Shown: piece by piece, positions 1-64,000 of the stretch
Layout of the letters: each line of letters opens with the position of its first letter
How positions within the stretch are numbered: position 1 is the first letter of the stretch
DNA from: a bacterium
GTDB lineage: Bacteria; Hinthialibacterota; Hinthialibacteria; Hinthialibacterales; Hinthialibacteraceae
Direction: 5' to 3'
NCBI GenBank assembly: GCA_963663405.2
Contig: CAXXSM010000091.1
Coordinates: 1 to 64,000 of the forward strand
Length of the DNA stretch: 64,000 bases
Position numbers and translations under genes: made by a program
Notes under the pieces: generated by a model
The model's database searches: none
Told to the model about the DNA's origin: nothing
What the model saw: only the letters and a program-made list of their open reading frames with translations

Positions 1-63
1 ATCTAACGATGATCAGATTAGGCGGATATTTGATACATGGCGTGAAAGAATATAGTTAAACCT

Positions 64-2868
64 TCATTCCTCCCCGCCTATAGCGAAGAGAACCAGTCCT
101 TCATCTTCTTCAAAGCCAGGTAACTTAGCGTATTTGGGATGTTGCTTTCCTCCCGTTAATTGAGGGATTTCATTCATCAGGTATGCGCCCAGTTCCTGTG
201 AGGTGATCACTCCGTCATTCGGACCTGTATCGGCGGCCCCTTTTTGAAGAGCCTCAATCAAGGCGCCGGTGAAAAAACTATGCCCCCCCGGCCCCCCGTC
301 GAGCACTTTCTCATCTTGTTCCCCGGCGGTGATCACTTCAACCGCGAATTCATCGGCCAGTTCAAGGAAATCCGCCGTGGCGGCGTCATCTCCCCCGAAT
401 TCCTCGAATCCCCCGCTTCGATCCACAAGCAACAAACCGGAATAGCAGGAATCAAAAATCAAAAGTATATGTTTCGCTTGAAAGTATTCATCGATTTGAT
501 CGCTGATATCCCTCATGCTAAGCCATGTGCGGCGCTCGTCAGCGGAAGGTGTCTTAGACGCGCTAAGCGCCCCATCAACGGGAATGATATATCCTGTTTT
601 CTTACCAGAGCGTGTCGAGGTCGAGTGGCCATGTCCCGCAAAAAAGATGATAACGCGGCTGTTTTTTTCTGCCCTGGAAACCTTTTGAAACGCGTCTAGG
701 ATCCCCTCCCGGTTTGCGTCATTATCAAAGACAGAGAATACATTTTCTTTCGGAAACTTATAATACTCGATCAAAAGTTCCTGTATCCCCTCCGCGTCAT
801 GCGCCGCGTTGTTTAATTTGGGCCAGTATTGATAGTCGTTGATTCCAACGATCATGGCGTAGTTATTCCCATAGAACATTGAATCAGATAAAGCCTGTTG
901 AACGCGAAGACTAAAAGGAATTTCGGTGATATTATTAAAATAATCCACAACTTGGATGAGAATCGTATTATCACCCGCCTGAAGGGTAAAACGTTGATCG
1001 AAATAGATATCATGCCCTGTCTTTTCCAAGCCGGCTTCTTCTAAATGAGAGGGGGAAGCGGGAACCATATATTCCACGGTCTGGTTATTCAAGCGCACAT
1101 CTTTAATCCCAGTGTCGTCCTGGGCCAGACCACGCACCAATCCACGGTTCGCGCTGGTCAATTGAATTTCAATCGGAATTCCCTGTCCACGTGTAATTAG
1201 CATTTGATCTTCTGTTACTTCAGGCCGGAGAAAATAGACATCGGGTTTCGTCGATTCAGGTTCCGGTTCTTTCAATGTGACCGGATACTCCTTTGAACCG
1301 AGTATATTCCCATTCCGATCGAACAACACAATCGGAATTTGATCGATATCCCGGACCAACACACTGGCTTTAAATGTATAGATCAGCGTACCGCCAAGAT
1401 CGACAGGTTTTGGAACTTTCGCTTCAAATCCATTCGCTTCGATTTTATCGATTTCGTCCTTGGCGATGGTTACAACACCTTCAATATCAAGATACTCCTG
1501 TGTGGCTTCATACGGAGATCCAGCGATGGAGGATTCAAGTTCTTCCGGCACGGTGATTGTAATTTTCACCGCCGGATTCGTTCCAGCTTGGGCAATGAGA
1601 ACCGGCGGTGAAGAATGTGGCGCTTCATCCGTTTTTACCGCATCCTCCGGAAGAGCGGCGATAATCTGTGTGGATGGTATATCATCGTAAGAAGAGTACT
1701 CCCACTCATCCTCCATAATCTGAATTTGTGTACTGAATTGATTCTCCAAGGAACCAGCAGGATACCCACGTAACGTTGAATTGGATTCCCACCCCTCTAG
1801 CGCCCGGTCAACAACATCCGGCGCGCCGTCCGGAATACGCACAGAGATACGGCCATCCCGATCCCCGATCCATATTCGATTGTATCGGTCGGACGCGACA
1901 GCGATCGCTCGATTGCTGACAAGGCCTTTTTTTGTATTTCTTTGTGTGACTTTTGTCCATTTGGAACCATTAAAGATCGAAACACCTTGATCCTGTCCAC
2001 CCCAGGAGCTCCATAGTTTCCCCTCCTCATCGATCGCCATGCTGGAAATAATATATTTCTTGATAGGCGCGCGCTCGAACGTCCAACGCTCTCCATCGTA
2101 AATTGAGATTCCGCCTTTTGTGGAACAATAGACACGGTTGTCTTTGCCATGAACAATACTGTAAATATAATCTTCATGGCTGTTTCTTCCCTGCAGAACG
2201 CGTTTAAACAAATTAGAGTCCTTGCGTTCCCAGGACCACCACTGATCATCATAGTAGACATTCACTCCACGCCAAAAACCGCACCAGACACGGCCATAAG
2301 GCCCAACGGCAATCTCACGGGCGTCGTTCTGCGCAATACCATCGTCCGTTGTATAGGTGGTCCACTGGCCTTCATCAAAAATCGCAACGCCTTTTTCAGT
2401 TCCGGCCCAGACACGGCCCTGTGGATCGGCGCAAAGAGTGTAAACTTCATCGGAAGGGAGTTCGCATGTCCCTTGCGAGAACGACGCGAAACGGACCTCA
2501 TTCATGACGGTGATTCCCTTCCCTTCCAAACCTCTTGTTTTATCCCAGCACGCGAACCAAACGCGGCCCCGCCGATCAACCGCGATATCGCGGACGATTT
2601 CCCCCGCCAGTTGGATGGATTTATCCTCTTCATTCACAACTTTTTCAACGCGCAGGAATAGTTCCCGGTCCACATCGTATCGCAACGCGCCCTTCTCCCC
2701 TCCGATCCAGACGCTATTTTCGCCAGCGCTCATGCACTTGATACGTCCCCCATAATCAAACTGCCGCCAATGTTCCGCACGAGCTGGTATCCCCAATACA
2801 GAGACTCCAAACAGAACTGATATAAATAGTCTTAAACATAAAGATGGAAACTGATTTCGCGCATTCAT
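64..2868 (-). CDS. Secreted multidomain protein: N-terminal two-component-regulator-type beta-propeller, Ig-like domains, C-terminal caspase/peptidase C14 domain
   Basis: Signal peptide (..GIPARA|E). Repeated D-x-x-G-R-V-W propeller blades. The C14 domain starts YAMIVGINDY and has the catalytic dyad motifs FFAGHG and IFDSCYSG, plus HSFFTGAL and QHP. Confidence 0.85.
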   Translation of the reverse strand: MNARNQFPSLCLRLFISVLFGVSVLGIPARAEHWRQFDYGGRIKCMSAGENSVWIGGEKGALRYDVDRELFLRVEKVVNEEDKSIQLAGEIVRDIAVDRRGRVWFACWDKTRGLEGKGITVMNEVRFASFSQGTCELPSDEVYTLCADPQGRVWAGTEKGVAIFDEGQWTTYTTDDGIAQNDAREIAVGPYGRVWCGFWRGVNVYYDDQWWSWERKDSNLFKRVLQGRNSHEDYIYSIVHGKDNRVYCSTKGGISIYDGERWTFERAPIKKYIISSMAIDEEGKLWSSWGGQDQGVSIFNGSKWTKVTQRNTKKGLVSNRAIAVASDRYNRIWIGDRDGRISVRIPDGAPDVVDRALEGWESNSTLRGYPAGSLENQFSTQIQIMEDEWEYSSYDDIPSTQIIAALPEDAVKTDEAPHSSPPVLIAQAGTNPAVKITITVPEELESSIAGSPYEATQEYLDIEGVVTIAKDEIDKIEANGFEAKVPKPVDLGGTLIYTFKASVLVRDIDQIPIVLFDRNGNILGSKEYPVTLKEPEPESTKPDVYFLRPEVTEDQMLITRGQGIPIEIQLTSANRGLVRGLAQDDTGIKDVRLNNQTVEYMVPASPSHLEEAGLEKTGHDIYFDQRFTLQAGDNTILIQVVDYFNNITEIPFSLRVQQALSDSMFYGNNYAMIVGINDYQYWPKLNNAAHDAEGIQELLIEYYKFPKENVFSVFDNDANREGILDAFQKVSRAEKNSRVIIFFAGHGHSTSTRSGKKTGYIIPVDGALSASKTPSADERRTWLSMRDISDQIDEYFQAKHILLIFDSCYSGLLLVDRSGGFEEFGGDDAATADFLELADEFAVEVITAGEQDEKVLDGGPGGHSFFTGALIEALQKGAADTGPNDGVITSQELGAYLMNEIPQLTGGKQHPKYAKLPGFEEDEGLVLFAIGGEE

Positions 2869-2916
2869 GATGACTTCTCCACATACTCCAAATCCGTAGA
2901 CTGCAAAAGCGTATAT

Positions 2917-4164
2917 TTAAAATCGGTATTCCAATCCGAAGGTGGGTATGAAATCCGTCCGCAATCCATCGTCATCCAATGGGATACGGACGCCTCCCTG
3001 CATGTAGAATCGATCCGTTAATTTCACGCGAGCCGCTACGCCTAGATCATTCGTCGTGGCGAAATTCGAATGAGAGTAGAGCCATTCCACACTCATAGTC
3101 CATCGCTCTTCAAACAGCATTACCGGCAAACCACACCGGAGTTCAAACGCGTCAAAATCACTGTCCTTGATACCAGTTGACGCAGAAACCAGTTGATATT
3201 GTCCATGAACATCCGTTGGTTCAATAATGTTAATCGCATTGCGAGCGTCTACTCCAGCAAAATTATAGGCCACTTCAACGACTGGATAACAAGGCCCGAA
3301 TCGCTTTCCCACAGCGCTGCGAATACGGTAGCCTAGATCCCCCGTACCGAGGAGTTTATCCTGGTTTCCATTATCGAGTTTGAAATCCAATCCCAGCGTC
3401 CATCCAAACAGATTATCTAGATCCTCTACTTCCATCACTTGATATTTCAGCCGTAAGAAAATATCCGCGATATCGGTTATGGATTTCTTAAAATCCGTAT
3501 ATCGAATGTCAGTGACGCCAATTCGGTAATCACCGGTTCCTTCCCCTTCCAGATGGACTAAAGGAACGATAATTCCCAAATCAAGCCGCTCTGTGAGTCC
3601 ATAGACCAAGGAAAGACTTGTAATCTCACCCGTCAAATCATAGGAACCATCCCATACTTTATCGCCTTTCTTGAAAAAAAGGCCGTCTTCCTCATAAACA
3701 AAGTCAAAAATATCATCCAGTTCCACCCCATGAATGGTCTGAAAATCAAGGAAAGCTGTATTAACGCCAAACGAGAAATTACCGGCGCCATTCGTCCAAG
3801 GAGGTTCAATGAAATAGGTCCCTAAATTCCCTGAAATGTAGAACATTCGATCCCGGCCAAAGAAGTACTGGGTCCCTGCGGCAGAGATAGCAAGATTAGC
3901 GATTTCATTGGCGGCCGCGGCCTGGACCGCGCTCCCCGCCGTTCCCAGTTTCAACAAGATATCTGGGCTTGTTATTATTCCAACCGATTCATCATCAACG
4001 GAAATAGAATCAGGATTGTAATATCCCAAAACCGAAGGAAAATCATATAACGTAAAATCAAAACTAGGCTTATCCTGCGCGGTAACGGAAGAAGGCAGGC
4101 CGAACGTAAGAACCACTATCCTCAAAATTAAATTAATAGATGAACTCGAGTGAATGTTTTTCAT
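2917..4164 (-). CDS. Outer-membrane beta-barrel protein (transporter / MetA-pathway-like family)
   Basis: Signal peptide, alternating amphipathic strands, YGLTERLDLGIIVP and D-x-x-L-x-x-K-Y motifs, LLGTG, C-terminal GLEYRF BAM signal. Confidence 0.7.
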   Translation of the reverse strand: MKNIHSSSSINLILRIVVLTFGLPSSVTAQDKPSFDFTLYDFPSVLGYYNPDSISVDDESVGIITSPDILLKLGTAGSAVQAAAANEIANLAISAAGTQYFFGRDRMFYISGNLGTYFIEPPWTNGAGNFSFGVNTAFLDFQTIHGVELDDIFDFVYEEDGLFFKKGDKVWDGSYDLTGEITSLSLVYGLTERLDLGIIVPLVHLEGEGTGDYRIGVTDIRYTDFKKSITDIADIFLRLKYQVMEVEDLDNLFGWTLGLDFKLDNGNQDKLLGTGDLGYRIRSAVGKRFGPCYPVVEVAYNFAGVDARNAINIIEPTDVHGQYQLVSASTGIKDSDFDAFELRCGLPVMLFEERWTMSVEWLYSHSNFATTNDLGVAARVKLTDRFYMQGGVRIPLDDDGLRTDFIPTFGLEYRF

Positions 4165-4428
4165 CGGATAAACCAGTATCTCAAATCCGCAGAAAGAAAG
4201 AGAACGTCTATAAGAACGCCAGCGCCCTAATGACGGCTTCGTTTTTTTCTTTTCGTTCTTTCTTTGCTACAAAAAAAATTAATAATCCTAAATTGTTAAT
4301 TGATTATCAATCGCATCGCGCACACTCAATTGTACACAATAATTCCCACGATTACAATTCAGTTTGTAAAGAAAAACATAGTGAGGAGGATTCGTTGAAC
4401 GAGTGAGTTTATGAAAGGTTTGAGAACA

Positions 4429-5220
4429 TCACGATTCAATAGAGGCGGCGCCGATTTTAACGGGACTTGTATGGGCGCAGGGAATCCCCGCCACGCATTT
4501 GCCGCAAACATCGGTTAATGGAAGATCTGGATAGACCCGGTCATTTTCGAGACAAACCTCATAACATCGGCGCCGGTCAAAGCCATCTACAGTCAGCGCG
4601 CTCACAGGGCAGCGTTCGACACATTGGACACATGAACCGTCATTCTTATACCGGCAAAATTCCACATCGCTTCTTGGCGTCGGTTCGAGTTCGATCTCCG
4701 AAACGAGACTGCCGACACGGCCGCAGCATCCCTGCTGCGTGATTAACATATTATTCAAACCGAACGTTCCCAAACCAGCGATATAAGCGATGTGCCGGTG
4801 CGACCAGTCACTGATCAGTTTCTCTTCATCGAAGTTATGGGTGGCTGGAAAAATGAAGGTTGAGTATCCCTGCTCTTCCAAAAGGATCTTGAAATCCTCT
4901 GAGATTCTTTTGATCAATTCATTCGTCTCCACATATGCGACGGCCCATTCACGGGAGGCGTTGATACCACGGATGTTGGTCTTGGAGAGAGTATTCTTAA
5001 AAGGAAGAAAAAAAGCGAGAACGGATTTGGCATCCGGCAGAAAATCATGTGGATGAGCGTGACTAGGGCTGACTACATGCTTCAATTCACGAAACAGAGG
5101 ATCATCAACCCGCGCTACACCGAGTAATGGTTCCCGCCAATCCGTTTGAGGACTTCTTTCACGGCGACAATTCTCAATGGATTGACAAACTGATTGGTAT
5201 AGTTGATTGTGTGTTATCAT
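4429..5220 (-). CDS. Epoxyqueuosine-reductase-like 4Fe-4S protein
   Basis: WSHRHIAYIAGLGTFGLNNMLIT and two Cys clusters (CxxCVERCP; CYEVC..CGKCV..PC) typical of QueG-like proteins. Confidence 0.75.
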   Translation of the reverse strand: MITHNQLYQSVCQSIENCRRERSPQTDWREPLLGVARVDDPLFRELKHVVSPSHAHPHDFLPDAKSVLAFFLPFKNTLSKTNIRGINASREWAVAYVETNELIKRISEDFKILLEEQGYSTFIFPATHNFDEEKLISDWSHRHIAYIAGLGTFGLNNMLITQQGCCGRVGSLVSEIELEPTPRSDVEFCRYKNDGSCVQCVERCPVSALTVDGFDRRRCYEVCLENDRVYPDLPLTDVCGKCVAGIPCAHTSPVKIGAASIES

Positions 5221-5326
5221 TGGAGGGATATCGGTATGTTATTTTGTTATTTTACATAAAGCATGGAATCCGGCGATCCACCCTTTCAGGCGATATGAGT
5301 GGATTGATCCACAAAAAGGCGCTTCT

Positions 5327-6361
5327 TCAGATGATCTTTTCCTGTTTCAAGTATTGACGAAGCGTTTCTTTTGGAAGCGTATTCGTACTCGTGATAAATC
5401 CGCCGAAATTGATAAGGCGTTCGAGTTTATATTCACCGATACGATGAGGTGGCACGATCACGGCCATATCATCATCCACCATAAATGTGCGTTCTTCTTC
5501 CGAAGGTGAGAGAAGATCTTCATCCAATTTTTCCCCCGGAGCCGTCCCCGTGATTTTCAACTCAATCTCTTCAGGCCGGAAACCGTGTTTGGGCGCGAGT
5601 TCTTCAATCAAGATTTCCGCGAGATGCCGGATAGCGATCGATTTCATACGCAGCACGTAAATCTCTCCCCCCGTCGCATGCGCAAGGGCTTTCAAAACCA
5701 GGGACACAGCGCTCCGTATAGACATAAAGAAACGGCGCATTTCCGGATTCGTCAACGTCACAGGACCACCGTCTTTAATCTGATTGCGCCAAAGCGGAAT
5801 CACCGAACCACGTGAATCCAACACATTGCCGAATCGAACCGAAAAGAGCGTCTTGTGCGGTTCCCGCCGGTAGAACGATCCCCACGTCACCAGCCGTTCA
5901 GCAAGCAATTTCGTCGCGCCCATCGTCGATGTGACATTGACTGCTTTATCCGTGCTGATCGAGACCATGCGTTCGGCGGTTGGCGTTTCGAGCGTAGCGG
6001 TAATCACGTTTTGTGTGCCGAGAACATTGGTTTGAATGGCTTCAGGAGGATCGTATTCCGTCGCTTCTACCCGCTTGAGCGCGGCGGTATGAAAGACAAC
6101 ATGCACTCCCTCAAACGCGCGCTTGAGACGGGCTAAATCCCGCACATCTCCCAAGAGATAACGGATAAAATCATACTCTTTAAACTTATAGCGCAGCAAA
6201 GATTGTTTGTATTCATCGCGGCTGAAGATACGAATCAATTTAGGTTGAAAGGGAATAATCTGACGGACGATTTCACTGCCAATCGTTCCCGTGCCGCCGG
6301 TGACGAGAACGATTTTATCTTGGAAAAGGGATCGCAGCCGATCCGATACGGTGTTATTCAT
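5327..6361 (-). CDS. Polysaccharide biosynthesis SDR (UDP-GlcNAc 4,6-dehydratase, CapD/PseB/FnlA-like)
   Basis: TGGTGTIG, FSRDEYKQ, GDVRD, HTAALKRV, STDKAV, MGATK, RFGNVLDSRGSVIP, GEKL. The ATG at 6361 overlaps the tatC stop. Confidence 0.9.
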   Translation of the reverse strand: MNNTVSDRLRSLFQDKIVLVTGGTGTIGSEIVRQIIPFQPKLIRIFSRDEYKQSLLRYKFKEYDFIRYLLGDVRDLARLKRAFEGVHVVFHTAALKRVEATEYDPPEAIQTNVLGTQNVITATLETPTAERMVSISTDKAVNVTSTMGATKLLAERLVTWGSFYRREPHKTLFSVRFGNVLDSRGSVIPLWRNQIKDGGPVTLTNPEMRRFFMSIRSAVSLVLKALAHATGGEIYVLRMKSIAIRHLAEILIEELAPKHGFRPEEIELKITGTAPGEKLDEDLLSPSEEERTFMVDDDMAVIVPPHRIGEYKLERLINFGGFITSTNTLPKETLRQYLKQEKII

Positions 6362-7374
6362 TAGCCGCCTGTTTCCGTTCGATGATTCCAACAATGACTA
6401 ATGACACTTCGTACAACACTAAAAGCGGCGCCGCGCACATGATCTGACTCAATGGATCAGGCGGCGTGATTAGAGCCGCCAAAGCGAACATGGCTACGAT
6501 AGCATACGGACGGAACTTCGACAAACCTTCCCGCGTCACAAGACCGGCTTTAGCCAACAGAAAAATGACGACCGGCTCTTCAAATACAATACCAAACGCT
6601 AAAAGAAATCGGATCATGAATGTCAGATATTCACTCACGCGCCACATATTGGCGGCGATCCCCATCGCCATGCTCGCGAAGAACGAGAGGGCAAACCGGA
6701 AAACAACAAAATAACAGAATAAACCACCCGTCACAAAACAGATCCAAGACGTAATCACAACAGGGAGAACAAGATTTTTCTCGTTTATACAAACCAGGCG
6801 CAATGAACATCCAAGCCTGATAAAAAATGAATGGAAACGCAAGAAACAATCCTGCGACCATCGCGACTTTCAACAACGTGATGATCATCTCTACCGGTGA
6901 AGCGACAATGGGAACTACACTTTCTCCATCTTTTGAAAAAATGGATATTTTTGAAATGAATTCTTTGATGATTATCGATGAGGTAGCGTTCTTTGGAGAC
7001 TCCAACGCCGTCGCGCTCGCAGGCGATTCACTGGCTCCCTGACCAGCGTTATTTTGCGCCAACAATTCAGCGATCACATTCTCTAAATCTTGCTGAGTAA
7101 GATCCTGCGCTTTCTGAGGGATACAGTCTAAGAGAATACCAACTAGCCGGTCGGAAAAAATAAAACATAATACACAGGCGATCGCGAATGCGATCAGCGC
7201 CCGAATCAAACGCCCGCGCAACTCGACGAGGTGCTCTAAAAACGTCATGGAACCACCGAGTTCCTCTTCCTCGTCGTGTTCATCTTCCTTTTTTTCCTCT
7301 TGACGCTTAATAACTTTATCGTCAACAGGTGTTAATTGCGTATCCTTCTTGTTCTCGTTTGTATCCGCGTTCAT
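6354..7374 (-). CDS. tatC: Twin-arginine translocase subunit TatC, split by an apparent frameshift near 6775
   Basis: MTFLEHLVELRGRL, YQAWMFIAPGLY, FGIVFEEP, AALITPPDPLSQ, LYEVS. The two ORFs (6631..7374 and 6354..6842) join at an A-run. Confidence 0.93.
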
Positions 7375-7469
7375 GAAAGAATATTCCTGCTCGTTCGCTT
7401 CTCATTCGTGATGGGAATCAAGGGTGATGTTGGTTTTACTCAGTAATTCGACGCGGCTGGATCGATAAA

Positions 7470-7928
7470 TCAATCCTGCATCTCCCGGTTATACCGGGCC
7501 GCGTCATCCGTTTTTTCCGGTTCGTCAATAACCGGTTGAGGCTCCGCTCTAGATTCAATGGAATCCTCTTTCACAGCGGTATCGCTGGAATCGCCGCCAC
7601 TGGATTCCTCCCAATCCTGAACGTACCCATATTCATCGTAATGATAGCCGTCGGCTGAATCAGACTCGCTCCCATCCTTTCCGGAGCCGTCCGAGCCCTC
7701 ACCCGTGGAATCGGCGTAAGTCGTTGAAGTTGAATATTTCTTCTTCGAATCTAGTTCCATTTCCCATTCGTTCAAATCCAGTTGCTTTTTCAACTCCTGG
7801 CTGGCTTCATTGAACATGCGCATCGCTTTTGCGATGTACCGGGCCAGTTCGGGAAGACGGCTCGGCCCAAAAGCGATTAACGCGATTCCCAAAATCACCA
7901 ATATTTCAGTCGTTCCCAAAATGCCCAT
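7470..7928 (-). CDS. tatB: TatA/TatB family translocase subunit with a long acidic C-terminal tail
   Basis: GTTEILVILGIALIAFGPSRLPELAR motif, directly upstream of tatC. The tatA versus tatB assignment is uncertain. Confidence 0.8.
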   Translation of the reverse strand: MGILGTTEILVILGIALIAFGPSRLPELARYIAKAMRMFNEASQELKKQLDLNEWEMELDSKKKYSTSTTYADSTGEGSDGSGKDGSESDSADGYHYDEYGYVQDWEESSGGDSSDTAVKEDSIESRAEPQPVIDEPEKTDDAARYNREMQD

Positions 7929-8174
7929 AGGAAATGAACCTTCTGTGTTTGGATTAAAAAACGCTTCTAGGAGCCGATCATCGCCTGCCAAAGAAAAAAT
8001 AATGAAGCGAAATGATGACCGGCATATAACGTGGGCGGGCGGGTGAGGCCAACATCCCCAAGATGTGAAATAATAGTATACAATATTCCCACCCCGTTGT
8101 CGAGTGTTTCCAGGAATTTATACGGAAGCTGAAGAGAATGGGTAATACACAATCCACATTTGACCTTCAACCTA

Positions 8175-9515
8175 TTATTGTTTCACTTCAACAAGATAAA
8201 TCATCGATGGAGGGGTGGGATTCTCTGGTTTGCGGTCGCGGTTCGGACGCGCTGTTTTTTGACTCATGTAATGGATCTGTCCGTCGGGAAGAGAGCCAAT
8301 ATTCACCGCGCGAACATTGGGGACACCGCTTTGTTTTGTTGATGGTGGATGTATTTTACACATACCGGGTTTTGCGTTCAGCAACTCTTCCCGCGTTACA
8401 ATAAACCGCCCAGACTTGGGTTCCACATCATTGTTTGAATATGCGGCCTGAATCTTCCCATCGGAATCGATACTCAATCGTGGAACTGGCGGACTTTTTG
8501 GAATGGTTCCCCGCCCTTCAAACCAGAAACGCGTTTTCCAATTCGAGAGCTGAATAACCCGCCATTCACCATTCTCCGGCGTAGCGACAAAGATCTGATT
8601 ATTTCCCGCTTCGTCAAAACGGGTATATCCTATGTAGGGTGCGCCGTTCCGATCGACAACCACCGAACCACCATTCAGCAATCCATGACGCTGGGGAATC
8701 TGATCCACAATTTCCGCGTTCACCGGCCGAATCGGCAACGTGTATTCCTCCCCGTTCCACCGTTTCCAGGTCATTCCATGATCGAGACTTTTCGCGTAAC
8801 ACACATTGAAATTAGTCACCACATCGGGCGTCTGACGCCAGCACCAGGCGATGTGAAGAACGCCGGATGAATCCACCTGGATCCCACCGAATGGATAGGC
8901 GTTACAGGTAGGATCGGAATCCCGCCCCGTGATAAATGAATCACCTGTTCCGGTCCATTCCTGTGTCTCTTCTGAATAATGAACGAGAATCCGCTGACCG
9001 TCCCCACTGCCGCCGTCCCGGTACATCATATGAACCGATCCATCATTGAGCTGGATCAATGTTGGATACGTGACCCGTGTTTCGTGCTTTCCCGACCACT
9101 TGTGAATCGCTTGGAAAGTTTGAATATCACCCGGTTTTGCCGTCCGGTAATATTTCAACGGTGCGCAGTGCATATTGCCCGTAATATGAAGGTATCCTTC
9201 CCGGTCTAAAAACAGAAGAATTTTGTTATGTGTATCCCAACCGACCTTCTCGGGAAGTTTGGCGAATTCCCAGTTCGTAGAGCCCAATTTCCGTTTTGCG
9301 ACGGTCATTTGATGATCGCCGTCGTAAAAAGCTAGATACTGATACGCTCCATCCGAAATCAGACAACGGCCGCCATTCACCGGGTGGGAAGCCAATCCTT
9401 CCGCCACAGGAATTGTGCGCAGGATTTCAGAGAACAGAATTCCTGGACATAATGGAAGAAGGGCGAACAAAACAAAAAATCGTATAAAGAGTACTCGTGT
9501 AGAGAACATATTCAT
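8175..9515 (-). CDS. Secreted BNR-repeat (BNR_4-like) beta-propeller protein, possible polysaccharide lyase/hydrolase
   Basis: Signal peptide, WDTHN..DREGYLHITGNMH, VTYP, YRDGGSGDG, Asp-box YAKSLDHGMTW. Confidence 0.75.
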   Translation of the reverse strand: MNMFSTRVLFIRFFVLFALLPLCPGILFSEILRTIPVAEGLASHPVNGGRCLISDGAYQYLAFYDGDHQMTVAKRKLGSTNWEFAKLPEKVGWDTHNKILLFLDREGYLHITGNMHCAPLKYYRTAKPGDIQTFQAIHKWSGKHETRVTYPTLIQLNDGSVHMMYRDGGSGDGQRILVHYSEETQEWTGTGDSFITGRDSDPTCNAYPFGGIQVDSSGVLHIAWCWRQTPDVVTNFNVCYAKSLDHGMTWKRWNGEEYTLPIRPVNAEIVDQIPQRHGLLNGGSVVVDRNGAPYIGYTRFDEAGNNQIFVATPENGEWRVIQLSNWKTRFWFEGRGTIPKSPPVPRLSIDSDGKIQAAYSNNDVEPKSGRFIVTREELLNAKPGMCKIHPPSTKQSGVPNVRAVNIGSLPDGQIHYMSQKTARPNRDRKPENPTPPSMIYLVEVKQ

Positions 9516-9564
9516 TCAATTACTCCTCTCTAAGCGCTGTTATTTCTAAAATGGATCAATACTA

Positions 9565-12500
9565 TTATTGAGTCATCTGTTCGGCGAGACGAATATAATA
9601 ATTCTTCAACGCCTGACGGTATTGAGGGGGGATTGATTCATCCGGCGGACGTTTGGGGACGAGTTTGTTCTTCTCTTCAATGGAAATCGTGGTGTTGTCT
9701 TCCACATGGGTTCCATCCAGACCGGTTTTCGCCACTTCTTCCTTCCGCTTTTTACTGTATTCATCCTTTTCTTGCGCTGTGCCCGCATCAAGCATACGTG
9801 TAAGAATCCGCCGTTGTTTCTCCTGGACTTCCTCCCCACTCTCTCCCGATTTCAGCATTTCTTCAACTTCTTTCATCTCTTGATAAATGCCATCCAATTG
9901 ATTGCGAAGTTGCTCCGCGTGCCGGTAGCGGCGCATCATCTTTTCGATCTCTTTACGGATCCGAGCTTGCTGCTGCGCCATTTGCCGCAGTTGTTCCAGC
10001 ATCTGCTGACCATTTTGGCCCATTTGCTCCAACTGTTGAAGCATTTGATTCAGGCCTTGCTGTTGGAAGATGAGTTGCTGCATCTGCTGCTGCATATCCA
10101 TCTGGCCAGAGGCCTGGGCCATTTGCTCCATCATATTCTGTATGTCATCCAGCATACGGTACAACGCCAGATTGAGCGCCATGACGGATTGCCGGTTTTC
10201 ATGGAGACCGATCCACTCCGCTCCCTGCCCGGCGGCGGCGGCCTGCCGGAGACGTTCTTCGCTTCGCCGCAGGAGACTCTCAACCTCGCGATTCATGAAT
10301 GGATTGGTTTTCGCGATCTCCCACCACGCGCCGAGAATACGCCCAATTTCCTGCGCAAACGCACGCGCGCGCCGGATCGATCCGGTCGAATCCCGTCTTC
10401 TTTCTTCTGTTTCAGAAAGCCGTTCAATTTTATAGGAAAGAAACAATCCACGATCCACAAGGCGTTTCAACTCATTTGTATCCTTTTGCATGTCCATGCC
10501 CCCCATGCCGGACATTTGATTTTGCATCTGTTCCGACATACGCCGCAATTGATTGAGAGCCTGTTCTTGATGACTCATCGCTTGTTGGGGCTGATTCTGC
10601 TGCAACTGCTGAGCGGCCTGAGACAATTGTTGTTGGAGACCTTGTTCGTTCATGCGCTCCATCATCTCTTGAAGGTTTTGCGCCATTTCCGGACTGGTTT
10701 CGCGCATCGCTTGCCGCATAGCCTGCATCTTTTCGTTCAACTTTCCGGCGTCTTCCTCCAATTGGCGCTGCCGTTCTGCCAGAATATCTTTTTTTGTCTC
10801 TAACTCCTTTTGTTTTTGATCGAGCGCGTTTTCCCGTTCATTTCGCTGAGCCTCCGCTTCGGGTGAATCATCCGCCTGCGGATCATTGGAGGCTTGATTC
10901 CGCTCATTTTCCAAAGCCTGCCGCTGCTCTTGAATTTTATTTTGCTCTTCGGCCAACTGACCGGTTTCACGCTGAAGATGATCCTGCCGCTGGGCCATAT
11001 CATCCACCATCTGTTTCAACGCGTCCAGTTGACGATTCTGATACGTGCTTTCCAACATCGATAGAGTACGCTCCAACTGCCGGTCAAAATCCTGGAACGA
11101 AAAACTCAAATCTTGGAGCTGTTCGTCCGGCATTTGGAGGCTCATTTCATTAATCGTCTGTTCGATTTTTTGAAGCAATTGCTGGCTGTCCCGGTCAATG
11201 AGTTCATTCAGCAATTCTCGGATACGCTCCATTTTTTCAAACGTTTCGGGCGTAAATCCACGCTCCTCTTGCTCGTTTTCGGTCAGTTCATCCCGCGCGT
11301 CTTCTTGATATTCGGACAGTTCTTCTTCAAGTTTTTTCGCATCTTCGACTAATTCACGTTGCCGGTCTTGGAGTTCTTCCAGTTCCTTCTTTTCGGCCCA
11401 CATCGAATCTTCACCGCTTTCATCGGGAGATTCGGTTTCCCGTTTTTCCGCGATCTTCTCAATCGTTTTTTTGGGCGTCTTGCGTAATTTCACGCTGTTC
11501 TTCCACCAACTCACCTAAATCGCTGACCTGAGATTGTTCCGACGACTCTAATTGATCCAACATTTCTGTAAGAGTGTAATAACGGAGTACATACGTCTGT
11601 GAGCGGCCTATTTTGGGTCCCTTGACAGCGTCGTTATCATGAACTTCAAAAAAGTACGAAAGCTCATCACCAGGAAATAATCCCATCTCTGTCAGGTTCC
11701 ATGGAAATGAAGCGAAGATTTCCGTCCCTGCGCCAATCTTTTCAGCGGCCTGGGGCGAATATTGATAAATCAAACTGCGCTGGTTCGTCGATTCCTGGTA
11801 ATTGAGTTGGCTTTGCAAGATGATCCGTTCCACCCGGTAGTCATCCATCGCATGTACCTGCACGTCCTGAATCCGCCCATCCGGCAAGGGCGCGGCCGAT
11901 TTAGGATGAAGAATCTCAATCGCAGGAGTCGCATCGGGTATTACAGTTACTTGAAAAGATCGGCTTACACCCGATAAATGATGAGAATCAAGAAGGTCAA
12001 ACGAAAAAGAATTGGAATAATCAGCGGTAAAATCCGCATAAACCTTATCGTCATTAAAGAGCGCCAATCTCCGGTCTTTTCCATATTGAAAAGACGCTTC
12101 TTGAATCGGCGCATTCGCCCGCGCTTCGATCTCAATCCGGCTGCCTTCTGGAACCGTGATGGGGCGCAGGTGATTGATGGTTTTCTGCGGAATTTCAGTA
12201 TATTCTGGAGCCGTGATCTTCAGAGCGCCCTCTGCCAAAAATGGTGGATCAAGTGGAATCACCTTCCCCCGGTTCGACAGGCGGGAACCGGCGGAAAAAT
12301 AATAAGCCATCTCCTGACGTACCGCGGGAATCTTGAAAGAGATCTGCTTTGCCGACCGATCGGCGGAAATGGTTTTCCATCCGGCGCGAGTTAAAAGATG
12401 GATGTACGCTTCATCTGCATCAACCGGCTCTGAAAGAGCCGTCTTCAGAATTACGGGCTGCCCTCGCTTCACTTCAATCTGTTCTTCCGTTTTTAGGGGA

Positions 12501-13084
12501 TCCGGTTCAAATGATAATCCTCTCACAAAAAGCGAATCAACAATCCGTGAAAACCGGGTGGTCATCGTGTCCGGGCGCATCCCCCAAAGAAGACAAGTAA
12601 ATACGGCGATAACGGCAAAGACCAACGTGTTCGTATTGAATAAAATAGGTTTTTTATAACCAGCCCGTTGCTGGATATAATCCCGCAGCCATTCATCGTC
12701 CGCATGAAGCAGTTCCTGAGAATATCCCAGACGCTGGATTTCCGCTGGATTTTTTTCCGCATACACCAACAACGACGACCGGTTCGCGACCTCGTCCCGG
12801 CCTTGTTCCCAAAGATGAAAGAAAGTCGAAATGCGGAATCCCTCCCGCCCCCAGTGGATTAAAAGAGCGATAAAAATATACAACAGCGCGCCTACGGACA
12901 CCGTAAACAGAACATTCACAGCGCCGGACTCCAGTGAGAAGATCTCCCTGGCGAAAAGAAGAAAATGAATTAGAAATAAAGCGCTTCCCAGGGTGAGAAA
13001 CACAAGTTCGAGCGCATGACGAACTGTATGACGCCGATAGAGCCGATGAATGAATCCTATGCTTTTCCAGGAATTTGCTTTCAC
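9565..13084 (-). CDS. DUF4175-like membrane-anchored coiled-coil protein, split by an apparent frameshift near 11470
   Basis: N-terminal TM helices, Ig-like region (PDATPAIEILHP, DDYRV, LFPGDELSY..DNDAVKGPK), Q/M/E-rich coiled coil, C-terminal IPPQYRQALKNYY. The break is at a T7 run. Confidence 0.8.
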
Positions 13085-13267
13085 ACGTTCACCTGTTTCA
13101 TTGACTCCATTGATACGATCGCGGGAGTTTCAATCGTTTCTGTTTTATTCTTTCCCTTCATTCCAACAACATAATATATTATACGGTTCACATTCGAATA
13201 AGTATTTAAATCCAAGAGAAATCCCCTTTATCCGTACCACCCTATTTCAATGTAAGGTGTAATCTTT

Positions 13268-14275
13268 TTACTCGCTATTCTCACCGTCTGAATCTGTTTG
13301 ACCGAGATATAAATAACGTTGAATTAGATTAACGTAACCGGTCCATTCCCGGCCGTCATCATCGCGCACGTTATCCATCTCTCTTGTGATGGCCATCATC
13401 TGAGCGTCCATATTCTCGATATGATGCAGCAAGGTAGCTTCGAGCGTCATAGGAACGATGGGAGAACGTTCAATCTCCCCATGATGCGACAACACCATGT
13501 GCAGCAATTGGCGTTTTTTCTCTTCCGGAAATCTATCCAAGCGCCGGATCAGTTCCTCTACAATCCGCAGCCCGATATAGATATGTCCCAACAAACGGCC
13601 GTCTGTGCTGTAATCAACCCGGAAATCAAACATCAATTCATCGATTTTCCCTATATCGTGAAATACAGCGCCGCAGATCAGTAAATCCAAATCGACTTGA
13701 GGATAGAACGGCGCAATCAAGCGGCATAGTTTGGCGACACTGATACTATGTTCAAGCAAACCGTGGATATAGGGATGATGCCACAATTTCGCCGCCGGCG
13801 CATGGCTGAATTTTCTCCATAACGATTCATCCTCTCGAAACGCTTTGAGGAGACGGCGACAGTCTTCATCGTTTAATTCCTCGATGATCCGGTCAAATTC
13901 TTCCGTCATCTTCACGAGAGGAATTGAGCACGTGGGCAGAAAATCGGATGGATCCACATTAGACGTATCCTCCACCCGCTTGATTGTCTTAATCGCGATT
14001 TGCAGCGTATTCCGGAACGAATTGACTTTTCCACTCACCCATACCAGATCCCCATCTTTAATACTGGCATAGGTAACCTCCGCCCGATCCCATTGGATCG
14101 CGTCAATTTTTCCAGTCTTATCAGCCAGGCGCACAGAGAGGAATTTACCACGTTCATATTCTCTTAAAGACGTGCGGGTTACGGCGAACATGGATTCCAC
14201 CGAAGCGCCGATGGTCAAATCATGAACAAAAACTCTTTTCTCATGCTGCAAATTGTCTGAAAACAAATCACTCAT
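13268..14275 (-). CDS. yhaM: 3'-5' exoribonuclease YhaM family (OB-fold plus HD domain)
   Basis: LADKTGKI OB fold, PAAKLWHHPYIHGLLEHS, FHDIGK, GRLLGHI, LSHHG. AGAGGAG RBS before ATG 14275. Confidence 0.88.
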   Translation of the reverse strand: MSDLFSDNLQHEKRVFVHDLTIGASVESMFAVTRTSLREYERGKFLSVRLADKTGKIDAIQWDRAEVTYASIKDGDLVWVSGKVNSFRNTLQIAIKTIKRVEDTSNVDPSDFLPTCSIPLVKMTEEFDRIIEELNDEDCRRLLKAFREDESLWRKFSHAPAAKLWHHPYIHGLLEHSISVAKLCRLIAPFYPQVDLDLLICGAVFHDIGKIDELMFDFRVDYSTDGRLLGHIYIGLRIVEELIRRLDRFPEEKKRQLLHMVLSHHGEIERSPIVPMTLEATLLHHIENMDAQMMAITREMDNVRDDDGREWTGYVNLIQRYLYLGQTDSDGENSE

Positions 14276-14506
14276 TTCATCTCCTCTATTCAACGGATTA
14301 AACAATTCATTAGTACTCACATTCCGATGCGGTTCTCTGATTGGCTCGCAAGCGGAAAAGAGAAATTTGAATGCCACATCACATAGTTTAAACCGAATCG
14401 TTTTAATCTTTTAAAGATAGGATAGGTGGAGTTGATTCCGATGGAAGCGTTGGAGAGCGGAAGGAGAATGAGAATCCTTCAGAAATGAATTCGAATCAGG
14501 CGTCAT

Positions 14507-16222
14507 CTAATCCCGTTTTTTTATTTCAGCCACAGCGGCCCAAAGAAATGTAGTTCCAATAGAGAAGAGAAAAAAAGTATGGATCGAAATGGCGGCGTAA
14601 GTCCCAAAATCCCATTGCGTCACGCTCAACAAACTGATCGGCGCAATTAAGACCAAAATATCTTGTAACTTCGCTATCTTCTTTACTCCCATAAATTCAA
14701 GCATAGGGATTAAAAACACGGTTGGAAGCAACAAATGGGCGAGGACTACGCTGATAGTCTTCCGGTATGGAAAGTTACTGTCTTTCCGGGACGCGCTGGA
14801 GAAATGAATCCCTACAGTCGTATAAAGGTACATACAACCTAGAAAAAACACGCTGATAAATAACATCTCAAGAAGATAATAATGATCGGGTGGTTTCCCA
14901 ATCCAATGAAAGATCACAATCGAAGAGAAAAAAAACGTTAAAAAAATGGTAAACAAGGGAATCGAGACTTGCCGGACATTGCTCAATGCTTTTCCCAACA
15001 CGATATCCAAAGAACGAAGCGTTGTTGTTCGTAACAGCGGCCATGTATTACGATTCCGCTCCACCCAAAAAGTAAAACTGGGAGCGACCGGTGTGAATAG
15101 CCCCGCGATCAAAAATCCAAACAGACACGATATCACATAGGTCACCGTTAATGTCACCTCGGTCAACGGCGAGACGATCAACATCATCCAAGATAAGATT
15201 AATGAGATAATACACGAGCCAATCACCACATTGCGTTCGCGGGAGAGAAACTTGCTGTTGACATTAATGTTTTCTTTCTGATAAATGAGATAATGTTTCT
15301 CTTTAAAAAACGAATCCAACTCCCTTTCATTAGAGGACTTCGCCACAGTTTTTTTGGTACACGATCGGAATTGACTCCAAGAAAACCGGTTCGAAAATAA
15401 ACCCGATCCATACCCGAAGATAACGGTGACAAAAATAAAAATAAGGATCGATAGAACAGTGAGAACCGTGGCGCAGATATAACCTGGCGCATTCATTAGA
15501 ATCGATGAAACCTGAGCGCCAACCGATGCGGTTCCATTCTGCATGGCAGCCAAAATAATGAAGGGATTGAGAAAAAATTCAACTCCAAAACCGATATCTC
15601 TATTATTTTTCAAAACGAAAATCTCTAATAAAACTCGAAACGCAATTGGCGCAAAGAGAGTAAATATCAACATCATAATGGATACCCGCCCCGCTGTGGC
15701 GGAATTGCTTGAAAAAAGCGAAACCATAATCCCCAGCATTGCAGCGAGTAAATAAAAGGAAGCAAGAATCAAAACACATTGAATCACTTCGTGTGGCCCT
15801 ATTCCCCCCAAAATAAAACAGATAGAAAAGAAGGGTATCAATGAACTTAAAATTAAAAGCGCATAGAGAAAACTCGCGGCGCATTTTCCCCATATTATCG
15901 CTCTGTGTTTCAATGGAGTCGTGAGAAGTAGATCAAGCGATTCCGACTCTCTTTCCTTCACAATACTCGCAGAACCCATCATAGCGATCGGAAGCGCTAA
16001 AAAACAAGATAAATTAACAAGCGAATAAAATATCCCGCGCCCGCTGATCGTTTCGAAGTTGATGAGATTTAAATAAAAACCCTTTACAATAGAATAATAA
16101 TTCGGACAGATAACAAACAACGCGGCGCCCAACACAACAAATAAAATAACAAACGTACGGGGCTGCCGTATTTTTCGTATCAATTCCCGCATGATAATAG
16201 GATTGTAGATAACACTGTTCAT
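14507..16222 (-). CDS. ABC-2 type transporter permease with duplicated membrane domain
   Basis: NPIIMREL start, ERESESLDLLLTTPL..IIWGK and a second ERNRNTWPLLRTT..IVLGK motif, many TM helices. Confidence 0.8.
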   Translation of the reverse strand: MNSVIYNPIIMRELIRKIRQPRTFVILFVVLGAALFVICPNYYSIVKGFYLNLINFETISGRGIFYSLVNLSCFLALPIAMMGSASIVKERESESLDLLLTTPLKHRAIIWGKCAASFLYALLILSSLIPFFSICFILGGIGPHEVIQCVLILASFYLLAAMLGIMVSLFSSNSATAGRVSIMMLIFTLFAPIAFRVLLEIFVLKNNRDIGFGVEFFLNPFIILAAMQNGTASVGAQVSSILMNAPGYICATVLTVLSILIFIFVTVIFGYGSGLFSNRFSWSQFRSCTKKTVAKSSNERELDSFFKEKHYLIYQKENINVNSKFLSRERNVVIGSCIISLILSWMMLIVSPLTEVTLTVTYVISCLFGFLIAGLFTPVAPSFTFWVERNRNTWPLLRTTTLRSLDIVLGKALSNVRQVSIPLFTIFLTFFFSSIVIFHWIGKPPDHYYLLEMLFISVFFLGCMYLYTTVGIHFSSASRKDSNFPYRKTISVVLAHLLLPTVFLIPMLEFMGVKKIAKLQDILVLIAPISLLSVTQWDFGTYAAISIHTFFLFSIGTTFLWAAVAEIKKRD

Positions 16223-16451
16223 CTTTTACTATTCAACCTTCCTAGAAACAAACAACAACTCATCTCTTTTCTTAAAAACCTTCCCTAAACCGAGAATTAT
16301 CAAATAGTAAGTAACATTTCATATAGATTTATCCACCGATAGTCTACACATGATTCCCCCCAATCGATACGTTCCTATACGCCCGATCACTTATAGCAAA
16401 GTGAGAGAGCGCCATTTAATAATGGAATAAACGAGTGATGGATTCAATTGG

Positions 16452-16543
16452 TTTATATGAAAATAAGTCTCTAGGACTATCTCATTCGCAAACTCTTCCG
16501 CGACTCATTTTCATCTGCGGTTGGGATCTCAATCACAATGATT
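16452..16543 (+). repeat. Dispersed intergenic repeat family A, copy 1 (~92 bp, internal inverted repeat)
   Basis: Aligns by eye with 42362-42456 (+) and 48236-48328 (-). Arms ATGAAAAT(A/G)AGTC and GACTCATTTTCAT. Confidence 0.85.
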
Positions 16544-16603
16544 CAAGTGAAATGAAGATCAGAAAATGAATGGAGGATCTCTATCGATATCTTACGTTAA
16601 TTC

Positions 16604-19600
16604 TTATTCCACACGCTGAATGCGGGGCGCAAGTTCAACATCACGGGTTGAATCCGTTCCGTAGTAGGGTATGTTGACCGGGAACGGCACAGCGGGAAAT
16701 CCGTCAATGATACGAATATCGTCACTCGTAGTGTCCCCATACGCGGGCGCGTACCGGGTGGATTGTCCGCCAGTGTGAATCCCTCCAAAGCCATCAAACA
16801 AGAAGATCCCCACACGCCGTCCACTTGTAGGAACGGTCCTGCCGGATTCATCTAAACCATAAATTGGAGTTTCACTGATTTCCAATTCGAAATCGCGCGC
16901 GATATCCATCGAGAAACCCGTCTGCGCTTTTCCAAACGGAAATAGAGAACTGATATACTCTTCCACTTCATCTGTGTATTCAACATCCGCGAATGGGACG
17001 AAAGAAATGATCCCATCGCCTCTCATAATCCCCAATCCAATGAATTGACTGCCTTGGGCATCCGGGATTAATTCCATGTCCCGGTAACTCATCCCATCTT
17101 GCATGATAATAGGTGGAAGAAAATCAGAATTGAGAGCTGGCGCGTTTCCGACGACATATATAAACCCAAGATTATCGAGAACATACGCGCCCCACCCTAC
17201 CAAGCTGCGGCTGTAGAGGCTGTTGGTTAACGTGATGTGCCGTCCACGATAAATCTCGAGATCGACGGCGATAGAATTTTCAGTGAAATCAGCGGAAGGA
17301 GAGTTTTCTTCCAAGAGAGCGGACGCGCTTCCTTCCGCATATATATTCCCATACCGGTCGAGTACGTAAAAACCATCGTTGCCAGCCGGTTCTAGATCAA
17401 TAAGAGTAGGGAGATAAGAGACAACAAAGCCATTTTCAAAAATGGGGAGAAGCGGAATTGAATCCCCCTTATAGAATCGATAATTCACATTATCATTTGG
17501 ATTGTTATTGATATCGATCCCTCCATTGTTTGGCCCTCCTGTCGCTCCTAACCGCGTGACAACCGGTGGGAGAAACATGCCAAGACTTCCGCCCATTAAA
17601 TAGTAAACTCCCTCCGAGCCATTCCCATCCGGATCAATTTCACCAGAAAATTCCATGTCCTGCGCAATGGGGTACGCTTCCCCACCGATCATCAATAATG
17701 GCGCTAAAACATCTGAATCGGGGATTCCATCCAGCGTTTCCTCATCTACCAATATTCCTTCCGCGTTGGTAATCCCTATATCAAAGTTATGCACCGCGGC
17801 GCCGCGTGGGAACGTTCCACCAATCTCGTCAAACGACACCAATCCCAATTCCGGATTGACCTGAATCGCCGTCGGTGTTGGTGAAGGAGAATCCACTGGT
17901 GTCGGATTAATAGGTATAGTTGGCGCTTGCGTCGGCGTCTCAGTGATAGGTCGCGCCGTAGGTGTTTTCGTAGGCGCTTTTGTGGGAACTACAGTAAATG
18001 TAGGCGCCTTAGTGGGGACTTGTGTCGGTCTTACAGTAGGCGTTTTCGTCGGTGTCTTTGTAGGTCTCCGCGTTGGTGTTTTCGTCGGACGAGGAGTCAT
18101 TGTTGGCGTTTTTGTTGACGTTGGTATGATACGAGTTGGAGTCGGAGTTGGAGTTGAATCAACGTTGTCTTGAGACACCGTTTCAATTGTGAATGTAAGA
18201 TCCTCGCTTCCCAAATTCCGCACAACTATAAAATACGACACGGATTCCAACGCAAGATCACCTCTTGGTCCAAGGATAACTTCCGCGTGTCCTTCCTTAC
18301 CGGAAGCTGTTGCAGGATCATAGGAATAAACGGGTTTCCCTTTTTTTACTACGAGTTCAAATGGAACAGTAGTTTGCCGGGTGTCGACAATTATCAAAAT
18401 CGATTTTTCATTACCAGTTGGGACAAACAAATATTGAAACAACGCGTCGTTTTTTGAGGAAATCCCTCCAATCTCTATTGTATTTAAACCTAGGATTTGA
18501 ACTTCGCGTTCGTCATCGGAAACACTTTCTTCTCCCACATGAATATCAATATCCGATGTGGTTTCCCCTGCGCGAACCACGACCGGATCCCAAACACTAC
18601 GACCAATATTAGACAAAGAATCCTTGTGATAAAACTGCGGTGGAGGTGGATTTCTAAATGAAAAATCACTCGACCAACGAGTATAGGGACCGACACCGGA
18701 GGCGCCAAAAAAATATAAATCCACTGGCTCAATAAATAGTTCATATTCCCCCGCCGGGAGTCCATAAAACTCGAATGATCCCATATTCGCTTCGTAGACA
18801 CCTGTTACAGTGGAATAGATTTTCTTCGAGACCGCGCCAATTTCCCGGATGACAACATTAATACCGGGAAGTTCCTCTCCATTTCGATACACAATCCCAT
18901 AGATATTGCCTCTCCCCTTTTCCATTGAAGGCGCGGGATAGAGGTTTGAGACAGCCAATCGGTCATCATCCGTTAATTCAGTTCGCACGGAATCATCATC
19001 CGCGGCTGTGGGGAACATGATGGGCACATAAAGATCGTTGGCGGCGACTCCATCATACGCGAGATGACGGAAAAACTGCGCGTGATCCAATCCGATGAAA
19101 TGCCCGAATTCATGAATCAGCGTTGATAGTAATTCCGATGGACCTATTTCGTATTTTTTTAAAATATATCCATTAAAAACCGCTTCCGCAGAGGTATACT
19201 CTCCCCCTCCCCATGAGGTAGGCCCTGCGAATCCTAAATATTCTTCTTTGGCTCCATCTCCATATAAATCATCAATGATTGAACCATCATCATCAAAAAT
19301 GATGGCATTAAATTTTGGATCATTATTTCCAAATAGTTCATAATAATTCTTATTCGTTACATCAACGGGCAAATTTTCCCCACGCTCAATAACAATGGAT
19401 GCGGTATCCACAGATGTCCAGATTGAAAAGGCTTTTTCAACTAATTCAACCGCCTCTTCATGAGAGAATGGACCCAAAGAGCCTAAATCCACATTATATG
19501 TGATCGGAAATGAACGGTCCGGCCAAACAACAGGTACGCCGGAAAGCACATCGGTCGGTCCGCCAGCCCTTGCGATAGGATGGGGAAAAAATAATAAAAC

Positions 19601-19639
19601 AAATAAAATCAGAGAAATACAACGCAAGTTTTTATTCAT
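16604..19639 (-). CDS. Secreted matrixin-like zinc metalloprotease with Pro/Thr linker and C-terminal repeat (propeller) domain
   Basis: Signal peptide, [11 protein letters not shown] zinc motif, Met-turn PIMFP, carboxypeptidase-regulatory-like domain, about 95-aa PT linker, C-terminal D-x-E / G-x-Y-x-L-D repeats. Confidence 0.85.
17865..18160 (-). repeat. Low-complexity Pro/Thr-rich coding linker (TPTPTPT..PTKTPT)
   Basis: Degenerate ~12-nt repeats encoding PTxT units inside the metalloprotease gene. Confidence 0.85.
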
Positions 19640-19655
19640 CCAAACCTTTTAAAAA

Positions 19656-19731
19656 CTAGCCAAATATATTTGATTTTGTTTCTGCAATTTCTTTCAAGGC
19701 GTGTTTTCAGATTGGCCATGTAAGAATCTAA
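19656..19731 (+). repeat. Dispersed intergenic repeat family B, copy 1 (internally deleted)
   Basis: Exact 18-mer CTAGCCAAATATATTTGA and CAGATTGGCCxTGxAAGAATCTAA shared with 61972-62098. Confidence 0.75.
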
Positions 19732-20110
19732 CGAATTCATTTTAAGAATTTCGCAAAAACAATATATAACAAAGATTAAAAAACGGCTATTTATTCATTC
19801 AAAATGACTCGGAGACAAACAGTAACCAACAATAATACAAGCAAATTCCGTTTAACCGAGCTTTGTCCTGTAGAAACATCATCAAATAATGCTATCCTCT
19901 TTTGTCTTATCGGCTTGAAAGATTGTCAACTCAAATTTCATCATGTAAAATTTAACGAAAAGGTATTTCACTCTAGAATAGAATCATGAAACTCGACGTT
20001 GGGTTCACGTACCAACCGTTATATGTTCTTTATTGAAATCGTATTCACTATATCTTAAAAATCGCAAATGACCACTAAATTCATTTTACAATAAATATCA
20101 GAATATTGCA

Positions 20111-20662
20111 ATGAGAAAAAAAATATTCATAGGATTATCAATCTTCTGTTTTTTCTTCAATCTATTCGCAGTGAATTACGTTACGAAAAGCATCCAAAAT
20201 TATATAAAAAATTATGATTGGCCTTCTTTTAACGCTTGGTTGTATCCCTTTTTATTCTTTTTCGCTGGCGTTTTATGCGGAATGATTTTAATCCGCTGTC
20301 TGATACAAAGACCGAATTTAATAGAGATAATCATTGCATCTTATGGATTATTACTATTATTTTTTGTTCTAAACAATTCGTTACTCCTCACAACAGAATT
20401 AATACATTTACCTCAATTTGCTATACTTACGATACTTTTATTAAACGCATTTCCAGAGGATGCGATTCTAGCTGTGATGTGGAGCGCGATAGCCTGTATC
20501 TTAGATGAATGGTTTCAATCTTTTACACCTAATCGAGTATTGGATATCAACGATGTATTTCTCAACTTTTCCGGTCTGTTCCTTGGCGTAGTCTTTGTAT
20601 GGACTCTCTCTCTTTCCAAGCCGCCGGAAAAAAACGATTCATCATTTGATCGCTCCATCTAA
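20111..20662 (+). CDS. VanZ family membrane protein
   Basis: ELIHLPQFAIL, LDEWFQSFTPNRVLDINDVFLNFSG. Confidence 0.85.
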   Translation: MRKKIFIGLSIFCFFFNLFAVNYVTKSIQNYIKNYDWPSFNAWLYPFLFFFAGVLCGMILIRCLIQRPNLIEIIIASYGLLLLFFVLNNSLLLTTELIHLPQFAILTILLLNAFPEDAILAVMWSAIACILDEWFQSFTPNRVLDINDVFLNFSGLFLGVVFVWTLSLSKPPEKNDSSFDRSI

Positions 20663-21061
20663 ATATTCGAGGTCTGGAAAGGGAGATGGATCATAGCGTT
20701 TTGGTGGTTTTTCCGATAATCTAAAAAAATAGGAACACCACCACTGTTCCTCCATCAATCCCGGTTCTGTTTCACGAACGATTAAAAAACGGGGTTGAAA
20801 ACCTCGAATATCCTCCTCCTGTTCTGGAAGGCTATTCCAGCGAAAATCCTTTACTACACCAATATATTGCCCCAATTTTCCGATATTCCGGCAGGCGAAT
20901 CCAGAGGAATACGCATACTGACCAATGCTCTCTTTCATACTCCGAAAAGCGATCCATTGCTGAATAAGAACAATCAATAAAATTAGAGGGATTCCCCACA
21001 AAGCGGATTTATATAGAATAAGTTTACATTTTTGCTTTAAGGGCATTCGGTCTGATTCCAT
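20642..21061 (-). CDS. Hypothetical protein with one N-terminal TM helix
   Basis: 139-aa ORF filling the gap between neighbours. No recognisable motif. Confidence 0.55.
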   Translation of the reverse strand: MESDRMPLKQKCKLILYKSALWGIPLILLIVLIQQWIAFRSMKESIGQYAYSSGFACRNIGKLGQYIGVVKDFRWNSLPEQEEDIRGFQPRFLIVRETEPGLMEEQWWCSYFFRLSEKPPKRYDPSPFPDLEYLDGAIK

Positions 21062-21111
21062 TTCATTTTAACAAAGAATTGATTTGATTATTGAGACAAG
21101 AAGATTGTATT

Positions 21112-23085
21112 ATGAGTTTAATAAACCTTCGATTACTCTTCCGATTACTCTTCCTAACTTTATTGATAAGCCGGATAGTGTATGCCGATCCGATTTCCCC
21201 ACCTATTATAACCAAAGAACTGCGTGAACTGATCGGCGCTGCAATAGAGTATAAGCTAGATTGTATCTGTATCGAAGATTCATATATTCAACTCTCCTCT
21301 GATATTGAGTTACCGCCCCTACAAAAAATTCTGCTCAAAAAACCGTTCGATTCGATCGATATCGTGTACAGGCTTTGTGACCTGCTCCGTAAAAATCCAG
21401 ATAATCTCACTTACCTTTTGATGAACAGTTCAATTCTCATCCAACAACCGGTTGGACGATTTAAAAATGATTTCAAAATCAATCGAACCGCGTCATTAGA
21501 ACAATTGAAAGAGTCTTTGTCTCAATCCGGAGTAAACACTGGGATGCAAGACATTGAGACTCTCTTCGGGGAATCTGACGAATTGATTCTTTTCCTCGAT
21601 GGATTCCTGCGCGTCCTCCTAGAGTCCTTCCCAAAACTGCTTGATGCCCGGAGGCGGATTGGGGAAACGGCGGCTCTCGATATCTTGGAATCTCTGGCGC
21701 TTCAAGAGGAAGAGTGGGAAGTGGAACAAACAGAGATCATGAAGAATCTTGTGGATTCATCTCATCTCCGTTCGCTCTCAAGAGCAAGTCTTTCGATCAT
21801 TCATTTTATCACTCTATACATTGAAAAACCAGATTTATTGGAAAACCTTTCCATAATGAAAAATTATTTAATCCATACGAATTTCGGAGATATCGCAATC
21901 ACCGGAAGTGAGGATAACGAACATCATTTCAATAAGCCTCCACTTCTAATTCTCGATTTAGGCGGTGATGACAACTATAAAGGCGCATACGCGCAAGCGG
22001 ATTGTTCAATTCCCCTCTCAATAGTGATCGATTGCAACGGCGCCGACCGATACGAGAGTCATTCAGAAACAATGGGAACGGGATCCGCATTCTGTGGATG
22101 TTCCGCGTTGATCGACCTTGGCGCCGGCTCGGATTGCTACATTGGAGGAAAACGCTGCTTCGGATTTGCCTTCGCAGGAATAAGCGTTATCTACAACGCT
22201 TCTGGAGATACTCAATACAAAGCCGATTCCCTCTGTTTCGGCGCCGCAAATTATGGAATCAGCCTTTCGATCGATCGCGAAGGAAACGATCAGTACGAAA
22301 CCTTTCATTCCTCAATGGGCTTTGGCGGACTGGGCGGAATTGGAGTCATTCTAAACAGCGCAGGCAATGATACATACATCGCTTCCGCCACCCCTCTCGT
22401 CAATCCTTCAGCGCAGCTCCCTGACCAGAATTTTTCAGGAAGTCAGGGATTCGGGATCGGTCTTTGGGGCTCAATGGGGGATGGAATTTCAATTACAGGC
22501 GGATTAGGGATAGCAATCGACAATTCTGGAGACGATACCTATCAAGCCAGTGTGTTTTCACAAGGCGCCGGTTACGCATTCGGAATAGGGATTCTGGCCG
22601 ATTTCGCTGGCTCGGACCAGTACGAAACGTCGTGGTATGGGATGGGATCGGCGGCGCATCAAGCGTGCGGATTTTTAATCGACGCGACAGGCAATGACAC
22701 ATATATCGCCACACATTTCATGACAGGAGGAGCTGGAATCGATCTCTCCCTTGGCTATTTCGCTGATTTAAACGGAAATGATACCTACAAAGCAAAAAAC
22801 TCCTCTTTTGGATTCAGCCTAGACAATGCGTTCGCGCTCTTCTTTGATGAACGGGGCAATGATCACTATCAATTACTCGATCAATTTGGATTTGGTTTTT
22901 CAAAAAACGAACGAGCTTCCACACTGCGGGGATTATGGCCGACGTATTCGTTTTTCATTGACCATTATGGGAACGATCAATATGAAACGACGCGTTGCAA
23001 GAACAATCTCTCCTGGATCTTCAACGATGAAATAAACGTTGAATCTACTCTCTTGAACATTTCTTTTGGGATCGATTTAGAATGA
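21112..23085 (+). CDS. Secreted protein with about 12 D-x-x-G-x-D-x-Y glycine-rich repeats
   Basis: Signal peptide (..IVYA|D). Repeats such as IDREGNDQY, IDNSGDDTY, IDATGNDTY, ADLNGNDTY. Confidence 0.8.
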   Translation: MSLINLRLLFRLLFLTLLISRIVYADPISPPIITKELRELIGAAIEYKLDCICIEDSYIQLSSDIELPPLQKILLKKPFDSIDIVYRLCDLLRKNPDNLTYLLMNSSILIQQPVGRFKNDFKINRTASLEQLKESLSQSGVNTGMQDIETLFGESDELILFLDGFLRVLLESFPKLLDARRRIGETAALDILESLALQEEEWEVEQTEIMKNLVDSSHLRSLSRASLSIIHFITLYIEKPDLLENLSIMKNYLIHTNFGDIAITGSEDNEHHFNKPPLLILDLGGDDNYKGAYAQADCSIPLSIVIDCNGADRYESHSETMGTGSAFCGCSALIDLGAGSDCYIGGKRCFGFAFAGISVIYNASGDTQYKADSLCFGAANYGISLSIDREGNDQYETFHSSMGFGGLGGIGVILNSAGNDTYIASATPLVNPSAQLPDQNFSGSQGFGIGLWGSMGDGISITGGLGIAIDNSGDDTYQASVFSQGAGYAFGIGILADFAGSDQYETSWYGMGSAAHQACGFLIDATGNDTYIATHFMTGGAGIDLSLGYFADLNGNDTYKAKNSSFGFSLDNAFALFFDERGNDHYQLLDQFGFGFSKNERASTLRGLWPTYSFFIDHYGNDQYETTRCKNNLSWIFNDEINVESTLLNISFGIDLE

Positions 23086-23634
23086 AAACATATAAGAAAT
23101 TCGATACAAAGAAACACAAAGAAAAAGAACCAGCAAGAAAACCTGTTTCGGCTTATCCTCATTTGAAATCCACCACATGAGCCCGGCTATTCCCAGCATG
23201 ATGGATTCGATGATAAGAAACCAGGGAATAAATACTTGCTTCACCAAGCCGGAAAATTCCTTCCCTTCAACGATATTTTGTACTACTTCAACACTTGCTT
23301 GCGTCACATTTGGGGCGTCTGGCCATTCATAGGATAAAAATGGATAGAACCAAGGGATAAATCCAATATCACCGAACAAGTGTAAGAGATGTCCAACCGC
23401 CCACCCGATCCCCCATTGTTCCCCTTTCCAAAAATAACAAAGGGACGAAAAAACAACCACGGAAAGAAGAGTGTGAAACCAGCAGCGGCCATAGGGAGCC
23501 AAAGCAATAACGTCGGTCATGACCTTATCGACTATATCGGGAAGAAAAGTGGCCGCGAGAACGGGAAATAATGGAGTGGAAGTAATCCTAGCCCCGGTAA
23601 GACCTAATGCGAGATGTCCTGGAATTGGATACAT
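23077..23634 (-). CDS. Metal-dependent inner-membrane hydrolase (YdjM/LexA-binding type)
   Basis: GH, LPDIVDK, GRCWFHTL and GHLLHLFGD motifs with TM segments. Confidence 0.75.
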   Translation of the reverse strand: MYPIPGHLALGLTGARITSTPLFPVLAATFLPDIVDKVMTDVIALAPYGRCWFHTLLSVVVFSSLCYFWKGEQWGIGWAVGHLLHLFGDIGFIPWFYPFLSYEWPDAPNVTQASVEVVQNIVEGKEFSGLVKQVFIPWFLIIESIMLGIAGLMWWISNEDKPKQVFLLVLFLCVSLYRISYMFSF

Positions 23635-23741
23635 AATTATTTTCTGTCGATAGCCCTCTCGAAATGGCATGATTTCGAGTCATCGAATTTTTTATTTTGA
23701 ATGTTTCCTTCTTGAATTACCTACATTTTTAATAAATGTAC

Positions 23742-23770
23742 TTGACTTTTATTAAAAAACATTGTAAGTT
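23742..23770 (+). promoter_or_regulatory. Candidate sigma70 promoter for the polysaccharide locus
   Basis: TTGACT-17 bp-TAAGTT, preceded by the inverted repeat TACATTT-N5-AAATGTA (23722-23740). The AT-rich context weakens the call. Confidence 0.35.
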
Positions 23771-24476
23771 GCTCTATATATAATACTTTTCACTGTAAAC
23801 TCAAATAAAATCAGTTAGTTATATCACAGTTTATTTTCATAAAACCAAGAAAAAAATTTTCGAAATACAACAAAAAGAAAGAAATATCTTAACTATTAAT
23901 AAAATACAAATTGAACGGTGTAATAATAACAAGATAATCCCTAAACAAGATAAATATCAAGGAATAAGCAATCGAAAAGAATTTTAGTCATAAACATGAG
24001 CGGCGCATATTTTAAGCATAGACAAACTAAAATTCTGAAATGTCTTATTAATGAGGTGATATGAAAATTCTGCAGAGCGAATCACACCTCCATGGTGTAT
24101 ACAGTAATCCAATACACACCTATATATGGGTGTGTATAATTTAGTAATGATCTTGTTATCGTTTCGTCTTTTCTGGATCGGCTTTGTTATTGTTTTTCTG
24201 AATTATAGAAAATCACTGATTTTTTTTAATAATAAGTGGATATACTACATAGGAACTTGAGTAAAAAGGGAAGAAGAATTTCGACAAAGAACTGTCGCGA
24301 TGGGGGCGAAGCCTATTTTAAAACGGTTCATGCTCCCAAGTCATGAATTATGAGAAGTATATTCATATCCCACTTTTCCAAATTTCATGGTATTATGATA
24401 TAAAGAAATAAAAAACGCCGGTTTTATATAACAAGTTCTTTTCGGCGGTCAATCTTTCTAAAAAAGTAAAAAAACT

Positions 24477-25424
24477 ATGTCAGTATTAGTAACTGGATCT
24501 GCTGGATTTATCGCGAGTCAGCTCTCTGAACGGTTAATTGCGCAAGGAGAAACCGTAATCGGTGTGGATTCATTCAATCCGTATTACGATCCGGAGATCA
24601 AAAAAAACAACCTAAGAGGGTTGATAGGACATGATCGATTCCAATTTTTCGAAGATGACTTAGTAACAATCGATCTCCATCCTTTATTAGATGGAGTGGA
24701 CTGCATCTTCCATACAGCGGGACAACCTGGAGTACGTGGCAGTTGGGGTCCGCAATTCGATCTGTATACGCATAATAATATCTTGGCCACCCAGCGTCTT
24801 TTAGAAACGGTGAAAGAGTATGGAAAAGAAATTAAAATTATCTATTCCTCTTCTTCTTCCGTTTATGGGAATACAAAAGAACTGCCAACATCGGAAACCG
24901 CGCTCCCTCGGCCCTATTCTCCTTATGGAACCACAAAGCTCGCCGCGGAGCATTTATGTTTTCTGTATCATGCGAATTACGGAATTCCTATCGTTTCGTT
25001 GCGTTATTTCACCGTATACGGGCCGCGCCAACGTCCTGAAATGGCCTTCCATCTCTTCATCAAAGCGATGCTGCAAGGAACACCGATCACCGTATTAGGA
25101 GACGGATCCCAGACACGCGATTTCACTTATGTGGATGATATTGTCCACGCGAATCTGCTGGCGGCGGAGAAATCCGTAGAAGGAGAGATTTTCAACATTG
25201 GCGGGGGAAGCCGCCGGTCTTTACGCGACGTTCTGCAAACACTGGAGAATGTTACTCAATTGACTCCAATTATAGAATATAAACCGTCCATTAAAGGGGA
25301 CGTCCGGGACACCTCCGCCAATACAGAAAAAGCGCATAGTCTTTTAGAATACGAACCGGCGATTGCTCTCGAAGAAGGTCTCCGACGGCAATTTCTCTGG
25401 GAAAAACCACTCTACGCCGACTAA
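24477..25424 (+). CDS. NAD-dependent epimerase/dehydratase (UDP-glucuronate/UDP-glucose 4-epimerase-like)
   Basis: TGSAGFI, AGQPGVRGSW, SSSSVYG, YGTTK, RYFTVYGPRQRP, TRDFTYVDD. Confidence 0.9.
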   Translation: MSVLVTGSAGFIASQLSERLIAQGETVIGVDSFNPYYDPEIKKNNLRGLIGHDRFQFFEDDLVTIDLHPLLDGVDCIFHTAGQPGVRGSWGPQFDLYTHNNILATQRLLETVKEYGKEIKIIYSSSSSVYGNTKELPTSETALPRPYSPYGTTKLAAEHLCFLYHANYGIPIVSLRYFTVYGPRQRPEMAFHLFIKAMLQGTPITVLGDGSQTRDFTYVDDIVHANLLAAEKSVEGEIFNIGGGSRRSLRDVLQTLENVTQLTPIIEYKPSIKGDVRDTSANTEKAHSLLEYEPAIALEEGLRRQFLWEKPLYAD

Positions 25425-25520
25425 TTTTTTTTCTGACATGATTGAGAATTCAACAAACTAAACCACTCATTTTTTGAATGAATCGATTTTGTATTCCTCA
25501 CTTGAAAAGGAGAAAAAACG

Positions 25521-26963
25521 ATAAAATCGCTTCGTAAAAAAACCGCGTCCGGTTTGAGATGGATTGGCGTGTCTTCACTGCTATCATCCGGTTTACAAAT
25601 ACTCCAAGTTATCATTCTATCTCATTTTCTACTTCCAGAAGATTTCGGTTTATGGGCAATGATATCAGTTGTGATCCGGTTATCTTCGAATTACTCAAGC
25701 ATGGGTTTCAACAGCGCGATTATCCATTATCAAGACATCTCAGATGACCACCTTTCTTCTTTATATTGGTTCAGCATCCTGATCGGATTCTTTTTTTTCG
25801 GACTGCTTAATTTGATGACCCCCTTCGTTGTTTGGTTCTTTCAAGAACCAAGGCTTTCCAGTTTAATGCTAATAATCTCTTTCATTTATGTTATCAATCC
25901 TTTAGGCATCCAATTTAAAACATTGATTCGTAAAAATCTTCTTTTTAAAAAGGCGGCGATTGTAGAAAACACATCAGAATTATTTGGATTTGTAATCTCG
26001 ATTATTTTAGCCTGCTATCGTTATGGCGCATATTCTATTGCCTTTGGATTACTGTCAACTACCATTATAAAAACAGCCATTTTAGTATGGATTGGTTGGA
26101 GAGATTGGTGTCCAAGTTTCCATTTTCGCTTCACCGATCTCCGCCGCTATCTCAGGTTTGGACTTTGTCAAGCGGGCACAGTCAGTGTCACGACATTATT
26201 TGACAATGTCGATTATATCATCATTGGCCGCTACCTCGGCCCAGGCATTCTCGGTTCCTATATGTACGCGTATCGGCTCATTGTATTTCCACTGCTAAAG
26301 GTCGGCCCTATTATTAAAAGTGTTGTGTTTCCAGTCTTCGCCAAAAAGCAAAATGACGATGCGTCACTATGCCGTGGTTATTCGGAGATGATTAAACTGA
26401 TGGCGTTTGTTTTTTTCCCTTTACTGACGGGTCTTGCTGTTACTGCGGATATCCTCATCCCGTTTGTTTCCGGCCCACAATGGAAACCGGCGATCATTAT
26501 AGCCCAAATACTCGTTCCACTGGGGATTCTGAAGGTCCTAACAATCCCATTCAACCCATTAATGCAGGCGAAAGGAAAAGTGGAGATCGCCTTCAAGTTA
26601 AGTGTGGGAATCGCGATTGCGAACACTCTTGTTTTTTTGGCGCTCGTACGCTTTGGAGCCCATGCGATCGCATTCGCATACGTGGGTCTCACTTTGGGAC
26701 AGATCATTTTAATGAGCTGGATTCTTACAAAGACAATCGGCTTTCAATCGAAATCCTATTACCATACGCTGGCGCATCCAGCGCTGTCTACTTGCGTAAT
26801 GGGGCTGATTGTTTATGGATGCGGTTTATGTATTCACTCCCTTACAATCAGCCATGGAGCACTGCTGTTTCTGCTTGTTAGTCTAGGGATCATGATATAC
26901 ACTGCGCTCGAGTTCTATTTCGATCGAAAATTTCTTATCGATCTCAAACAGATTATTTTATGA
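25521..26963 (+). CDS. wzx: Polysaccharide flippase (WzxC-like, MOP family)
   Basis: About 12 TM helices, LLPEDFGL, DYIIIGRYLG..LGSY..AY, FPVFAKKQND. The WzxC-like N-terminus begins at an in-frame ATA (25521) behind AAGGAG. Confidence 0.9.
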   Translation: MKSLRKKTASGLRWIGVSSLLSSGLQILQVIILSHFLLPEDFGLWAMISVVIRLSSNYSSMGFNSAIIHYQDISDDHLSSLYWFSILIGFFFFGLLNLMTPFVVWFFQEPRLSSLMLIISFIYVINPLGIQFKTLIRKNLLFKKAAIVENTSELFGFVISIILACYRYGAYSIAFGLLSTTIIKTAILVWIGWRDWCPSFHFRFTDLRRYLRFGLCQAGTVSVTTLFDNVDYIIIGRYLGPGILGSYMYAYRLIVFPLLKVGPIIKSVVFPVFAKKQNDDASLCRGYSEMIKLMAFVFFPLLTGLAVTADILIPFVSGPQWKPAIIIAQILVPLGILKVLTIPFNPLMQAKGKVEIAFKLSVGIAIANTLVFLALVRFGAHAIAFAYVGLTLGQIILMSWILTKTIGFQSKSYYHTLAHPALSTCVMGLIVYGCGLCIHSLTISHGALLFLLVSLGIMIYTALEFYFDRKFLIDLKQIIL

Positions 26964-26986
26964 AACCGATCCATCCCTACTAAAAA

Positions 26987-27081
26987 TTGAAGGTTACTGG
27001 CAATTCTTCGAAGTTAATCAGCCATACGGCTACCCGGTCATGCAATACAGTACTCAAGAGATCAATTTGCAGATTGGCCTT
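26987..27081 (+). repeat. Dispersed intergenic repeat family B, copy 2
   Basis: CAGCC..CGGCT.C.CGGTC..TACT..AGAGA..AATT.GCAGATTGGCCTT aligns with the 62 kb copy. Confidence 0.7.
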
Positions 27082-27204
27082 ATTTACTACACGCAAATAG
27101 AACAATAGAAAGCGATTTACATCCACAATAAGAGAAGAACAAGGCGGAATGAACCAAGTTGGAATCCGTTCCCCCTTTTGCACGACAACGTAGGAGATGA
27201 TTTG

Positions 27205-28092
27205 ATGATCGATCGTAAAACATTGAAATGGATTAATAAGAAACCATTTTTTTCTCAAGTCGGGAAAATTGGGAAAGCGATCCTTTTCTTCGAGCGGCGA
27301 TTCACATACCGATATCGTTGCCTTCCACATTTTGTTATAATCGGATCAGCGAAATGTGGGACGGGATCATTATATTTTTATATCGCGGAACATCCCAATG
27401 TGATTTACGCACACACAAAGGAAGTTCATTACTTTGACCGAAATTATTCAAAAGGAATCGATTGGTACCGTTCCAATTTTCCTTATTTATCTAAAGTGGC
27501 TCCCGATTCCCCGAAACCGGAGAAACGGATTATCACTGGAGAAGCGACTCCGGCCTATATGTTTGTACCCGATATTCCTCAAAAAATGGCGGAAATCAAT
27601 CCCGGCGCGAAACTTATCATGATTCTTCGAAATCCAGTGACACGCTCGTATTCTCACTACCAAATGAGTGTTCGAAAAAAGCGCCGGGCCATTTCTTTTG
27701 AAGAAACAATCAAACAAGAACTGGAAATATTCCAGAAGACGGCTCCGGATCGTTCGGGCCTTTCTATACCTCCATTTGATCTGAACTCCATCCTTCAACG
27801 CAGCATTTATTATAATCAAATCGAGCGTTGGCTTGAATATTATCCTAAAGAACAAATGCTATTTCTTAAAAGTGAAGATTTCTTCAACAACACTGCCGAA
27901 GTGATGCAAACCGTTTTTGACTATCTGGAACTAACCCCTTTTACGAATAAACAATTTTACGTGGATAATCCCGGAGGTTATAAACCATTAAAAGGGGATA
28001 TATACGAACAATTAACCGATTTTTTCAGGCCCTATAATCAAAAGTTATATGATTTAATAGGCCAGGATTTTGGGTGGGAGACGGAAATATAA
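27205..28092 (+). CDS. PAPS-dependent sulfotransferase (heparan-sulfate sulfotransferase-like fold)
   Basis: 5'-PSB LPHFVIIGSAKCGTGSL, KEVHYFD, GEATPAY, 3'-PB ILRNPVTRSYSHY, FFRPYNQKL..GW. Confidence 0.9.
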   Translation: MIDRKTLKWINKKPFFSQVGKIGKAILFFERRFTYRYRCLPHFVIIGSAKCGTGSLYFYIAEHPNVIYAHTKEVHYFDRNYSKGIDWYRSNFPYLSKVAPDSPKPEKRIITGEATPAYMFVPDIPQKMAEINPGAKLIMILRNPVTRSYSHYQMSVRKKRRAISFEETIKQELEIFQKTAPDRSGLSIPPFDLNSILQRSIYYNQIERWLEYYPKEQMLFLKSEDFFNNTAEVMQTVFDYLELTPFTNKQFYVDNPGGYKPLKGDIYEQLTDFFRPYNQKLYDLIGQDFGWETEI

Positions 28093-28166
28093 AATCTACT
28101 TTCCGCTTACGTCTATACCTAACCTAAACGAGTGTCTTGATTGCCCATTGAAGGATAATTCACACA

Positions 28167-29195
28167 ATGAACCAAAACCATTTCGATAAATCTAAAAATC
28201 AATTCTATTACCTCGTTGGTGGGAAAAAGAAAAAAACATTAACAAACATGGAAGAATGGCATCTTTTTGAAAAAGGGATTATTCTAAAAATCGATATCCA
28301 GACAGGGAAATGCGATACTTGCAAGGAGTATATCACCCCACCCGACGTTTGCGCATATGAGGATAATCCTTCTTATATCTTCAAAACGGCTACCCTCAAA
28401 GACGATCGCCTTTACGTGTGTACTCAAACGGAAATTCTCGTATATCATTTGCCGGACTTCGAACAGGAGAATTATATTACTCTTCCCTGTTTTAACGATC
28501 TCCATCATGTATATCCGACGGTTTCGGGAACACTGCTCGTGGCGGTGACTGGATTGGATATGGCCATCGAAATAGATAAGGAAGGAAACATTCTGCAAGA
28601 ATGGGATGTTTTGGGGAATCCCCCTTGGACGCGGTTTTCGCGTGATACGGATTACCGGAAGATCGTTACGACAAAACCACATCAGTCCCATCCGAACTAT
28701 GTCTTTGAAATTGGTGAGGACTATTGGGTAAGCCGCTTCAAGCAAAAGGACGCGATTTGTTTGACCAACCCATCGAAGAAGACCATTCCCATTGGGATCG
28801 AAAAAATTCATGACGGCATCCTATACAATGACCATGTCTATTTCACAACCGTCAATGGACATGTGGCAGTATACAACTACCCACAAGAGACGATGGAATA
28901 CATATATAACCTGAATGATATTTACAGCCTTTCATGCCCGTTGGGATGGTGCCGGGGCTTACATGTCGTTGACGATCATCTCGTGATTGTTGGCTTCACC
29001 CAGCTCCGTACGACGAAGTTCAGAGAAAATATAAAATGGGTTGCTTACCTAGCGGGATTTGACGCCGAACGTTATCACTTAAAAGCCCTACCCTCTAGAA
29101 TTGCTCTGTTCGATTTGAAGGTCAATCGTATGCTCTGGGAACACACCGTGCAAGACTATGGCATCGACGCGCTATTTTCCATCCATCCCGCGTGA
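28167..29195 (+). CDS. Uncharacterised cytoplasmic beta-propeller protein in the sulfation block
   Basis: 342-aa ORF with NDLHHV, SHPNYV, IHDG and GWCRGL motifs and no signal peptide. Confidence 0.7.
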   Translation: MNQNHFDKSKNQFYYLVGGKKKKTLTNMEEWHLFEKGIILKIDIQTGKCDTCKEYITPPDVCAYEDNPSYIFKTATLKDDRLYVCTQTEILVYHLPDFEQENYITLPCFNDLHHVYPTVSGTLLVAVTGLDMAIEIDKEGNILQEWDVLGNPPWTRFSRDTDYRKIVTTKPHQSHPNYVFEIGEDYWVSRFKQKDAICLTNPSKKTIPIGIEKIHDGILYNDHVYFTTVNGHVAVYNYPQETMEYIYNLNDIYSLSCPLGWCRGLHVVDDHLVIVGFTQLRTTKFRENIKWVAYLAGFDAERYHLKALPSRIALFDLKVNRMLWEHTVQDYGIDALFSIHPA

Positions 29196-29292
29196 TACTG
29201 TTCCTACAAGACATCACCCCTTTCCCAATAAAAACGAAAGTCGCTTAAGATCTGACAACAAATTTATACATCACTGTTTTGAACTAAGGTAA

Positions 29293-30198
29293 TTGAAAAT
29301 GACACCATTTTTTGTGATAGGTAAAAATCGGTCCGGAACCAAATGGCTTTCCAATATCATTGCGAACCATCCCGACATCGCCTGTATTCAACGCCAAGGA
29401 GAATACGGAATTTTGGACGCGGACATTTTTATCCATATGCCTCGAGCGTTCGGTGACTTGGAAATCGATGAAAACTATCTCGGATTTCTCGCCTGTTTTG
29501 CGCAGACTGATTTTTTCTTGTTAACAGGACTCGATCCCAGTGTTTTGTATGAAAAACGATGTGACAATTATTACGATTTCTTCCGGTATATAATGAATCT
29601 GTACGCGCAAAGAAATGGAAAAGCACACTGGTTACAGAAGGCCAATCCCCGATCGATCGACAGCTTGTACGCCCACTTTACAGACGCGAAATTCATCATC
29701 ACTCAACGGGACATGGAAGCGACAATCCGTTCCACAAAAGGCCTGTGTTTAACACCCGAAGGACGACGCGTAAACAAAGATGATGTCAATATCTGGCGCT
29801 TGATCTCCAGTTATGTTTTTGATGATAAAATAGAAAAGCAATACAAAATGAAAGAACGGATTTTAATGGTGCGTTACGAACATCTTCGAGAGCAGAGAGA
29901 ATTGGTAACACGGAAAATCACCGCGTTTCTAGGTCTTGATTTCCATGAGGATATGATGAAAGATAAATTCACCGTCAATACGAGTTTTAAAGACGCAGAA
30001 ACACGAAAAAAAACTCTAACCGGATGGGAGACATTGCTGATCCATACCTTAGGACCCATGTTGCGCCTCATCCCTCTGCGTTTGTACACCCTTATCAAAA
30101 CAATCGATGAACGCCTTTTCGCTCGATTGGAAAAACAGAGGATTAAATTCATGCCCAAGTCCTTTGACTTGGTTAAAGCGGCTCGTGGATGGAAATAA
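29293..30198 (+). CDS. Sulfotransferase (Sulfotransfer_3-type)
   Basis: PFFVIGKNRSGTKWL PAPS loop, WLQKANP, AKFIITQRD, VRYEHL..FLGL. Confidence 0.85.
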   Translation: MKMTPFFVIGKNRSGTKWLSNIIANHPDIACIQRQGEYGILDADIFIHMPRAFGDLEIDENYLGFLACFAQTDFFLLTGLDPSVLYEKRCDNYYDFFRYIMNLYAQRNGKAHWLQKANPRSIDSLYAHFTDAKFIITQRDMEATIRSTKGLCLTPEGRRVNKDDVNIWRLISSYVFDDKIEKQYKMKERILMVRYEHLREQRELVTRKITAFLGLDFHEDMMKDKFTVNTSFKDAETRKKTLTGWETLLIHTLGPMLRLIPLRLYTLIKTIDERLFARLEKQRIKFMPKSFDLVKAARGWK

Positions 30199-30364
30199 GA
30201 ATAGACGTTGTTTGATACCGCATATGAACTGTGATTATCCACGGATCGCGTTCTCGTAATCCGAAGCAAAACGGAATTACGAAAGAGATTTCGGATAATC
30301 ATTATCAAAATGTTGGGATTCCACCATGATTACTACGCCACACGTCCATTGTCAAATCACGGAT

Positions 30365-31843
30365 ATGAAAAACAACGATACTGTTCCGGAATATTACTGG
30401 AACATCAAAGCAACCTGCGTTGTGGTCTCTATTATTCTGCTATCATTCTTCACTCCCTTAGCAGTTGGACGGTTGGGACTTTCCTTATCCGTCTTGTGCG
30501 CTCCAATCGGCATCATCTACATTATTGGTTCAGTTTTGCGGCTGAATCTATCCTGGACTCACAAAATCGGATTGTATCTACTGGCCATTATTTTTTTAAA
30601 CATTGATTTCATCTCATTAGTCAAACACACCAAAGGTGATATCACTCAAATGGAAGTGGAATCAACTCGGGGTCTATCATGGATTCTCGCGGCTTTGTTC
30701 ATTTTATATTGTTCGTTCAATCTCCGAGCGATTCTCCACTGCATTCAAACCAATCGATTTGTCAGGTTAATCCTCTTTTTTTTCGCATTGATGTTAGTCT
30801 CCTTCCTTCTCAATAATCCATTTTCGGTTTTTTTTAATTTTTTCACTGAATATGTTTTTTACTTGATGATTATCCTTGTGACAGCGGAGATCATAATCTC
30901 CTCCCCTCACGCCGGTCTTGCATTGCTTTACACAATCACATTATGCGGAATTGTCCCAGCCATCTCGTCCATTTTGGAATATCTCTATCCATTCTCACTC
31001 GGAATGAGCCATACACTCCGGAATACCCTCGGAGAAAGAATCCGCACGTCCAGTCTTTATTCGAATCCTAATGCAATGGCATATGCCATATCTTTTTCGG
31101 CGATTGTGATGACATGGCTATCCAGCATGAAACGGATATCCCTGAAATTATGCTTTGTTCTGCTTGGAATCTTCGCTGTATCGATTTTTTTTACCTTTTC
31201 CCGCAGAGGAGCGTTAACTCTAGCATTGGCTTTTCTAGGATTCGCGGTGGCCTTTATACGCCGTTACAAAAATGATCCCCACACCTTGATCCTGACCGCC
31301 ATATTGATTGTAATCACAATTATCGGCGCCTTACAGATTTTAAGCCCGCAGGTCGAAAATCTAATAGCCAAGAGCAATCAGCAAATACGCTTTCAATCCA
31401 TAATCGGTATGTTGAGTTTAGATTTTACGAGTATGTCTGATACGTTCCAATCCTCTCGCTTAGAAAGGTTTGAAGACGCGTGGCCGATAATTCAAAAATC
31501 TCCTTGGTTGGGCAATAAAGAACCTACAAAAGAAGATACCTATACATTCACTCCGCATAATATTTTTCTCCTCATTTGGGAACGCCATGGTTTTTTCATA
31601 TTACTTTTCTTTGTTTATATAAACGCGCTTCTATTATACGGCGCCCTGTACAAACGTATATCGAACCGATTATACATACTCTTAATATTGAGTTGTGTTT
31701 ATCTTCAAATGCTGTTCAATCATGGGCTGTTTGATAAACGATTTAACGCCATTATCTTTACAATAACATTACTCTCCTATTGTTTTTCGTCGACCTCTCT
31801 TTCAGGAGATCATTATTTTCAATCCCAACGTTCGACTCGATAG
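30365..31843 (+). CDS. O-antigen ligase / Wzy polymerase family membrane protein
   Basis: More than 10 TM helices, R-x-S-S-L-Y-x-NPN, TFSRRG, periplasmic loop with PHNIFL. The start is uncertain (30326 or 30365). Confidence 0.85.
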   Translation: MKNNDTVPEYYWNIKATCVVVSIILLSFFTPLAVGRLGLSLSVLCAPIGIIYIIGSVLRLNLSWTHKIGLYLLAIIFLNIDFISLVKHTKGDITQMEVESTRGLSWILAALFILYCSFNLRAILHCIQTNRFVRLILFFFALMLVSFLLNNPFSVFFNFFTEYVFYLMIILVTAEIIISSPHAGLALLYTITLCGIVPAISSILEYLYPFSLGMSHTLRNTLGERIRTSSLYSNPNAMAYAISFSAIVMTWLSSMKRISLKLCFVLLGIFAVSIFFTFSRRGALTLALAFLGFAVAFIRRYKNDPHTLILTAILIVITIIGALQILSPQVENLIAKSNQQIRFQSIIGMLSLDFTSMSDTFQSSRLERFEDAWPIIQKSPWLGNKEPTKEDTYTFTPHNIFLLIWERHGFFILLFFVYINALLLYGALYKRISNRLYILLILSCVYLQMLFNHGLFDKRFNAIIFTITLLSYCFSSTSLSGDHYFQSQRSTR

Positions 31844-32111
31844 TTTGTTTTCAGTCAAAACAACAATGGCTTACACAATTTTATTAGGACTCCGATCCAC
31901 ATCAATCACATATAATTGATCTTCTACAAATATTTTCCATTTCTAATGATCTCGTTATTTCATCTTACAAAATAGTATAAAATAATAGATGGTGTTACGC
32001 AAAAAATAGTATTGCCCCCATACTTTGCGTCACTTGATTTTACAAGATAATCACATAATCTGCGCTCTCGGCGTAAAGTTGATTGTCATCTTTTTATTGA
32101 AAGAAAATCCT

Positions 32112-33230
32112 ATGCGTATTATCGTCCTTGTAGATTCTTTAATTGCTGGTGGTGTGCAACGTGAAATGACCACTTTAGCCGTCCTGCTCAAGCAGCGTCA
32201 ATACGATGTACAAGTGATTTCATACTTCTCTCATGATTTTTTCAAACCGGTTCTTGACCGGGCGCAAATCCCGCAGACCATCGTACCTCATAAAAACAAA
32301 TTACATCGTCTTTTTGCCGTGAGGAAAGCCATCCGAGAAAGTCAACCAGATGTAGTGATAGCCTACATGAATACACCTAGTTTGCTAGCGGAATTTTCCG
32401 GTCTTCCATTCCGCCGGTTTTCAGTGATCGTAGGGGAAGCCAACACGGATTTAGCGATTACACGATCAATTAAGGGGCGTTTTTACCTGCACCGGCTGGC
32501 CGATGCGATTTGGACAAACTCACACTCTCAGCTGAAATTTATCCAAACACACGCCCCCTGGCTGACCTCTCGTCTGTCCTTGATTATTAATTGCGTGGAT
32601 CTCAATTTGTTCCACCCCCCCAAGACAGAGCCCACTTCCGATGCCATTCGCCTCCTCGTTGTTTCCCGGTTCGATCCCCATAAAAATTTCATGACACTTC
32701 TTACTGCATTAGAACGAGTCAAGCAAACAGCTCCAGCCATCAACATTACAGTGGACTGGTACGGCAATAATTTTTTCACTGATGGAAAACCGACAAAGTT
32801 ATCAGCGTCTTACATGGAATTACAAAAGGCGATTGAAACACGGAAGATGAGGGAATATTTCCGTTTGCATGATCCAGTCGAAGATGTCGTCTCTTTATAT
32901 CAGCAGGCGTCCGCATTCTGTCTGCCTTCTTTTTATGAGGGCACCCCAAATGTCATTTGTGAAGCGATGGCTTGTGGACGGCCGATTTTAATAAGCCGCG
33001 TATGTGACAACGAACGATTTTCAATTGATGGAGAGAATGGATTCCTCTTCGATCCTCATTCCGCCGATGATATCGCGAACACAATCATCCGTTTCGCCTC
33101 GCTTCCCCCTGACGGCCGGCGGCAGATGGGCATCCGAAGCAGAGAGAGGGCGGAAACCCTGTTTTCTCGAGAACGATTTATTACACAATTTATTGATTTA
33201 ATTGAAGGGCTTAGGCAGAAGAAACGCTAG
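32112..33230 (+). CDS. Glycosyltransferase family 4
   Basis: DSLIAGGVQR and LPSFYEGTPNVICEAMACGRP. Confidence 0.92.
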   Translation: MRIIVLVDSLIAGGVQREMTTLAVLLKQRQYDVQVISYFSHDFFKPVLDRAQIPQTIVPHKNKLHRLFAVRKAIRESQPDVVIAYMNTPSLLAEFSGLPFRRFSVIVGEANTDLAITRSIKGRFYLHRLADAIWTNSHSQLKFIQTHAPWLTSRLSLIINCVDLNLFHPPKTEPTSDAIRLLVVSRFDPHKNFMTLLTALERVKQTAPAINITVDWYGNNFFTDGKPTKLSASYMELQKAIETRKMREYFRLHDPVEDVVSLYQQASAFCLPSFYEGTPNVICEAMACGRPILISRVCDNERFSIDGENGFLFDPHSADDIANTIIRFASLPPDGRRQMGIRSRERAETLFSRERFITQFIDLIEGLRQKKR

Positions 33231-33500
33231 CGATCAGCAATCCGAAGACAGTACATCGTCTTTCTTGATACGGTAAAAAAAAACAGTAAGACGAAACGAA
33301 CCACTACACGATGTATTACAGGTTAAGTGATATCAATACTCAATTATTGTATATATTGAATTTTCACCGCTTCAACTGAATCAAACATCATTCATCGGTT
33401 TATCATCAACACACAACTGTCATTCGCGAGTACACACATCCAATGATCAGTGAGTTTTTAAATCGCCCCTATTCTGCAACAAGAGGAATGGAGATCCTTT

Positions 33501-34649
33501 ATGAGAAGTAAAACCCAACCAGAAGACGATCGGTTACTACGATTGCTCCTGATCGGATCACTTCCCCCCCCACTGGGTGGGACCGCGGTTTCTTTCACAC
33601 ACTTGATCCACTATCTAGAAACCCGGCCAGATGTCACACTTAAGGTGATCAATACACAAGGAATCCGGAGTGGAGGAATCAAAGGGAAATTTATGTTTTT
33701 TTTGAAGGTGTTTCAAATTTTCATCTCCTCACTCCAATCTGATGTAATTAGTGTCCATATACACCCCGATGCGATTTTTTACATTGGTCCATTCATCGTA
33801 TTGTTTTCATTTTTGCTTCGTAAACCATTCTTACTTCGTATTTTTGCGGGAGTTGATTACAACGATCGCAAACGATACGGACGATTTCGAAGGACGATTA
33901 ACCACTTTGTAGCGCGTCGCGCTCAGCTAGTCCTAATTCAAACCAAAATGCTGCTCGATTCCGCACGGGCGGATGGTCTGACACGCGTTCAATGGTTCCC
34001 CACAAACCGTCCTATGCCCGCCACTCCATTGGACCTGAGCGGCCGTTCTTGTTCGTGCCGTCGATTCGTCTTCCTAGGTCAACTCAGGTGGGTGAAAGGA
34101 GTGGCGGAAATTATTCAAGCGGGAGAGCGTTTCGGGGAAGACATCACGATCGATGTATACGGCCCATTGCTTTGGGATGTTAAAAAAGAAGATTTAGAGG
34201 GATTAAAACGAATTCGCTATCATGGAGAGGTGAAACCCGAATGCGTGCACGAAACATTATGTCGTTACGACGCACTGCTTCTTCCTACATTTCTCCCAGA
34301 TGAAGGCTATTCGGGTGTCATCATGGAAGCGTATGGCGCAGGTTTGCCCATCATTTGCACACGGTGGCGGGCGTTGCCTGAAATAGTCGATGAAACATCA
34401 GGCATATTAATTAACATCCGTGATCCAGAAGCGCTCTATAACGCCATGAAAACACTGATCGATGACGATGCGCTATTCGCCCGTCTTCGTGAGGGCGCCA
34501 TTCAAAAACAAGCGGTATTTTCATCGGAAGTCTGGAACGCGCGGTTTGTTGAAATGGCTAACGAATTGCTTACTAAAAAAAACGGATTAACAAAATACTT
34601 TACCGAACTCCGTATCACAGATACGTTTGCATTTTCAACTGATTCTTAA
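33501..34649 (+). CDS. Glycosyltransferase family 4
   Basis: PPPLGG, FVFLGQLRWVKG, EGYSGVIMEAYGAGLP. Confidence 0.9.
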   Translation: MRSKTQPEDDRLLRLLLIGSLPPPLGGTAVSFTHLIHYLETRPDVTLKVINTQGIRSGGIKGKFMFFLKVFQIFISSLQSDVISVHIHPDAIFYIGPFIVLFSFLLRKPFLLRIFAGVDYNDRKRYGRFRRTINHFVARRAQLVLIQTKMLLDSARADGLTRVQWFPTNRPMPATPLDLSGRSCSCRRFVFLGQLRWVKGVAEIIQAGERFGEDITIDVYGPLLWDVKKEDLEGLKRIRYHGEVKPECVHETLCRYDALLLPTFLPDEGYSGVIMEAYGAGLPIICTRWRALPEIVDETSGILINIRDPEALYNAMKTLIDDDALFARLREGAIQKQAVFSSEVWNARFVEMANELLTKKNGLTKYFTELRITDTFAFSTDS

Positions 34650-34751
34650 TTTGCAATTTCGTTTCTTTACCATTTTACCTGTTCGAAGGGTATAACCGAT
34701 CCGATATACAGTTCACATCCTAAGAGACAAAAAAAATATGCTTAAATAAAC

Positions 34752-35885
34752 ATGCACAAAATCTTAGTGGTTATCGGTACTCGGCCGGAAGCGATCAAGA
34801 TGGCGCCTGTCATCTGGGCAATGAAAGAACATCTTGATGCGATTCAACCACTTGTCTGCGTAACCGGTCAACACCGCCATATGTTAGACCAAATGCTAAC
34901 GTTGTTCCAAATCACGCCCGATTACGATTTGGACATTATGGCAGAGCGTCAATCACTTGCTATGCTCTCGGCGCGGATAATGACGAAAATGGAGACACTC
35001 CTGGTGGATCTGCGTCCGGATTGGATTTTCGTGCAGGGAGACACGACCACCGCAGCGATCGCGAGTCTGGTTGGGTTTTACAATCACGTGAACGTGGGAC
35101 ACGTGGAAGCCGGCCTCCGCACGAAGAACAAACGGGCCCCGTTTCCAGAAGAAATCAACCGGCGAGTGATCTCGGTTATTGGAGATCTGCATTTCGCGCC
35201 GACAGAAAACGCCCGTCAAGCGCTGCTGGAGGAAGGGATCCCTGATTCGACTATTGCAGTGACAGGCAACACCGTTATCGATTCCTTGTTCTGGGTGCGG
35301 GATCGTGTACGTAAACAGCCACCGATTCTTCCAGATGGGCTGTTTGAATCGATCCAAAATCAACGCTTAATTCTCGTGACAGGCCATCGTCGCGAGAGTT
35401 TTGGAGAGGGCTTCAGCCAAATCTGTCAGGCTTTGCGCATGATCGCTCAGCGGTTTCCCGATGTCAGTATCATTTATCCTGTACATCTCAATCCCAATGT
35501 GCAAGAACCGGTTCATCGCTTGTTAGGCGGGCAAGACCGAATCCATTTGATTGATCCGCAGCCCTACGACGCTTTTGTCTGGCTAATGGATCAATCCTAC
35601 CTTGTTCTCACCGATTCAGGCGGAGTACAGGAAGAAGCGCCTTCGCTGGGAAAACCTACTTTGGTGATGCGGGAAACCACGGAACGCCAGGAAGGATTAA
35701 CATCCGGTAACACGATACTCGTTTGCGCAAATCAAGCGTCTATTCTACGCCATACCGCTGATTTATTAAACAGCATTGACAAATACCAGGAAATGACCAT
35801 AATTAAAAACATCTACGGTGATGGACGGGCGTCCACCCGCATTGTCCAAAAGACTTTGGAATTCATCGCTCATTCAAAAACATAG
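34752..35885 (+). CDS. wecB: UDP-N-acetylglucosamine 2-epimerase (non-hydrolysing)
   Basis: GTRPEAIKMAP, TGQHR, QGDTTT, HVEAGLR, PFPEEINR, HRRESFG, TDSGGVQEEAPSLGKP. Confidence 0.95.
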   Translation: MHKILVVIGTRPEAIKMAPVIWAMKEHLDAIQPLVCVTGQHRHMLDQMLTLFQITPDYDLDIMAERQSLAMLSARIMTKMETLLVDLRPDWIFVQGDTTTAAIASLVGFYNHVNVGHVEAGLRTKNKRAPFPEEINRRVISVIGDLHFAPTENARQALLEEGIPDSTIAVTGNTVIDSLFWVRDRVRKQPPILPDGLFESIQNQRLILVTGHRRESFGEGFSQICQALRMIAQRFPDVSIIYPVHLNPNVQEPVHRLLGGQDRIHLIDPQPYDAFVWLMDQSYLVLTDSGGVQEEAPSLGKPTLVMRETTERQEGLTSGNTILVCANQASILRHTADLLNSIDKYQEMTIIKNIYGDGRASTRIVQKTLEFIAHSKT

Positions 35886-36390
35886 GAATCCCTCAGATCA
35901 ATCGGTGGTGGAACGTAGATTTTTTTAAGGCGATATAGCTGTTCCCAATGGCCGAATCATTACGATTGTAGAGGAGAGTGTAGAAATCAGAGAAGAGATG
36001 TCCGCTCAAGTTTCGTGTAATACAGAGGGGATGGGAATCCCTTTACGAAAAGTTCACTCGTAAATCTTACGGCACTATAAGATATCAATAATTGGATGAG
36101 AATCATGCATCACTCATCTTTCGCGCTACCTTATGACAAGTGAATAAATAGGTTGCTGACTATCGCGCGCAATGTTATTAACATACCTAGAAAAGGACGC
36201 TTCGATCCTTAAACATCGAAACGTATTAAATGAAATTAAAATAAATATCCATAGACATAGATAGATATTTATTTGCTTGTCTATCTGCAGCCTATAGATA
36301 AGTTTCGTCTTACCAGTTTTTTTGCGGCTCCATCTTGAATGAATCATTCACGGGTTTTGTTATCGAGAAAACAATCAGAAGAGGGCGTAA

Positions 36391-37404
36391 ATGTATAAGA
36401 ACAAAACATTACTAATCACCGGTGGAACCGGCACGTTTGGAAATGCAGTCTTGAACCGTTTCTTGAATTCTGATATTCATGAAATTCGCATATTCAGCCG
36501 TGATGAGAAAAAACAGAGTGACATGCGAGATTACTATAAAGATGAAAGACTCAAATTCTATCTTGGGGATGTCCGAAATTATGACAGTCTCTTAGACGCT
36601 ATGAGTGGAGTCGATTTCATTTTTCACGCCGCGGCGCTTAAGCAAGTTCCTTCCTGTGAATTCTATCCCATCGAAGCGTTAAGAACCAATTCTCTAGGCG
36701 CGGAGAATGTGTTGAGCGCGGCGCTGTCCAATTCGGTCGAGCGAGTCATCGTTTTAAGCACCGATAAGGCAGTCTATCCCATAAACGCTATGGGGATATC
36801 CAAAGCGATGATGGAAAAACTGATGGTCGCGAAATCAAGGATCGCCGCCACAAAAAATCAAGTGTTTTGCGGTTCGCGATATGGAAATGTTATGGGATCT
36901 CGAGGTTCCGTTATCCCACTGTTTATCCAACAGATAAAAGACAGAAAACCTATCACGATTACAGATCCGACGATGACTCGTTTCATGATGTCGATTGATG
37001 ACGCGGTAGATTTAGTTCTTTATGTTTACGATCATGGCAATCCCGGTGATATATTCGTACAAAAAGCGCCCGCCGCGACAATCGAAGTGTTAGTGCAGTC
37101 CTTACTGGAAATATTTAACGCGGATAATGAGATTAAAATCATCGGCACACGTCATGGTGAAAAGAAATATGAAACTCTGTTAACTCGAGAAGAAATGCAA
37201 GCCGCAGAAGATTGCGGTAATTACTATCGCATCCCATCGGATCAGCGTGATTTAAATTATGATAGATACTTTTCCTCCGGCGAACCATCGGTTTCCACAC
37301 AAACGGATTACAATTCTCAAAACACGCAATTATTAAATGTCGAAGAATTGAAACAACTTTTATTGAAACTCGATTTCGTGAAAGACGCATTGAAGGAACA
37401 ATAA
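36391..37404 (+). CDS. fnlA: UDP-GlcNAc 4,6-dehydratase/5-epimerase (FnlA/CapE/WbjB)
   Basis: FSRDEKKQ, HAAALKQVPSCEFYP, STDKAVYPINAMGISKAMMEK, IGTRHGEKKYETL. First gene of an fnlABC trio. Confidence 0.93.
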   Translation: MYKNKTLLITGGTGTFGNAVLNRFLNSDIHEIRIFSRDEKKQSDMRDYYKDERLKFYLGDVRNYDSLLDAMSGVDFIFHAAALKQVPSCEFYPIEALRTNSLGAENVLSAALSNSVERVIVLSTDKAVYPINAMGISKAMMEKLMVAKSRIAATKNQVFCGSRYGNVMGSRGSVIPLFIQQIKDRKPITITDPTMTRFMMSIDDAVDLVLYVYDHGNPGDIFVQKAPAATIEVLVQSLLEIFNADNEIKIIGTRHGEKKYETLLTREEMQAAEDCGNYYRIPSDQRDLNYDRYFSSGEPSVSTQTDYNSQNTQLLNVEELKQLLLKLDFVKDALKEQ

Positions 37405-37406
37405 GA

Positions 37407-38528
37407 ATGAAATCTGTTTTAGTGACAGGGGCGAATGGATTCATCGGGAAAAATTTAATCGAGGCGTTAAAACCGATCGATAATATCAATGTCCTTTCGT
37501 ACGACATCGGTCAATCCCGGGAGACGTTAACTCGTTATTTAAACCAAGCGGAGGTGATCTATCATCTTGCCGGTGTCAACCGGCCGAAAGAGGATACGGA
37601 GTTTAAGACAGGGAATGCGGATTTTACAGAGGATATCTGTCAAGAACTGAACGCATTAAACCGGAAGGTAAAAATTATCTTTACTTCGTCCATACAAGTG
37701 GAAAGAAAAGAAAACGCCTACGGACATAGTAAGATGGCGGCCGAGAACGCTTTAAAAGATTTTGGAAAAGAGACGCATTCGCAGATATCCATTTATCGTC
37801 TAAAAAATGTATTTTGGCAAATGGTGTAGACCTAATTATAACTCCGTTGTCGCCACATTTTGTAATAATATTGCCAACGAGATCCCCATTCACATATCCG
37901 ACCCAGATCATTCCATCGAATTGATTTATATTGATGATGTTATCTCGTCATTTATTGATCAATTAACGAATTCAAACGAATCTCCCGTTGTAGAATATTG
38001 TGACGTCACTCCTTCTTATACAATTTCATTAAACGACTTAGCGGAAGCGATCAATCAATTTAAAAAAAGTAGAAAGACGCTGCTCATTCCGAATTTTGGA
38101 GATCCATTTCTACGGAAGCTATATGCAACCTACATTTCCTATCTTTCCGCGAACGATTTTTCATACCCTCTCGATATCAAATCGGACAATCGAGGCTGTC
38201 TAGCCGAATTTATTAAATCTCCCAGCAGTGGACAAGCTTTTTATCTCCCGCACTCTGCCCGGTATAACAAGGGGAAATCACTTTCATCACACGAAAGTTG
38301 AAAAATTCCTAATTGTACAGGGAACGGGGATGATTCGATTCAGACATATCCACTCGGACGATATTCATGAATACACAGTTTCCGGAGAGGAGATGAAAGT
38401 ATTGGATATTCCACCGGGTTATACCCATTCCATTGAAAACATTGGACAAGAAGAAATGGTCGTTCTTTTTTGGGCGAATGAGATCTTTGATCCAAAGAAT
38501 CCTGATACTTATTTTCGAAGTGTAATCA

Positions 38529-38536
<8 letters not shown>
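37407..38536 (+). CDS. fnlB: FnlB/CapF/WbjC reductase with C-terminal cupin, split by two apparent frameshifts (~37815, ~38240)
   Basis: HLAGVNRPK, GKWCRPNYNSVVATFC, RKLYATY, TRGNHFHHTKVEKF, PPGYTHSIEN, FWANE..PDTY, spread over three ORFs. Confidence 0.88.
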
Positions 38537-39664
<1,128 letters not shown>

Positions 39665-39679
39665 ATCAAAGGAGAAACA

Positions 39680-40235
39680 AAGATCACTGTTATTTCACCT
39701 GGGATGAAAACAAGACTCATCGAAAAAGGCGTTTCAGAAGAAAAAATCAAAGTCATCTTTAATTGGTGTGACGATTCATAGATTTTAAAAGTTCAGAATG
39801 CGGATCCCGCTTTGGTGGACGCGCTTTCCATCAGGCTAATTTAACATTGTTTTTGCCGGCAACATGGGTTACGTCCAGCACTCTCGGCGCTGTTATTGAC
39901 ACCCCGCCATTGTTCAATCGAAATGCCCTGATGTCCAATTTGTATTTATTGGCGGCGGCGTCATGTCGACGATCTTAAAAATTAAACCAAATCATTGAAC
40001 CTCAATAATGTAATTTTCCCATCCTAAAAATCCTCTCTCAGAGATCGGCGCTATCTTCAATCTGGTGGATGTGTTGTTCGTACATCTACATGATGATCCG
40101 CTTTTTAAAATCACGTTGCCTTCCAAAATCCAGGCATTAATGACAGCCGGAAAACCTATCCTCATTGGTGTACAAGACGATGCGGCGGGCTTTGTAGAAA
40201 GAGCGAATGCAGGCTTTCGTTGTCTACTGGAATGA
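39680..40235 (+). pseudogene. Truncated WbuB-like GT4 (L-FucNAc transferase) remnant
   Basis: KITVISPGMKTRLIEKGVSEEKIKVIFNW, NIVFAGNMG, FVFIGGG, VHLHDDPLFKITLPSKIQ, AGKPILIGV. No start codon or N-terminal half, an in-frame TAG near 39780, and several indels. Confidence 0.75.
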
Positions 40236-40377
40236 ATTATCTATCAGAATGGGAACCAATAAATATGAAACGTGTTACTCTCATTCGAAATGAAACAAGA
40301 AATCATAAATTGTAGGTAAATTTGAGAATTACATTTCTAAACCACGAACTCCATTTCAACGAGGAAGGATATACACC

Positions 40378-41101
40378 ATGAGAGCAGTTATTCTAGCGGG
40401 GGGGAAAGGGAAACGGCTACAACCCTATACATTCATCGTGCCCAAACCTCTCGTGCCGATCGGAGATATCTCCATCATCGAAATTGTCGTACGGCAAATT
40501 GGCGTATTATGGTTTCACTCATATTACTCTAGCGGTGGGATATCATGCGGAACTCATCATGGCGATTCTAAAAAACGGGGAAAAGTGGGGCATCCAGATC
40601 GATTACTCTTTTGAAGATAAGCCGTTAAATACAATCGGCCCTCTTCGTCTGATCGATAATTTGAGATACCCCGTTCCTGGTGATGAACGCCGATTTGCTT
40701 ACCGACATTGATTACCGTAAACTCATTGAATTTCATCTTCATAACAAGGCCATCGCTACAGTCGCTACTCATAAACGCCATGTTCGTTTAGAACTCGGTG
40801 TAATCGAAACCATTCAGAAAAATGGCATTGATCAGGTGGTCTCTTTCGTCGAAAAACCGGAGTATGATTTCAACGTCAGCATGGGAATTTACATCCTTGA
40901 TCCCCGGATCATGGACTACATTCCCCCCGATCAACCATTTGGATTCGATCAATTAATCTTTCATTTATTGGAGGCAACACGAACCGGTCTCCGTATATCC
41001 ATTCGATGGGCTTTGGTTGGATATGGGGAACACCGGGCGATCTTGAAAATACCGCCGAAGAATTTGAAAAACATAGGAAAAGGTATTTACCCGATGAGTA
41101 A
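40378..41101 (+). CDS. Sugar-phosphate nucleotidyltransferase (NTP_transferase), frameshifted
   Basis: AVILAGGKGKRLQPYT..PKPLVPIG, EDKPLNTIGPL, MNADLLTD, FVEKP, VSMGIY, WLDMG. The stop overlaps the next ATG. Confidence 0.85.
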
Positions 41102-42246
41102 TTGGAAAATTCCACTATTCACTCCCGATTTCTCCAGCGCCGACTGGGAGGCGGCCTGCGCTCCGATCCGTGACGCGTGGCTGACGATGGGCCAGCGGAC
41201 AAGTCAATTCGAACAAGCGTTCATCAACCGCACAGGGCGCCCGGCACGCCTTTGCCGTTTGTAATGGAACCGCCGCATTGCATCTCGGTTTGGTAAGCGT
41301 AGGAATTCAACCTGGGGATGAAGTCCTTGTTCCATCGCTCACGTTCGTCGCCTGCGCGAACACGATTGTCTCTCTTGGCGCCATACCCGTGTTTGTGGAT
41401 TGCTGTGAGGAAGAAGACTGGACCTTCTCTCCCGATGACGCGCTCCAAAAAATCACAGGACCGGACCCGCGCGATGATGATCGTTCATTACGCGGGATTT
41501 CCCTGCCGGATGGATCCAATTCTATCCATCGCCCGTTCGCGCGGTTTATCGATGATCGAAGACTGCGCCCACGCCATCTTCTCTTCACATGAAGGAAAAT
41601 TCTGTGGGACATTCGGTGATGTCAGCGCCTTCAGCCTCTTCAGCAATAAAAATATGACGACGGGTGAAGGGGGAATGGTGTTAACGAATTGATGACCAAT
41701 TGGCCGAACGTCTCCGCCGCCTGCGCTCTCATGGCATGACAACACTCACCCTTGACCGGCATGAAGGCCGGGCGGTTTCCTTACGATGTGACCGAATATG
41801 GTTTTAATTACCTGGATCGATGAAATCCGTAGCGCTCTCGGGCTTGTCTCAACTCGAACGATTGGATGAAAATCTAAAGCGGAGGACGCGCCATCTATCA
41901 ACTTTATATGGAACGCCTTTCGGAGATCGATGAAATCCTTATTCCATTTCTCTCACACAACGTGGATACGACGGGTATTCATATCTTCCCGATCATGCTC
42001 CGCAAGCCTGACGCGCGGGAAGCGTTTATGCGCGGCATGAAAGATGACGGAATCCAGACATCCATCCACTATCCACCCATCCATTCCTTCTCCGCATACC
42101 GGCAGCGTGTCAATAATGTCCGCTGTCCCCTCACGGAACGTATCGCCGCTGGAGAAGTGACGCTTCCATTCTACCCCGGCATGACGGAAGATGATGTTAC
42201 CCTCGTCTGCGATTCTGTGAAACGAAACGTACACGCCTGCCTTTAG
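41094..42246 (+). CDS. DegT/DnrJ/EryC1/StrS PLP-dependent aminotransferase, frameshifted
   Basis: WLTMG, NGTAALH, GDEVLVPSLTFVA, VHYAG, IEDCAHA, SLFSNKNMTTGEGG, GIQTSIHYPP, LPFYP. Confidence 0.88.
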
Positions 42247-42361
42247 TCATTTCAAATCGCTTTTTCTAGATCTAGAATTCACGCGGTTTTCCATTCTTTC
42301 TCATTCCAATCCATCTCTTTCACTTGAATTCGGTTGACGCCGGAGTCAATATCAACGATTA

Positions 42362-42456
42362 TTTATATGAAAATGAGTCCCTAAAACTTTCTCATTCGTA
42401 AACACTTCCACGACTCATTTTTATTTGCACGTTGTGATCTCAAATCATGATGGATT
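42362..42456 (+). repeat. Dispersed intergenic repeat family A, copy 2
   Basis: TTTATATGAAAATGAGTC..CTCATTCG.AAAC.CTTCC.CGACTCATTTT.AT.TGC..GATCTCAA, matching 16452-16543. Confidence 0.85.
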
Positions 42457-42621
42457 ATATTAGATTGATATCGTTGTGAACGGCGCAATTGAAGACTAAG
42501 CGGAAAAAGATGATATTTTTAATATGCGCCCAATGACTTAAATGTTGACTGACTCTCTATAGCCATTCATAAGTAAGTTTTATAGGTCTTTATTCACCAC
42601 CGAGTAAATCAGAGGATGATT

Positions 42622-44247
42622 ATGTATCTCGACTTTTTACCATATGATTCAACATCCTTTCCAATTGACTCCCGATCCGGCGTTTCTCTTGCTGAGTCCG
42701 AGTCACAAAGAAGCGTTGACTTCTATTATTTATGGAATCGACGATCGAAAAGGATTTGTTGTAATTGTAGGAGAAACCGGAACGGGGAAGACTACAATCG
42801 TCCGCACATACTTGGAAAACCGCAGCAACTTCCACGTACAACACGATAAAGAAAAAGGGGAAAACTTCAATCGTCCGCGTCAAACAAAGGCAAGGGAAGA
42901 CCGCAAACGGATCAAACCGATCTACCTTTTTTTTAACGCGGAAGTCACATTTAAAGATCTTTTAAAAGAAATTTCCCGGGAATTAGACGTCAAAGTGGAG
43001 AATGACAGCCTGTTGGTGATGGTCCGGAGATTATATCAAGCACTCAGCGATGAATACCAAAAGGGATACAATATCGCCCTTATCATCGATGAAGCCCAAA
43101 ACATGACCGTCGAAACGTTAGAAGAACTGCGTATGCTCTCCAACCTGGAAACAAGTAAAGAGAAACTGCTTCAAATTGTACTGGTCGGGCAGCCGGAACT
43201 GGATCAGAAGTTGAACCTTAATAAACTCCGACAATTAAAGCAGCGTATTGAAATCCGCGCCAATATCAAACCACTCACCAAAAAGCAGAGTATGACTTAT
43301 ATCCTGCACCGCTTATCCCAAGTTATCGTACCTGAAGATCGAATCCATACAATCTTCTCACCTGGCGCGTTGAAAGAGATCATTAAATATTCAAATGGGA
43401 TTCCCCGCATAATCAACAATGTCTGCGATAAGACTCTCCTCGCTGGTTTTTTCGATAAACAGAAACCGGTCTCAGCGCAATTGGCCAAAAAAGCGATCTC
43501 AGAACTGGAAGGTTATCAACAACCACACTGGCTTCGCCGCTTCGCGCCCGCTGGGAGCGCAGCAATCGCAACGGCAACGATTCTCACATTCCTGCTGTTT
43601 AATCCATTCTCCAACCGTGATTCTCAGCTGATCACAGAAAAGGGTAATGATACAAACACAACCATCCCCCCTAAACGCCAATCCGGACGAACCCACAATC
43701 GGCGCAATGATACAGTCATCCCCTTCTCCAACGCTTATTTCAAATTCTTCAATCCCAGAGCCATCAGCGGTTCCAACCAATGGAAATTATACTCCAACGC
43801 AGAACGTGATTTCTAATGATCCGACCGCTGCTCCTGATCATGCCAATAGACCGACACCTTCTACCACTATAGAAATAGCGCCATCAGTAACATCCACAAT
43901 CGCCCTCTCCCGCGCCTTCCGCCACATCGACTCTCGTTCCAACCCTCCAACCGACATCCACTCCACCGCCGGTGATCCCTCCAACTTTAACGCCTGCGCA
44001 CGAGACGAACTCTGACAACAATACCGGTGGAAAAACAGAGACAAAAAAACCAATACAATTCCCAGTAATCAAGATCGTAAAACGGGGGGATAATCTTCTC
44101 ACTCTCTGCAGTGAGATCTATGGCGCCACTCACAGCCAGATTATCAATCTAGTGAAAGAACATAATCCCGAAATCAACGATCCCGATATTATTATCACCG
44201 GTCACAAAATCATATTCCCAGAATACCCACCCAAAAACAAAAACTAG
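42622..44247 (+). CDS. ExeA/GspA-family AAA+ ATPase with TM helix, Pro/Thr linker and C-terminal LysM domain, frameshifted
   Basis: MYLDF..HPFQLTPDPAFL..HKEAL, Walker A GETGTGKTT, IIDEAQNM, LSNLET, LVGQPEL, LRQLKQRI, GIPRIIN. The last ORF has VKRGDNL..YG..NPEINDPDIIITGHKIIFP (LysM). Confidence 0.85.
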
Positions 44248-44364
44248 CGAAAAAATCCAAAAAAGGATCGATCTTCCACCTCATTCCCTGCAGACAAATC
44301 AATAAATGGATGGTATGATTCAAAGATAATACTATCATTCCAGTACCAACAGGGGGACAGTGAA

Positions 44365-45666
44365 ATGTTGAGCCGAACCGTTTCTTTTACTATCGCTATT
44401 ATGCGCGGTTACCAGCGTTCCATACGCTCAAGAATTGGGAGAGCCTTTTGCCAGTAACAACCGAGGAAAATGCGCAGCAATTTCCCGATGTTGTCTACAA
44501 CTCTCATAATAATCAATTTCTCGCCGTGTGGGAACATGTTGAACAGGATTACTCGCGGGATATATACGGAATCCTTTTAGATGGGGATTCCGGACAGCCA
44601 ATAGGAGAACCGATTCTTTTCATCGTCGATGATAATATCATCGAAGCCCCGGAACTCGCGTATAACAGCGTGGATAACGAATATCTCTTAGTCGCCCGCA
44701 GCCGGTATAATAATATGGCGTTCGCGCAGCGCGTTTCGGCGCAGGGGACAGCCGATTGGTGATCCGATTGAGATCGAGAGCAGCGGGGGTCCTACGTTTT
44801 TCGATCCAGCGGCGCGCGCCCGCGTCGTATCCATCGCCTATAATGCGGTAGATAATCAATATTTAATCGGCCTGGGGGATCAGCCACGCGCCCAAATTGT
44901 CTTTGCCGACCTTTCTCTTGACATCCCCTTCGATCCATTCGGAAACGGCACGAATCCAGCCGCCGCCTGGTCCAGTGTCAGCAATGTCTATCTAATGGCC
45001 TGGGAGGATCGGGAAACACGCGCCACCGGAGAGGAAAACCTAAGCGCCCAGTTAATATCCAATACGGGTGATCTTATTGGGGGATATCATAAAGATCCGC
45101 GATCAGGAATTCGCAGAAGAATCACCCCCGCATCGCGTATAATCCAGATGACGATCAATTCCTTGTGATCTGGGACGAACGCATCGGTTTTTCGAGCGGT
45201 CCTTGATCCACAGACTCTGACGGATACGATCGGCCAATTGATCAGCGCCGATGGACAAATGGTAGGCGATCCTATTCCCATTGAAGCGGGCACGGCGTAT
45301 ACGTTGCGGCAAGATGTAGACTACAGCCAAATTGCGGGGCAATATTTGGCTGTATGGAAAGGGGATGAAAGTGGAGATTTCGCGTTCGCGGATATCTTCG
45401 GTCGATTTATCAACCGGGACGGCCCTCTCGCCAGCGATATTTTTCTGATCTATGACGCCGGAGACGATAATACTAACGAAGGGAACGACCAACAATACTA
45501 TGATGAATCCAAACTCCCCGTGACCGCCGTCAATACGAACACAGGCTCATTCCTTGTGGTCTGGGAAGAAGCGGGGATCAATCGCAATCCGGAAGACCGC
45601 GATATCTACGCTCGTTTCGTTTCCGCGCCGGGCACATCGATTGATGCGTGGGAGATTTATCAATAA
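44365..45666 (+). CDS. Secreted ~7-bladed beta-propeller protein ending in TSIDAWEIYQ, frameshifted
   Basis: Signal peptide recovered across an indel (..LLSLLCAVTSVPYA|QE). Seven P-x-x-x-Y-N..F/Y-L-x-V-W-E/D repeats read across frames. Confidence 0.75.
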
Positions 45667-45669
45667 TCT

Positions 45670-46506
45670 TCATCTTTCCAAATACACCTTAAGAGAGTGT
45701 TTCCAGATTTCCCCCCGCTCGTTTGTGATAACGAGATCGTCTCCATCAAAGCACAGCGCCTCACTCCCATAAAAAAGACCAACTGTATACAGCAAAGGAG
45801 GCGTCAGTAAGTTAGATTCTTCTTTCACATCATAAAACACAACACACGAATAAGTCAGAACGGCTAAGACATTATGGCGTGGTGAATACTCCGCGCCGGT
45901 CACTTTTCGTTTGATGTTCAAAGGTCCGATTGCTTTCGCAGTGAGAATCTTTCCTTTTTCGAGTGTATCGATGCAAAAAATTTTCGGTTTCGAATCAGTA
46001 ACAATACTCATTTTTTCGATTAGATAGAATTTTCCATTCAGAATAAAGAACGCCTCACAATCGTATGAGCGGCCATCCTCATATTGAAACGAGTAGCATG
46101 TACAATCCCAGTTTCCAGATTCGTTCTCCGGTGGTTCTACGAAGTGATAGATTTGATACGTTTTTCTCCAAAAAAGATTATCACCAGCATCCGCGATATA
46201 ATAATTCCCTTCCCCATCGCCGGTCATATCCTCCCAATCGATATTTTGGGCGCCTTTAAGAGCGACCGACTGTAGAATCTGTCCAGAATGATTGAAACGA
46301 TAGACTTGGATGCTGTTACCAGAATCATCATGCCCCCAATACTCGCCTTTATGCGTGGCGGACGCCATGCCGGATAATTCGAGTCTTCTCTCGCTTACGA
46401 TCTTTCCCGTTGGAGGATAATACAACATTAATATCCGATTTTTCGCATGCGCGCTTATCACACTCAGCAGAAAAGCGAATAGGATAATTAAGAAATAACG
46501 CATCAA
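45670..46506 (-). CDS. Secreted hypothetical beta-propeller protein
   Basis: Signal peptide; ELSG, HDDSG, DWEDM, IADAGDN, DCEAF and EALCF..TNE motifs of a widespread uncharacterised family. Confidence 0.75.
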   Translation of the reverse strand: MMRYFLIILFAFLLSVISAHAKNRILMLYYPPTGKIVSERRLELSGMASATHKGEYWGHDDSGNSIQVYRFNHSGQILQSVALKGAQNIDWEDMTGDGEGNYYIADAGDNLFWRKTYQIYHFVEPPENESGNWDCTCYSFQYEDGRSYDCEAFFILNGKFYLIEKMSIVTDSKPKIFCIDTLEKGKILTAKAIGPLNIKRKVTGAEYSPRHNVLAVLTYSCVVFYDVKEESNLLTPPLLYTVGLFYGSEALCFDGDDLVITNERGEIWKHSLKVYLER

Positions 46507-46654
46507 AACTCTCCGGCTTTTACGAGTTGCGCTGTATAGTAAACCAACGAGTGAAGAAACACATTGTCACGTAATCATAGACAAAATCGGGGATGATTGA
46601 ATCGAATAAAACAAGTAATTACGTTGCTGTGAAAATACGCCGCAAGAAAAACAT

Positions 46655-46684
46655 AAAAGGGGTACATATAGTGTACCCCTTTTT
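46655..46684. terminator. Intrinsic terminator hairpin downstream of pfk (bidirectional form)
   Basis: AAAAGGGGTACA-TATAG-TGTACCCCTTTT. Confidence 0.8.
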
Positions 46685-46705
46685 CATTGGCTTATTAAAG
46701 ATCAA

Positions 46706-47929
46706 TTACAGTTTCTTAACAGAGGGAGCGAAAAGGCGTGTCGCGGCCGGAGGGGGTCCCATTAACGGCGATAGATAATTCCGGAACGCTTCCGTTATAT
46801 TATTGCCTTCCGCGTTGATAAATTCATCAGGCATGGTTTTCGTTTTGGCGGCGATCGATTCCAATTTTACGAGGTCGTATTCGACGGCGTAATCTCCGAC
46901 TCGTTTAATGGCGACTGAACCGTCAATATTATGCCATAAGGCGTATTGGACGGCTTTCTCTCCCACTTCCCGCGCTTCATTGGCGTCGACGTCCGAGACA
47001 ACTCCCAAGAAACAACGCTGGGGATAACCAAACGTGTCCGCGCGAACTCGTTTGATCTTCAGTTCGTCTTTCACCAAACCGGATAACACATCCCCTAACG
47101 CTCCGATACCGGACAGCTGCACGTTGCCATGCGCGTCTTTTTCCACTTTGTCAGATAGAGAGACCATCAATGGAACATGTTTCCCATCCGCGTCCGTTTC
47201 ACTCCATGCGCCTTCGGAAATCGCGATAATGCAACGTCCATGTTTTTTGTAGATGGCGTCGACATCCGCAAGGAAACTCTCTTTTTTGAACTGACGTTCG
47301 GGAAGATAAACAAGATGGGGTCCATCATCTGGAAAACGGCGATATCCGGAAGCGGCGGCGGTTAGAAAGCCCGCGTGCCGGCCCATGATAACGGCGATAT
47401 AGACACCCGGCAGCGCCCGGTTATCAAGATTGACGCCCGCGATGGCGAGCGCAACGTACCGCGCCGCCGATCCATATCCAGGACAGTGATCGGTCACGAC
47501 CAAGTCGTTGTCAATGGTTTTCGGAATGTGGACGCACCGGCATTCGTATCCTTCCGCATCAGCGAACTCGTTGACGATCCGGCATGTGTCGGATGAGTCG
47601 TTTCCACCGATATAGAAGAAATAGCGAACGTCGTATTTTTTGAACACGCTGAATATCTTGCTGCAGTATTCCTTATCCGGTTTATCACGGGTGGATCCAA
47701 GAGCCGCTCCGGGAGTCAAGGCGATTTGTTCGAGGTTGTGGGAAGTGGCCTGGCTTAGATCAAGGAAATCTTCATTGATGATTCCACTGACGCCGTGACG
47801 GGCGCCATACACATGGGTTACTTGGGTGAATTTCCGGCATTCCAGCGCGGCGCCGACGACACTCTGATTAATGACCGCCGTAGGGCCGCCCCCTTGGGCT
47901 ATGATCGCTTTACCTTTTAGTTCCGGCAT
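46706..47929 (-). CDS. pfkA: 6-phosphofructokinase, probably PPi-dependent
   Basis: QGGGPTAVIN, GGNDS, PKTIDNDL, MGRHAGFL. Confidence 0.92.
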   Translation of the reverse strand: MPELKGKAIIAQGGGPTAVINQSVVGAALECRKFTQVTHVYGARHGVSGIINEDFLDLSQATSHNLEQIALTPGAALGSTRDKPDKEYCSKIFSVFKKYDVRYFFYIGGNDSSDTCRIVNEFADAEGYECRCVHIPKTIDNDLVVTDHCPGYGSAARYVALAIAGVNLDNRALPGVYIAVIMGRHAGFLTAAASGYRRFPDDGPHLVYLPERQFKKESFLADVDAIYKKHGRCIIAISEGAWSETDADGKHVPLMVSLSDKVEKDAHGNVQLSGIGALGDVLSGLVKDELKIKRVRADTFGYPQRCFLGVVSDVDANEAREVGEKAVQYALWHNIDGSVAIKRVGDYAVEYDLVKLESIAAKTKTMPDEFINAEGNNITEAFRNYLSPLMGPPPAATRLFAPSVKKL

Positions 47930-48235
47930 TCAAATTCTCCTGGTTAATGAAATGGATTTGTACGATATAGAGATACCGTCTTAGTTTATATCTATAAGTT
48001 TATTTTCTACGTTTTCTCATTCAAGCGGCGTGGTGATCCTATGAGAAAGAAACAAAGCAAACATGAGGCTCCCGCGCCATCAAAATGGGCAGACAATGCA
48101 CGATCGAATAACTTAAATCATATATGATTATACATGCTGTCTGTTAGCCAATTATCAGTATGGATGAAACAGATACCAATCGAATGATTGTATGAAAAAA
48201 TAGAATACCAAGTATTGAAATTATAAATTCAGATA

Positions 48236-48328
48236 AACCATCATGATTGAGATCACAACTGCAAATGAAAATGAGTGGCAGAAGAAATCGCGGACGAGAA
48301 AGCCTTCGAAACTCATTTTCACATAAAT
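48236..48328 (-). repeat. Dispersed intergenic repeat family A, copy 3 (inverted)
   Basis: CCATCATGATTGAGATCACAACTGCAAATGAAAATGAGT..GAGAAAG..ACTCATTTTCACATAAAT is the reverse complement of the 42362 copy. It abuts the creatininase stop codon. Confidence 0.8.
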
Positions 48329-49092
48329 CAGTACGGAAAGGTTTCATTCATTTCCGCGTCAGAGAGTTCCTTGATATAGGAGCCAATCCGGTCCACTAGA
48401 ATATCGATCAATTGTTTCCCTTTTTCCACTGTGGCCTTTTTCGGATTACCCACGCCGCAGTTTTTCGTAACAAGATGAAAGGGGCGTGTGACCTGGGCCC
48501 ATCCCCGGTTGACGGCTTCAAATGGGGACGGCTTTTCCGCTCCATCATCCGCTTTCGAGAGATCGATCAATTCCGGAAATAGATTAAGACAGACACTGGT
48601 TTCCATTTCTCCTCCATGATCGCCCACGTCATCAAAGATTTGTGGATAGACATCTTCGGCGACGCGATACCAATCAACTAAGCTGACGAAAACCTCGGTC
48701 TGATTATAGAATTCTCGCAGCGTATGTTTGAAACTATTCCCGCCGTGCCCATTCAAAATGATAAACTTTTTGATCTCGTGCGCTTCCAAGGAATGGAGAA
48801 TGTCCTGAATAATGATATCCAATGTGGAAGGCTGCAAGGACATGGTCATGGGAAATCCCATCAGATTACTGTCAACACCGTATGGAATACAAGGAAGCAG
48901 GACCACTTTGGCGCCGAGTGAGTGGGCGCGTTCACAGATCAAATCCCCCAACCGTTCCGTCGTGATCGCGTCCGTTCCATAAGGCAGATGAAGATTATGG
49001 GGTTCGGTCGCGCCGATGGGCAGGACGGCGACTTCATAGGGATGTTGGCGAACATAATTCTGATTGACTTCAAGCAATTTCCATGGCTTCAT
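48328..49092 (-). CDS. Creatininase / creatinine amidohydrolase family protein
   Basis: LPIGATEPHNLHLPYGTD, NGHGGN, DHGGEMETS, GVGNPKKATVEKG. Confidence 0.92.
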   Translation of the reverse strand: MKPWKLLEVNQNYVRQHPYEVAVLPIGATEPHNLHLPYGTDAITTERLGDLICERAHSLGAKVVLLPCIPYGVDSNLMGFPMTMSLQPSTLDIIIQDILHSLEAHEIKKFIILNGHGGNSFKHTLREFYNQTEVFVSLVDWYRVAEDVYPQIFDDVGDHGGEMETSVCLNLFPELIDLSKADDGAEKPSPFEAVNRGWAQVTRPFHLVTKNCGVGNPKKATVEKGKQLIDILVDRIGSYIKELSDAEMNETFPY

Positions 49093-49365
49093 ACGATCTC
49101 CTCCAAAAAATTTCTATACCGTTATGTGCGGATACTCAAGGCTAGTGATAGATCTCAAGAATCTCCACATCGAAGGTTTTTAAAGAATTCCGCAAACCTG
49201 TATGGAATTCCCCGGTTCAAACTATCGGAGTTGAAACAACAAGTTTCAAAAAAGAAATACTATACACCAAGTGGAGAGTGTCAATCGAGACGCTGCAGAG
49301 ATACGAAGTCGAAGTGAACTGATGCGTCACTCTATCGAGGAGCCTCACAGTCGAATGGAAATCCA

Positions 49366-51171
49366 TCACTCTATAAAATCACGAAGTTTGCGGCTGCGAT
49401 TGGGATGGCGGAGTTTTCGAAGGGCTTTTGTTTCAATCTGGCGGACGCGCTCGCGGGTCACTCCGAAACGATTGCCGACTTCTTCCAAAGTGCGTTGATA
49501 GCCGTCTCCGATACCAAACCGGAGACGCAGAACGGTTTCTTCGCGCTCCGTCAGAGTTTGCAGCACGACTTCCAGCTGGTCGCTCATGATATGATCGGAG
49601 GTGGAAGCGGACGGAGAAAGAATGGTTTTATCTTCGATGAAATCGCCAAAGTGCGTGTCACCATCATCACCGACGGGCGTCTCCAACGAAATGGGCTGCT
49701 GCGCGATTTTAAAGACGGCGCGGATTTTATCCACCGGCATATCGATCAATTTCGCGATTTCATCGGGGGAGGGTTCGCGGCCGTTTTCCTGGACAAGGCG
49801 GCGGGAGACGCGGGTGATTTTGTTAATCGTTTCAATCATATGAACGGGAATCCGGATGGTGCGAGCCTGGTCGGCGATGGCGCGGGTGACGGCCTGACGA
49901 ATCCACCACGTCGCGTAGGTGCTGAACTTATAGCCCCGCCGGTACTCAAACTTATCCACCGCCCGCATCAAACCGATATTGCCTTCTTGGATCAAATCAA
50001 GGAACTGCAAACCCCGGTTGGTGTAATTTTTAGCGATTGACACCACGAGACGAAGGTTGGCTTTGACGACGTCCATCTTTGAAAGATAAGCCATATTATT
50101 CCCTTCATTAATCTTCTCGACGATGCTAGTGAAATTGGAGGGACTGTCTTTGATTTGTTTGTTCGCCTTCGCTTTTTCTTCTTTCGCGTGCGCCAAAGAC
50201 TTGCATAATTGCACCAATTCACCGCGGGATTTTCCCGTGCGCTTCTCCAATTCACTCCGGCCGAAGCTGGTATGTTTTAATTTCCTGTATAATTCCCAGA
50301 TTTCATTGACGGGCAGTTGGAGCGTTTCCTCGATCCGCTTCGTTTCTTTTTTCGCGTTGATGACTTTTCGATGCAGTTCAATGAGATGATTGGCGATCTT
50401 GCCGATTAATTCATGATCGAATTTCATCTTAATCAGCATTTCACCAAGCCGGGCTTTCATGCCGTACAACTTAGGAAGGTTCTTTTTATTACTCCGCCGT
50501 TCCAAGGCGGTGATTTTTTCGTAAGCTTTTTCGATTTCCGTAAATTTTCGACGCAGATCCGCAATGATGGTTTGGCGATCGTTATCCGTGAACTGCTCTT
50601 TCAAATCAAAATTCTGAATCACTTCTTCCAGGCGGACATCTCCCCGTTCCAACCGGTCAAGGAGAGTTCTGATTTCTTGATAGGCGGTTTTACTGCGGGC
50701 CAACGCCTTACAGACCAAAAACCGTCCTGTTTCAATTTTCTTCGATAATTCAATCTCTTGTTCCCGTGTTAAAAGCGGGACACGTCCCATTTCCCGCAAA
50801 TACAACCGTACAGGATCATCCACCCGGACTCGATCTTCTTCGACCGATTCTTCTTCCTCCGGTTCTTCTTCCTCTCCGCTGGCGCTATCCCGGCTGGATT
50901 GTTTTTTAGTTTCTTCCTCCTCGTTCTCTTCTTCCTCTTGTTCTTCGAACCGATTCACGACGGCAATTCCTCGATCGTTCAAGGCGATAAAGATATCATC
51001 AATGTCATCCACGCTGATAGTTTCATCGCTGATCATACGATTGACATCATCGTAGGTTAACCGCCCGTTTCGCTCTTCCAGTTCAATCAGTTTTCGGATC
51101 TTTGTGCCATTGACACTCAAAGAACCATTATGCGTCTTCTTGACTTGAAAAGCTTTCGCCATGGATTGCAT
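49366..51171 (-). CDS. rpoD: Primary RNA polymerase sigma-70 factor
   Basis: Region 1.1 with acidic linker, [75 protein letters not shown]. Confidence 0.97.
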
Positions 51172-51280
51172 CTCCCTTTAGAGACAATGTGGACACGTGT
51201 CAGTCCACAGAATCCACTTAGACTATTCTGGTCTCAACACCCAACGCATGGCAATTTGTAGCAAATAATCCTCTTCGGAA

Positions 51281-51416
51281 GGTAACAACGAGGGATCGTC
51301 TAACTGACGTCAGTTCGAACGGGGCGATGAGAGCTCAGCGCCTTTTCCGTTTCTAGTCTCATCCTACGCCTCGGTCCGTTCCACTCTTCATCCCTAACCA
51401 CGGATTCCTTATTACC
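51281..51416 (-). ncRNA. Candidate structured RNA upstream of rpoD (leader element or small RNA)
   Basis: Four nested complementary segments of 6-8 bp plus the internal palindrome AACTGACGTCAGTT. No family recognised. Confidence 0.4.
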
Positions 51417-51732
51417 GCATTTCAATAGATACGACCGAAATAAATACAAGAAAAGTATAGACACGTCCTGTCAAGCATACAAGAGTTTTCTTTCGAGGAA
51501 AACAAAAGAAAAAAAATCTCTCATTTTCAGTTTGCAACGCTTTACTTTCTTCCATCTCTCGCTCTCAGATCCGGTGAAAACGATTCTTCTGTTACGGATA
51601 AATCGATTTAAACAATCGCGCTCACAGCGTTCTTCCCTTTCGTCAGAAACGTATTACTATTGTATTTGATTGCTTGTTGGAGAATTAAAAATTGCTGGCT
51701 GGATTCATCCACGTCATAAAAAGGATACGAGA

Positions 51733-51885
51733 ATGAATGAATTGCTTAGCGAATTTATCGCGTTTTTGAAAGAACGAAAAAAATTCTGGCTCATGCCGAT
51801 CGTCGTCATTCTGTTATTGCTCGGAGCTTTAATCGTATTGACGGAGACCTCTGTTATCGCGCCGTTTATTTACACGATTTTTTAA
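51733..51885 (+). CDS. DUF5989 family small membrane protein
   Basis: EFIAFLKERKKFWLMPIVVILLLLGALIVLTETSVIAPFIYTIF matches the family pattern. Confidence 0.88.
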   Translation: MNELLSEFIAFLKERKKFWLMPIVVILLLLGALIVLTETSVIAPFIYTIF

Positions 51886-52068
51886 TCCATCGCGGCGCCT
51901 GCGAATCTCCACGTTCGTCATATCCTCACGATTGAGCGAGCAAAGGGGGGGGGGTCGTTGCGTCTTCGCTTTTTTACGAGATCATCGTACAATGAATTTT
52001 TCCTGCCCCAATCAAGCCGTTATTGATTGATTTGGAAAGAATCTACCTATGTTCTATGGAGGACTGCT

Positions 52069-53334
52069 ATGAGTATGAGTGTTCGAATCCGATTGAGTGT
52101 GATGATGTTTTTGCAATTCATGGTCTGGGGGGCGTGGAATATCACACTGGGCGCATATCTTGGCCATCTCGGTTTCAGCGGCGTAGAGATCGGCGGGATT
52201 TTCGGCGCCTTTTTCCTGGCTTGTTTAATCTCTCCTTTTATTGGCGGACAGCTGGTTGACCGTCTTATGCCGACACAGATTTTTCTCGCGATCGTTCATC
52301 TGATCGGAGGCGTGTTGCTTATCGTATTAGCCGGCATTACTGAATACAGCAGTATGTGGTGGGTGATGTTGATTTATTCCTTGCTGTATGCGCCGACCTT
52401 AGGTTTAGTCAACTCCATTAGTTTTCATCATATTGAAAATACAGAACGGGATTTCGGAACGATTCGCGCGTGGGGCACTCTTGGTTGGATCGTGGCGGGT
52501 TTATTCCTGTCGTTCTGGTGGTCGAAGATCCAGCCCTTCCCAATGAAATGGGATGAAATCACTGACGCCGCAGTGAAGACACAATATCTCAACATTGAGA
52601 GCATGCTTTTCACAATCGCCGGGTACGTATCCCTTCTTTACGGGCTATTCTGTTTCGCGCTCCCGCATACGCCGCCGGCGAAGGAGAGCGCCAGCCCGTG
52701 GGCTTTTATCGACGCGCTGAAATTATTAAAAGATCCAAACTTCGCCATTTTCATGTTGATCGCGTTCGTCGTTTCCACCGAATTGATGTTCTTTTATATC
52801 TTGACACCCGGTTTTCTTGCTGAGATTGGAATCTCATCAAGTTATGTGCCCGCATTTATCACGATCTTCGCGCAGGGCGCGGAAATGTTGACGCTTCTTC
52901 TTTTAATGCCTTATCTCCTCCCCCGCTTGGGAGTACGAAAAACGCTCGCCGTTGGCGTGCTAGCTTGGCCGATCCGATACGCGGTTTTCAGCCTAGGATA
53001 TCCCTGGTGGTTGGTTGTCGCATCATTGACCCTGCATGGAATCTGTTACATCTTCTTCTTCATTGTCGCGCAAATCTATGTGGATAAAGTCGCGCCTAAA
53101 CACATTCGCGCGTCCGCGCAAAGTCTTCTGACAATTATTACGTTTGGTTTAGGACTGACTTTGGGGAGCTGGTTCGTCGGTTGGATTCAGGATCTTTTCA
53201 CGATTGATGGTGTAATAAACTATCGCAGTTTATTCCTCGTTCCCTGTTTTCTGACCGTCGCCTGCGCATTTGCTTTCCTATTCTTCTTTAAAGAGCCGGA
53301 GGCGAAAGCAGAAGAGGAAACAATTCAGTCATAA
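52069..53334 (+). CDS. MFS nucleoside:H+ symporter family (NupG/XapB/YegT-like)
   Basis: RLSVMMFLQFMVWGAW, IRAWGTLGWI, LPHTPP, LHGICY.FFF..QIYVD. GGAGG RBS. Confidence 0.88.
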   Translation: MSMSVRIRLSVMMFLQFMVWGAWNITLGAYLGHLGFSGVEIGGIFGAFFLACLISPFIGGQLVDRLMPTQIFLAIVHLIGGVLLIVLAGITEYSSMWWVMLIYSLLYAPTLGLVNSISFHHIENTERDFGTIRAWGTLGWIVAGLFLSFWWSKIQPFPMKWDEITDAAVKTQYLNIESMLFTIAGYVSLLYGLFCFALPHTPPAKESASPWAFIDALKLLKDPNFAIFMLIAFVVSTELMFFYILTPGFLAEIGISSSYVPAFITIFAQGAEMLTLLLLMPYLLPRLGVRKTLAVGVLAWPIRYAVFSLGYPWWLVVASLTLHGICYIFFFIVAQIYVDKVAPKHIRASAQSLLTIITFGLGLTLGSWFVGWIQDLFTIDGVINYRSLFLVPCFLTVACAFAFLFFFKEPEAKAEEETIQS

Positions 53335-53643
53335 ATCGGATTGCCCCTTTCAGCGCTCAACCGATTATCCATATAACCACTCCTTCACATACCTGATAAA
53401 CTGGTTCTCCTACTCTATCTACAATACCGTATTCTTATGAATGATTTAACGGTCAAACCAATGTGACATTTGCTACAATCCATCGTATAGACACAAGGAT
53501 AAAATGAATGAAGAAAATCCGGCCTCCGTCAAATAAAATGTCTATCTTGCGATCAGCTAAATAAGGCTATAATACAAGTGAATTCAGGAAGCAGAATTGA
53601 TCGTGTATACGTTGCGCATTCGGGACGGGGAGTATAAACCAGT

Positions 53644-54282
53644 ATGCTGGATACTGAATATACAAACGGCAGGAGCGATAAATTCCGTACATCAATTGTC
53701 CCTCTTTGGATTCTTTTTTCCTTACTTATGGTGGGATGCGCCCAAAGTATCCTCGAACCGGGAGATTTTTTAAAACCACCCAGTTTTATCGATCCCAGTG
53801 AGGAATTTGGACACGTGCGAACAGGCAACGTAACCGTGCCGGCCAATACGAATATTTTTCTAGCGGACGCGCCCCGCGACACAGTCATTGAATACGCGAT
53901 GGGTGATCAACGAGACACGGCGCTTGAAAACTCTCCAATAAAAGTATTGGAAGGGGTTATCTCCGGCGGGGAAACCTTGGATATCTATGCGAATGGAACT
54001 GCCCGTCATATCCCGGTTTCAACCATCCGATTAAATCCCGACGGAGGCGCTAACATCATCAAAGCTGGCCCCCTGTTTGAATACAAAGCGATTCAAGGTT
54101 CAATCGGCGCTTTAGTCGGCATGTTCAGCAATAAACGGCAGCCGTTTCTCATCGGCCGTCATCTTCGAATCCAGGCGCCGCGCGGCGCGCGTTTTCTCTA
54201 TCTTGCCATGTTGGATTATCCAGGCGCGTCATCTAACAATGAAGGAGAATATTTCGTAACGATTGACGTCATCCGGCGTTAG
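53644..54282 (+). CDS. Putative lipoprotein with a LecA/PA-IL-like beta-sandwich
   Basis: Lipobox LMVG|C. GALVG..PFLIG..LYLAMLD..NNEGEYFVTI pattern. Confidence 0.55.
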   Translation: MLDTEYTNGRSDKFRTSIVPLWILFSLLMVGCAQSILEPGDFLKPPSFIDPSEEFGHVRTGNVTVPANTNIFLADAPRDTVIEYAMGDQRDTALENSPIKVLEGVISGGETLDIYANGTARHIPVSTIRLNPDGGANIIKAGPLFEYKAIQGSIGALVGMFSNKRQPFLIGRHLRIQAPRGARFLYLAMLDYPGASSNNEGEYFVTIDVIRR

Positions 54283-54308
54283 GCGCCCGCGCGTTCTAGG
54301 AAGTAATT

Positions 54309-55241
54309 ATGAAGAAACATGTTATCGTTTGCTTCCTCACGGGCTGGTTCATTCTCCTGACCAACTTTTCTGCGATTTCCACACCAGATCCCCTTCTCCA
54401 TCCCCTCCGGCGGATAAAATGTCCATACAAAACCATCGCTTACCGGGATTGGTGGTATTGGAAATATACCATCGATGTGGAAGCGGACAACATGGAATCC
54501 GCCATCTCACGCTTGATCTCTTTCTTCGAATACTATTTATGGGGATGGGATGAGCGGGATCAGCGATTTTTTGGCATTCCATTGATCTACGAATACGCGC
54601 CATTTCCTGCCGATCAGCTTCCATTCACAGCTCATATCCGCAGCGATTCCCCAAAACTCTCCTTGGAATACCTCTGCAAGAATACAAAAGGCCTGTTCCG
54701 GAGTCATCTGCTCCAAGACCGGGTATTAGTGATCCGAAAAATGACTGATTCCATTCTTCTTGAAACGAAGATTAAACGAATCAAGAGAAGACAAATCTCC
54801 ATCGCCGATGCTGTCAGCCTAGTCGTGCAAAAGGCCAATCAGCAAAACCAACAAACGGTTATCCGTTTCGAGCACCCCGATCGTATCCGAATTCGAGGAC
54901 GAAAAGGTTTTGAACAATTCGCGATCTTTCAAACACTTCCCGCGACCATTTTGGATTACAAAATCGATCTCGACACTTCGGGCAATAATCTCATGAACGC
55001 ACTGACCGATATTTTGATCGCGCAGCCCATCCCCTTTTATTTAACTTTGAAACCAGATTATGAGCAGGGAAGGAATACATACCGGCTCAGTTTTGATACG
55101 CTGCCCGATGTTCCGAGTGATGTTTTTTCCGATATAAATAAGATCAAAAAAGGTCACATCTCGCCCGAAGCCTATCCATACAGTCCAGAATTCATCGTTC
55201 CCAGAAGCCCCCGTGACACTCTGGATATGCTGAAAAAGTGA
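54309..55241 (+). CDS. Secreted hypothetical protein
   Basis: 310-aa ORF with an N-terminal signal-like segment. No recognised domain. Confidence 0.65.
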   Translation: MKKHVIVCFLTGWFILLTNFSAISTPDPLLHPLRRIKCPYKTIAYRDWWYWKYTIDVEADNMESAISRLISFFEYYLWGWDERDQRFFGIPLIYEYAPFPADQLPFTAHIRSDSPKLSLEYLCKNTKGLFRSHLLQDRVLVIRKMTDSILLETKIKRIKRRQISIADAVSLVVQKANQQNQQTVIRFEHPDRIRIRGRKGFEQFAIFQTLPATILDYKIDLDTSGNNLMNALTDILIAQPIPFYLTLKPDYEQGRNTYRLSFDTLPDVPSDVFSDINKIKKGHISPEAYPYSPEFIVPRSPRDTLDMLKK

Positions 55242-55456
55242 ATTTTATCAGGGCCATTCTTTCACTCTTTCAATCGAATCATTATTGATCTATCCAGTAT
55301 GTTTTATAAATTTATAGGTTAATTTTAATTCTTTCACCTTTATATATGGCTATCTATCTATATTATAGATCTATCACTCTAGGATAAAGGAGGTGAACCG
55401 GGGGCTTTCTCTTGATTTTAAAAAACCAAAATTTAATAAACAAAGGAGAATGATCA

Positions 55457-57140
55457 ATGAGAGTAGTACAAATTACTATAGTATTAGGATTATGCGGAGT
55501 ATTGGCGGCCTCGGGTTGGGCGCTTGATGTGGAAGTAAACAAATCCGGTCCCGTTACAACGATTCAAGATGCGGTTGATCAGATCGGCGATCAAGGCGGT
55601 GTCATCACAATCACCGACAGCGGTATCTATGAAGAGACGGTGTTGATCGGAAGCGACATGGCGAGAACCGGTCAGCCAATCACACTCACATCGACCCAGA
55701 CAGGTGACGATCGTCCTGTGATTTCACCTCTCGCCACATTAGGGCCGTTTGTGGAAGCGCAACGAGCCGACCGATTGGCTGGGGTGGCTCTCTTCATCGA
55801 TGGCAGCATAATCTCAAATGTGATTTTAGAAGCCAACCCAGATGCGCAGGGAGTCGGCGCAAACGGAAGTTGCGCCCTTTTCGTGATGGCGGATAACGTC
55901 ACGATGGAGAACGTCCTGGTCCGTCCTCGCGCAGGAACGGCTGGAGAAACCAATTATCCCAACTCCGCTGTTTTCTATGCGCAGGAAGGCGCTGGGGAAA
56001 CCGCCGAAGCGGGAGGACGCAATTGCAACGGCTGTGTCGTCCGCAATTGTGATTTTATGGGCGTCGCTACGGATGGAGTGACTGAACCCACCGTTGATGG
56101 GATGACCTGCTTCTTAAATTCGAAAGAAAACGGCCAGTTTGCGACCTTCTTGCGAACCGACCATTTCACCAATAGCGACGATCAACAGGTGACGATTACA
56201 GTCGAGAATAGTACGTTCCGTTATTCCTACGACGCGGGTCTCTTCTTCTCCAACCGCGCAGGGGGAGCGGGAAGATTGACACTGGATGTGAAAGATTGCT
56301 ATTTTGACGCATTCGGTAAATTTCAGATCGGCGTCCGGGGCGTATGGCTGAATGTCGAACGCTCTATTTTCAGCCGAGCCTGCCAGGGCAATCATGGAGA
56401 TGGTGAAAATTCAGCGATCCGCATTCAAGAGCAAAACGGCCGTATCCCCGACGCGAATATCTCCAATTGTCTCTTCGTCAATTGTGGCGGCGCCTATGCG
56501 AAAAAAGCGTATTACGGCGGTGTAAACAATCACAACGCGGGCGTTGTCAACGTGAATCATTGCACATTCGATCTCTGCTGTTCCGGCGTGACGTTGAATA
56601 GTCCAAAACCGGAAAGCGTTTTGAATGTCAGCAACTGTATCTTTAATCGTATCGGTTACAACGCCTCCCCCGCCATTGATGAAGTGGGCTTGCTTCCGGA
56701 AACAACCGATCCTTATGTCCTTTGGTATTCCGCCAATTTTGAATCAGGCGGCAACATATCCGCCGTCTTCAACAATTACACAGATTCAGGGAACGGTGAA
56801 TTGAATGTCACCAACTGCATCGTAAACGACATCGCGGAAGAGGACAGCGGTGAATATCTTCCCGGCGATCCTCCTCTTGGTACACGACTTTCGGCGGGCA
56901 CAGTGAATATGACCGACGTGACACGCGCCGATCCCCAATTCGCCAATCTCGATATGAACGGAGATACGCCCTACGAATTGGCTGAAGGCTCCCCCGCCAT
57001 CGACGCCGGTGTTGATGGAGAACCAGCCGCTGGCGACCTCGATCTCGATGGTTCCGCCCGCCCTTGCCGGTTCCGCCGTTGATATTGGCGCGCAGGAATA
57101 CGGTTCAGAAACCGCTGTACTAGAATGGTCTATCTGGTAA
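55457..57140 (+). CDS. Secreted parallel beta-helix protein with choice-of-anchor-Q-like end and terminal TAVLEWSIW, frameshift near 57061
   Basis: AAAGGAG RBS, signal peptide, TIQDAVD..GIYEETV, N/C-rich beta-helix. GSPAIDAG..DLDG..R continues as GSAVDIGAQEY after removing one C. Confidence 0.85.
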
Positions 57141-57166
57141 GAACATAATCCCTTCTACTGAAATCC

Positions 57167-57204
57167 AACAGGACGTGTGTTACAGCGCGTCCTGTTTTTC
57201 TTTT
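57167..57204 (+). terminator. Intrinsic terminator
   Basis: AACAGGACGTG..CGCGTCCTGTT hairpin followed by TTTCTTTT, just after stop 57140. Confidence 0.75.
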
Positions 57205-57363
57205 CATGAAGAGATCCAATCCATCGACAGAAATCCCCAATAAATCAAATCAATCGAGGTATAATTGTAATTTAAAATATATACAATACCCTTTTATGTA
57301 AGCATTGTGATTTTTAACTGGTCTTATAGCGTAGTAATCTTTATTAATAGGTTGCCTTCTACA

Positions 57364-58520
57364 ATGAAAACTCTCACGTCTCGATTGAAATATCGCTTCT
57401 GGTTTCCAGTGATTTTATGGACCGGACTGTTCCTTCCAGATTCTTTGTGGCCGTGCAGCGTCCCAGTGTTTCGATATGCGCTGGAACGCTGGCCATCCGA
57501 TATCTTTGAATTAGCGGTCTTCCATGAAAAGCCATTCACTCCGGAAGAAGAAACCATTTTGGATCAACTCAAGCAGTACGCCGTCAATGAGACTACGAAA
57601 TCCAATTACGCGTTGTCTACGATTGATGTGACAAATCCAGAGATCCAAATTCCGCAGACTCTATTGGATGAACGTGGACAAGATCCATACCCATGGGCGG
57701 TGGTTCTCACTCCCCTCCACTATGGAAGAAACCGGACAATCGCCTGGAAAGGCCCCCTGTCCTCTACAATCGCAACAGAAGTGGTACATTCTCCAATACG
57801 GCAGCAAATCGCCCGGCGGATTACAGATGGACAAACGGCGGTCTGGGTGTTTCTGGAATGTGGAGATAAAGAAAAGGATGATAAATTCGCTCAAACTTTG
57901 CAAATCCAACTAGACGCGCTCAATGAGGCTCTCCAAATACCTGAATTGGAGGAAGAAGAGGCATACGATCCGATCAATCAGTTGTATAGCGGCATAGAAC
58001 TCAAAATCGAGTTTTCCATGCTGCGCCTCTCCAAAGAGAATCCAGAAGAAACTGTATTCATCAAAATGCTTCTCGAAAGTGAAAGCCGATCTCAAAGAGT
58101 ACCAATCGGAGCCAATGACATTCCCAGTGTTCGGACGCGGCCGCTTACTCTATGCGCTGGTTGGAGAAGGAATCAACGCGGATAATATTTCCGAAGCGTG
58201 CCAATTCATGGCGGGGCCTTGTTCCTGTGTGGTGAAAGACTACAATCCTGGGACCGATCTGTTAATGACGGTTGATTGGGAAGCTTCGCTGGACAACTCC
58301 TTTGTCAGTGAAGAAGAGATCGCCCGCTTTTTCGGCGCCCCAGATGTTGAAGCGAAGACAATGAGTTCATCGGTTTCTTTCACGGGCAAAACGAACGCGG
58401 GCGCAAATCAATCCAATCCGATGTTTGGCAGTCTCATCATCGCAATCGCGATAATCGCAGGCGCCAATATCATCCCTCGCCGCTTTCCTGCTGCGGAAGA
58501 AGTTTCAAAAAAGAATATAA
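57364..58520 (+). CDS. Conserved hypothetical exported protein (CSVPVFRYALERW family) with C-terminal TM anchor, frameshifted
   Basis: Signal peptide then CSVPVFRYALERW; SPIRQQI; PVFGRGR.L; GPCSCVVK..NPG.DLL..DW. The corrected end reads IILAAFLLRKKFQKRI*. Confidence 0.7.
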
Positions 58521-58615
58521 CATCCCTTCCCAATCTTCTAATCCCAATCGTTGATTTCCTTCCCAAGATAGAATAAAGTGAGTTAAAACTATTCTTATTA
58601 GGGAAGGAATCGATC

Positions 58616-59797
58616 ATGAAACAGAATCGGCGGGATTTTATAAAAACGGCTCAACACACCGTGTTGGCTTCCGCACTGGTCAGTGTAGGCTCTCATCCAA
58701 TCCTAGGCGCGAACGAACGGATTCGCATGGGAGGTATCGGCGTTGGCGACCGGGGAACCGACCGGCTTCGCGCCGCTCAGCGTCTGGGCGCAAAGGTAGT
58801 GGCGCTCTGCGATGTGAATGAATTGATGCTGGACCGGGCTCAGAACAGCTTGGGAGGTGAAGCGGACCGGTATAGCGATCATCGAAAGATCCTTGAACGG
58901 AAAGACATTGACGCCTTTGTGCTGGCCACTCCTGACCACTGGCATCACGACATCTTTCTCGACGCAATGGAAGCCGGGAAAGACGTATACCAGGAAAAAC
59001 CACTCTCTCATACCATCGAAGAAGGCAAGAGCATGGTCGAAGCGGCGCAAAAAACGGACCGGGTGGTTCAAATCGGAAACCACCGCCGCAGTGGGAAACA
59101 TTGGCATGACGCGTATCAACTCATCAAAGAAGGCGTGATCGGTGATGTGAAATGGGTGCGGACCTACGACTGCCGCCATTGGGCCGATGGGGATCCTTAC
59201 CAAGCACGGGGACACGATAAAAATTTATATAATCCAGATAAATTGGATTGGGAGCGATTTCAAGGCAACGCGCCTAAACACCCCTATCATTCCGACCGCG
59301 CCTCCGCCTGGCGGTGGTATTGGGATTACGCCGGGGGCCTCTTAACGGATATCGGAGCGCATAATATCGATGTCGCGATGTGGATGACAGACTCAACAAC
59401 GCCGAAATCGGTTGTTTCTAATGGCAACGTCTATCATCTCGATTTCTGGGAGACGCCCGATATCTGCCATACAACGATGGATTTCGGACATTGCAGCGTC
59501 GATTTTACCGCGCAATTCGTGAATGGATTTGAAGGATACGGACATACAATTTATGGAACGAAAGGAACCCTCGTTCAAGTTCATCCTACAATCACGGTTT
59601 ATCTTCACGAAAAAGGTAAAACGCCGGTAGAAACCTGGGAGATGAATGATGAGGGGATCGATCACATGCGGAATTTCCTCGAATGCGTGAAATCCAGGGA
59701 AGAGACCAATTCTCCCATCGAGACCGCGCACCAAGTCATTACCGCCTGTCATTGGAGCAATATCGCCTACCGGGAAAACCGCAAGATTCTACTTTGA
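58616..59797 (+). CDS. Tat-exported Gfo/Idh/MocA oxidoreductase
   Basis: NRRDFIK twin-arginine signal, IGVGDRG, ATPDHWH, YQEKP, WRWYWDYAGGLLTDIGAHNID. Confidence 0.92.
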   Translation: MKQNRRDFIKTAQHTVLASALVSVGSHPILGANERIRMGGIGVGDRGTDRLRAAQRLGAKVVALCDVNELMLDRAQNSLGGEADRYSDHRKILERKDIDAFVLATPDHWHHDIFLDAMEAGKDVYQEKPLSHTIEEGKSMVEAAQKTDRVVQIGNHRRSGKHWHDAYQLIKEGVIGDVKWVRTYDCRHWADGDPYQARGHDKNLYNPDKLDWERFQGNAPKHPYHSDRASAWRWYWDYAGGLLTDIGAHNIDVAMWMTDSTTPKSVVSNGNVYHLDFWETPDICHTTMDFGHCSVDFTAQFVNGFEGYGHTIYGTKGTLVQVHPTITVYLHEKGKTPVETWEMNDEGIDHMRNFLECVKSREETNSPIETAHQVITACHWSNIAYRENRKILL

Positions 59798-59813
59798 TTT
59801 GACAAAGAAACTT

Positions 59814-61844
59814 TTACTCTGTATCGATGAGTTCTCCCATCACGTTCACAGGTTCGATTACTGTGACGTTCTCCTTCGGCAAGACCGCCAAGAGATTCGG
59901 CAGGTCATAGACTTCCAAAGCGCCGTGGACAGCGTTGATCAATTGGTTTTTCGTCATCGTGGAATGCAATACATTCGACCAGGAGATAAGAGAACGGCGC
60001 AGTTCAAGCGATGTAATCAATTCCGGCTCTAAAGCGGCGGCATGAAGCGCGGGGGGGCCCAATTCACCGATTCCAACAAGATGAACCGGCCGGGGAGCGC
60101 CATCGTTCTCGTAATTCGCCATCAGCCGGGCGATGGAGAGAATGTCTTCGGCCCGAACTCCTACGTACGTTTTATCGAGTAAATAAGCGGAGAAAGAGTC
60201 CTGCCAATCGTTTCCAAAGTGTTGATCCCATCCTTTGCTCCCTTCCTGAAGATGGGTTTCACCTACGCCCCGCATATCCACGGCTACAACGATCTCCCCC
60301 GCTTTCACACGTTTTTCGATCGGTCCTTCCGGCGCCGCGTCTACGTGTTTACCTTCATCGTGAAGATAGAGGCAGCTTTTTCCGTTATTGGTATCCGGGA
60401 TAAACGCCAAGGCGGGAAGCCAGACTTTTCTATCTTTCTCCGGTAGTAAAACCACTTTGTCGATGTGATATCCATCTCGTTCAATCGAATCGAGAACTTT
60501 GAATTCAATTTCAGGCAATTCATCCAACGGGCGGATCTTGGCGATTGTTCGAACGCGGTCAAGCGCTTTCTTTTTATCCGTGTCACGCCAGAATCGTTCG
60601 CGTTGTCCAGCCAGTTTTTTCTCTCGATCCAGATTAAGATCGTAAACGGAGCGCGCGCCTTCCATGAGCATCACCTGGCCGTCCGGCGTACATTGGATTT
60701 CCTCTTCGGTTAATACTGAAAAATCCGGTTCTGTAACAGCGTCATCCATCTGCAGCAGCCAGCGCCGCATCCAACGAGCCATCCCTGTGCGTAATTGAAT
60801 GGAAAATCCATGCTCTGCGTCCGTTTCGATTATATTCACCCGTTCGGCGAATCCCATGCGGGTATAGAAACGTTTCGCTTGGCGGAACGTGTACCACGAT
60901 CCATTGATATCAAAAAAGTCGCGCGTCGCAGTACACATTAACGTAGGTTTGGGAGCGCGCATCATGATGTAATCGGAATGATCCATACCAAAAGCGATCT
61001 GCCCGTGAATGTTTTGTTCCGCGTCTTGCGGATCTTGGTTGCGCAATGTGGTTAGAAAACAGCTGGGAGCGGCGCAGACAATCCGTGGGTCCAGGGCCAT
61101 TAAGTAGCTTGTCAACGTGCCGCCGCCGGAATTGCCTGTGCAGCCGATGCGTTTTGGATCGATCTCTTTCCGGCTGTTAAGATAATCGATGCTGCGCATT
61201 CCGTCCCATATCCGGTAGGATGCGGTGTTGCGGCCGACAAGAATACTGCCTACGCCGGTCATCGTATGCCCCAACGTGCCACCAATAATAGGAGAGCCGT
61301 TCGAATCCAGTAGCTGATAGCGCTCCCCCTGGTCGATCGGATCGTAACAGAGCGCCGCTATGCCATTCAACGCCAGCAGAATGCACGCTCGTTGGTACAC
61401 ATCTATAGCTTTCCCATTGCCACTGTGACCACATGGAACGAGGACACCAGGATACGGTGGTTCACTATCAGGAAGGAAGAGCGCGGCGGTCACGAAATGG
61501 TTTGGATGGCTTTCGTAAATCACCTTTTCGACGGAATAACCATCCCGCTGGAGACGTCCAGTTATCCGGGCATTCAGTGGTGTTCGTTTGGGCTGACCAC
61601 CGATTTGCTCGAGAAAGAAATTCCGCATCCGCGTCTGATGCGCGAGCAATTGCTCCTTTGTTTTAAGCGCTTCATAGTTCTCTTCCCGGCGATCGAAGGC
61701 TTCATACGTAAGACCGCGCCAATACTGTGTCATCATCTGGTCAACGCTGACGCCGTCAATCTGATCCGGCAAGACATCCAGATCATCCGCAGACACGAAC
61801 CCAACCATGAATAGGCCAATCGATAGAATTATAAACCGTATCAT
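59814..61844 (-). CDS. Secreted acetylxylan-esterase-like tandem alpha/beta hydrolase
   Basis: Signal peptide, PGVLVPCGH, DPIDQGER, nucleophile GNSGGG, DAEQ, RDFF, HGF. A second degenerate hydrolase domain has DMRGVGET. Confidence 0.85.
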   Translation of the reverse strand: MIRFIILSIGLFMVGFVSADDLDVLPDQIDGVSVDQMMTQYWRGLTYEAFDRREENYEALKTKEQLLAHQTRMRNFFLEQIGGQPKRTPLNARITGRLQRDGYSVEKVIYESHPNHFVTAALFLPDSEPPYPGVLVPCGHSGNGKAIDVYQRACILLALNGIAALCYDPIDQGERYQLLDSNGSPIIGGTLGHTMTGVGSILVGRNTASYRIWDGMRSIDYLNSRKEIDPKRIGCTGNSGGGTLTSYLMALDPRIVCAAPSCFLTTLRNQDPQDAEQNIHGQIAFGMDHSDYIMMRAPKPTLMCTATRDFFDINGSWYTFRQAKRFYTRMGFAERVNIIETDAEHGFSIQLRTGMARWMRRWLLQMDDAVTEPDFSVLTEEEIQCTPDGQVMLMEGARSVYDLNLDREKKLAGQRERFWRDTDKKKALDRVRTIAKIRPLDELPEIEFKVLDSIERDGYHIDKVVLLPEKDRKVWLPALAFIPDTNNGKSCLYLHDEGKHVDAAPEGPIEKRVKAGEIVVAVDMRGVGETHLQEGSKGWDQHFGNDWQDSFSAYLLDKTYVGVRAEDILSIARLMANYENDGAPRPVHLVGIGELGPPALHAAALEPELITSLELRRSLISWSNVLHSTMTKNQLINAVHGALEVYDLPNLLAVLPKENVTVIEPVNVMGELIDTE

Positions 61845-61971
61845 TATGAATCCCCCTCAGATAGAATGTTCTCATCATACAGGCCTTCTCACTCAAAATC
61901 GAGTGCGGATAAGACCAATTCATAAAGCGTTCTTTTCAGCAGAATAATGGTTTGGGATTCATTAAAAAAAT

Positions 61972-62098
61972 CTAGCCAAATATATTTGAAATTAAGTTCC
62001 TGCAAATTCTTTCAATTAAAGCAGCCCTCTCGGCTGCTCGGTCTTACATGTAGGAATACTGAGAGACAAATTCGCAGATTGGCCTTGAAAGAATCTAA
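61972..62098 (+). repeat. Dispersed intergenic repeat family B, copy 3 (longest)
   Basis: Shares its ends with 19656-19731 and its core with 26987-27081. Stems TTCTTTCAA/TTGAAAGAA, GCAGCC/GGCTGC and CTCGGT/ACTGAG. Confidence 0.75.
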
Positions 62099-62128
62099 AA
62101 AAAATCTCACAAAAATTGATTTCCTGTC

Positions 62129-62156
62129 TTGAATTCATTTCACGGGCTTATATAAT
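62129..62156 (+). promoter_or_regulatory. Sigma70 promoter for tRNA-Asn
   Basis: TTGAAT-16 bp-TATAAT about 50 nt upstream of the tRNA. Confidence 0.6.
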
Positions 62157-62206
62157 TTTATTTCTGTTTGGCGTATACGCCGAACCGTTCTAATAAGAAC
62201 CGATGT

Positions 62207-62282
62207 TCCCCTGTAGCTCAATCGGTAGAGCAATCGGCTGTTAACCGATGTGTTGCAGGTTCAAGTCCTGCCGGGGGAGCCA
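62207..62282 (+). tRNA. tRNA-Asn (GTT)
   Basis: 76-nt cloverleaf: acceptor TCCCCTG/CGGGGGA, D-arm GCTC..GAGC, anticodon arm ATCGG-CTGTTAA-CCGAT, T-loop GGTTCAAGTCC, discriminator G, encoded CCA. Confidence 0.97.
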
Positions 62283-62321
62283 GATTACAATCCGCTGAAC
62301 AAAGCGGTTTATACTATACGT

Positions 62322-62352
62322 GAAATCCCGTGGAGAAATCTGCGGGATTTTT
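62322..62352 (+). terminator. Intrinsic terminator after tRNA-Asn
   Basis: GAAATCCCGTGGA-GAAA-TCTGCGGGATTTTT. Confidence 0.75.
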
Positions 62353-62474
62353 CTGTTATAACCTTCTCGTACCTTTCATCTGATGATAAATCATTTCATT
62401 GGACACTACCACCACAAAATGCTACATTCCTTACCGGTCATCATTATCAAACAGGATCAAGGGAGGTGTTGCGA

Positions 62475-63371
62475 ATGACCGAAGAGATCATCAAGATCGA
62501 AAACCTCATACGCCGGTTTGGCAAGACCACCGCGTTGAACAACGTAAGCCTCCACATGCCGGAGGGAATCGTGCTAGGTCTGGTGGGAGAAAACGGCGCG
62601 GGGAAAACGACTTTGATCAAACATATCCTCGGCCTGCTTCGGGCCAAGGAAGGAACGGTTCGCGTTTTTGGCAAAGATCCAGTGGCCCATCCGGAATATG
62701 TGCTGAGCCGTCTTGGTTACCTCTCGGAAAACCGGGAAGACCTGCCTGGCTGGATGCGGATTCAGGAACTGTTCCGCTATACACAAGCGTTCTATCCCAA
62801 ATGGGATCATCCGTACTCCCTTAAACTCTGCGAAACGTTCGGCCTCGATCCAGCGCAGAAAATCAAGACACTATCCAAAGGGCAACGAGCCCAAGTTGGA
62901 TTGATCAACGCCTTGGCTCACCGGCCTGAATTGCTCCTGCTTGATGAACCTTCTTCCGGATTGGATCCCGTGGTCCGTCACGATCTTCTTGCCACGGTCA
63001 TTCAAAGTGTGGCTGAAGAGGGACGCAGTGTCTTCTTCTCCTCTCATCTTCTCGAGGAGATCGAACAAGTGTCCAGCCGTGTTGTCATGATGCACAAAGG
63101 GAAAGTTTATGTTGACAGTCCACTTGCTGATATTCAAAACGCCTATTGCTACCTTGAATTGGGAATGGAATCTTTCCCGGTGAGTCCTCCCGCATTGCCA
63201 GGAATGATATGGTCTAAGAGGAACGATTCACACTGGAATATCCTCTGTAAGGAAGATATGGAAAAGGTAAAACAACGAGTCACAGAATCAGGAACGAGTT
63301 TGCTACAGGCAAAGCGGCCGTCTCTTAACGAAATCTTTGTCTCCTTGGTCAAGGATGATTGGGGGAGGTGA
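62475..63371 (+). CDS. ABC-2 type transporter ATP-binding protein
   Basis: Walker A GENGAGKTT, LSKGQ signature, LLLDEP, SSH. GGAGGT RBS before ATG 62475. Confidence 0.93.
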   Translation: MTEEIIKIENLIRRFGKTTALNNVSLHMPEGIVLGLVGENGAGKTTLIKHILGLLRAKEGTVRVFGKDPVAHPEYVLSRLGYLSENREDLPGWMRIQELFRYTQAFYPKWDHPYSLKLCETFGLDPAQKIKTLSKGQRAQVGLINALAHRPELLLLDEPSSGLDPVVRHDLLATVIQSVAEEGRSVFFSSHLLEEIEQVSSRVVMMHKGKVYVDSPLADIQNAYCYLELGMESFPVSPPALPGMIWSKRNDSHWNILCKEDMEKVKQRVTESGTSLLQAKRPSLNEIFVSLVKDDWGR

Positions 63372-64000
63372 GTATCGTGTTTTCCATGACGGCTCAAATT
63401 ATATTGTGTTTCGCGCGCCGGATTTGGATCAAATTGTTTTGGGTGATTCTAGGTTGCAGCGCCGTATTTTGCGCGCTGCGGTTTCTAAAAGAGATGGAAT
63501 ATGGAATATCGGATCCACTGAACTTACATTGCCTTATCGGCATTCAGATACTTTTCGGACTAACATTTCTTATTCTTGCAACTGGAATTGAACGGTCAAA
63601 TACTGGATTCCCCAATCGGATGTTCGTTTTACCTGCCAACACAGCCTTCCTCGTTTTCGCTCAGATGCTATCCGGAATGCTTGCCGGGGATGTTCACATA
63701 CGTGGCCATAGCGGGAATGGCGTGGACAATCCTTGGAACGCAATGGCCGTTCCTTGGGCCTTCATTATTCATTGCGCTATTCCTGGCGGTGAATATGACG
63801 TTCTTTTGGTTCTCGGACCGGAACTGTCAATCGAAAAAGTACTACCTGCGATACTGATTTGGGCCGCGCTTCTTTGGTGGATCGGAAAGCGGTATGGGAT
63901 TGATAGCATGCCCATCCATCCTTCAACATACTGGACACATGTCACAATAAGTGAATGGCTGACGATCGTATTGTTAATGACGGGCGTTTATGGGAATCGC
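63368..64000 (+). CDS. ABC transporter permease (partial, runs off the window, likely two compensating indels)
   Basis: The GTG overlaps the ATPase stop. Hydrophobic helices, GFPNRMFVLP; the middle segment (QWPFLGP) reads in a shifted frame. Confidence 0.65.
   Translation, partial: MSIVFSMTAQIILCFARRIWIKLFWVILGCSAVFCALRFLKEMEYGISDPLNLHCLIGIQILFGLTFLILATGIERSNTGFPNRMFVLPANTAFLVFAQMLSGMLAGDVHIRGHSGNGVDNPWNAMAVPWAFIIHCAIPGGEYDVLLVLGPELSIEKVLPAILIWAALLWWIGKRYGIDSMPIHPSTYWTHVTISEWLTIVLLMTGVYGNR

Follow-up and report, generated by a model that had tools for sequence, protein, structure and literature searches.

A tryptophan-centred C-terminal tag on unrelated exported proteins of Candidatus Hinthialibacterota (OLB16)

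Two exported proteins with a common tail

The window, that is, the whole stretch of 64,000 nucleotides analysed here, had a G+C content of 45% and harbored ordinary bacterial genes, including rpoD, tatA/tatC, pfk, a polysaccharide-synthesis locus, and ABC transporters. Many of the genes in the window were interrupted by frameshifts, as a noisy assembly would give. A putative OMP (2917-4164, minus strand) ended in GLEYRF, a classical beta-signal, and the organism is therefore probably diderm. The closest relatives of the window proteins were labelled Candidatus Omnitrophota, and the best locus, L001 (73% protein identity), belonged to the MAG SURF_12, which is assigned to the phylum OLB16 (Ca. 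Hinthialibacterota), earlier placed within Omnitrophota, in the excerpted text of PMC9324843. The same excerpt describes the lineage as uncultured and thought to degrade complex polysaccharides (PMC9324843).

A secreted beta-propeller gene of about 430 codons with FLVVW...DIYGQ repeats was recognized on the plus strand at approximately 44365-45666 by tblastn with the orthologue P0042 and by three-frame translation, from which its start near 44365 was judged by eye. The tblastn alignment with P0042 revealed at least four breaks of the reading frame, with changes near 44430, 44745, 45117, and 45194; the signal peptide was split by a frameshift in the window and intact in P0042. The tail shared its frame with the last 306 codons of the gene. 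According to alignment A2 and the P0042 model, the last propeller strand (DIYARFV) was joined by the linker SAPG (45622-45633, plus strand) to the tail TSIDAWEIYQ (45634-45663, plus strand), which was directly followed by the stop codon TAA (45664-45666). Foldseek showed a resemblance to generic 7-bladed propellers (e.g., CylK, YncE, and WD40). The gene sits in the polysaccharide-synthesis locus, together with sulfotransferases.

The second gene (55457-57140, plus strand), identified from the ORF list and by tblastn with the homologue P0002, encodes a secreted right-handed beta-helix protein of about 560 residues with a choice-of-anchor Q domain, "choice-of-anchor Q" being the NCBIfam name of that domain. 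Its signal peptide was clear (55457-55522, plus strand; MRVVQITIVLGLCGVLAASGWA, then LDVEV), and in Foldseek the protein resembled PL6 chondroitinase B and GH136. The tail could be joined to the ORF at 55457-57082 only through one frameshift near 57057-57061, located in the run GCCCGCCC; consistently, P0002 matched the window with 73% identity over its residues 1-534, and its residues 533-559 lay in the next frame. After the DIGAQEY end of the domain, as placed by the NCBIfam model NF041518 (choice-of-anchor Q) in the homologue P0006, followed the linker GSE (57102-57110, plus strand), the tail TAVLEWSIW (57111-57137, plus strand), and the stop codon TAA (57138-57140). In P0006, NF041518 spanned residues 504-546 of 558 (profile positions 17-57 of 58), so that 12 residues remained for linker and tag. 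P0006 and P0011 scored 29.0 and 26.3 bits, respectively, above the cut-off of 25 bits, and the window ORF scored 23.9 bits because the frameshift removes profile positions 46-58.

These observations bear on an initial annotation of the same DNA, which had proposed that the two proteins end in a common sorting signal, T.[IV]..W.I[YW]. Its coordinates and residues for both tails proved correct, both tails abut stop codons, and short linkers precede them as described. Its view of the carriers as unrelated proteins with Sec signals also agreed with our results, since the families shared no significant similarity and both had a signal peptide. The remark that one tail depends on a frameshift correction was right for the beta-helix but incomplete, as the propeller gene is frame-broken too. 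The pattern itself occurred twice in the six-frame translation of the window, each time right before a stop codon; since these same two tails had supplied the pattern, the count is circular.

Conservation, position, and carriers of the tag

As a pair, the two tails are not exceptional. Of 65,341 ORF-tail pairs from the window, 31 reached or exceeded their BLOSUM62 score of 21, which corresponds to approximately 0.58 equally similar pairs among the 1,225 pairs of 50 proteins. Pairwise statistics alone were thus rejected as proof, and profile tests built on homologues were used in their place.

The search with the beta-helix protein gave 41 matches including the window's own protein, leaving 40 homologues, 23 of which (36-73% identity) kept a tail of the form [ST]-x-[VI]-x-x-W-x-[LIV]-[FYRQH] followed by 0-1 residue. 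The tryptophan was one of 57 invariant columns in the corresponding alignment (A1). Farther homologues, e.g., the one at the Verrucomicrobiia locus L008, had instead about 60-90 additional, unannotated residues at the C-terminus. For the propeller, an exhaustive search with the last 164 residues yielded 1,573 matches, and among the best 150 of these the tag was found on only two close orthologues (53-55% identity), the intact P0042, which has a signal peptide, and the fragment P0043, both ending in ...EPTITGL[QR]DWALFE. Propeller homologues of similar size ended 12-14 residues earlier, in "DIYGQRVAG*", and in alignment A2 they finished 2-5 residues past the DIYGQ.V strand.

With the distinct tails of the beta-helix homologues (21 in all) as sole input, a leave-one-family-out profile of nine columns was built and used to rank 1,787 ORF ends from six-frame translations of the window and 13 further loci. 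The propeller tail scored 15.7 bits and ranked right behind 13 tails of the beta-helix family, and the next-best remaining end reached 9.2 bits; the tails of P0042 and P0043 scored 12.8 and 13.7 bits, respectively, against this profile, and the window's own beta-helix tail 17.9 bits. Across 379,011 six-frame positions, 14 matches had at least 15 bits and all 14 met a stop codon within one codon, whereas positions without a following stop reached 14.8 bits at most, none attaining the 15.7 bits of the propeller tail. Eight of the 12 internal matches with at least 10 bits corresponded to the repeat motif DWDIY of the propeller family itself, indicating that so short a profile has some cross-talk with this family. 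The shared motif is therefore real, as the profile tests demonstrate, and becomes visible only once homologues are included.

Two further carrier families were recovered. The first is represented by a protein of 832 residues with a signal peptide and two Peripla_BP_6 domains in tandem, encoded in the flank of a beta-helix gene (L001:3340-5838) and ending in ...SFSKNWEIFQ. The tag was present in 5 of the 28 members found for this family; against the beta-helix profile, four orthologues scored 11.6-20.3 bits and P0192 itself 5.8 bits. In alignment A3, the outgroups finished 8-12 residues earlier than the tagged members: P0208 ends in ...TLLEEP, and P0198 goes on from the same point with TSAVAEWDLYK. 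The second is a BNR-like family, represented by a protein of 327 residues with a signal peptide (L011:12875-13858, Hinthialibacteria OLB16) that ends in ...SSIENWMLMER; a BNR_2 domain is precomputed for some members. A variant of the tag (e.g., SAVESWSQY; 8.0-12.3 bits) was detected in 4 of 17 members (63-100% identity), and the remaining 13 (41-48% identity) ended in ...YATGVEAGIP, just ahead of the tag position. The four carrier families are mutually unrelated, the best E value between representatives being 0.034, and all carriers came from MAGs labelled Omnitrophota or Hinthialibacteria (OLB16). Outside the bait family, 3 of 173 genes (the window plus 11 loci) were tagged, in a small sample in which one of the three is the propeller of the initial annotation and another, P0192, taken alone scores just 5.8 bits.

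The family-weighted consensus of 34 distinct tails reads [ST]-[SGA]-[VIL]-x-[DNE]-W-[ESA]-[LI]-[YF], preceded by a short Gly/Pro/Ser/Thr linker and followed by 0-2 residues. Compared with this consensus, the pattern first proposed captured a genuine shared tail in too narrow a form. Overall the tag is acidic, and a conserved D, N, or E stands just before the tryptophan. Its position was strictly terminal, 0-2 residues following the aromatic residue in 34 of 34 distinct tails, and it was seen only in families with signal peptides (4/4, against 43 signal-peptide-like genes among 173 in the background), a result that, within this sample, agrees with the expected restriction to the extreme end of secreted proteins. 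The heuristic used to call signal peptides is crude and under-calls them, detecting 18/23 in the beta-helix, 1/2 in the propeller, 4/5 in the Peripla_BP_6, and 3/4 in the BNR-like carriers. Five of the misses look signal-like at the N-terminus by eye; among the others, P0018 carries a long extension at its N-terminus, P0043 is fragmentary, and P0194 begins within the signal peptide. Moreover, the codons of the tag differ synonymously (e.g., Ser TCN/AGY and Leu TTR/CTN), indicating that selection acts on the peptide.

The C-terminal slot and known sorting systems

In outgroup homologues the tag is absent, and the proteins either end just before the tag site or have a different sorting or docking module in its place. 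A rough classification of the C-termini of 148 outgroups of the propeller-repeat family gave 31 YLP-like ends, 12 ends with a hydrophobic helix and a basic tail, 23 that stop directly after the last strand, and 82 others; none of the 148 carried the W-tag, the best profile score being 2.0. Among these ends, NF053834 ("ultrashort_CTERM") was above its cut-off in P0153 and IPTL-CTERM in P0145, Dockerin_1 was found in P0119, and NF050076 matched five proteins at 11.5-13.9 bits, under its cut-off of 15.

The nearest known counterpart of the W-tag is this YLP-box, an "ultrashort" motif of NCBIfam (NF050076, sort_motif_YLP, 11 positions; NF053834, 10 positions) that is itself only putative. Both lie at the very end of the protein, comprise roughly 10 residues, lack a transmembrane helix and a basic tail, and have a putative role, and the W-tag shares the traits of the YLP-box type, i.e., an ultrashort terminal motif on several unrelated signal-peptide families of one lineage. 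The sequences differ, however, [VI]-Y-L-P-[LI]-V-x-R standing against [ST]-x-[VI]-x-[DNE]-W-x-[LI]-[YF], and the carriers of the YLP-box belong to another lineage. Searched against tagged proteins, the YLP-box HMMs gave no match (P0006 and P0042 at E<=1, eight proteins at E<=10), and a literature search on the YLP-box found no paper.

The tripartite signals (LPXTG/sortase, PEP-CTERM/exosortase, GlyGly-CTERM/rhombosortase, IPTL-CTERM, and MYXO-CTERM) resemble the W-tag in being C-terminal and lineage-restricted, in having many unrelated signal-peptide carriers, and in occupying the same slot in outgroup homologues. In these signals the motif must be followed by a transmembrane helix and a basic tail, whereas just 0-2 residues follow the W-tag. 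The NCBIfam scans, which covered nine distinct tagged proteins in all, returned no match in the scanned proteins to the HMMs of LPXTG, PEP-CTERM, GlyGly-CTERM, and their relatives, or to the sorting-domain models of the type IX secretion system (T9SS). Cleavage at the membrane of the sortase or exosortase type is unlikely because the tag has neither a transmembrane helix nor a basic tail. Similarly, the C-terminal domain of T9SS cargo is a folded unit of about 70-100 residues, and the W-tag with its linker comprises 12-14. The earlier statement that the tail is not an LPXTG, PEP-CTERM, GlyGly-CTERM, or T9SS signal hence stands, in view of the 0-2 residues past the motif and the lack of an NCBIfam match in the scans.

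Dockerin/cohesin pairs offer another parallel, as a dockerin is likewise appended through a linker to the C-terminus of secreted binding proteins and glycan-active enzymes, and the Dockerin_1 domain of P0119 fills the same slot as the W-tag. The dockerin (PF00404) is, however, a calcium-binding domain of about 60 residues compared with about 10 for the tag, and no cohesin-like partner was found in the examined loci. The hydrophobic-aromatic end near the carboxyl terminus is shared with OMP beta-signals and with PDZ ligands. A beta-signal forms the final strand of a beta-barrel, in which hydrophobic residues alternate up to an aromatic end, whereas the carriers of the W-tag are soluble proteins (beta-helix, propellers, and periplasmic-binding folds), the hydrophobic positions of the tag do not alternate (+3, +2, 0, and -3 from W), and residues may trail the aromatic one. 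The WxL domain (PF13731) also has a W-x-L motif near the C-terminus of surface proteins, but it is a Gram-positive cell-wall-binding domain of about 150-200 residues, and its host type differs from that of the W-tag. Pfam gave no match at all in P0042 or P0006, and PF13731 was absent from L001:3340-5835 and L011:12875-13855. Altogether, these scans matched the tail to no model of Pfam or NCBIfam, a literature search for the W-tag found nothing, and the term "C-terminal" occurs 0 times in the excerpted text of PMC9324843.

Possible roles of the tag

The W-tag is a real, modular, and lineage-restricted C-terminal tag that is conserved under protein-level selection and independent of the fold to which it is attached. 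The initial proposal of a candidate lineage-specific C-terminal signal is thus strengthened by four unrelated exported families from one lineage, the function being predicted from sequence. In terms of function, the balance tips slightly towards a tag that is read in trans to dock, retain, or further sort envelope cargo. Within one lineage, the tag has been attached at the C-termini of soluble proteins that are unrelated to each other and exported by Sec. After export, the exposed and presumably flexible tail would be read by a component of the envelope, with strand addition around the invariant tryptophan and the hydrophobic-aromatic end as the most plausible mode. The cargo would thereby be retained, docked, or sorted at the envelope or the surface, in the manner of a minimal dockerin or an "ultrashort" sorting motif. 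The periplasmic solute-binding carriers fit docking or retention better than secretion, because periplasmic binding proteins in a diderm need no export past the periplasm. Among gene neighbours in the flanks (<=10 kb) of the beta-helix loci, no reader, receptor, or peptidase was found. A Gfo/Idh/MocA oxidoreductase, the sole recurrent neighbour of the beta-helix gene (4 of 14 sources), was considered as the reader and rejected, being likely a metabolic partner. The giant ORF adjoining the beta-helix gene at locus L007 encodes an RTX-repeat protein.

Alternatively, the tail might be the ligand of a periplasmic PDZ-type or tail-specific protease or chaperone and govern turnover, quality control, or activation of its carrier, which we regard as unlikely. 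PDZ domains of DegS/Prc-type proteases bind C-terminal peptides of this kind, and the models show the hydrophobic and aromatic end W-x-[LI]-[YF], which lies close to the carboxyl terminus or directly at it, as flexible; the periplasmic binding proteins among the carriers would also suit a periplasmic reader. Such ligands normally need a free carboxylate at a fixed position, however, and since 0, 1, or 2 residues follow the aromatic residue, the carboxylate stands at no fixed distance, which argues against a reader strictly anchored to it. Furthermore, conservation extends to five residues before the tryptophan ([ST], [VIL], and [DNE]), beyond what a degron needs, the equivalent slot in outgroups holds sorting or docking modules and no degrons, and no PDZ protein was seen in the window.

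Direct binding of the tail to the membrane interface, lipopolysaccharide, or exopolysaccharide, as a peripheral anchor with no dedicated protein reader, seems quite improbable. Trp, Tyr, and Phe prefer membrane interfaces and stack on sugars, so the chemistry of the tag is suitable; the location of the propeller gene within a polysaccharide-synthesis locus with sulfotransferases and the negative search among the examined neighbours would agree with such an anchor. Yet a net acidic tag with a conserved D, N, or E before the tryptophan is a poor fit to anionic membranes or sulfated polymers, nine residues are too short for an amphipathic helix anchor, and the position-specific conservation resembles that of protein-protein recognition.

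It is very doubtful that the tail serves its own protein as a structural element in cis, i.e., a closing strand or cap that by happenstance looks alike in several folds, although its pattern could form a beta-strand and the propeller repeats hold the similar DWDIY. The AlphaFold model of P0042 (28-row alignment; pTM 0.87) had its last confident strand at residues 410-417, and residues 421-430 had pLDDT values <50; in the model of P0002 (23-row alignment; pTM 0.86), the values were <50 over residues 515-559. The latter model is the weaker evidence because its low-pLDDT stretch, the last 45 residues, also takes in part of the choice-of-anchor Q domain, and the low values may be due to the small depth of the 23-row alignment and not to genuine disorder. 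As far as these models go, the tail is not the last strand of either fold, given pLDDT values <50 there in both. The possibility raised in the initial annotation that the motif is simply the last structural strand was thus not borne out, the propeller homologues and the outgroups of the periplasmic-binding and BNR-like families also ending before the tag. Homologues of these three families are complete without the tail, and the motif follows four unrelated folds. For the propeller, a role of the tail as the final strand of the last blade had first been suggested by the internal segment "PLASDIFLIY", which resembles "TSIDAWEIY"; this reading was rejected since homologues of similar size end after the DIYGQ.V strand and the tail is unstructured in the model, in which the N-terminal strand 22-30 would moreover be free to close the ring.

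Finally, that the two short tails resemble each other by chance, or only because some DNA or RNA element lies at the ends of genes, is hardly credible in light of the profile tests, the conservation in orthologues of four families, and the synonymous codon variation, even if the pair alone is not significant (0.58 pairs expected among 50 proteins) and a loose pattern also matches the end of an antisense 78-aa ORF at 50909.

Returning to a tag that is read in trans, a more specific version, which we put forward tentatively, is that Ca. Hinthialibacterota (OLB16) might possess an undescribed pathway for sorting or docking in the envelope, with the W-tag as its address label. A dedicated receptor or translocon would read the tag on Sec-exported enzymes and binding proteins and either expose these proteins at the cell surface or bring them together on a scaffold. 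Were this so, the W-tag and the YLP-box would represent a class of ultrashort C-terminal sorting signals without a transmembrane anchor. There is also a gain for annotation, as the tail is matched by no model in the Pfam and NCBIfam scans and frameshifted assemblies such as the window conceal it. The study of C-terminal sorting signals has on several occasions opened the way to their reading machines, including sortases, exosortases, rhombosortase, and type IX secretion. In the same way, a tag on at least four unrelated exported families provides a concrete handle for finding its reading machine, which, if found, would help to predict which enzymes of this lineage are displayed or docked.

Frameshifts and the ATPase gene upstream of the propeller gene

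Frameshifts were numerous across 37807-45666 of the window and were also detected at 57050-57065, fragmenting the epimerase and nucleotidyl-transferase genes (37807-41264), breaking the tagged propeller gene at no fewer than four places and the tagged beta-helix gene once, within a GCCCGCCC run (57050-57065). These frameshifts look more like homopolymer error of a noisy assembly than gene decay.

Immediately 5' of the propeller gene, where a polysaccharide locus ends, domain matches revealed an ExeA-like AAA_22 ATPase with a LysM-like C-terminal piece (42644-44247, forward strand), the two parts being split by frameshift (42644-43816 and 43972-44247). This ATPase resembles the XrtA/PEP-CTERM-system ATPase TIGR03015 (227.5 bits, under the cut-off of 324.5), and no exosortase was seen within the 64-kb window. 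The ExeA-like ORF also contains SGSNQWKLY (43766-43792, forward strand; 10.4 bits against the tag profile), ending seven residues ahead of the stop created by the frameshift. Its likeness to the W-tag is probably due to chance, since internal matches of at least 10 bits occurred 12 times in 239,022 positions.

Other C-terminal ends among related and secreted proteins

Another short terminal tag, [VI]-[YF]-L-P-[LI]-[VI]-x-R, was found in 31 of the 148 propeller-repeat outgroups drawn from the best 150 of 1,573 matches (e.g., the outgroup proteins P0049, P0059, P0061, P0114, P0147, and P0153). This YLP-type tag was matched by the NCBIfam models NF050076 (sort_motif_YLP; below cut-off) and NF053834 (ultrashort_CTERM; above cut-off in P0153), and a literature search on it found no paper.

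In distant beta-helix homologues, the W-tag is replaced by a conserved C-terminal extension of ~60-90 residues ending ...G.GNQ[FY]FA[VI].KQ, carried by the homologues P0022, P0023, P0025-P0035, P0037, and P0040 and by the gene at L008:9995-11800 (one locus from Verrucomicrobiia). The extension had no annotation in Pfam (P0023 and P0032 scanned) or NCBIfam (P0023 and P0026 scanned), and may represent another sorting domain.

At the window start, two reverse-strand genes adjoin each other: one (64-2868) encodes a signal-peptide protein of 934 aa that combines Reg_prop repeats with a caspase-like Peptidase_C14 domain, and the other (2917-4164) encodes a 415-aa protein, which has no Pfam match and ends in the OMP-type C-terminus GLEYRF.

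Paralogues and neighbours of the beta-helix gene

Locus L005 harbored two tandem beta-helix paralogues (429-2114 and 2518-4269) with the identical tail ASVRDWSIF, the coding of which differs at two synonymous sites. In locus L007, the tagged beta-helix gene lies immediately 3' of a giant ORF (1-9756) that spans no fewer than 3,251 codons and remains open where the contig ends; it has 14 RTX calcium-binding repeat stretches and a C-terminus, ...NVNADWMIKAAL, that resembles the W-tag only loosely.

In 4 of 14 sources, the beta-helix gene has a Gfo/Idh/MocA oxidoreductase gene as its neighbour (window 58616-59797; L001:11818-13179; L010:2875-4218; L013:6944-8287), and the oxidoreductase copies in the window, L010, and L013 have, by eye, a twin-arginine-like N-terminus. 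This oxidoreductase probably acts as a functional partner in sugar metabolism.
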